Shown here piece after piece: positions 1 to 46,108 of a stretch of 46,108 nucleotides of DNA. A program made the position numbers and the translations under genes. The DNA is taken from NCBI GenBank assembly GCA_029717555.1, contig JAMDHS010000017.1, positions 248,001 to 294,108 on the forward strand, written 5' to 3'. Within the stretch, counting starts at the first letter, position 1; each line of letters begins with the position of its first letter. Origin of the DNA: Peribolospora baueri (Eukaryota). Below the pieces are notes generated by a model that did no database searches, had not been told where the DNA came from, and saw only the letters and a list, made by a program, of their open reading frames with translations.

Positions 1-103
1 GAAGCAACAAAACCCGAAACGAAAGTCATCAGACACGGAACGAGGGAAGAACAGGGCGCCCTTGGGTCAAGGTAAGGACCCTGTCGCTCTAGCCGTCACT
101 CAC

Positions 104-1365
104 CGTGCCCAGGTAAGACTCTGCAACAATGCGCGCCCGCGCGTTCAAGCTGAGCTTCATCTCGCTGATCTCCTTGTCCACATCTTCCATGAACCTGTTC
201 GCACACGCGCACAGTCAGGGAGACGCGGTCGCGAATAAATGCCGAAAAGTAACGAACGGTCAGCGCAAGATTGCATCTCCTCACTGCTTGATAATAAACG
301 ATCGGTGAAGGACTGGAGAAAGATGGAGGGCGGAGGGATGATGGGACAATGAGCTCACTGTATAATGAAGTCCACAAGCTTATGCTTGAGCATCGTCTCC
401 GAGTGGAAGTTGGTGATGAGGAAGGAAATGTCATAGCCCTGGGAGGGTTGACAAACAAGGACGAGACAAGCGAGAAGAGCGCGCAAGATAAAGAGTAGAT
501 GTGAGTGTTCGCTTGATGACTAGGAAAAACCTTCCCTCGCACGCGTCAAATTGCCTTCGCTCGTCGCCGTACTCGAACCTCGTCTAGTCGTCTGACCCAA
601 GGTCATCATCCGAGCCACTTCAGCACGGATTTAAAGTACTCACAGGAATCGGCTTCCTCCTGAGCACGACGAAGTTCTCAGCGCGCATCATCATGAACCT
701 CGTGAACTTGTGGCACAGGATCCGCTCGATCTCATCCGCCTGCTTGATCCTTATGCTCAGCCTTATCGAGTTCACAGAAGGTTCAATAAGCACTCTCTCG
801 TGCTCATTGCGCGAGATCACAAGGGGGTTCAGGAGCACTTCGCGGGATGTTCTGGTGGTACGTTGGAATTGGCGAGCCCAAGACGGAACGAGGGAGTGGT
901 GTGAGGAGCCGTGAACAAAATTCATACGAGCGTCTCAATCGACAACCAAGGCTGCGGCAGCCAATACCCACCGTGCCTCGATTTCCGGCTTGTTGTGACG
1001 CTCCACGACCTATCCTCATTGCGGATGCATAAAGCCACGCCAATGATCAGCTCCATGGTCGCCCCCAACTCAATTCACGGGTTGGCAGCCCCCAGACGCC
1101 AGAAACGTGTCCAAACCAGCAAGCCCATCTCTTCAAGACCTTTCCAGTTTTTTCCCACTCACCTGGGAAGAAAAGTTTTCTAGCGTCAGCGCGGCCGTCA
1201 AGGTGGACCGCACGGCGGCAAGGTAAGGGCGAAGCGTGTTAGACTGCGTGTGTGGAAAGATGAGGCAGCGCGTTAAGGATGAAGTGAAAAGAGACCACAA
1301 AAGGGTCAGTCCATCAGCATTCCATCAGCACGGCGCGCTCCATTAATACCAGGTCGACTCACCAT
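104..1365 (-). CDS. ARPC4: Arp2/3 complex subunit 4 (p20-Arc), multi-exon; last exon lies left of the window
   Basis: Spliced translation [39 protein letters not shown]..|..[92 protein letters not shown]..|[34 protein letters not shown] introns; ATG at 1365-1363 followed directly by GTGAGT. Confidence 0.95.
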
Positions 1366-1687
1366 TCTTGAGAGCTTCTCCCCTACCGGAATGACGAGCC
1401 GCAAGGTATTGTTGCTTAGCGTTGTGACGACCGCCAGCTTCCCATCGACGACCGATCGGCTTGGAGTCGGCGGCTGCCGCAGCCAGCCCGTGCGTGGGAA
1501 CTAAAGATGGCCACGTGACTGATCGTGCTCGATCACTTTCTTTTTTTCGCGAAGCCGCGCTTCGCCGACGGCATTCTTGGGGAAAAGTGGCTAAGAAGAA
1601 GAGGGCCGCCGACCTCCAGTCTAGTTTTTCTCTTCCCGCCCCCCGCCCTTTCCAAAGGAACGAAAAGGAGCAAAAGGATACCAAATC

Positions 1688-3634
1688 ATGTCTGTGCCTG
1701 TTGCATTCTGGTGAGTTGCGAGGCTATTTTTTCTATTGAGATTAGTCCGCCCAGATCTTGACGCCAACCTCCTGCCCTCACGCGACAGGGCTCTCCAACT
1801 GGGTCAAGCGAACGTGGTGCAACGCATCAGCGTCTCCAAGGACTTCTGCATCACCAACATTGCCCTTGGGGAGGATATCGATGGAAACAAGCGCACATGC
1901 GTGAAGGTCCACTACTACGGCGAGCCCGTGTCCGCTGAGGACTCAGATGAGGAGTCCGAGGAGGAGGAGGAGGAGGAGGAGGAAGAGGATGCGGTGAAGG
2001 CGAACGGGAAGGGGAAGGAGAAGGAGATTGAGAAGAACTATGTCATTGCGAGCTTGACGCCTGGTAAGGTAAGTTTTTCATGGCAAGACTTTCGCGCTTA
2101 GTCCGCGAAGCTAAGCACGGCGTCCTAGCCTCGTTGAATGAGGCGAACTTCCCTCCCTGTTGCGCTGGTGCTTATCTCGCTCGTCCGCTCGTCCGCCTTC
2201 TGGTCCCTCTTGAAACACAGATCGAGCAGTCGCAGACGAACTTGACCTTTAGCGAAGGCGAAGAGATTGGTTTCTCTATCAACACCAACAGTGCCGTCCA
2301 TTTGTGTGAGTTGCTCTTCGCTGTAAATGATGCGAGACGTATATAAGCTGATATGATGCCTCTCCATCTCCACTTATTTTCCCCAGTGGGCAATTTCATC
2401 GTCCCTCCCGAAGGCTTCGATCAGCCTCCGGTTGATTCCGACGACGATTCGGAAGGCTACGGCTCCTTGGATGAGGAGTTCTACTCTGACGAAAACGAGG
2501 ACGAGGATGATGAGGAAGAAGAGGAGGGCGATTCCGGACGGTTTGAGGAGATTCAGTCGCGAATCTTGGGCGCCAAGCGACGGGCATCGGAGGCGATGGA
2601 CATCGAGGGCGAGGAAGGAACAAAAGAAGGCGGAGCGGAGTCCAAGAAGCTGAGCAAGAACGAGCGCAAGAAGCTGGCTAAGAAGGCCAAGACCAACGAC
2701 GGATCGGCCGTCGAGCCGTCCGCCGCGCCGAAGGAGCAGGTGAAGAAGGCGGAAGCGACGAAGGAGAAAGTGACGGAGAAGAAGGCGGGGAAGGAGCCGA
2801 GTAAGGAGAAGGCTGAGGCGAAGAAGGATGGACAGACGGTGAGTGTGCTAGCAGGGCCTTTAACTTTTCGTGCGAGACAAGCACGCTGAGTACTGACAAG
2901 CACGCTGAGTACTGACATGTTTCCCTCTTTTCTGAAAAGGCTACCAAAAAGACAAAGCTCGACAATGGCTTGATCATTGAAGACGTTAAGGTCGGCACGG
3001 GCAAGGTGGCCAAGCCTGGGAACAAGATCGGCATGCGGTGGGTATAATGTTGCTTTTCCCATCGGAGGGTTCTTTGGTCCTGCCATTTGCTCGCCTTCGA
3101 TTTTCCTTCAGAGGCCTGTTGACAAACGCCTCGTCCACACACGTCTGACGCTGCCTCTTCGGTCACTGGGATATTTACGATCGATACAGCTACATTGGCC
3201 GCCTGCAAAACGGCAAGCAATTTGACGCGAATACCTCTGGAAAGCCTTTCTACTTCAAGCTGGGCGCTGGAGAAGTTATCAAGGGTGAGTAGAGCCGCTT
3301 GCTCATCTCGTTTCCTCTCTTCATGCTCTCATACCTATGCCGACCGGAACCTCTTCTAACGCGGAACTTTGTCTCTTTTTCTGTTCACGTCACGTAATGA
3401 AGGTTGGGATCAAGGGATCAAAGGCATGCAAGTAGGCGGTGAACGCAAGCTCACTATCCCCGCCAAGCTCGCCTACGGCAACCAGAGCATTCCCGGCATC
3501 CCCAAGAACTCGACCCTCAACTTCGGTGCGTTCCTCTTCAATTCATCGTGGTCGGTGTCCCGAGGCCTCGCTGAGTGTTCATTTCATCCGTTGATTATTA
3601 TATGGCAGAGGTCAAGCTCGTTGAAATCAAGTGA
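1688..3634 (+). CDS. FPR4: Nucleolar FK506-binding protein (Fpr3/Fpr4/Fkbp39 type): nucleoplasmin-like N-terminus, acidic and Lys-rich tracts, C-terminal FKBP PPIase
   Basis: MSVPVAFW start; poly-E/D tracts; C-terminal [93 protein letters not shown], stop at 3632-3634. Confidence 0.92.
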
Positions 3635-4201
3635 GGTGCCCGGAGCAAACGGAAGCGAGGCGGGGTGGGCCTATAGGTTTCTTCTCCCTTCCGTGTCGCT
3701 TGTGGACCGGCTCCCGCTTTTCTTTCTCTTGTCGTTCATCTACCTCGTCTATGCTCTTCCCAACAAAATCCTCGCCTCGCTCCAAGCGTTCGTGTATATA
3801 GTAGCTCACGTCCAGTCTGGCAGGAATCGACTCGAGGTAGTTACAGAGACCTCGAAGTTGATCACGCCGGCGCGATGGAGCGAGCGTCCCCAAGTGAATT
3901 CAGCCTCGGACGTTGGCCAAAGACGGCGGTCCTGAGCAAATCGCACCCAGCTCGCATTGCAAACAAAGTGTAGTTTATGGCCAGTCTCACCCGGCCCAAT
4001 CCAGGCGTCGCGGGGGCTTGGTGGAAAACTGGTTGGATATGGTATATGCGAGCATGCGGAGTGCGAAACGTCTGCGAAGACGGGTCCCCCCCGACCTCGC
4101 TTCCTCTCTCTATCCGAAACACGTACGGTGGCTCAGACGATGACGATGGTAAGGAATTATGGGATGAGGATGGGAGATATAGATGCGACGACGAAAGAGT
4201 G

Positions 4202-6131
4202 TCAGGATACGAGGATGAAAAGAAGGAAGAAGATGATGAGGACCTGCGAGTGGAACGGAAAGGGTGAGAACCATTTCGGATTTGGCCAGGGGACGAAAGT
4301 GCCGCCCGTTGTTAGATTTGATCGTGCGAAAGGGGCAAACGGACGTCACAGAAAGCAGTGGACAGCTTTCAGGCTCACCCCGAAAATCTTCAGCATTAGC
4401 CACCGATTGCTGGAGACGGAGGCATAATATTTGAGAAGCTCTCTCTGAGCACCCTGCACGTTGTCCGCCACGTCCATCGTGTCCGCGTCGATACGCTGCA
4501 CCGTCTCGCGCTGTTCGGCAACCATGTGCGCCAGCTGCCCGAAGATCTGGCCCAATTCAGAGATGGTCGACTCGATCGACTCGATGGCCGTCGACCGCGA
4601 TTGGAGGTAGGCGTTCTGGTCCTGCCAAGCCATGCATGCCATGGTGAGGAAGAAGAGAGGGAGTGGTGGGCGAGAGCAAAAAGAAGGGAGTATAAAAACG
4701 TTGTCAGTCCAGGAAAGCGAGCAGCGGGCAATCAAGCTTTGCTTTTTCCAAAGCACATCCAAGCTTCTGCTGACGATCACTTCGATCGACCCACGGTGAG
4801 CTAGCGAGAGGCATATCCGACTCACATGACCGTGCTCCTGCAGTTGCATCTGCATGAATCCTTCTCCCCCGTATGCTGGCCCTCCTCTGCCAGCAGCCCC
4901 ACCGGCACCCATGTCCAAAGCGAGAAAATCGCTGTCCGCACGTCCTTTTCCCTTTGCGTCTCCGACTCCTGTGCCTTGCCCACCACCTCCCGCTGAGCCA
5001 TTCGCAGAGCCGTGTACAGAGCGTTGGGATAGCGATGAGCTTGGTCGGGTGGGGTTGTAAAGCGGCGAGTCTGCTCGAGCATACGGTTGGAGGTGCGATG
5101 AGTCACCAAAGGGAGTGGAACCGAGTTGACCGGGATGGAAAGGATGCGCCGACGAGGTATCCGAGGAAAGACCGGCGTTGGAAGTTTTGCGAGCACGAAG
5201 AACTGGGCGACGTGGGTCAGTGTTCGGTTGTTTGTCAATGTAGAAAGAGAGGGTGAGGTGGCATGCAGCCAGCGAAGCCAGCGAGATGCTCCACACTCAG
5301 GGGTCGAGGCGTGGGGAAAGGGTGGCGGTGAAGCGACACTCACCGGAATTCGGACCGCCAGGCGCGGCTGATGAAGAAGCGGAGTACATGAACTGCTCTG
5401 TTCGATCTTTTGACGCTTTCATGTTCTGTTCGGAAGGTGGAGTGGAGGCACGACCCATGCATGCCAAGGTTGTTGGAGCTAAGCCATCCAACTTGGGAAG
5501 AAGTGTGCTGCAAGTGGCCATGCCATTGCTCACCTGCGTCCGTATTTCCAATATGTCTTTGAAACTCGTCGTCGTGCTGGCCAACTTTGTCTGCAAAAGC
5601 GTGACGACGTTGGCATTGTGCTCCTCCGCCGAAGCCTCGTTCTTTGCGAACTTGGGTCGACTGTTGGCCTTGACGAAAGCTTGTAGGTCAGAGAGTTGCC
5701 GATTGATGGAGGCAATGTCATGCTTGATGATGTACGTCAGCTCGGAGATCTCTACCGGCCGGTCGTCGAAGAGGGTTTTTCGCTTCGCGACTGGCAGTTT
5801 ACCAAAGGGGAAGCAGGAGGAGGAAAGAATGGCGACGGCGTCAGCCTGGTCTTCTGTACGGGCGGGTCAAAGATGAGGTTAACCCATCGCCTGCCGCCTA
5901 CTCACGCTGTGCCAGCTTTCCCAACTTGATCGTGGTGCTATTGATCTCTTTTCCGATCGCCTGAGCCCTCCTCGCGAACTCTCCCTTGGGCGCGGGCTGC
6001 TTGCCTTCGGCGATGAGCCTTCTTCGCTGCTCCTGCGACCGAGCGGCGACAGAAGAGAGAGGGAGATCGGATCGACTGCGGATGGACTCGACGCAGGATC
6101 GAAACTCATGTGTGCGATCCTTGAGCGACAT
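4202..6131 (-). CDS. SED5: cis-Golgi t-SNARE syntaxin-5
   Basis: N-peptide MSLKDRTHEFRSC; KTLFDDRPVEISELTYIIK; SNARE motif YLQSRSTAIESIESTISELGQIFGQLAHMVAEQRETVQRID..GAQRELLKYYASVSSNRWLMLKIFG; spliced TM anchor VLIIFFLLFILVS*. Confidence 0.95.
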
Positions 6132-7167
6132 GAAGAGCTGGTGTGGGATGGTGAAGGGGGGGCGGGGTGGCGAGTGTTGCAGGAGTCGTCAATCCGGCGC
6201 CGTACAGTAGTAGTTGGTCGCCACGACACCCACGCGGTCTCGAGCAAGACGAGATGAAAAGTGGTTGCTCAAATGAGGCGTTGTCGTCCTCGATCTGGTG
6301 TCGCACAGCGGAACGACACAAGCGAGATGGAAAGTGCAGAAGCGAGGGCTATGAGACAACAAGGCGAGTACGGCCGTGTTCTATGTGTCCTTCCTTTGCC
6401 TGCGTCGTCAGACACTGTCCCGCTGGAAGCGGACAGCGGCAGCTTCGGGGTAACCCTAATAATAGTTCGATCGCACGTGGCAATGGCGGCCACGCTGCGT
6501 CACCTCGGCCAAGAGGTCCAGTTCACGGCGGCTTGCTCTCTCTGGCTGAGGCAGGCGGCCGAGCCTTGGCTTTGGCTTGGTTGCTTGCGGCCGGAAGGAT
6601 GTATCTATCTACTTTTCCCGCGCGGTAATTTGCCTAATGTGTAAATGTCTATGACGAATCCGCCCATCAGCTTTCGATGCTCATGTCGGTATAGCAGCGC
6701 ATCTTGCTCCTTTGCGGAACGGGTTCCAAAGGATCCTCGAGTCGCGGCTCTACTGTTGCAACCCACTTGTACTCTTGCCAAGAGCCGTATTTTCCACACA
6801 TACATGTGTGCTTTACTGAGGACTACGCTGGACTTCACCGCGACTGAGGTAGGCGACGTGCGGGACGAGCAAGGACAGCTTCGGGACGACCGCAAGGGAG
6901 ACCTCTCGCTGTCGATCGGACAGACACTGGACTGGCTGTTCTGTCTGGCCGAGTGATCGATCGATCGACCTTCTCTCCTCCATCCTTCCGTCGCGCCCGC
7001 CCACCCAGCCTGTCAGTCTACCGGCCATCCACGACGACCGCCGATAACACACCTCGGATCGTCCCCTTCGGCTCAGCGTAGGTCCAGATTACTTACGCAC
7101 CACACACACAGACCACCGCACAGCCGACCCAAGGGTGCATCGTCCAACTCGCTCGGTTCCTCGTGCA

Positions 7168-9532
7168 ATGTCGGGTCTCCGAATCGGAGTGGGTCGCGTT
7201 CCCCGCATCCGTCTATCTTATTCGTCCTCTCTCGCCTCCGTCACCTCTTCCTTCCTCACCACCACTACCACCACCACCTCGGCCACTGCCACATCCTTCC
7301 CTTCCCGAGCTCTCGCCTCGTACTTCACTTCCGCACGTACCGGCTCTTCGTCGTCCCTCTTCGCCTCGTCTTCGGCGCGCCACCCTCGCAAGCTCAACAT
7401 GCCGTCCATGCCAAAGGGCCTCTACCAGGCAAACAGCTCCCAAGCCGGCACGCACGCCATGCAGGTGAGGACGAGGAGCTCACTGTAAGACGGGGCGGAG
7501 AAAGCCATCCCCATGGCGGCGATGACCAACAGGGGACGACGCTTCGCGCTTTTGGAGCTGCGGTTGCCGGTGGACATCGGGTGCACCGGAAGCGTGCACC
7601 GGAAAGCTGCGTCGGATGGTTGCAATTCGCCGGACATGCTGCTAATCGTCGTCGATCGTTCGCGTTCGTCGCGTTGTCATATGCGTATCCCTTTCCGCAG
7701 ATCAAGGACAAAGATCTCTTCCGCACTGAATCGTACGTCAATGGCGAGTGGGTCAAGTCCTCCGACAATACCACTTTCAAAGTGGCCAACCCCGCCACCA
7801 ATGCTGCTCTTGGCGAGGTCGCCGACCTGACCCGCGCCGACGTCCGCAAGGCCATCGACGCCGCCGCCGCCGCGTTTCCGAGCTGGAGCAAGACGACGGG
7901 CAAGCAGCGTCATGACTATCTTCGCAAGCTCTTCGACGCTATCCAAGCCAACGCAGATGACCTCGCTCACATCCTCTGTGCCGAGAACGGCAAGCCCCTC
8001 CCCGACGCCAAGGGGGAGATCACGTACGGTAACTCGTTCCTCGAGTGGTTCGCAGCCGAGGCCGTCAGGTCTTACGGTCACATCGTGCCTAGCGCCGTGC
8101 CTGGCGTTCGGAATACCGTCATCAAGCAGCCCATCGGCGTTGCTGGGCTGATCACCCCTTGGTGAGCTGCAGGATATGTGTTCCATCGAACAGAGTCTAC
8201 ATGTGTCTGGAAGGGCTGCGAATCGACCCCTCCCTTATTTCCGTTTTCACACCATCGTGCCCCACCCTGAAGGAACTTCCCTAACGCCATGATCACCCGC
8301 AAGATGGCACCCGCATTGGCGGCCGGTTGCACTGTCGTGATCAAGGCGCCGGCCGAGACGCCCTTCTCCGCTTTGGCCCTCTGCGAGCTCGCGCACCGCG
8401 TCGGCATCCCCAAGGGCGTGATCAACGTCGTGACTGTCGCCAAGGGCGGAGAGAAGGAGAAGGAGGCCGGCAAGGAGATCTGCGAAAACCCCAACGTGCG
8501 CAAGGTCAGCTTCACTGGCAGCACCAACGTTGGCAAGCTCCTCATGACACAGAGCGCCAGCACGATGAAGAAGCTCAGCTTCGGTGAGTCTTAAAGGTGC
8601 GACGGACAGTCAAACAAGTAATTCGAAGCTGACACGCGGCTCCGACCTGGACGGGTTGAACTCTTGGATTTCATCGTCTCGCAGAGCTCGGCGGCAACGC
8701 TCCGTTCATCGTCTTCGGTGACGCCGACCTCGAACTGGCGGTCGCCAGTGCCTTGACCTGCAAGTTCCGCGGTTCTGGGCAGACCTGCGTGTGCGCCAAT
8801 CGGCTGTACGTGCACGAGTCGGTCTATGCCGAGTTCGCCTCCAAGCTGGCTGAGAAGGTGGACGCGTTCAAGGTCGGCAACGGTATGGACGAAGGTGTCA
8901 CTCACGGTCCGCTCATCAACGTCGCTGGCGTTGACAAGGTGGACAGACACGTTCAGGACGCTGTCAAGAAGGGCGCCCAAGTCTTGGTTGGCGGCAGGAG
9001 GGGCGAGGGCAACGTAAGTAGGCCATTTTTGAGAACGTCTTTTGGAGCGTATGTTCACTCGATGCCGATGTCTTCCGCCTCGTTCTCCTCAGTTCTACGA
9101 GCCCACCGTCCTCTCCGACGTGCCCGCGGATTGCCAAATCGCCGACGAGGAGACCTTCGGTCCGGTCGCCGCACTGTTCAAGTTCTCCACTGAGGAAGAG
9201 GTGGTCAAATTGGCGAACAACACCAACGTCGGTCTCGCCGGATATTTCTTCAGCCAGGACGTCAGCCGATGCTTCCGCGTGGCCGAAGCGCTCCACGTGG
9301 GTATGGTCGGCGTCAACACGGGCATCCTTAGCGAGGCTGCCATTCCGTTCGGAGGTGTGCTCGAGAGCGGTTTCGGAAGGGAGGGTGGAAAGACGGGCAT
9401 CGAGGAATACCAGGTTGACAAGGTGCGTTTTTGGATGATCATCTCATCATGCCTGCAAGGATGGCTATCTCGGCTCACTTGAACTTCTCGCCTTTCCTCT
9501 TCACGCAGCTTATCCGCTTCGGCGGAATCTGA
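7168..9532 (+). CDS. UGA2: NAD(P)+-dependent succinate-semialdehyde dehydrogenase (ALDH5/GabD family) with a putative mitochondrial presequence
   Basis: ALDH motifs LITPW|NFPNAMITRK, FTGSTNVGK, ELGGNAP, catalytic Cys in KFRGSGQTCVCANR, EETFGP, PFGGVLESGFGREG; last exon LIRFGGI*. Confidence 0.92.
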
Positions 9533-11175
9533 AGCCCCTTTTCCGCGGCCAGTTCTCTTCTCAGACTCGTCTTCGTGCCGGTCCATCCTTCCCTTTTTCG
9601 ACTTTCGCTCCAATAGTAGTTCGTTTGTGCGGAAGGAGGAAAGTCCTTTTTAGCCTACGATTTGTTACGTACTGACCTCAGCCACAAACGAAATTTTGTG
9701 AACAACGAAATGAATTGAACGAAGAAGACGCGCTAGCGCTGTACGGCTTCGGGAAGCAGTGGAACAGAGATCTCTTCATTACTCATTCGCACGTCGACCT
9801 TTCGTCGATCTTAAAGACTCCTTCCACCACTCCTTGGTGGCAACAGCCTTAATCGTACTCTGGCCTAAGTGCCCGTGTCACGGGTGCCAAAGTTGCAAGT
9901 CGACTGAAGGCGTTCCGTTCCCTTCGCTTTGATGAGTTGGGGTCGCTTTCGGTCCCACTGGGGAGTCCGTGTCGTCGACGACCGTGCCAAGTCCCACTTT
10001 CGCTCAAATCCGTCTTCGCTAGAGCCACTCCAGTCGAGTGCACGGCCCTTTGAGGCGACCGCGGCTTGACCGTCGGAGGTCGAGCTTATTGACTCCATCA
10101 CGGAATACCCGTACCGACGACATCTCCGTGACTAGTCCTGATTTTGCTTTTGCATCCACGGATCACGATTGTATATCCGCGTCGCGTGAGTTGGAGAACT
10201 GAACGGGGGTTTGCTGCGAGCCCAGGAACGTACAGGACTTCATCGATTGTCCCAAGTTGTCCATCGGGGAAGGTGCATTCGTAATGTGGTGCCAAGGATC
10301 CAGCCGTCCTGCAATGTCTCTTCCTTCTCACGCTTCTTTATCCGACACTCGGCGATCTTGTGTCCGGGTTTTTTGCAGTGGTGGCACTTTCCTTTGAACT
10401 TGGCCCCCTTCAAGTCAGACGTGGCCATCGCAGTCCCACCAGTCCGTGTCGCCCTTTCGCCAATCCTGCGCTTCTTGTCGACCTCAATACATGTATTTAT
10501 AACCACTTGAGGCGAGGGCAATCCGAATCGAAAAGCGTTCGCTCCGCATGCTGCTGTAATCACCTCGTACTCCTTCGGAAGTTCAATGAGCAGGCGCGCG
10601 AAGTCCTCGTCCGACAGCGTCCCTCCGGCAGCCTTGTACCTCTCGTGCAGCTCGGTAAATCGGTCGAGGAACTAACTCCTCCATCGACTCTTTGTTGTCG
10701 TACTTGATGAAGAGGAGCTCTTGTTTGAGCCGGAGTCGATCTACAATAGATTCGACGGAGCTTGATCCATATCTGCTTGGCCGACATGGCATTGTCGACC
10801 CATGCGAGCTGGGAGATCTCAAGTGACTATTATAGCCATCGCTGCCGACTGGAGAACCCTTTCGTACTCGCTGGCGCGGTCCTCCCTCTCGTCTTCGTCC
10901 GTGTACCGTTCCACGACCTCGTCAATTTTGACTTCGGGTTCGACCGGATCGACTATGAACCGGAGTCCGGCGCTCTCGAGGACCTTCATGACACTTTGTC
11001 GCCACTTATAGTAATTGGACTCGTTAAGGGTCGGCACACGCTGGAGGGCTGTGAATTGCACTTCCTTCGCATTCTCCAGCATGCTCTCAACGTCTCGGAA
11101 ACGCTTCGCTTTTGCTGTAGCCATATTGCGACTTGGTTCGTTTGTCGAAGTCGATCTTCCTGACCGTCGTGCTGC

Positions 11176-11189
11176 CTGGGCTCACAACC
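11176..11189 (-). promoter_or_regulatory. Primer-binding site of half-tRNA-iMet (hemivirus; copia/Ty5) type
   Basis: Minus strand GGTTGTGAGCCCAG directly after the LTR CA; resembles the GGTTATG(A/G)GCCC PBS of copia/Ty5. Confidence 0.75.
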
Positions 11190-11404
11190 TGTTGGGAACT
11201 TGGGAGACTTAAGTCACTTGTCGTGCGAAGGCGTCGCCTTATGTGTACAACAGAGGGAAACGAACAACTGGGTGAATGACGTGGACAAAGAAAGGCATGG
11301 GAGAGATACGCCAGAGCAATAGAACACGAACTAAGAGCTAGCGTTTGCTTTCCCTTTCCCCGTGTGCTGCGGTGGGGATCGTGCACCCGATCGGATCCTC
11401 AACA
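11190..11404 (-). repeat. Putative 215-bp 5' LTR of the copia element
   Basis: Inverted termini TGTTG (11190) ... CAACA (11404); on the minus strand the LTR end ...CCCAACA abuts the PBS. Outer end is inferred because no second LTR is present. Confidence 0.7.
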
Positions 11405-12754
11405 AGGGGCTCTTCCCGCTTCCCCACGGCGGCCAAAGCGGCTAGGAAACGCCACGCCAAGCTGAACGATCCTGGCCCTTCTTTCGGCGTACGACCCAGC
11501 ATGGCTGGAGCATGGCACGCGTACCTGCGCAGGGATGCTCTGCCACGCCCTACCTTCGCTCCCCAGCTCGCAAAGGTGGGCGTGGTCCTGGCGGCTCAGA
11601 TGCCTCCCCCGGACCCCACCCGACCTGCCCGCACCACCGCAGTTCCTTTTCTCACGGTGTACACCCTTTCGGCCCCATTGCTCTGACTTATTAAGGACCT
11701 TAAACTGAATAATTCCATCAATCTTCAACAAGGGTGCTTCAGGGTGTCTTTGGGCGGTTGAAGCGGAAGATATGTTTACGGCGAGAAGGCTGCCAAAGAG
11801 AAGTCGTGCAAGGATTTGGAAGAGAGAGACTCGGAGGTGAGCCGAGAGTGTACAACGCGAAACGCGCTGAGCTGTGTTATGTCCCTTGTTCAGTAAGGGT
11901 GTGCTTGGCCGCTCTACTGCTCCAGGTTCGCTCCGCCCTAAAGTTGAGAGACCTTCCAGCCTGTGCAATCGCAGTTGGGGATGGGACCTTCGTTCGCCGG
12001 ATTAAAATCGGCAAAGGTAGCTTCTTGTACCCATACATCCTTAATATCGAGAGGCAGAGGGTTGATGGCACCCTTCCCTCAATAGAGTCTTCAGAGAATG
12101 ATGTGAAGGCAGGCGGACCGGAGAAAATAAAGAACGGGCAACCCTTGGTCCAATCATTAGTGAGAGAAACCCAGCAGATATGGAGGTGCTGGCCCGCGTG
12201 TAGGATGACATATCTCGACAGCGACCACCCGTAGCCGAGATAGGACATCATGCTTTCGAAGCATACTCAAAGGAGGCAGGAAAAAAACAAAGACCGTCTC
12301 TCTACACCTCTTTTCGACGTTCAAGAGATTGGCTAGGCCGAGCAGATACCAGGTTCAAGCCTGCCGACTTCTTACAAAGCGAAGCCAAGTAGGTGCAGTA
12401 TGAGTTCGATGCCGAGCAGGTACGAAACAGGGCCCCTCAGACAAGCGCACTAGTTCTACCGAGGCAGCAAGCACGAACTGGATATTGGCGGCGAGCTATT
12501 TAAGTAGGCGCCCCTCTCATCCAACACGGAAGTTTAGAAGTGCCATTGATCGAGAGGTATCCTCGTGAACGCCTCCCTTTTCAAGGTCACGCAAACGTCC
12601 TGAAAGACTGCACGCAGAGCCGGTCCACGCAGCGCGCTGGGAGGCTGCGGCGATGCAATTTCATGATAAGGTGCTGCGGCGAGCACCATTGCCTCATGTC
12701 TAAAGTGGGGCCCTTGTCGGTGACGGCGACCTGGCTCGGCGTTCGCTCGTGAAA

Positions 12755-12756
12755 CA

Positions 12757-12787
<31 letters not shown>

Positions 12788-12810
12788 TTGACGGTGACGG
12801 CGACACGGCA
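12755..12810. repeat. Imperfect hexamer microsatellite (GACGGC)n
   Basis: cagcgacagcgacggcgacggcgacggcgacggttgacggtgacggcgac seen directly. Confidence 0.85.
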
Positions 12811-13259
12811 ACAGCTTCTCACCATCTCCTTCAGCCTCGATACGTCTTCCAGTTTGCTGCCAGCTCCGCCTACGCAGCCTCCTTGCATTGGGGCGTTGCG
12901 ACTTTCTTGCACTGCCGGCTTGCACGTTCAGGTTCCTGCCGGGCCGAGTCGTACACCCTCTTTCTCCACTTCCTTCCCTTTCGAACGTGGTGTGCGATTC
13001 GGCGAAGACTCGACTCCAGCGTTTCTCGGACGAATAGTACACCGATCACACGGCCGGCGTGGATCCAACTCGTCGCCCTTATATCCAACTTCCCTCTCGT
13101 CTTTACCGACGGTTACCATTCTGCCCGACGCCCTCTATGCTCGAACCCTGATCGGCGACTCTGATCACAGATGCAGTCTCTACTGCCCTTCCGTCGATCT
13201 TCATCTCCGCAATCATCCGTTTCCCATTGGCTCTGAAGTCGCCTTCCGCGCCCTCCACC

Positions 13260-16200
13260 ATGAACGACCGTGGCTCGCCTGCCGCCTCGTCTTCGGCTCC
13301 TATCCGCCAAAGAGAGCATAGCGAAGGAAGTACCAGCACGAGCGGACAGGTCTCTCAGAGCGCATCCTTAGGCCTGGATGCTCACCGAAGACTCCGCGGC
13401 GACACTGGACAGGTCGATTTCCCCGTTCGGACTCCAAGCGTTTCTTCCTGGGACGGCACGAGCCAGACAGCAAGAGGAGAGCGAGAAGGAGAGAGGACCG
13501 GGTCGAGACCGTCGAAGCGCCTTTCGTCTTTGGCTCGCCACCCGCCCGCGCACCACGTCGGGCAGGAGGTTGGGATCCAGGACGATGGAGGACCAAGGCA
13601 AGAAGCAGAGAAGGACAAGGAGAGGGAGAGGTCACGAAAGAGGAGCTCAAGACATGCAGACGGGAGGGAAAGAGAGCGGGATAAGGAGAGGAAGAAGAAG
13701 AGCTCGTTGCTCACTAGTGAATTTGGCCTTGACATTCTTGGTGGAGGGTCCATTTCCGGTAGCGGAAGTACTGCTGGATTGTCGTCGTCCCAGAACAATG
13801 GTGAGCGAGTTCTTTCTTATCGTCCTTCGGGCTTTATTACTTCAGCTCCTCACGATAGGGCCTGCGTAACTTTCGTTCTTCCTCGGCTCTTTTGAACGCG
13901 TTTCCCTCACAACATGCAGAACCTCTGCGAGACCTGCTGGCATCGGTCGATATCCGCGATGCCCTTCGTCTCATTCATGTCGACTCGTCTCAGCCAGGCT
14001 CCCTCATACCCGAACGACCTGCCGCCGTTCCGATTTGGTCGTCTAGCCATACCAAGCGCACCCCATCTGGCTCCTCTGCAGGCGTGACCACCAACGCTCT
14101 CGAAAGGACGTGGAACGACCGTCACGACAGGGCCAGAACCACGTCCACTCCCGTTGCGACGCCACATACGAACGGCACGAGCACCACTTCCAGGAATGGA
14201 AGCTTTTATGGCACGCATTCGGTGTCGACCACTGATGAACGCCCGCAGAGTCGACAATCCAGCTCTGCCTACCACGCTTCTTCCTCTGGAGCCAAGGGGG
14301 GCGATTCGCCTGGTGCCCTGGCTAAGGAACTCGGAAGTTCGAGGTCGGACGACGGAGAAGGAACACAAGATGCCAAGAAGGCAAAGGAGAAGGGGTTAGG
14401 TTTTGTGAGGTTCAAGAGCTTGAGGAGGAAGGAGAGCGAAAAGCGGGAGAGCCGAAAAGATAAAGGGAAGGAGAGGCAAAAGGAGCCTCTGGCAGAGCCG
14501 ATGGAGGAAAGCGAGAACGAGAACGAGGACGATTTCGAAGGTTCGTTCCATGTGGTCTCGCCGGGACCGTAGTCGAGCTTTTGTTCCTCTGGTGATTTAT
14601 TGACATTTAGTATGCCTCCTTATTCTCTCGCCTTTCATTTTCCAATCGCATCAAAACAGAGAAGGTTCGGTCCTTTGCGTCCAGCGCTTCTTCTTCGACA
14701 CTGAATCGCACCCGTATGGCAAAGGATTTCTTTACGGCACGCTACGACCCGGTATTTGCGGCTTTGGCTGAAGGGTGTCCACCGCCTAGTCTCCTCGCTG
14801 TGAGCCGTTGGCGAAAGCGACTTGAGAGGGCGGACAAGCGACGAAAGAGGATGGAAAGGGCGAAAATGGGAACTGCGCGAGAAAAGGAGCGACGGTCCGT
14901 GGGTCCCTCCAACAATCGAGTGGGCATTCCTTTTGTCACGGGCGTCGCCGCGGGCGCAGAAGAGCGCCTAGACGAGCAGCGGCTTCGACAAGTGTCGTCG
15001 CGAGGCTCGACTCTCGCCAGTCGTACTGACGGAGGCGGCAGCTCGCGACGGTCCAGCGTCAACTATGGTTCCATGAATCCTGTAGGGTTCACAGCCCGTG
15101 ATACTGCCATGGCCACCTCGTCCCGGGCGTCTAGTAGTGTAGGGCTGTCAGACATGGACAAAGCTCTACCTGTCACCAGGGCCGACGATGAAGCGTATCT
15201 CGCACGGTTGACCGGTGTCTCTCCCGGCTCCACGATCTCGGACAAGCTCAATGCGAACTCGGTGATCGATCCCTCGTCTGTTGCTCTCATCGGAGGCGCT
15301 AATTCGTTGGACAAAGGCTCTATGCCGCCGGAGACAGCAGCGCTGTCCATGTCCACTTCAATGCCCGCCTCGGGTCTACTTGGTGCGCTTCGAGCTCCGG
15401 TACGTCGGACAATGGCTTCGTTCCCGTCGATCGGCGCAGCCGCTCAACTAGACGGACATCACAAGCTGTGCGACTGGATGGTGTCCCCAGGAGATCTGGC
15501 GGTGTACTTGGCCTGCAGAGGGAAGGTCGACGCGGAAGAAGGGGAGGAGGTCATGGGCGGGTCATCGTCCTGGCGAGGGTCGGATGCTGGCAGTTTGAGA
15601 GGATCAGGGTTCGCCGAGGCTGGCTTGTTGCCGCCTGTGGAAGTCGTCGACGGCCCGGCTCGACTGCCTTCCACCGAGTTGCTCCACAAGAGTCACAGCA
15701 GGTATTCTTCGCCCAGCTCGATTGCCGTGTCCGCTCGATCAGCGGACGTCCTGTCGTCTGGTCAACCGCCTTCCTCCCGTCACGACAGCAATCTTAGCTT
15801 TGGATTTGGTGGCGACGGCATCGAGCCGAATCGGACAAGCGCAGGTCCTCAAGGACGGAGGAGCACGTTTGGAAGCGTCGATGCCCCCGTTGAACGTCTC
15901 ACCAGCCCTCCCGGAATGCGTGGCATCTCTGATGTATCGAAAGTGGAAGCGAGCTCGGCTTTGTCAAGCTGTTTGCCTAGCTCATCTTCCTCCCCGTACG
16001 GCCGCCCTCGCGCCAATTCTGCCGCCCCCGCGCCTACCTCTCCATCTCCGCTCTCCAATACGTTTCGCTCTCCTGGCCAGACTCGCGTCAAAACGCTGTC
16101 TGCAAGAGAGCAGGGGGAGGGCGTGGCCCGCCGAATGTCCGACGTGGGGACGCGGCCTAACCAGGTGCGAGGCCCTTACGAGGCTGCGCAAGGATCGTCA

Positions 16201-18087
16201 GCATTCGCTGGCTTGTCTAGCGAATGGTTGCCACTTAACATACGTAACAGTCTCGTTCAGAAGCTGAAGCGCGGCGGAAGGGGTCCTGTAAGCCTCTTGA
16301 GTGGACAGCATTGGGGCGACCAGCGCGAAGATGGCGTTGGTGGGGGACACGCCACAGCAGCTGACATGACGAGTGAAAGGAGTTGGAGTGAGGGTGAGGG
16401 CAGAACGTCGATCGCCTCTGGCTTAGGTCTCGGTCTCGGTCTCGGAGCTGCTGTGCTTGCTGGAGGCCAGCAGCAAGATCACCCACGCACATCGACAAGC
16501 TCCAGCCGATCTCGAAGAGCGTGGGAGAGAACGCTGCGAAGAGGTGTGCGGACCAGCTCTCCCGAACTTCGTAGGAAACTACTCTCGCCGTCCTCAGCTC
16601 CGGAAGAAAACTCGGATGTTGCAGCCATCGGAGAGACACTACGACTACCTGACGGCGATGAGGAGCATTCGAGCAGCTTACCCTTGGACGACGACCAACT
16701 TAGAAAGCGTCGAGTGTCTCGCCGATCTCTCCACCGGCGGGCGCAAAGTCAGAAGTATCGCTCCAGCGATATCTTGGGGCAGGAAATCTATAACGGCCGA
16801 GTGGCCGGTGCTGGTGGCCATCGTCGCGGAGCTTCGCAGTGGCCGAGCGCCATCTTTCAGCGACGCGACGTGGGGTTGAGCATCGACTCGCCCGAGCCTC
16901 CCAGCGCTCCACATCTTTCAAGCTCTCGCGAGAGTATTGACGAGGGCCGAGCGCAGGAGAACCTACTGAAGGCTATCAGGGGACAACGCTCTGGTTCTGA
17001 TGGAGCCTCCGAATCTGTGGACGGATGGGCCGAGGTTGCCCATACCATCAGGACGTATGAAGCGTGAGTACCATCATAACTGCAGGCATCGCTGTTGACC
17101 GATTTGCTTGTTCCCATTGCCCATCCTTATACCTTCTCTCTCTTCACTTTCGTCACGCAGTCAGATTAGAGACCTGCAGGCCTACATGGTCAAAGCCGAC
17201 AACAGCATATCTACATCAACGGACAAGACTCGCGGGTATTGCCTGAGCCTCACCGAGCTCGAGCAAAGCACCAAAGCCCAAACGGGGGTACAGCTCGTCT
17301 ATAAGGTTCCTGATCTTCGGTGCTTCAGCGATCAGAGCCACCCTCCAAGCCGTGATTACTCGGCTGTAGCGTCGGCACCACTGGATGACCGTAGCGAGCG
17401 GACGGATCCTCGCGAGCTGAAAAAGTTGGGAAGGAGTCCGTCTGCTATCGCCTCCGCGTGGGAGGCGACCGACTCTTTAAAGCCTTTGCCCAGTGAGACA
17501 ACGGCCGCCGGTGCGGCAGTCGGTCGCATTTCGACGCAGTCGCCTCGATCATCGCGAGCGACCTACCGACGGCGCCACGCACATGACCCTCATTGGGCGG
17601 ACCCAATCGCAGCTGTAACCGATGCGATCCAGCGCTCGAATAAGTTGCGCGACGAGACTGTGGGGATGAGTAGGGAAGTCTACGAGTTGCAGGAGCAGGT
17701 CGCACAGGACATCCGCAAAGCTGTCGTTCGAGTGGACGAGATTCAGCGGGCGATCAACTCGACCCATTTCCAGGAGGTGCGTTTGGCCCATCCTCGGATG
17801 TTGGTCGTCCATTTGATAAACTGTTGACGTTGCTTTCGCTTCCCCTGCTCCGTGTGTCGGCGTCGCAGGTTCGCACCCTGGAAGACCAAATTGGCCGATT
17901 ACAGGCTTCGCAGGACGGATCCGGTATCTACTCCGACCTCTTCTGGGCGGTGCTTTCGTATCTGCTCGTCTTTCTCTTCTCCATTATCCGCATGGTCTGG
18001 TTCATCCTCTTCACTGGCTTCCGCATCGTTCGGTTTCCCGCTGTCGTTGTCTGGGCCGTGCTGCGCTGGGTGCTTTGGTGGAATTGA
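13260..18087 (+). CDS. Large, mostly disordered protein with C-terminal coiled coil and transmembrane segment; possibly Mtc4 (maintenance of telomere capping 4)-like
   Basis: CACCATG start; exons approx 13260-13800, 13920-14540, 14659-17063, 17161-17776, 17869-18087. Conserved-looking islands RTRMAKDFFTARYD..PPSLLAVSRWRK and CDWMVSPGDL; C-terminal coiled coil (..VRTLEDQIGRL) then hydrophobic LFWAVLSYLLVFLFSIIRMVWFILF..LRWVLWWN. The gene is well supported; the Mtc4 call is from recalled architecture only. Confidence 0.6.
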
Positions 18088-18678
18088 GAGCGCCACACAT
18101 CATCCGCGTCTCATCTTATCCGTCGGCTCCTCACCAGTACGTTACGCTTGAGGCTCGCAGGATTGCTTCAAGCCTTCACTCTTTTGCGTTCATCACTCCA
18201 GGGCTTTCTTGTCGGCATGATTCCTTCCAGCTTGAATGTCTTGCAGCAATCGCTGCTACTTCTGCGATCGCTACTCGCTCTTTTCGTCCTCTTGCTTTGG
18301 CCCATCTCTCTGGCTTTGTGTCGTGGCCTTCTTTTCAAGATCTATCTATACCATTCCATAACTGGCTCTCGTCCAATCTATCGAATGCATTCTTCACAGT
18401 GTCGTCGTCAGACCTTTACGCGGGGTGGCTGACTAAGTGCTTTCTGAACGAGTCGTGCTGTCCCGTTCCCTTTTGCCCACTTGGTTACAGTAGCCACCCC
18501 AAGACTCTACATGACATGCGTAAGGCTAGCGATGGCGACGTCCTCGGCAAGTACTCCGAAGGAAAGGGTGACTGTTACTGCACTGGTCTAGCTTAGATCC
18601 ATGCCTCTCCCGGGTTCAGGCTCCAGAAGAGCCGCTCACAGACACCAGCATCTGTGGAATGTCGGTGCGTATGGCGGA

Positions 18679-19110
18679 TCACTTAATCGCCGCGTACTCG
18701 GCCTGCGCACGGCGGGCTTCTTGTCGTAAACAGTCGTGGAATAGGCGGAGGTCGGCGGCGTACTCCTGATATTCCGCCGACCCCGCCTCTAGGCTCCCAC
18801 GTATCTCCAGACGCGGGTGATAGCCTTTGTTGGCGAAGAACGGCGCTACCCCGGTGCACTTGTGCTCCGCGTTATTGTACGCGAACTCGGCGAGCGGGAG
18901 GTGGTCGGTCCAGTCGTCCTGCTGGTAGCCGACGTAGAGTCGGAGATACTGTTCGAGAGTCTGGTTCAGCCTCTCTGTCTGACCGTCCGTCTGTGGGTGA
19001 TACGCCGTTGAAAAGCTCCGCTTGATACCTAGAGCCTTAGTGAGGGCCTCCCAGAACTCATTGACGTATTCCCGGCCGCGCTCCGACATGATGTCCGTAG
19101 GCAGTCGATC
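18679..19110 (-). mobile_element. Ty3/gypsy (Tf1/sushi-like) integrase core fragment
   Basis: LPTDIMSERGREYVNEFWEALTKALGIKRSFSTAYHPQTDGQTERLNQTLEQYLR..WTDHLPLAEFAYNN..TGVAPFFANKGYHPR; no zinc finger, RT or LTR nearby. Confidence 0.92.
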
Positions 19111-19462
19111 ACGCCGCGAGCTAATGTTGCAGATTAGCCTGAAAGCCAGTGGACTCGACTGTAGTAGATCTTCGCGACCGTCAGTTAAGAATGAGCCTCG
19201 CTGCCCATTCCTCACTACGGCGCGGCGTAGCGTTCGTCGATTTGCAGGATTGAAAAGGCCACGGCTCAATCCGTGTGCTCGCCCTGTTCTCGCCTCTGTC
19301 CTTCGTCAGTCAAACTTCCCTCTGGGCTAATCTGTCACATGCCTGGACTAATCGTGGGGAGAAGGCGAGAAGTCATTCAAAGTCATCAGAGGGTTCATTC
19401 ACAACAGATACAAGGCATGGCGGGTCATATATCATTACAGGACGGGAGGGCCGCATGGGTAT

Positions 19463-22155
19463 TCAACGTGAGGTGCTGTGCGAGCCCTGGGAGGCAAGCT
19501 TGCTGAGAAGACGATCGAGGAATTGGTTCGCCTCGTGCACATCATCGCCTCCGGAACGCGAGCGTCTGGTCAAGTCTCCTCCATCGCCCTGCTGACCATC
19601 CTCGTTTGCGTCAGATGTAGCAGGGTGCGAAAAGCCCAGTAGATGCGGATACGATAGCAAGAGATTCTGCAAGCTTCGGGCGTGAAATGCAGCAACCGAC
19701 CGTGGACTGCCAAGAGGAGGACCTGGCAGTCCTGGGCTCGCCTGACTGAAGGGAGATGGGGCGGGGAAAATGCCGTTCGGAGGTCCAGGCGAGAACGAAG
19801 AACTTGCATGCATCAGCAAGGAAGGCGCGTTCGTATTGCTTGTTCCGCCTCCTGAGCCCAGCTGCGGATCCAGAGCGAACTGCGCGAGGTACGCGGCCGG
19901 GTCGTGCAGAGAGGGCGAGGAGTCGACAGTGTGGCCGCCATTGTTTGCTGCTGGGCCGTGTAAACCGCTGTGACCGGCTCCAGGAGCCTGGGATGGGCCG
20001 ACGCCTTGTCGTTCGGCCACGATCTCATCGATTACGCGATACAGCTCACTGTCGTCAGCTGGAAGTTGCGAATCGAGGAGGCCGCGAACAGCGGAAGCTG
20101 TCATGGAATCCGAACCGACCGGATCGTCTCCTGGACCATGCAAACCTTCGTCAGGGCCTCTTGGTCCTGTCAGAACGTCATCCATGCCGTCATTGGCGCG
20201 ACCTTCTCGGTTTTCAGCTTCTTCACTTTCGTCGTCGTCGCCTCTCTTGCGCTTCTCGGGGCTTGTGTTTCCGGCGAGCCCGCCACTCCTTCGCCTCTCC
20301 ATGCCAAGAAGCCGGCTGACGTTGGCCTGACGGTAGTTGGGACGATTCCATTTTTTACCAAAAGTCCGAGCGACGTCCCATTGAGTGGCCTCCGGATGTG
20401 CTCCTACGTACGCCAGCAACTCGTTCTTCTGGGCTGCCGTAATGCGGGGATGTCTTGACTGAGAGGAGCTCCCTCGCGCTGGTGAGGCAGATGTCGCAGA
20501 AAGCGATGAAACAGCGTGAATTTGGGAGTCTCGGGGCGCCATACCGACGTCCTGGAAGTCGGACTGGTCGTTCAGGGACGGTCCGGCCGTGTGGTTTCCC
20601 GGCACGGCCAGAATTGATGGACGGGTTGACGGATGATCAGTCGCCACGAACGTGGCTCCGGTGCCCAAACCAGGGTCTCCCTCTCTGCTGGTGTCCGCGT
20701 GATCCGCCATGACGGCACGCTCGCGCTTCGTCTTCTCCTTCGACTCGCAGATGATGGAGCTGACGGTTCCTTGCGAGAACTTTGGGCGCTGCCAAAGCTC
20801 GCGAAAATGTCTAGCAATCTCCCATTGGCTCTTGCCAGGATTTTCATTTGCCATGTCCAGGACGGCTTGCCGTTGGGCAGGAGTTAGAGGTAGATGTGCT
20901 GTGCGATGGGCGGAGGTCGAAACAGGCGATGTCTTCGATGTTGCTTCCGTTCGAGTGACACCGGAGTGATTGACACTTGCCGCCCTATCCCTCTGCTCGG
21001 CTGACATTGCTTCTGCCTCCTTTCCCTTCCCTTTGCTGGATGCGGCACTTTTGTTCCAGCTCGCCCAACTGCTCCCACCTTTTCTGCGACTGCTGGCACC
21101 CGGCGTCCCTCCGGCCGTCTTCTCCTTTTCTTTGCGAGCTGAGACGATCACAGCCGATACCTGGGCTTGGACAAATCGCTGTCGGTCCCACTTGACGCGG
21201 AAGTGATTGGCCACGTCCCCTGAAGCGAGGGAGGATGGAAGGAGCTGACACCGCTTAGTGTGCATACCGATTTGCAACCTGTGCAGGAAATAGGCACCGG
21301 CGACGTACATTGTGTCATGTCAGGGTGCTCATCTACGAAGGTGAGAAGTTCGACCTTCTGTTCCGGCGTAAGACGAGGATCTCGATTGGCTGACGAAGAG
21401 GCTGACGCCCTCGCGCGGTGAGACGACGGGAGCTCTGTTGTATATAATTGTTGCAATCCGAGCCAAATGATAAGTATTGGTGCCCTGTACAGGTTGTTGT
21501 TCTCCCGCATCTTGCTCACCTATGGATGGATCTAGATCGGACGGTATTGTTGCCCAGACCGAAATACTCGCGGTCGGAGTTTCATTGTACCCACCACTAA
21601 GACTACGCCGAGATGCCGGTGACGACACGGTTGTGTTTCCGTTGCTGACAGCTGTGCGCACGTGCGTATTCGTTGCCAACGACGATTCTGCGGTGCGAGA
21701 GGTGGGCGCGATAGTGTCGTCGCTGTTTCTCTTTTCTACGAGCCTTGAGACGTTCTCAACGGGCTCAGATGGATTGTTAGCGGAAGACGCCCGTCTCTCC
21801 TGGGATTCCCGGTCCGTGCAAATTATCCTCGAGACGTTCGCTTGAGCCAGTTTCTCGCGACCCCAGACTCTGCGAAAGTGGTGAGCAACGTCCCATTCTG
21901 ACAGTGACCAGATGAAGAGATGTCAGCACGTCCTCGCCTTGTTGCCCAGAATCGTGCGAAAGCATTTTGAACGTCGTGGTGCTAGACACCCTCGCGAGAG
22001 CTCCGACTCCTGCCACGACATCTAAACCGTCTGAAACGCGCATCTGCTCGTGTTCCTCTTGAAGATCAACACTCACGAGTCATCTCGGGGTGTTTCTTGA
22101 CGAACGCAAGCAGCTCTTCGCGCTGCGCCGCCGTTATTGCCGGATCGCGGGCCAT
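19463..22155 (-). CDS. Protein with four tandem CENP-B/Abp1 N-terminal-type HTH domains; likely pogo/Tc5-transposase derived, no DDE domain
   Basis: Exons 22155-22077, 21897-21520, 21434-21309, 21219-19463 join in frame (2340 nt, 779 aa; all GT-AG, phase 1). Four repeats with consensus (I/L)T.AQ(R/K).ELL.F...HP..TQW(D/E)(V/I)A.HF...W.R....Q..VS.II. Confidence 0.8.
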
Positions 22156-22456
22156 AGGGACGAGTTGCACGGAACCGTATAAATATCGAGCTGGCCGTGT
22201 ACAAGTATAAGAACGAGAGTAGGTTGAGTACGACGGCCGACGAACAGACGCCTGCACATCGGCGATGCGCGGGCATACCGGATATCAGACTATCAATCAT
22301 ACATCGATCGATCACACTGGGCCGTGCTCAAGTTTTAAGTCGTGCTCGAGGAGAAGGTCTCCTTAGTACACGAAGAGACTCTGCCCGACTACTGTACAAG
22401 TCTTAGTTTTGCAATACCTTCCAGGATCAATGGGGGTGCCAAATCACGTGCTGAGC

Positions 22457-25400
22457 TCAATAGCACACGTCATCCAGGACGTCTTGGCTTTGTCGCAGTA
22501 ATCTGGCCGCCAAGCCAGACACCTTGGCTCGCGCCGTCTGATACCTTGTGGATGCAAGGTCCCTCTGCAGATCGCGAAGCAAAGGGCCGTATAGGGCTGG
22601 CTTGCGGGACAAAATTGCAAGGAAGGCGTGCTTGCCAAGCCTGCTCAAAGCCAAAAGCTCACGTCAGGTCCAACGAGCAACCAAGAAATGAGGGCGCTCA
22701 GCATGATTGTGTCGGCGCTCACCAGACCACGCAATTGTGTTGCACAAGACATGAGACTTCCATATTCCTCGTGACGGCTCCTTGTGCCCGATTACGTAGG
22801 GCGATGTAACTGTAATGTGCCGCCTGCTCGATCGCATCTGTGTTCCCAGCGTTTGGCAAAGATAAAATGGACGCTGCGTCATCAGTCGCCTCCTCCTTCG
22901 CACTAGCTTCTGCGTCCGCTAGACTCACTCAGGAAGAACTTCGGCCGTTTCTTTGGGTCCGTCCCCCAGGAACGCAGGTACGTGTGGTACTTCATGGCTG
23001 TTATAAGAAAGTTTTGATACACGTTCGTGTAGACGCCCGTAATACTGTTGAACGACGTGTCATTGAAGATGAGGTGCGACTTGCTCTTCGCAGCCCTGGT
23101 AGAAGGCGTGGACAACATGGGCGCCGGAAAGTGAGACTGAGCAAGGGCCATGAGAAAAGAAAAAGAACAGCATTCCTAACAACGGCACTGCGACGCACTG
23201 CAGCATTTTGTATATGAAGGTATTGCCCGGTCGACGACTGTATTCGACCGTTAACGTGTCGCCAACGTCTTTCCCCCATACAGCTCAGCAGTTGTCAGCC
23301 CCTCAAAACCACTGCCAAAGCCGCCAAGAGCATCCAAAGACAACTACTCACGAGACGCAGTATAGCGGCTGAGATCAGCACTTACATGCAACCTACTGGT
23401 GTCAATCAGGTAGCCACACCACGGAAACTCTGGAGGAAAGAATAAAGAATCAGTATTGTCTGATCCAACGAGCCGGTTGGCGGGGATTTGACCGGAGATT
23501 ATAACCAAATCTCACCTGCGGTTTCGACCTTCGCCACCCTCTCGATTCCGTCCAATGAAATATCAAAATTGACCAACGTCTTCTCATGGGAGATAAAGGC
23601 GCCGTATTCAGAGTGACCTGAAGCCAACAGAGTATGATGAACACTGGCATTCTCCCTATGAGTACCTTCGCGGAAGGGCTCACCTTGGTTCATAGTCCGC
23701 AGAAATTCGATAGCGTGAGCCTTGTTGGCCGATACAAACAAGAAGTCATCTACAAAACGGAGCAGTATCTGGAAAAAACACAAATTGCTTGCGGTCAGCA
23801 TAGCATATCACCAGAGAGTGAATATGCCTGCCACATTTCCCTCACATTGTCCGCATTATTGACGTAACCGAGCTTGTGCTTCTCTAGATCAGCATAAAAG
23901 AAGCTGGTGGCAATAACGTGGCCGGGTCAGGCTAGCGAAAAGCTCAACTCGAGAGGAAAGCATGCGAACCTGCAAAGAAGAGTCGACAGCACTGATCCTT
24001 GGGGAATGCCGACCTTCTGTTTGTAGAAATCCGCACCGATCTGAAACGAAAAGGGTCAATTCAGACAGGATTCGGGTGACGAATGTGCTACGCAACATAC
24101 CTTAATGATATTCTCTGTGATATGCTCTTCAAGAAGCTGGAGGACGGCCTTCCGCTTCTGAAAACTGTAGACCACCTACGTGCAGGAAAAAAGCAAGGAG
24201 TTAAGCCGAACAAACTCCAACCCTAACTTGAACGGGTTTGACGTACCTGGTCAACGAAGATCGTATGTCGAAGAGAGGCCGCGAGCTCTGCAGCTAGTTC
24301 AGGGAATGGGATATGTTCGTCTAGAGACGAGAGACGTTAAATGCATCAATGATCTCGCACACACGAACGAAGGAACCGCCTATGCACGCACAATCTGGAC
24401 AAGCTCGCTGCATCCGACTTTTGCTGAATCTCCCCGCAGTTGGAACAACCTGCGAGTATTTTTGAAGCATGTACGCGTCCTGCATGGCCCACAGGTTGTC
24501 TACCTCAGCTGCCCGTTCTCAATGATAAGCAGCGCGACCAGCGCTGCCACATACCTCACTCAACAACGTCCTGACGATGTGCAGCAGCTTCGCCTGGTCG
24601 ATGGTGTCGAAGCAGCATCGAACGTCGACCTTCACAAAATACAACTTGGGCCTGTAGCATGTTGAACGTTGTACACACTAAGTCGTTACGCCCAAGTTCC
24701 TTCGGAGTGGCATCCTTGCGTAACACACCTGGCAGAACCGCCTTGTCCAATCCGAAGTTGAAAAGCTTTCAACTTCTGATAAATCTCGTTAGGGCCAAGA
24801 ACCGAGGCGCCAAGTAGGTTTGGATGACGATTCTGGACAGTGTCAGATGGATGATCAGCCAGTTGTTCTCCCTGACGAGGGCTTGTCATATATGAGATGA
24901 CATACCTTCTCGAATGTCAATATGTGGAAAGCGGATTGAAGGATTTGGTTGATTGAAGGAGCCAAGCTAGTGCCATCATCAGAAACCTTGACGGCAGGAC
25001 GTCGTTGAGCGTTCAATCGGCTAAACAATTCCACCCTCGATAAAAATCCATGCATCATTCTTACCATTGCTCTGCCTCGACGTCGCAGATTTACAATCGG
25101 TCGGACCCCTGTCTCCTTCGGCAGAAGGCGAACGTAGGAATAACCCAGCTGTCGAGCAGTGAGCTTCTTCTTGGCCTCATCCTGCCCGAATTAGAAGTGA
25201 GAGTGTCAGCAAACGTCACAAAAAACATACAAAGCTATGCTCACCATCTCGAGGGGCTCAAATACGCTTTGCGAGAGTCTAGCTACTATCGGCCGACAGA
25301 TTGTTGCCCAATCGTCTTGACGGAAGTACAAGACCCGGTTCCGATATGCTGACGACTCGGTGACGTAGAAGGTTGTCTGTGAACAAGACGTAGAGACAAA

Positions 25401-28255
25401 TATCAGCATGCCAAAAGAGATCGCTCGAGTAAGTTAGACAGAATATATCTTACACGAAGAAGCGGGATAAGCCAACCGTCGAAAAGCCAGTAAAGGAGTT
25501 CCGCGATTAACTCCCTGCGTTTCGTCTCCTCAGCGACGTTTGTGCGTTGGGACCGTGCCCTAGCCTTTGCCGGCAAAAGCCATTCACAGTCGGAGGGATG
25601 AAAACTCTGCAAGACAGCATGCAACGTGAGTGTCTCGAAACGTCGAAGACGGATGAACTTGTCGATATCTGGGAAGGTATCAAAGAATATGAATTCAGTC
25701 TTCCACGTCTACTACGTTCACCGCAGAAATGTGACATAGAAAGAGATACAAACGGTGTGAAACGACGTCGAGATTCCTTTGCGAGCCCCATAGCTCGAAC
25801 GGAATGACGTTCTTGACCACGGCGATTGCGAATCTCGAGACCTGTTGAACAAGTAATAAAAGACATGACTTGCGGAAACGCTACGAAGGTCTGCAAGAGT
25901 AAACTAACCAGACCGGCGCTTTGAGCAAATTCCTTGAACTTTGGCCTTTCTTTTCGACGTTCATTAGCAGCTCGCCTTCCCGCAGTTTGCTGTATCTGGC
26001 TGGCGTGGGATACGTCGAAGGTTATGTCTGAGCGAGAGACTTGAGTGCCTGGTACAAGAACGCTCGACATAGTCGAGAGACTGGCGTTGGTGCCGGTAGG
26101 CGCCGTGCCGTCTATTTGCGGAGGCTCCTCCATCAGTTCCTGTCATGAAATCATCATTCGGTACCAGACGGAAAATATAAGCCCTTACTTCTGAGGTCCT
26201 GAGCACTGTCAAGAACTCTCAGAATCACGCACCAGAATTTCCGCCTTCGTACCTTCGGTCAAGATGTTCTCGGATCTTTCAGATTCATCACCCTGTCTAC
26301 GGCGTTGAATGGCACTCGGGCAAAATATGGAGAGCATCCGCCTATAGTTGCATGCGTCGTGTCGCTTGATAAAGCGGCGGATCAATCGCAGTACGCACTT
26401 GAGCCGCTGCGGGGTCTTTACAGCACCAAGGGCCTGCCGGAATGATTGCATCAGACTCTTCGTTCCAGCATCCGAACCTACAGAGGGACCCTTTGCTCAC
26501 CTTGATTTCCCGCTCCATGCCTTCATAATCTGCCGTTTGCGCAGAAAAAGACCTCCGTTTCGTCCTGCCAACGAAGACGTTAGGCAACCCGTACTGACGA
26601 GGGAAGATGTATTTAAGTAGGTGCAGCGCTCTGCGTTGTAAGGCAGCGTCGCACTTTGGTCGTATCCCTTCCTTCCTTTCAACTGACGTGGTGGAGTCTC
26701 CTGAGAGATCCACGGGAACTCCGCCAGCCTCTACCCTAGCTTGTGACGTCTCCGTACTGAAGAGCCCGTGGCTTCGGCGAAAAGGTGTATTTTTGCCCTG
26801 ACTATTTCGGTTCAAGCCGTCTGAGTAGCAATATCACGCGCAGCCGATGTTAGAGAGAAGCATCAATACACATGCACTGAAATGTTCGACAGGCTTGATA
26901 CTCACGCATGAGGGGCAATCCAGCCACAACCTTCCCTGACCTATCTCGGACAGGGCGGGCATAAAAGAGGCGTGACCGGACAAAAACAATGTCCGACGGA
27001 CCTTTACTGCAAAGCAAAGCCCTTGGGAAATGAGAAGACTGGATGAAGGCATTGCGACAGCAGTCTTCCATGACAGCTCACATCGCATTGGCCCTCGTAT
27101 CGTTAGCCTTGCGCTTGATACCGCCTCCTGAATTGCTCGTAGAGCCCAACGAGCCTGAAGTGTTCGCTGAGCTCTGCCGGCTCAGAGAACGACACGCCTG
27201 CGCTCTTTCGTCCTTCGCGGGAGAGAGCTTGGTACAAGGCAGTCTCGCAGGCACGACATTTGATATAGAATCTGGCAAAAGTCCACCATCGCCAAACGCA
27301 TTTTTACAGTTTATACGTCCTCGATCTTGTCCAAGGAATCCATCACCGAAAGACCTTGATGTTTTTCTTTCTGGTTCATAGTCGAGCAGGGGGCCGCAGA
27401 CCTGGTAGAAGCAGCCGTTGGGCAGAGGCAGAAAAAGAGACGTTTGACACAGAATATGCAAGAGAGGGGCGGGTCCGAGGCTGAATAACGCCAGCAATGT
27501 TGAATTGTGCAAGGGTCAGTGACGAGTCTGATCAAGACATCGGTGAAAGGATCATACCGTTCGAGTAGCAACTTCCACTCGGAACTTGCAAGGCTGGTGA
27601 CGATGGTATTGGTGAAGAAGTTCGCGACGCCCGTTCGAACAAAGGTTGGTTTGGAAGTTTCACCCCGCTTTTGAGCCTGTAAGAGGGCAGCCAGGATTAG
27701 ACGAAAAGGTACAGGTTCTATCAAAGGTCTAATAGCCAGAGCTTAGAAAACGTCGAGCTGCGTACATCTCGATAGCCAAGACAAAGTACGTTTGTGCCAT
27801 GCGACCTTTCCTTGCTGCGAGAGAGGAGCTTAGAATGGGCGCGGTCGATAATCTGACCTCACCAGCGTCAGCGTCAATAGTGTTTGGTCAGTCGCTCACG
27901 AATAGAAGCGAGAGGGCGTGCCACACACCTCTTCCATGGAGACGCCAGTATCGTCCCGCCTGAGGTCCTTCCAAGCTCCCTTGAGATAAGCCATATCTTC
28001 TGGGCTTGCTCCACGATCGTCCAGACCTACTAGGGCGTTCATTAACATGGACTTGTAACGGTTGTCATCACTCGACGTGAATACCGTCTGGAACAGGGCA
28101 GACGGCAAAACAATTTGAAGGTAGGCCGGAAGCGGAAGGACCAAAGCATAGAAGCGGCTAAGAATGGCGCTACTGACAGAGGTCGACGGCGAAAGGCTGT
28201 TTCTGTCTGCTGAAGGCGGAAGCCGAAGCCGGCCTGTGCCTTTGCTCTCCCCCAT
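22457..28255 (-). CDS. TERT: Telomerase reverse transcriptase, multi-exon, apparently full length
   Basis: TEN motifs NVLCLGYR and LFLPLPNGCFYQVCG; CP motif RHDACNYRRMLSIFCPS; T motif FYVTESSAYRNRVLYFRQDDW; motifs 1/2 YVRLLPKETGVRPIVNL; A YFVKVDVRCCFDTI; B' GIPQGSVLSTLLC; C LLRFVDDFLFVS; E FPWCGYLID; CTE ends ..VLDDVCY*. Confidence 0.96.
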
Positions 28256-28527
28256 GCTCTCGTCCTCGTCGTTCGATGGCTGTGAAACAGGATGGGTTTT
28301 GGTCAGCTAAATGAACGCGACCGCGTAAAGTACCTGCACCCCAGTTGCCACCGCAGCCAGGATGCTTCCCACGGGCCGGGGCTTGGAAGTTTCCGAGTCA
28401 GTGGAAGACGTACACAGTGAGTGACTTGAAGAACGACTCGTGCGCCAACGTCGGCGTTACTCTCTCTGTCTCCTCCCTTGTTCGTTCCTTTTAAATCTCG
28501 TTTCAGAGAGAAAGTTGTCGGGTCGCC
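28256..28527. promoter_or_regulatory. Probable bidirectional promoter shared by TERT and IleRS
   Basis: Only 272 bp between the divergent start codons (28255 minus, 28528 plus). Confidence 0.55.
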
Positions 28528-31500
28528 ATGTCGTTCCCAGCGCACGATGGTGAGTGGTTAGCTGACTGGTTTAGTACTACGCCCAGGAAAGCTGATCGCG
28601 GTCGGTATCTCATTACTGCTTGCGCAGTGTCCGCCGTGTTCAACTTCGCCGAGGAGGAAAAGAAGGTGCTGGCTTATTGGCGAGAGATCGATGCTTTCAA
28701 CACTCAGCTCAAGCAGTCGGAAGGGAGGAAACGGTTTTCCTTCTATGATGGTCCCCCATTTGCTACCGGTCTGCCCCACTACGGTCATTTGACTATGGGC
28801 ACAGTCAAGGTGAGGCTCAAGAGCCCGAGAGCATGCCTGGTCACCTTGTTCTCAAATTTGCTTGCTGCTTTCTGCTTGTGCTGCTGTGACAGGACATTGT
28901 GACACGTTATGCCCATGCTTCCGGTTACCACGTCGAGCGCAGGTTCGGTTGGGACTGTCATGGACTGCCCGTCGAGCACGAGATCGACAAAATGCTTGGC
29001 ATCAAGGGCAAGGAGGATGTCTTAGCCATGGGCATCGACAAATACAATGCAGAGTGCCGGAAGATCGTCATGCGCTACTCGACGGAATGGCGAAGGACAG
29101 TGGAGAGGATGGGAAGGTGGATTGACTTCGATCACGATTACAAGACCATGCATACAAGCTTCATGGAGAGCGTGTGGTGGGTCTTTGGACAGCTCTTCAA
29201 GAAGGACCTAGTGTACCGAGGATTGCGCGTCATGCCGTATTCCACGGCTTGCACCACGCCTCTTTCTAACTTCGAGGCTGCCTCGGACTATCGCGAAGTG
29301 CAAGACCCTGCTGGTTAGTCCAGTTGCTTGATCCCCTGCGTCCGCTTGACTTATTGCTTCTGTAGTGTGGTAGCTTACTCATTGCCGTGCGCTGCCATGT
29401 GCTGCAGTCACCATCTCCTTCCCGCTTCTCTCCGATCCCTCCACGGCTCTTCTGGCTTGGACGACAACGCCTTGGACGCTGCCTTCAAACCTTGCCCTCT
29501 GCGTACATCCTGACTTTACCTACATCAAGGTCTTCGATGAGGAGAGGAAGCAGAATTTCATTATTCACGAGAAACTTCTCACGACTCTGTACAAGGACCC
29601 GAAGAAGGCCAAATTCAAGAAGGTCGGCAGCTACAAAGGCGCCGAGATGGCAGGCTGGAAGTACGAGCCCGTATTCGATTATTTCAAAGATCAGGTGGGA
29701 TCTCAGGCCTCGGCTCCTGCTTCAACACGTCGAAGCTTATTTTCTTCTCATTGCCACATCAGTACCAGGATAAGGCTTTCCGAGTGTTGGTGGACACGTA
29801 CGTCTCGGATGACAGTGGTACCGGCATTGTTCACCAGGCCCCTGCCTTCGGTGACGATGACCACCGTATCGCTATTAGCAATGGTGTCGTGCGTAACGAC
29901 GAAATGCCTCCTTGTCCGGTCAACGAATCTGGCAAGTTCACGGCGGAAGTTAAGGATTACGCTGGCGTTCACGTGAAGGTAAATTTGTTGGAGTGCACAG
30001 CATCCTAAAAGAGCAAGGGCAAATAAATGACATCTTGACTTCCGTCGTCGTCGGTGGTACAGGAGGCGGACAAGCAGATTCAGAAAGACCTTAAAGCTCG
30101 CGGTCGACTTATCGTGCAAGAGACCATTCGCCACCCGTACCCCTACTGTTGGCGGTCTGGGACGCCGCTCATCTACAAGGCTATCCCCGTCTGGTTCGTG
30201 CGCGTCCAGCCGGCTGTCGACAAACTAGTTGAGAATAACATGCAGACGCGATGGTGAGAGCGATATGTTCGGATCATTCTTCTTGCGTCATTTTTCTTGT
30301 GCGCTCCTTCCCTTCTGATCCTCTTTGTGATGCTTGTCCGCAGGGTCCCGAATGCGGTGAAGGAGAAGAAGTTTGGCAATTGGCTGGCTAATGCCCGAGA
30401 CTGGAACATTTCACGCAATCGCTACTGGGGTACGCCCATTCCACTTTGGGTTAGCGACGACCTGCAAGAGGTCGTCTGCATCTCTTCCGTCGCCGAGCTC
30501 GAGCGACTTTCTGGTGTGACCGGTATAACCGACCTGCACCGTGATAAGATCGATCACATCACCATCCCGAGTCAAAAAGGTACGGGTGTATTGAGGAGGA
30601 TCGAAGAAGTTTTCGACTGCTGGTTCGAGAGCGGAAGGTAAGAGCATTCTTCTCTTCCATTTAAGAGGGTACCAGCTGTCTGTGATGTCGCGTTGCTGAA
30701 AACTCGGTTCATTTTGCAGCATGCCGTACGCACAGGTACACTACCCCTTTGAGAACAAGGAGAAGTTTGAGGCCTCCTTCCCAGCCGATTTTGTCTCAGA
30801 AGGCCTCGATCAGACCCGTGGCTGGTTCTACACCCTCCTCATTCTCTCTACCCACCTCTTTGGTACGGCACCGTGGAAGAATCTGATCGTGAGCGGGCTG
30901 GTCCTGGCAGCGTGAGTAATCGTCTCGGACCACCCGTTTAGCATGTTGGCACACGCTTACCGGTTTAATACGTTGACAGGGATGGAAAGAAGATGTCGAA
31001 GAGCTTGAAGAACTACCCTGACCCGACCGGTATCATGGATATGTTTGGCGCCGATGCTTTGCGGCTCTACCTTATCAACTCTCCTATCGTCCGCGCTGAG
31101 AACCTCAGGTTCCGCGAGGACGGTGTTAAGGAAGTCGTCAGCCGTGTCTTCTTGCCTTGGTTGAACTCCTTCCGCTTCCTGCTTGGTCAGGTTGCCCTCC
31201 TGAAGAAGGAGACGGGCATTGACTTCAAATATGATGGCCATGCGCCGAAGTCCAACAACGTGATGGACAGGTGGATTTTGGCTCGATGCCAAAGCCTAAT
31301 CAAGCTTGTGAAAGAGGAGATGAACGGTGAGGTTACTATATTAGGTCCTTTCTAGGCGGAAAATAGTACATTAATAGCTGACTTGACAATTCGACCCGTC
31401 CGCGCTTGCAGCCTACCGACTTTACACGGTGGTTCCCCGCCTTCTGAACCTCATCGACGAGCTCACCAATTGGTACATTCGCTTCAATCGCAGGCGGCTC

Positions 31501-32654
31501 AAGGGCGAGAACGGACCGGATGACACTTTCTTGGCTCTCAACTCCCTCTTCGAGACTCTCTTGACACTCTGTCGTACGATGGTCAGTGTTTTGCTGTCCC
31601 CACTTCTCTGAGACTTCATGCTTTGTTTAATCGTTCTCATCTTCACGTATTCCCTTTCTCAACGGCAGTCATCCTTTACCCCTTTCCTCACCGAGAATCT
31701 GTATCAAGGTCTCCGTGCCTTCATGCCCCAAGCCGACGGGGACGACGATGTCCGTTCCGTTCACTTCCTGAGCTTCCCCGAGGTGAAGGAGGAGTACTTG
31801 GATCCTCTGATTCAGCGTCGCGTACAGAGGATGCAGACAGTCATCGAGCTCACGAGGACTGTCCGTGAGCGGAGGCGCCTTGCCCTAAAGGTAAGCGCCA
31901 ACTTTCTCCATAGTCGTCTGGGGCATGTGGGCCTGATACATATTTTTGTGCAATGATTTTCTTACAGACGCCTCTGAAAGAACTGGTTATCTTCCACCCA
32001 TCTTCCGAGTACCTGGAGGACGTCAAGACGCTTTCCAAATACGTTGAGGAGGAGCTGAACGTGCGGGAGGTCACCTTCACCTCTGACGAAGAGCAGACTG
32101 GCATACGCTACAAGGCGACTGCGGATTGGCCGGTGCTGGGACGCAAGCTGCGCAAGGATGTGACGAAAGTCAAGAACGCCCTACCTAACCTTCTCAGCGG
32201 CGATGTTAAGGGCTACCTCGAGACAGGCAAGGTCCAAGTGGATGGGATCGAGCTCGTTCAGGGTGACCTTAACGTGGTGCGTTTCGTTGAACTGGAGACG
32301 GGCAGCCGATTCGACACAAACACGGACTCGGACGTCGTTATACTCCTTGACATCAAGGTGCACCCGGAGCTCGAGGCCGAGGGTACGGCGAGGGAGGTGA
32401 TCAATCGTATCCAACGGCTTCGGAAGAAGGCGGGCCTCCAGGCGACGGATGAGATCGATGCGTACTACCGCTTCGAGCAAGGTCTTGGGGAGGCTCTGGA
32501 GGAAGTTATCAAGAGTCAGTCCGATCTCATCGCCAAGGCCATTCGCAGAACACCGATGAACGAGGCGCAGAGGCCGAAGACGGCGAAGGTCCTAATCGAG
32601 GAGGAGCAGGAGATCGGTGATACCACATTCGTTCTCTCCCTAGTGCCAGCGTAG
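28528..32654 (+). CDS. ILS1: Cytosolic isoleucyl-tRNA synthetase
   Basis: [16 protein letters not shown] (HIGH motif), [68 protein letters not shown]-terminal [20 protein letters not shown]; stop at 32654. Confidence 0.97.
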
Positions 32655-32731
32655 GCGTGCTAGGTGGTGTCCATGACTCGTTCTGTGCGTAGAGTAGAGG
32701 GCAGTGAGAATTGAGTGGAGCTTCCAATATA

Positions 32732-33534
32732 CAGTCAACCCTGTCTGTTAGCATACGAGTCCATAAGCATACCTTTGCATAGTGTGTAGCGATCTCCCTT
32801 TCCCGCTCCACTGCCGCCGTCTTTGCTCTCGCACTCAAAAACATGCCGCCTATTCCCACCAAGGACACCTCGTCGATCAATTGGGTGAATGTCGGAGAAG
32901 TTGTTCTTCAAGGGATCTGCCGATGAACCGAAGAATCGCGATACGGCAACGTACGCTCAAAAGCTCGCCGTGTTAGACTATCGTCGTGATCCCAAGCGCG
33001 GCGACGGCAATCAGTAGGAGCAGCTCATGTTCTCTAATGGCTGGGTCGAGTCTTTCAAGAAGCGGTATCAGCTACGCTCCCACGTTCTTCACGGTGAAGC
33101 AGGCTCTGGTTGTGACACTGAGGAGAGAGCGCCTGCTGACAGCTTCAAGAAGAACACCATAAATCGGAAAACATCGTACGCCAGCTGCGCTACATCCAGG
33201 AAGCAATTTTCATGAAGCCACGCACGGAGAAGTGGCTCAAGATGCAGCAGGATGTCACTCAACTCAGTCGCACTTTCAAAGAACATGTCAACGAGCAGCG
33301 TAAACAAACCGATCTTCGATAATTCTTTTCTGCACACGCTTCTTCTTGAACATGGTTGTGTTATGACGAGTACATACTCTACAGTAAAGCTTGGAATCCA
33401 TGTCTTGATGGACGCTATCGACTGTGGCAAGGACTGTGGCAACTATGCATATATCACTCTGTATAGTCACTCTCTCGCATACTGCATAGCCCTCGGGCGA
33501 AACATTTGCCAACTGCTTATAGACAGGTTGACGG
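32732..33534 (+). mobile_element. Non-autonomous, internally deleted pogo/Tigger-family DNA transposon (803 bp) with imperfect TIRs and TA flanks
   Basis: Left TA|CAGTCAACCCTGTCTGTTAGCA; right TGCTTATAGACAGGTTGACGG|TA (imperfect reverse complement). Internal relics: ATYAQKLAVLDY..NQ*E in frame with the Tc5-HTH tail FSNGWVESFKKRYQLRSHVLHGEAGS, and C-terminal KQTDLR*FF (PIP-box-like). Confidence 0.85.
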
Positions 33535-34321
33535 TATGCTACATGTCAGGGGCACCTCGCAAGGCCCTTCTGGCTCACACATCCGTTCTGCCTACTCTCC
33601 CGATCTTCCTCGGCAAACTGCTGTCCGCTCGCTGGCCCAGCCGGCGCGAGCCAACTCGTCTCGTGTGGTTAGTCGGTCAGTCAGTTTCATGTTGCGCCTG
33701 CGTCCAGGAATTCCAAGGTGGCATTATTCGCACAGTCCGTGATTCACAAAGCCGTGAATTGACTTGGATAGTTGCGTAGGATGTCAGTAAGTACGGGGCA
33801 CCACACTCCAGCTGCCGCGGTATGTGTGGTGGGTGATATTCGATCCCTGTGTAGCAAGAGGCTATACAGGCGGTCGGCAAGTTGCATCCCGAACCGACGA
33901 TCCTCCTGCCCGTGCCTTTTCTCCGCGTCTAAGGGTAACTAACAAGTAACACCCCGCTCCGACCTCGCCCATTGAACGCTAGACCAATATCCCTCCCGTT
34001 TTGACCGGCTAATAGCCCGTCCACCCGTCCGTGCTATGCCTTTTTTCGGCCGATGGCGGGGTATCAGCCCGTCCAATGTCGTGTGGACGGACGGAGCCCT
34101 CCTTCGTCTTAGCAGCAGCCTCGTTGAGGAGTAAGAACGAGGGGAGGGGCCTGAGCTAACCACCACGGCTCTTAACATGGTTGGATATCGGTCGCCCCAA
34201 CCGTACTTCTTTCTCCAGTTCACTTGTCACCGACTTGCTACTCTCCCCCACACCCCCTACCTTCATTTCTACTATCCTTTCTCGAGGACTCGACGCCCCC
34301 TAACCACGACATTCCTTAAAG

Positions 34322-35880
34322 ATGCGCACCTTCAATGCTCTCGCCGTTTTCGGTCTTTTCGCGCTCGCATTGACCGCGCTGAACGCCGAACCGACCGACG
34401 CTCTGGACAAGTCAGCTCCGCTTCGCCGCCATCACGCCATGATGGAGCACAAGAAGATGGAGAAGGACAGCGCAGAGTCCAAGCGCAGTAGCGTGCTCGC
34501 CGTCGACGGGTTCACTGTCGGCTCCCGACAGCGGTGGACACAAGGAGACCATGGCTCAGATCAACAGTAACCTGAACGGAAAGGTCACCGCTAACTACGG
34601 CTACTACGCTCAAGCCCAGTCCGGCAGACTTTGACGGGTCGCAGCTGCTCGCCGTCCTGACGAGTAAGTGTCGTGCTGGCTGCGACTGTAAGTGATCGTT
34701 CCGCTCAGAATCTGACCCGCCCATCCGTACCACGTCTCTTCTACTTCCAATCTCAGCATTAAGGAGTCGGGCGCCATCTTCGAGCCCGCTGTCATGCCCA
34801 CTGGTGGCTGGAAGGGCCTTACCAAGAACGACAACTCCCAGGCGGTCAATATTGCCAACGTCAAGAAAAAAAGTTCACCGACCAGGACATAGAGGTTCGC
34901 CTCCGCTTCGCTCACGAGATGAACTACTACCAATCCGATGGCACCTGCACAGGCACCGCCTCGGACTTCAAGACCGGCTGGGCCACCATAGCCGCCGCCG
35001 TCCGTTCTATCGCTCCCTCGATCAAGATGTTCTGGACGCCCAACATCGCTGACTCCAAGAGCGAATACGATACGTACTTCCCCGAAGACCACACCACTGT
35101 CGACATGATTGGAATCGACTACTACCCCACGCCCGTTCCGTACAGCGGCCAATTTTACGACATGATGCAGGTACGCCATTTTCCGCTTCCTCAGAGCGCT
35201 GCTCTGCTCGCAGTGTTTTACATCATCCTTGACCATTCCTGTCGAAACAGTACGTCTACCACAAGTATGCCAACGCGAGCACGTCAGTAAGAGTCGATAT
35301 TTCGGGTGCAAGAACCGCGAGCGGACCTTTGTTCAGTACTCTTTCACTGACACTGTTTCGACGTTCGTCTCATCCCACAGTTCCACATCGGCGAGACCGG
35401 CCTCAGCTATGCTGGCTCCATCGACGACAGGTGAGACTTCCACACTCTCAAATCTCCTTCGTTCCTTACCTTCATTTCACGTCCATTTCCCCGGTGCTGC
35501 CCTTGATGGACAGGGTTGCCTGGTTCAAGGAGAGCACCGGTAGCAACACAAAGTCGAACATGCCTGTGAGTGTAGTCGGCTGAGAGCGAGCGGGCCTCTG
35601 GCTGGAGGCAGGGGAGGCCACAACGTGCATGAGCTCATGTTTCTCCATAATCCCCCGCCATACAGCGCCCGACACAGTACTTTGGCGGCCCCATCTGGTT
35701 CAACTATATTAAGGGGTGAGAAGTTGTTCGTGCTTATTTCTCGAGTTATTTCTTAAACTACGTTAGCTCACTCTGCCCCTCTCCCCTCTTTCATCTACTC
35801 TTATCAGATACGATTTCCGTCTTGTCAACACTGACCTGGGCTCCCTCGATGGCGCCGTGGCTTCGGCCTTGGGTGTCTGA
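34322..35880 (+). pseudogene. Secreted glycoside hydrolase family 26-like gene with three apparent frameshifts
   Basis: Signal peptide MRTFNALAVFGLFALALTALNA; YGYYAQ..FDGSQL; IFEPAVMP..GW.GL; VRLRFAHEMN (acid/base Glu); MFWTPN; IGIDYYP; FHIGETG (nucleophile); WFNYIKG|YDFRLV. Frame breaks at ~34522, ~34627 and in the A7 run 34866-34872. Confidence 0.75.
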
Positions 35881-36460
35881 GCGCAAGAAGCCCATCTTCA
35901 CCATTTCCTCCCTTGCTTTCCACCGGGTTTATGTTGTCTTGCCCCGCCATGCGGGCTGTCCGGTTGGCGGGCTGCTTCCTGTGATATCCACACACCCTTT
36001 GTCGCATTCGTTAATAGGCTCGGGACCTGGTGAATGAGGTCAATTTCATATCGTGTCCACTTGCGTGCTTCAACGCCAGTGGTCCGATCATGTGTGTGTG
36101 AGCTCGAGCCTATCGTCTCATTTCCCAACCTAGCGGCGGCTTGGGTTTGTGCAACTAGGAAGTCCGTGTACGGAATGGCGTCATGTGTAGTGGAGGAAGA
36201 CAGGTGCTGGCTCGAATCGTCGTTGAAGGAACATGGTAACAAGATGCCATCTCGTCCTGGATCCACCTACGCACAGATCTGCGGGTGAACTAGAACTTCC
36301 GCAGTGAGGATTGACCCGGCTTAGTCAGCAGGCCGGGTGGATTCACCGGATTGACCGGTGCCCGAATCGCGTTACGCTCAGGGATGCGAGTTCGCTACTG
36401 ACCCTGCACAACCAACCCGACTCGTCTTCGCTACGACACTCCTCCAGTACACCCCTCGCA

Positions 36461-39413
36461 ATGCCGGAACGTGCAAGCAGCAGTGTCAGGGATCGCTCGA
36501 TGATATGGATGGCGGTGCGCAATGCGGTCACATACGATAATGGTGAGATGAAGCTGGGGCTGGTCCTGTTTGTTTGGTCTTCGGTACGCACTTCCCACTT
36601 ACTCGCTCCATTGTCGTCCTCATCGCCGTAGCCCGCACCCTTGTCTTCTGGCTGGTCTTGCTTCGCTGTCTTCGGAAGTCGTTTGATCATCTTCGTACCA
36701 ATGGCCTGATTGGCTCCGCATCGCAAGCGTATACGGCCGCATCGCGCGTGAGTCTTACCGACTCGCTTTGCATCTCGCCTTCCTCGAAGGGCTGAGGCTC
36801 TGACCAGAGGGGCGGTCCGTATCCCTTGGACGGCGTCTTAGTTTGTCTTTGGTCTAGTCCTGCGCACGCCCTCTGCACGGCGTAAGGTCGAGGCGGAGCT
36901 GTCGAAGGCCATATCCGAGGTAGAGGACAAGATGGCGCCGCGCGACCCCCGTCTCTCGAACAACTTCACCTTACCTGTGCATGGCAAAGACGCCGCTTGG
37001 CTCTCGGCTGAGCTGAGAAGACTTCAAGTTATGAAGGTAGGCGGATGGAAGGCCAAAGACGCGAACGACGACAATGGTTCAGGAAGGGAAATCTGGAAAG
37101 ATGGTAGGATGAGCGGAGCCGTCTATCACGGCGGCCAGGAACTTATTGACATCATCGCGGACGCGATCAAGATGTTTATGGTTAGCAATCCTGTGAGTGT
37201 GCACAAATCGCTGAACCTTTGATTACGACCCTCCCACGACTGATGACCGCTGCGTTTTTTCTACAACGCCAGCTTCACCCCGATGCGTAGGTAGTCTACA
37301 CGGTCCCGGCTGGATGATCGTGGTGAACCCCGCCGCAGCGCTGACTCTCGACTTTTTATAGGTTTCCGGGAGTGCGGAAGATGGAGGCCGAGGTGGTCAG
37401 CATGTGCCTTCGCATGTACAATGCGCCCCAAGAAGGCGTCGGCACTACCACAAGCGGTGGTACAGAGTCCATTCTAATGGCTTGCAAGGCCTATCGGTGA
37501 GTAATATTTGGAAGACGCTACATGAAGCCCCAAATCCTTGCCCCGTGCTCTCTTCGCAGTGACGTTGACTTTTCTTCTCTTTTCTCCTCGTCGATCGCGC
37601 GACCACTCTCTTCCTCCACCCTCCTCCTCTGTGTCTATATTCCCGCTTGCGCTGCTCATAATTTGACAGTGATTGGGGTCGTTCCAAGAGAGGGATCAAG
37701 AGACCTGAAATGTAGGTGTCTTACTTTAATGCTTGATCCAGCATTGATAAGGATGACTTGCAGTGCCATTCTTATTATTGCTCAATCCAACTTCCACCTT
37801 CGCTGCCACTCTGCCATGTCTGCCTGTATTCACACTCCTTGACTGACTTTGCCCCGCTCTGCTCAGAGTCATCCCCGTCTCTGCCCATGCGGCTTTTGAC
37901 AAAGCTGGTAGCTATTTCAATATCAAGGTCCATCACGTCCCAGTCGATCCAGTGACGCGCAAGGTGGATGTGCGCTTGGTAGAGCGAGCCATTACGAGGA
38001 ACACGGTAATGGTATGTGACACATTCTTTTCACGCAGCTAGGCGCATGGATTGGTGCATTAATCGGCTCGCGATATGAATTCTTTGCCACTTCCCTCTTC
38101 CAGATCGTCGGCTCTGCTCCCAACTTCCCTGAGTGAGCCGCTCGTTTGACCCAGTACCTTTCATATCGAGAAGGTTGAACGTTTTTGCACTTCTAATTCG
38201 TTTTTCAGTGGCGCCATAGACGACATTCCCTCTTTGGCCACATTGGCTCGTCAATATAACGTTGGCATGCACGTGGATTGCTGTCTAGGCAGCTTCATCG
38301 TGCCTTTCTTGGAAAAGGCCGGCTTGCCTACCGCACCCTTTGATTTCCGTGTGGACGGTGTCACGAGCATCTCTTGCGACACGCACAAGGTGAGCTGCAC
38401 TGACCCCGGATCAAGATGGGCAGGTGTGCAGTGCAAATCTCATACTTTCCTTTTCTGTTGGGAACAGTATGGGTTTGCGCCCAAGGGGTCGTCTGTCATC
38501 ATGTATTGCAGCAACGTCTACCGGCATCACCAGTATTACGTGCAGACTGAATGGTGCGACTGCTGTTCGTCTTGTCTGCTGGCCAACGCGTTGAGCTAGA
38601 TCCTTGGGGTTGCTTACAAACTAAAGCGCTTCCTTACTCCGTCGCATTTCACGAACAATCTTTCCTTGTCAGGCCGGGCGGCGTCTACGCCAGTCCATCC
38701 ATCGCAGGGTCTCGGCCTGGCGCCCTTATCGCGGGCACATGGGCAGCTATGATGAGCATGGGGGAAGACGGTTACATCTCGTCCTGCAAGTCCATCGTCG
38801 GGGCCGCTCGTCGCATCGAAAAGGCCGTCCGGGACGAAATTCCGGATTTGCGCGTCCTCGGCTCGCCGATCGTCACTGTCGTCGCCTTCACTAGCGTTGG
38901 TAACTTCAGCATCTATGAAGTGGGCGACCGTATGAGCCACAAAGGCGTGAGTATCCCCTGACTTTCGTGATGCCGAGTTGAGACATTACTGACCTTGTTC
39001 GATATTTCGATATTTCTCCTTCATTCATAGTGGTCTCTGAACGCGCTTATGAACCCTCCGGCACTGCACATTGCTGCCACTCGCTTGACCGTACCGGTAG
39101 CGGACGAATTCATTCGCGATCTGAAAGAGTGCGTCCAAGATGCCAAGACCAAACCTGCCCAGAACGGCAACATTGCGGCGCTTTACGGTGAGTTTCGACC
39201 TGCCTTCGCTCTCTTCGCGGACGCCTACTCATCCACCGATTTGTTTAGGTCTCGGGTCATCGAGCGCAATTGGCCCCACGTTGGTTGGAGAAATGGCGAC
39301 GCGGTAAGTCGCTCGCATTTGAACATGACAGGTATTGGCGAGTTGGTGTGTGAACTGATGCCGTCCTTGAACCCCAACCCAGCTTCCTCGACGTCCTCAC
39401 CAAACCCCTTTAG
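36461..39413 (+). CDS. DPL1: Sphingosine-1-phosphate lyase (PLP-dependent)
   Basis: [79 protein letters not shown] (PLP lysine), [16 protein letters not shown]; last exon [10 protein letters not shown]. Confidence 0.95.
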
Positions 39414-39576
39414 AGGTCTTGTGACCGTACGGCTAATCTCTTCCCCCCCTCTTCTTTGCGGCTTTCTCCGACGATGTTTCGCCCTCTCGTCAAACTGTTC
39501 TTATGCAGAACGCGCTATATGTCTCTTGGATAAGATATGGTTGCATGCAATGGAAATAGCCATCGTGTTTCTAACG

Positions 39577-42500
39577 CTAGCGCATCTGCGACGTGGGACC
39601 GTGCAAGAGGTCCTCGGGACACGTGGCACGCCGGCGATGAGCGTACCACTCTGGCAGCAAGGTGGGAGCCGACTGAATGCCTTGTTCGATCTCGTCCAGG
39701 GCCCTGATCATCTGTGTGGGAAGCCGTTAGTGTCGGCGCTTGCTCTTAGGAATGTGGAAATGAACTTACATCGTAGTTGATCTCCTGTTTCACGACCGAG
39801 TCGTGGTCGTAAGCTGGGTGAAAGCGTATGTAGTCGCGCATCCAAGCTGCAGTTGTCTGAAGGGTGCCTGGATCATGAGGGAAGACATGTAGATTCTTTT
39901 GAGACACCATCACCCACACAGGCGACGAACGGCACTCTTACTCACCATCCGCTCGTTTGCGCACTAGGTCCAAGTATTGACCAAGTTCAAATCGAGTTGC
40001 GACGTCGATATTCATCGAGTCCAGGTAGCTCTCACAAAGACCGAGAAGGCCAGGGAACTCATCATCCTGTCCGGACAAAGCAGGGATATGATTCAGCGAT
40101 CAGCTTGACGAAAGCCAAGGCGGGGACGAAGGCACTTTACCTTCCCGCAGATTAGCTCCTCCATCGTAAACTCGTCATATTCGTCCTCTAGCGATCCGAC
40201 CAAAGGGCTCGAGGCTCCAGATTGTCCCACGGCTTCGCTTTTAGGGTCGGACTCCTTTCCACCTCGTTCCCGCGTATGGGACCCGCGCGACGCACCATCG
40301 GGCTGGTGTTCCGCGGGCGATGGAGGTCGACTACTACAAGGAGTTTCATCGGAGTGACGTGACCGACTTCGAAAGATGTTCTTCCTGAAAAAGAATTTTT
40401 CCTGGCGGACAGCGTCGCGACGATGTGCACGCTGCATGTTGACATCCACCTGAGACAACCAAGACACAACAATGCAGAACGAAACCATTAGGCCCGTGTA
40501 CCTACGCTCGACGGTGCAAATGCTCGTGCTACACTCACCTTGGAAATTGGTATATAGAAGTTGACTCCGAAGCTAAGGATAGCACGGGTGAGGAGGACGA
40601 TGAAAACGGAAAATGCAGCATTCTCAAAGTCGGTGACTTGAACCTCCATGCTACGGAACTCCACACGCCAACCGATGTTTGAGCCCGGTGGCGGAGGCTT
40701 GAAGCGCATAGTCTGCCAATTAGTTGATTGTATGTTCTGAAAGGATGACAGGTCGCCGATGAGTGGGCCGTGTGAGCACTTGTGGCGGGCGCTCCCGCCA
40801 TTTCGCAGGCTCATGCCTACCTCAAAGTGATCCGAAGACGTTGTATCGTCCTGGTCAATCATTTCCGAGAAGATGACCAACGGATCGCGTATGAATAGAT
40901 GGGCAATATGGTTCGCCAGAACCTCGTCGATACCTGTGATATCATGGGTTGAAAGCAGTTCGAAAATGTTGCACATATTACGAGGCCGAAACGCAGCTGC
41001 TTACCGTGTCGTAGGAGCCTTCCTTTTACTTCTTCATTGATTGGGAGGGGGTTGTCGTTGTATTCAGGACGATTCAAGGGGTCTGCCGAGATGTAGCTAT
41101 CCACGCTATCATAGCGTGACTTGGGTATCACGTAGGACCCCGGTTGAACAGGCTGAGCGTAGACGGATGGATGGCAAGGGGGCATCAGTAAGAAGAGTCT
41201 CCCGCCTCGGTGGAAGCAAAAACATACCTCAAGCCCTCGCTCCGCAGGCGTGCGATCATCCACGCTCCCAGATATTACATTCCAGCGACAATCCACGTCC
41301 GAGAGATAGCCTCGGTACGCAGGCGACGCAGCGGTGAGCGCGAGCTGTTGAACGCAATCAAGCGGGCGATCGGTGGATGGAGAATGAGAACAATTACTCC
41401 TTGAGCTTCTAAAAGCTCGGAGGAAGGGCTTACCATAATCGGGCCAACGGGAACCAGCGCGTCATACACTCGCCTTGCCTCCGCCACCGAGCATGCCTGG
41501 AACGTGATCTGTAGGCAGCAGCACCCCATACCGAACCCCATTGCGTCCATGTATATGTGATCGGGCAATGCCGCCCCGTTCTTTGCCTCTGGAGACGTGC
41601 GCCAATGATGGAATAAGTAAAATTGCCAATAAACATCAACCGGCGGACAGTACTACGCATGCTGACGAACAAACATATCTACCTTTGTCTTCCGGAAACA
41701 GTCCTCGATTCAAATCTATTGACGCATCGATGAATGGCCTGGGGGTTTTTTCGTCGTGGAATATGGGCATATTAATGGCGACTTTTGACCTTCGTCGTTT
41801 CCGGATGTTGGCAGTCAAAGTGCTAAAGCGCGAAAAAAGAGGTCAGCACGCATCCCAAGAGTGCTCGATTAGAGCGAAGCATACGGGCTCACGGGAAACG
41901 AGCGTGCGGATTGATGATTTCATCGGGCAAGAAGAGGCTCCGACCGGCTTCTCCCTTGGGCTCGTAATGCGGATCGGTGAAGACTTCTTTGACGCCCAAG
42001 CGCGGAAACGAGGTTAAGGTGATTGGAAGCTCGTTCGGCCGTAAATGAGACCGCGCAATCTTGCGTCTTATCATTAATGGACGACGTAAGTCAGATACGC
42101 GCGCAGACACTAGCGCATCAAGAGTGTGCTCGCTCACCGGAGTCTCATGTTCCCTTCCACACCAAGGAGGTCTTTGAAGCTCGCACTATAAGGTGCCCCA
42201 GGAGTAGACTCGAGCATGTACCTGCCGTACTCGGGATGGAAGGTCGGGATGCTGGGAAAGAGACGTTGAAGGTTGGTTAGAGCCAGTGGGTAGCCATGAA
42301 AAAATGTAGCGCAAAATGTGATTAGCATTGCGACCTATAAAAACACGCCCCCCTCGTCGCTCTAATCAACAATCCCGGGAACGACGTCTTCAACTCACCT
42401 TCCCGGAGCGTTCACATCACCCTCTCTGCCCTTGTCCGCTAGCTCGTCGAGGATTTCCGCCTGGCGCAAACTGAGCCTGGCATTCTTATTTTCGTGATCG

Positions 42501-42673
42501 AAACTCACGACGATGTACTCGACCTCGTCACCCCACAGCAAGACGTCGCCTCTCCGGGACTTGAGTCGGTCCCAGATGTGTAAAAACTGAGTGATGCCGT
42601 GTGTCCGAACATGGTCGGCGAGAGGAGCTGCGTCCGACCAAGAGAGAGGCGTTCCAAGAGAGAGGAGACCCAT
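39577..42673 (-). CDS. GSH1: Glutamate-cysteine ligase catalytic subunit
   Basis: [97 protein letters not shown]; last exon ends ..PTSQMR*. Confidence 0.96.
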
Positions 42674-43697
42674 GTTCAAGCTGTCGAACACGAGCTCCAG
42701 GCGAGCTCAGCAATATAAAATTCTGCCGTTGCTTCCAGGACGTGTCTGCTGCGTCCCGAACACGGAGAGGCGATAAGGGCCCAGTTCAACGCGATCCAAA
42801 CAAACACCTGGAGGATAAAGCTGGGAAGGACTCACCGGATGGTCTGAAGGCGCTCTGGACGACGCTTGGGCTCTTCCTTACGATGATGTTCCTACCCAAG
42901 TTCTCTCTCACGGGCTCCCCGGGTGAGGCGTCCGTCTTGCCTAAAGCGTTTCGGCCGTAAGGATGGCCTTCCGTCTTCCCGATTGCCGCAGCCTCACGTG
43001 CATCACTGCACAGAGCGCGGGGTAGTCAACTGAGAAAGCATTCTGCTGATGTCTGTTGAGCCCTGAAAGCCGCGATAATGATGTGCCGTACGACAACAGA
43101 AGTGACAGCAGTAGTAAGCGGGTTCTCTGAAGGGTTAGAGAGCGACGAAAGGCTCCAGCTCTGCGGGACACGGCGTATGGCCTCGCCTTCCTATGGGACA
43201 ATATTCTACTACAGTACCGGCACCCAAATACAATCGATCGTCGATCCAAGCCAGGCACTGCCCCCAGCGAGCCATCTCCTTCACATTTCACATGCTCTAG
43301 CTGCATCGAGGTCTTGTAGGGAGAGCAGACTGATGGACAAACTCGCAACTTGAAGAAAAGCACTCGGCAGGGCCGATCCAGGGCGCTCGCCCCATATGAC
43401 CAAGGCTTGGCGTTCCTTCCTTGCCCTGTCAGGACCTATTCCAAGTTGGATGAAGTGCAATGCTTCACATGGGACAAACACAACGTCGGTATTGTCTTGT
43501 AACCTGCAAAGGATTGCTAGGCCGCAGCAAGCACATCCATTTAACTTTCCCCAACCCTTGTCCCGCGCCGCAGCCGAAATCACGTGCCTTAGCACATCAG
43601 AATCCCACACACGTAGGCCCGACAGCGTCTCTCGTCGTCTCGCCTCCACTCTTCACACATCCAACGACCCGTCAGGAAAGATCGAGCTGTCGCCGAC

Positions 43698-45596
43698 ATG
43701 CAGATCACATTCAAGACTGTGACGAACAAGCAGTTCAAGGTGGAGGCTGGGCCGTCCGACACGGTGAGGGTCCGACGCGGCGGACAAGCAAATGCTGTAA
43801 TGCGTCGGTGGTTCCTTTTTGCCACGGCTGACCTTTCGCTGTCACGGCCGACTTGGACAGATTCGAAGTCTCAAGGACAAGATCAAGGACATTCAGGGAT
43901 TTGCTCCAGAACACCAGAAGATTATTTACTCAGGTGCGATGTTTTTACTTACCGTCGGTCAGGCGCATGCGCGTCTCCCCGATGGAAGCCGAGCTAGGGC
44001 ACTTAACCTCGGCCTCGTCCTCCTTCAAACAGGGAAGATCCTCGATGATGCTCGTACCGTGGAGGAGTGCAAGATCAAGGAGAAGGATTTTCTGGTTGTC
44101 ATGAGTTCAAAGGTTCGTACACTGCGCGCATGACATATAGCGACTACCCTATTCTATTCTTGGCTGAACTTTTCTTCCCCTCGCTCGTCACTGATCATGG
44201 CGACAGCCCAAGCCTGCTCCTTCGTCTGCGTCCACGTCATCCGCGGCCCCAGCGGCACCTTCAGCATCGAGTGCTTCGACTTCGGGAGCAGCTGCTTCAG
44301 CTCCTGCCCCTGCGCCTAGTGCAACGCCGGCAGAGACACCTAGCGCGACGAATGCTCCTGCTGCTGCCCCGGCCCAGCCAGAAGCTCCCACCCAAGCTGA
44401 GCCCGCATTTGGTGACCAGAGCACATTCTGTGAGCTGCGTTTCCGACGCCCCTCGTCTCCACGTCACGCACGTTTTGTTGACGTCGGCTTTTTGCACGTG
44501 TCCCTCCAGTGACTGGATCTCGGCTTGAATCTGCTATGCAGAACATGATCGAGATGGGTTTCGAGAAGGACCAGGTGCAGAGAGCGATGAGGGCGAGCTT
44601 CAACAATCCAGACAGGGCCGTCGAATACCTCATGAGTGTGAGTCATACGCTCTCTGACTGCCCTGTATGGCAAATTTACTCATTTCCCCGTTTCCCGGTG
44701 TTTTAGGGCATACCCGCGCACCTTCAACAGGCTGCTTCCGGTGCTCCGGCCCAGCAGGAGCCCTCCCAAGCTTCGGCTATCCCGTCTTCTACGACCGGTC
44801 CCACCGGTGGTGAATCTGCCGCCCCAGTTTCCTCCCCTTCCCTGCAGCAAGGCGGTGCACGCAGTGGGAACCTCTTCGAGGCCGCAGCCGCGGCTGCTGC
44901 GGGCGGCGAGGCGGGTGGTGCTGCCGAAGTCGGAGCAGGAGCCGGCGGTGGTGGACAGCAAGTCATCGACCTCGGGAACCCGGCGATGCTTGGCCAACTG
45001 CGCCAACTCGTCCAGCAGAATCCCGCCGCTCTCCAGCCGATCCTTCAGGCCATTGCACAGAGCAATCCCCAACTGGCTCAGGTGAGTGGTATAAGTGAAG
45101 CATCCGGGGATTGCCCTTATTCATTAACTGTACATCGTCTATATCGGGGCGTCACACAGGCTCTGAACCAAAACCCAGAGGCGCTGATGGCCGCTCTGCT
45201 CGGCGGCGAAGGCGATTTTGGGGACGAGGAGGGAATGGCTGAGGAGTACCAGACGACGTCCATCAATGATCTTTCTGAGGAGGAGCGTGCTGCTGTTGAG
45301 CGGGTGAGAGAAGTGTTCTTCGGTGGAGATTTTGAAGGTTTCCAGTCGGCTTACCGCGGCGGTATCGTCTCATGCTCGTGTGTCGACGTCTTCTTACCGT
45401 CCAGATTCAAGCTGTTGGCCTATCTCCTGAAAAGGCGCTTGAATGCTACCTCATCTGCGGCAAGAACGAGGGTGAGCCGCGATTGTCTGGGTGGTCTCGA
45501 AGGGCCTTGTTCTCATTTCTTTCTTCGGTTTCGCTTTCTTCTCGTCCAGAACACGCCATCAACTATTACTTCGAGCACATGCAGGATGAGGATTGA
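43698..45596 (+). CDS. RAD23: UV excision repair protein / proteasome shuttle Rad23 (UBL-UBA-XPC binding-UBA)
   Basis: UBL MQITFKTVTNKQF..QKIIYSG|KILDD..IKEKDFLVVM; UBA1 MIEMGFEKDQVQRAMRASFNNPDRAVEYLM; XPC-binding QLRQLVQQNPAALQPILQAIAQSNPQL; UBA2 ALECYLICGKNE|..AINYYFE. Confidence 0.95.
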
Positions 45597-45867
45597 CAGG
45601 CCGGACTTGGCGTATGAGTGCAGGGTTCTTGTAAATCCTCTAAATCCTCATGGAGCGCTCGCTCTTTTGTGATTTCGAAGTAGCTGTTTGTTGTGTCGCC
45701 GTAACGTTTTTGTGCACGAGGTTTGCGAATTCGCATCGTCATTTCGATTCCGCCTCCCGCGGTGCACGTGTGCCTGTCGGGGCTGTTCACTTCGGAAGCG
45801 GGGCCGAAGTCGGCGGGCGCGCCGAGAACCGACAAGAAGGGCCTCATAAAAAGCGAACGGACGGACG

Positions 45868-46108
45868 CTAGACGAGCACGGGAAGGGGAAGGGGAAAGGG
45901 AAAGGGAAGGGCGGTGGTTGAGTACATGATGGTCAGGTCGCGTAAGGGGCGCGTAAACGACGGGATGAAGTTGTTTGGGCGAGCGAGCGGGCTGTTATCA
46001 GGGACGTACAGTATGTCTCAGATTTAGGCAAGGGCGCGGGGGCGCTTCGCTTCTGTTGGCAGGCTGTTTAACGCATTCATCAGCAACGGCGGGAAAGGAG
46101 GAAAAAAA
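45868..46108 (-). other. Probable 3' end (spliced exons) of a minus-strand gene continuing beyond the window
   Basis: Minus strand: branch-like GCTGAT..CAG acceptor (46066-46064), short exon 46063-46010, GTACGT donor, then CTGAC, pyrimidine tract and TAG acceptor at 45868. Product unknown. Confidence 0.4.

Follow-up and report, generated by a model that had tools for sequence, protein, structure and literature searches.

A putative DNA-binding gene with four diverged HTH-like modules adjoins TERT in a fungal lineage

Directly downstream of TERT, on the same strand, the 46,108-nt stretch of contig JAMDHS010000017.1 from Peribolospora baueri that was analysed here as a whole (the window) holds a predicted gene with four copies of a short HTH-like unit. 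This raises the question of what kind of gene it is: a domesticated pogo transposase, as the initial annotation proposed, a partner of telomerase, or a host gene of its own kind. What can be regarded as established is a gene of ordinary appearance, restricted to its lineage, with a putative DNA-binding product. The reading favoured here, to which we assign a probability of roughly 0.6, is that of a lineage-restricted, single-copy host gene for a 779-aa, largely disordered nuclear protein in which four diverged HTH modules, the sole folded parts, would bind DNA.

Gene structure and repeat units

The coding sequence was described initially as four exons that splice in frame, and this description holds. 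The spliced CDS of 2340 nt starts at the first in-frame Met (ATG at 22155) and runs without internal stops, and all three introns have canonical GT..AG borders (Table 1). The donor of intron 1, GTGAGT, begins at 22076; if this intron is kept, the frame is closed by a stop after four codons. Exon 4 forms a single open frame of 618 codons. Introns 1 and 3 each interrupt a repeat unit, and their positions lie one codon apart in repeat coordinates. Once these two introns are removed, units 1 and 2 show exactly the same pattern as units 3 and 4, which no intron interrupts; this lends the gene model internal support.

The four units, each about 54 aa long, are 31-57% identical in pairwise comparison, and 14 of the 54 columns are invariant. 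Searches by phmmer with each unit recover the other three at 25.2-55.0 bits, compared with 7.0 bits for the best of 1000 protein shuffles. The initial description, four HTH-like copies with disordered stretches between them, is supported. No fifth copy was found among the 1162 six-frame ORFs of the window. Each module follows the customary HTH plan of helix 1, a loop with a conserved Pro, helix 2 (T-Q-W-D/E-V/I-A) and a recognition helix (Q-x-x-V-S), and in every module a conserved insertion of 7 residues (W-x-R) separates helix 2 from the recognition helix. The recognition-helix motif is common to units 1 and 4, and units 2 and 3 differ. The linkers between the units (113, 78 and 94 aa) are rich in Ser, Thr, Ala, Gly and Pro; together, S/T/G/P/A/Q/N make up 60-62% of their residues.

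Beyond unit 4, the NLS-like motif P-E-K-R-K-R noted earlier is present at aa 515-520, and its composition suggests a role in nuclear import. Two amphipathic helices had likewise been proposed for the C-terminus; AF2 does predict two helices in this tail, at low confidence only. A self-association prediction for two copies of aa 690-779 gave a score of 0.17, against a mark of 0.32, a value that weighs neither for nor against self-association of the tail.

Table 1. Coordinates in the window of the predicted gene and its parts
Feature	Position	Strand	Remarks
Whole gene, ATG to stop	19463..22155	-	4 exons, 3 introns, 779 aa; predicted model
Exon 1, 79 nt	22077..22155	-	Holds N-terminal half of unit 1
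Intron 1, 179 nt	21898..22076	-	GT..AG, phase 1, within Gln codon of T-Q-W motif
Exon 2, 378 nt	21520..21897	-	Holds C-terminal half of unit 1, followed by linker 1
Intron 2, 85 nt	21435..21519	-	GT..AG, within linker 1
Exon 3, 126 nt	21309..21434	-	Holds N-terminal half of unit 2, preceded by the end of linker 1
Intron 3, 89 nt	21220..21308	-	GT..AG, phase 1, within Trp codon of T-Q-W
Exon 4, 1757 nt including stop	19463..21219	-	Rest of unit 2, both uninterrupted units, acidic region, C-terminal tail
HTH unit 1, aa 3-56	21809..22149	-	Interrupted by intron 1
HTH unit 2, aa 170-223	21134..21384	-	Interrupted by intron 3
HTH unit 3, aa 302-355	20738..20899	-	Uninterrupted; AF2 three helices; HTH_32 E 0.0012, HTH_ABP1_N E 0.097
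HTH unit 4, aa 450-503	20294..20455	-	Uninterrupted; AF2 three helices; HTH_32 E 0.042
Basic NLS-like motif P-E-K-R-K-R and acidic stretch, aa 514-545	20168..20263	-	Putative role, from composition only
C-terminal tail, two predicted amphipathic helices (aa 700-717, 751-773)	19484..19705	-	AF2, pLDDT 41-61

Predicted fold of the units

AF2 was run in single-sequence mode on a 584-aa chain containing units 3 and 4. Unit 3 was modelled as three helices with pLDDT 88-96 and unit 4 as three helices with pLDDT 70-92 by blocks of 10 residues; outside the two units, in the linkers and in most of the tail, pLDDT stays below 50 almost throughout. The top structural match to units 3 and 4 is the HTH of a phage small terminase (Z 8.1, rmsd 1.6 A over 54), a Z of about 8 denoting, for a small helical domain, a common arrangement. 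Further matches are the Myb-type domain of ARR1 (Z 7.6), Pax6 (Z 7.0), a POU homeodomain (Z 6.8) and a LuxR-type domain (Z 6.7), with SETMAR (Z 5.5), Mos1 (Z 5.2) and CENP-B (Z 5.1) lower down.

When unit 3 was modelled alone, its best Z among 48,161 chains was 4.1, with no clear HTH in the leading matches; since the mean pLDDT of this model is only 63, the search is uninformative. A Foldseek search with the 584-aa model gave no match at E <= 0.001 among 74; it listed the HMG-box chains Sox17, HBP1, TOX and SOX2, none of which is found in the best 50 VIA-align rows. Units 3 and 4 are thus predicted to take up the tri-helical, homeodomain-like HTH fold in one of the two models, with HTH domains as their best matches, and the model of isolated unit 3 did not add to this.

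Copy number and conservation

Four sequencing runs with the locus were found, all of them DNA and from a single study. In sequencing run X1, read depth is 124.6 over the gene and 117.9 over its flanks, and runs X3 and X4 are similarly flat. Inverted repeats bracketing the gene were searched for, and none was found beyond chance-like matches of 14-31 nt. A multicopy locus with flanking TIRs had been named beforehand as an outcome that would tell against the initial annotation; depth and flanks favour a host gene instead. An adjoining retroelement remnant shows 2-4 times the depth, and membership of the gene in this element was considered and rejected, as the integrase remnant (18679-19305) is multicopy and the depth of the gene equals that of its flanks.

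A sister species (organism B, two runs from one study) keeps the locus at about 1.5% divergence, in a comparison that lists 40 of 99 substitutions and 12 of 14 indels. The 13 listed differences in the CDS, all located in 19463-20192, comprise 9 synonymous and 4 non-synonymous changes, which corresponds to a pN/pS of 0.15 for codons 537-779, the C-terminal third, with the HTH units lying outside this interval; the chance of seeing no more than 4 non-synonymous among 13 lies at 0.0013-0.007, according to the transition bias assumed. At codon 715, two changes together keep Leu. The indels listed within the gene (21441 and 21445, among the 12 of 14 that are listed) both fall in intron 2. Comparison of the codons with those of the sister species shows the C-terminal tail to be under purifying selection, so that neutral evolution, the other outcome named beforehand, gives way to the host-gene reading as well. 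Judged from its sequence, the locus is a real, intact, single-copy fungal host gene.

Family affinities and a possible transposon origin

Pfam scans were carried out with the intact units 3 and 4, units 1 and 2 being split by introns. The sub-threshold matches belong exclusively to HTH families, and none of the curated HTH families is reached at threshold. The best is HTH_32, with 19.8 bits for unit 3 and 14.8 bits for unit 4 against a cut-off of 33.7. It outscores HTH_ABP1_N (PF18107), likewise sub-threshold, to which unit 3 aligns with 12.8 bits against a cut-off of 22.5 over profile positions 4-49 of 61, and unit 4 has no Pfam match to this family. CENP-B_N (PF04218), HTH_psq (PF05225) and HMG_box gave no match at E <= 10 with units 3 and 4, which by the second of these profiles leaves them outside the Psq family. 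A Myb/SANT assignment was rejected, with a Trp spacing of 10 and not about 19, and no Pfam match. In a sequence-profile search of the PDB, CENP-B appeared at E 0.91-1.5, no better than HMG boxes (E 0.15-1.5), and none of the 13-14 PDB sequences with E <= 10 is an Abp1 chain. The unit falls within the wide tri-helical HTH class, alongside the DNA-binding domains of IS630/Tc1/pogo transposases, CENP-B/Abp1 and Psq; membership of the CENP-B/Abp1 family is not shown by these profiles.

Among 1,835,955,588 representative proteins, exon 4 has one match (phmmer E 7.9e-4), the best pick out of 1.84 billion. This protein, P0001, is a metagenomic singleton made of an array of 7-8 HTH_Tnp_IS630-type units. 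With a local profile built from the four units, 7 of the 8 P0001 units are matched (111.5 bits), and hhalign pairs the units of both proteins at 97.5% probability across three helices, with the 7-residue insertion on the side of the gene. The similarity peaks in helices 1-2, a motif that many HTH families share, and MarR, HTH_24 and other HTH families also match P0001. A relation of the units to the IS630/Tc1 type would be indirect, by way of P0001, and lies below the family threshold.

Other searches yielded little. The three best named clusters in the ESM Atlas carry DUF4817 (0.79) and, in two cases, HTH_ABP1_N (0.77 and 0.75), scores that lie below a meaningful level and are reached by shuffled proteins a third of the time; residues 80-330 of the exon 4 translation gave no usable match there. 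Of 8000 candidates scored in a word-indexed homologue search with exon 4, not one reached E <= 1e-3; when a profile of units 3 and 4 was run against longer proteins, none of the 151 candidates reached E <= 1. As a neighbouring 818-aa Ser-rich ORF (14611-17067), used as a control, is likewise without homologues in the word-indexed search, such blanks carry little weight and reflect either the absence of the lineage from the collection or a search swamped by low-complexity words. Metagenome contigs scanned with exon 4 gave 45 pattern matches, of which tblastn upheld 0. No fungal HTH-only array of such a kind is described in the literature searched, and the supplements of PMC10799480 and PMC7386202 may list candidates.

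These data bear on the proposal that the gene is a domesticated pogo-family transposase, in which an HTH1 of Abp1/CENP-B type (Lemi/Tigger-like) was quadruplicated, the Tc5 HTH and the DDE domain were lost and introns were gained, and which now binds TE ends or centromeric or telomeric repeats. The proposal is attractive insofar as unit 3 covers nearly the whole HTH_ABP1_N profile and unit 1 sits at the extreme N-terminus, like the first HTH of such transposases. Weak leads in the same direction come from the ESM Atlas clusters with HTH_ABP1_N and from the transposase-type HTH array that is the sole database match. In Abp1-type HTHs the connection between helix 2 and helix 3 is longer than in CENP-B, which also fits the inserted residues. 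Fungal pogo transposases with an HTH_ABP1_N N-terminus do exist (PMC7386202).

Against this stands the finding that every family-specific score is sub-threshold: HTH_32 ranks above HTH_ABP1_N, unit 4 lacks the latter, CENP-B_N and HTH_psq are absent at E <= 10, CENP-B in the PDB does no better than HMG boxes, the ESM Atlas scores lie in the range of shuffled proteins, and no Abp1 chain was retrieved at E <= 10. The resemblance of the unit to the first HTH of Abp1 and pogo elements stays below the family thresholds, and repeats without a match to CENP-B/Abp1 HTH profiles, which the initial annotation had itself given as telling against it, are essentially what units 3 and 4 present. Exons 2, 3 and 4, once translated, match neither HTH_Tnp_Tc5 nor DDE_1 nor CENP-B_dimeris at E <= 1. 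The account of loss and quadruplication thus remains conjectural, and a CENP-B-like dimerisation tail would be hypothetical. Known fungal pogo-derived proteins, the Cbp1/Abp1 family, retain a DDE-type domain (bioRxiv 10.1101/2022.12.06.519325). A transposon origin of the unit is possible but unproven, and a domesticated pogo transposase in this full form appears unlikely.

A more elaborate scenario is more doubtful still. In it, the unit would be a new transposase-derived HTH sub-family, of Abp1/pogo or IS630/Tc1 type and marked by the W-x-R insertion, that was captured without a catalytic domain, amplified fourfold in one gene and selected in fixed tandem with TERT, reading telomere-associated or retroelement repeats.

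The TERT neighbourhood

The position directly downstream of TERT was verified. Telomerase_RBD (25403-25708, E 1.3e-16) and TERT_C (22903-23175, E 3.9e-8) are encoded upstream on the same strand. The end of the TERT_C profile is matched weakly at 22457-22663 (E 0.023), by which TERT probably stops some 300 nt away from the ATG at 22155. Contigs of the sister species span 19015-23500, so the gene adjoins the TERT 3' end there too. It is conceivable that the protein binds telomere repeats or subtelomeres and acts with telomerase, or that the gene is co-transcribed or co-regulated with TERT. The tandem arrangement on one strand and its presence in the sister species agree with this, and tandem repeats would suit a multivalent binder. 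However, adjacency in one genus-level genome pair says nothing on function, and the unit is not of the Myb/telobox type as far as Pfam shows. Adjacency is the one link to the telomeric or centromeric role put forward earlier, which stays hypothetical; a function linked to TERT is held to be very unlikely.

Remaining alternatives

The modules could also be degenerate HMG boxes, that is, architecture-specific binders of bent or distorted DNA and not sequence-reading HTHs. In the PDB, the unit profile picks up HMG boxes along the loop and helix 2 (Abf2 E 0.15-0.16, a SRY/HMGB1 chimera E 0.2, HMGB1 E 0.84-1.5), and the order of a helix, a Pro-containing loop and a helix ending in Trp is common to both. 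These matches cover 20 residues only, however, and Pfam HMG_box is absent from units 3 and 4. The confident AF2 model, a single-sequence one, superposes best on HTH domains at Z 5-8, and hhalign aligns all three helices with IS630-type HTH units, which makes an HMG-like nature highly improbable. Equally improbable is a non-working gene, be it an open frame that is decaying or due to chance, or a wrongly joined model: homologues are absent from the protein databases searched, but exon 4 is open throughout, the three canonical introns restore two units exactly on removal, the excess of synonymous changes against the sister species is significant and the indels listed within the gene are intronic only (12 of 14 indels listed).

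Proposed function and significance

The host-gene reading suggests the following mode of action. Each of the four modules would read one short DNA site, and four such modules would allow the protein to bind clustered or repeated sites multivalently. The basic motif beside unit 4 would drive nuclear import, and the acidic stretch together with the conserved C-terminal helices may recruit partners or mediate self-association. The protein would then be a sequence-specific transcription or chromatin factor.

To our knowledge, HTH-array proteins are rare outside animals. If the protein binds DNA, it would offer a clean example of multivalent recognition by one small module repeated along a disordered chain. 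Given that no curated threshold is reached and that exon 4 has a single marginal relative in 1.84 billion proteins, the unit may define a new HTH sub-family. If a transposon origin proved true, the gene would be a fungal case of domestication of a DNA-binding domain only; if the captured-HTH scenario did, fungi would have their own counterpart of the Pipsqueak-type arrays, and a domestication route that leaves the first HTH only would come to light. A functional link to TERT would open a new way into the telomere biology of the lineage.

Comparison with known systems

Among the closest known systems are Abp1/Cbp1, Cbh1 and Cbh2 of S. pombe and mammalian CENP-B, proteins of pogo descent that act at centromeres and in retrotransposon silencing. 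They resemble the predicted protein in having a tri-helical HTH of one broad class at the N-terminus and are products of host genes that bind DNA in the nucleus, as the protein presumably does here. These proteins possess one HTH1, a Tc5-type HTH2 and a DDE-type domain, and CENP-B also a dimerisation domain, whereas here one unit occurs four times and Tc5, DDE and dimerisation domains have no match at E <= 1.

Drosophila Pipsqueak (Psq) is likewise a host protein with an array of repeated HTH motifs of about 50 aa, with DNA binding again putative on the side of the fungal gene. Psq has a four-repeat arrangement in which the repeats are directly tandem, together with a BTB domain, whereas the units described here lie 78-113 aa apart in disordered linkers. 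The gene is, moreover, fungal and not animal, and its units 3 and 4 give no match to HTH_psq at E <= 10. The Psq superfamily is placed closest to CENP-B and transposases (PMC11178893).

P0001 resembles the predicted protein in being an HTH-only array. There the units follow one another without gaps, repeating every 50-55 aa or so, and have no W-x-R insertion, whereas those of the gene are spaced and carry it; P0001 also scores strongly for the IS630-type HTH (E 1.2e-28), which the units of the gene do not.

Finally, in Tc1/mariner transposases and Pax paired domains two tethered tri-helical HTH modules read adjacent sites; units 3 and 4 together match Pax6, SETMAR and Mos1. Over both units the rmsd to these three structures is 13-15 A, so only individual modules match. 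Tc1/mariner transposases and Pax proteins join two different sub-domains by a short linker, whereas the fungal gene strings four paralogous units along long disordered linkers.

Gene structure and genomic setting

The gene starts at the first in-frame ATG on the minus strand (22155), and its four exons are predicted to splice into a coding sequence of 2340 nt, encoding 779 aa with zero internal stops. The coordinates, exon count and protein length in the initial annotation were all correct. Exon 4 by itself has an open frame of 618 codons, and retention of intron 1 leads to a stop four codons later. The predicted splice model is internally well supported, because excision of introns 1 and 3 rebuilds two HTH-like units, units 1 and 2, with the same pattern as the unbroken units 3 and 4; the rebuilt units can be taken as good internal evidence for the predicted junctions. 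Introns 1 and 3 have a near-identical position in the repeat, share phase 1 and lie exactly one codon apart, and units 3 and 4 are without intron. Two histories could account for this placement: a unit that already had its intron was copied and the intron later shifted by a single codon, or the introns arose in parallel at a preferred site.

Coordinates of the gene, its repeat units and neighbouring features (aa, position in the predicted protein)
Feature	Position	Strand	Details
Exon 1	22155-22077	minus
Exon 2	21897-21520	minus
Exon 3	21434-21309	minus
Exon 4	21219-19463	minus
Intron 1	21898-22076	minus	179 nt, GT..AG, phase 1; cuts unit 1 in Gln codon of T-Q-W
Intron 2	between exons 2 and 3	minus	85 nt, GT..AG
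Intron 3	21220-21308	minus	89 nt, GT..AG, phase 1; cuts unit 2 in Trp codon of T-Q-W
Unit 1	aa 3-56
Unit 2	aa 170-223
Unit 3	aa 302-355 (within 20678-20905)	minus
Unit 4	aa 450-503
TERT	~22457-28306	minus	many short exons
Telomerase_RBD	25403-25708	minus	E 1.3e-16
TERT_C	22903-23175	minus	E 3.9e-8
End of TERT_C (last 27 profile positions)	22457-22663	minus	weak match, E 0.023
ORF in TERT region	23499-23807		motif-C-like F-V-D-D-F-L-F
Ty3-type integrase remnant	18679-19305	minus	rve E 2.8e-4, below threshold
Ser-rich open frames	13152-18596	plus	one of them 818 codons, 14611-17067
Housekeeping loci	3360-3935, 4346-5296, 6957-9193, 28500-32654, 40093-41461, 44707-45672

TERT lies upstream on the same strand, and its stop codon, as placed by the weak match to the end of TERT_C, is probably ~300 nt from the ATG of the gene. 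On the other side, the Ty3-type integrase remnant lies ~160 nt past the stop codon of the gene itself; this region is rearranged in the sister species, organism B (joint 18689/18959, opposite strands). Beyond it, a series of long Ser-rich open frames converges on the gene. These have no Pfam match at E <= 0.01 and no homologue in a word search, and probably represent a large disordered protein. The housekeeping genes were named as FKBP-type isomerase, SNARE protein, aldehyde dehydrogenase, isoleucyl-tRNA synthetase (DUF5915 C-terminal domain), glutamate-cysteine ligase and RAD23-like XPC-binding protein. The locus is set in an ordinary gene-dense chromosomal arm, neither a subtelomere nor a TE island.

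Copy number and selection

The stretch is present in four DNA sequencing runs of one study, two from organism A and two from organism B, and the latter contain 57-58% of its sampled words. Contig depth, compared over 18000-23500, was equal for gene and flank in runs X1 (124.6 vs 117.9), X3 (102 vs 103.6) and X4 (77.5 vs 76.2), while the integrase remnant (18736-19103) reached 2-4x the gene and flank depth in all three. The gene is therefore single copy and the remnant a dispersed repeat. Inverted repeats bracketing the gene were absent, the reported pairs being scattered, 14-31 nt long and 71-93% complementary. In place of the multicopy locus with flanking TIRs that, according to the initial annotation, would speak against domestication, there is a single-copy gene.

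A single contig of organism B spans 19015-23500; it differs at 67 letters and has another 30 as gaps (~1.5% divergence). The differences are completely listed up to position 20192, hence covering codons 537-779, in which 9 of 13 are synonymous and 4 non-synonymous (pN/pS 0.15); two changes in codon 715 jointly keep Leu. The probability of at most 4 non-synonymous changes among 13 under neutrality is 0.0013, or 0.004-0.007 with a transition bias of 3 to 6. Among the differences listed, the only indels within the gene are at 21441 and 21445, both in intron 2 and in X3 only. Between the stop codon and the repeat, 10 substitutions and 3 indels fall within 356 nt. The synonymous excess shows that purifying selection acts on the C-terminal third as read in the annotated frame; neutral evolution, likewise named beforehand as a counter-argument, is contradicted for this part, the one compared.

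Repeat units and predicted fold

The four units are 31-57% identical pairwise, with 14 of 54 columns invariant, including T-x-x-Q, the first-loop Pro, Q-W, A-x-x-F, W-x-R and Q-x-x-V-S. In phmmer searches, every unit recovered the other three at 25.2-55.0 bits, compared with a top score of 7.0 bits in 1000 shuffles of the protein. When all 1162 ORFs in the six frames of the window were scanned with a four-unit profile, no extra copies turned up. The duplications are old, since the units share at most a 15-nt match at the DNA level. The recognition-helix motif Q-A-N-V-S-R is common to units 1 and 4; units 2 and 3 differ. Linkers of 113, 78 and 94 aa consist to 60-62% of S/T/G/P/A/Q/N, and the 276-aa tail is net acidic (36 D/E vs 20 K/R).

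AlphaFold2 was run without alignment on the 584-aa exon 4 translation (add 195 for full-length numbering). Mean pLDDT was 47.7, with confidence confined to two islands: unit 3 (blocks at 88-96; helices 113-125, 131-142 and 149-176) and unit 4 (blocks at 70-92; helices 261-273, 279-289 and 297-311). Linkers and most of the tail were below 50, and tail helices scored 41-61. None of 74 Foldseek matches to this model reached E <= 0.001. When these 74 chains were compared by VIA-align, HTH domains ranked first, with Z values that the tool rates as a common arrangement: phage small-terminase HTH (Z 8.1, rmsd 1.6 A over 54 residues), ARR1 Myb-type domain (7.6), Pax6 paired domain (7.0), POU homeodomain (6.8), LuxR-type (6.7), SETMAR (5.5), Mos1 (5.2) and CENP-B (5.1). 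The models show units 3 and 4 as predicted tri-helical HTH-like modules, with no particular family indicated. Folded by itself, unit 3 reached a mean pLDDT of only 63.1 and matched nothing above Z 4.1 among 48,161 chains; AlphaFold2 seems to become more confident of this unit when its chain also contains a paralogous repeat.

Relatives and origin

When exon 4 was compared exhaustively by phmmer with 1,835,955,588 representative proteins, one match reached E <= 0.001, the 429-aa metagenomic singleton P0001 (E 7.9e-4). P0001 consists of 7-8 contiguous HTH units and nothing else; in Pfam it matches HTH_Tnp_IS630 (E 1.2e-28 over 7 stretches) and, more weakly, many HTH families, e.g. CENP-B_N (E 1.5e-6). 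A local HMM of units 1-4 matched 7 of 8 P0001 units at profile positions 10-33 (111.5 bits in total), and hhalign of the two unit alignments gave 97.5% probability across all three helices. The gene units differ in having 7 additional residues, the conserved W-x-R among them, inserted after helix 2 and ahead of the recognition helix. This relationship is suggestive of membership among transposase-type HTH domains and is not independent evidence, because P0001 was picked as best of the library. ESM-Atlas neighbours of unit 3 were a DUF4817 cluster (0.79) and HTH_ABP1_N clusters (0.77, 0.75), where shuffled sequences often score. Word-indexed searches and a metagenome scan returned no relatives and carry little weight, because a control Ser-rich neighbour ORF was equally blank.

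A match to CENP-B/Abp1 profiles, as initially proposed, was not borne out. Pfam was searched with units 3 and 4 intact and, because introns split them, units 1 and 2 as exon-bounded halves. For units 3 and 4, HTH_32 reached 19.8 and 14.8 bits (E 0.0012 and 0.042; cut-off 33.7), HTH_ABP1_N matched unit 3 only (12.8 bits, E 0.097, positions 4-49 of 61; cut-off 22.5), and CENP-B_N, HTH_psq, HTH_Tnp_Tc5 and HMG_box were absent at E <= 10. Unit profiles found nothing below E 0.02 among PDB sequences, the top matches being a MarR regulator (0.021-0.1), HMG boxes (0.15-1.5) and CENP-B 1bw6 (0.91-1.5). Descent from a domesticated pogo/CENP-B transposase is a reasonable, unproven idea: fungi do have pogo transposases with an N-terminal HTH_ABP1_N (PMC7386202), and HTH-only arrays are already known from the Psq superfamily, for which a link to CENP-B and transposases is described (PMC11178893). 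Such an origin is nevertheless unlikely, as the family-specific profiles are missed, translations of exons 2, 3 and 4 contain no second HTH or DDE remnant (no match to DDE_1, Tc5 or CENP-B dimerisation at E <= 1), and the pogo-derived fungal proteins known so far retain a DDE-type domain (bioRxiv 10.1101/2022.12.06.519325).

The observation itself is confirmed and its first interpretation partly supported. The data are best explained by a genuine host gene, restricted to its lineage, that encodes a putative nuclear protein with four HTH modules tethered on a disordered chain. After nuclear import, such a protein would probably bind clustered or repeated DNA sites multivalently, and its acidic region and conserved tail would probably recruit partners. 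A telomere role is an idea prompted by adjacency to TERT. The finding would gain in interest if a transposon origin, binding to repeats or a conserved linkage to TERT were true.

Psq itself has a four-repeat layout. The HTH-array architecture of the gene product resembles that of P0001 and of the Psq superfamily. The gene product is a putative HTH-array DNA-binding protein.
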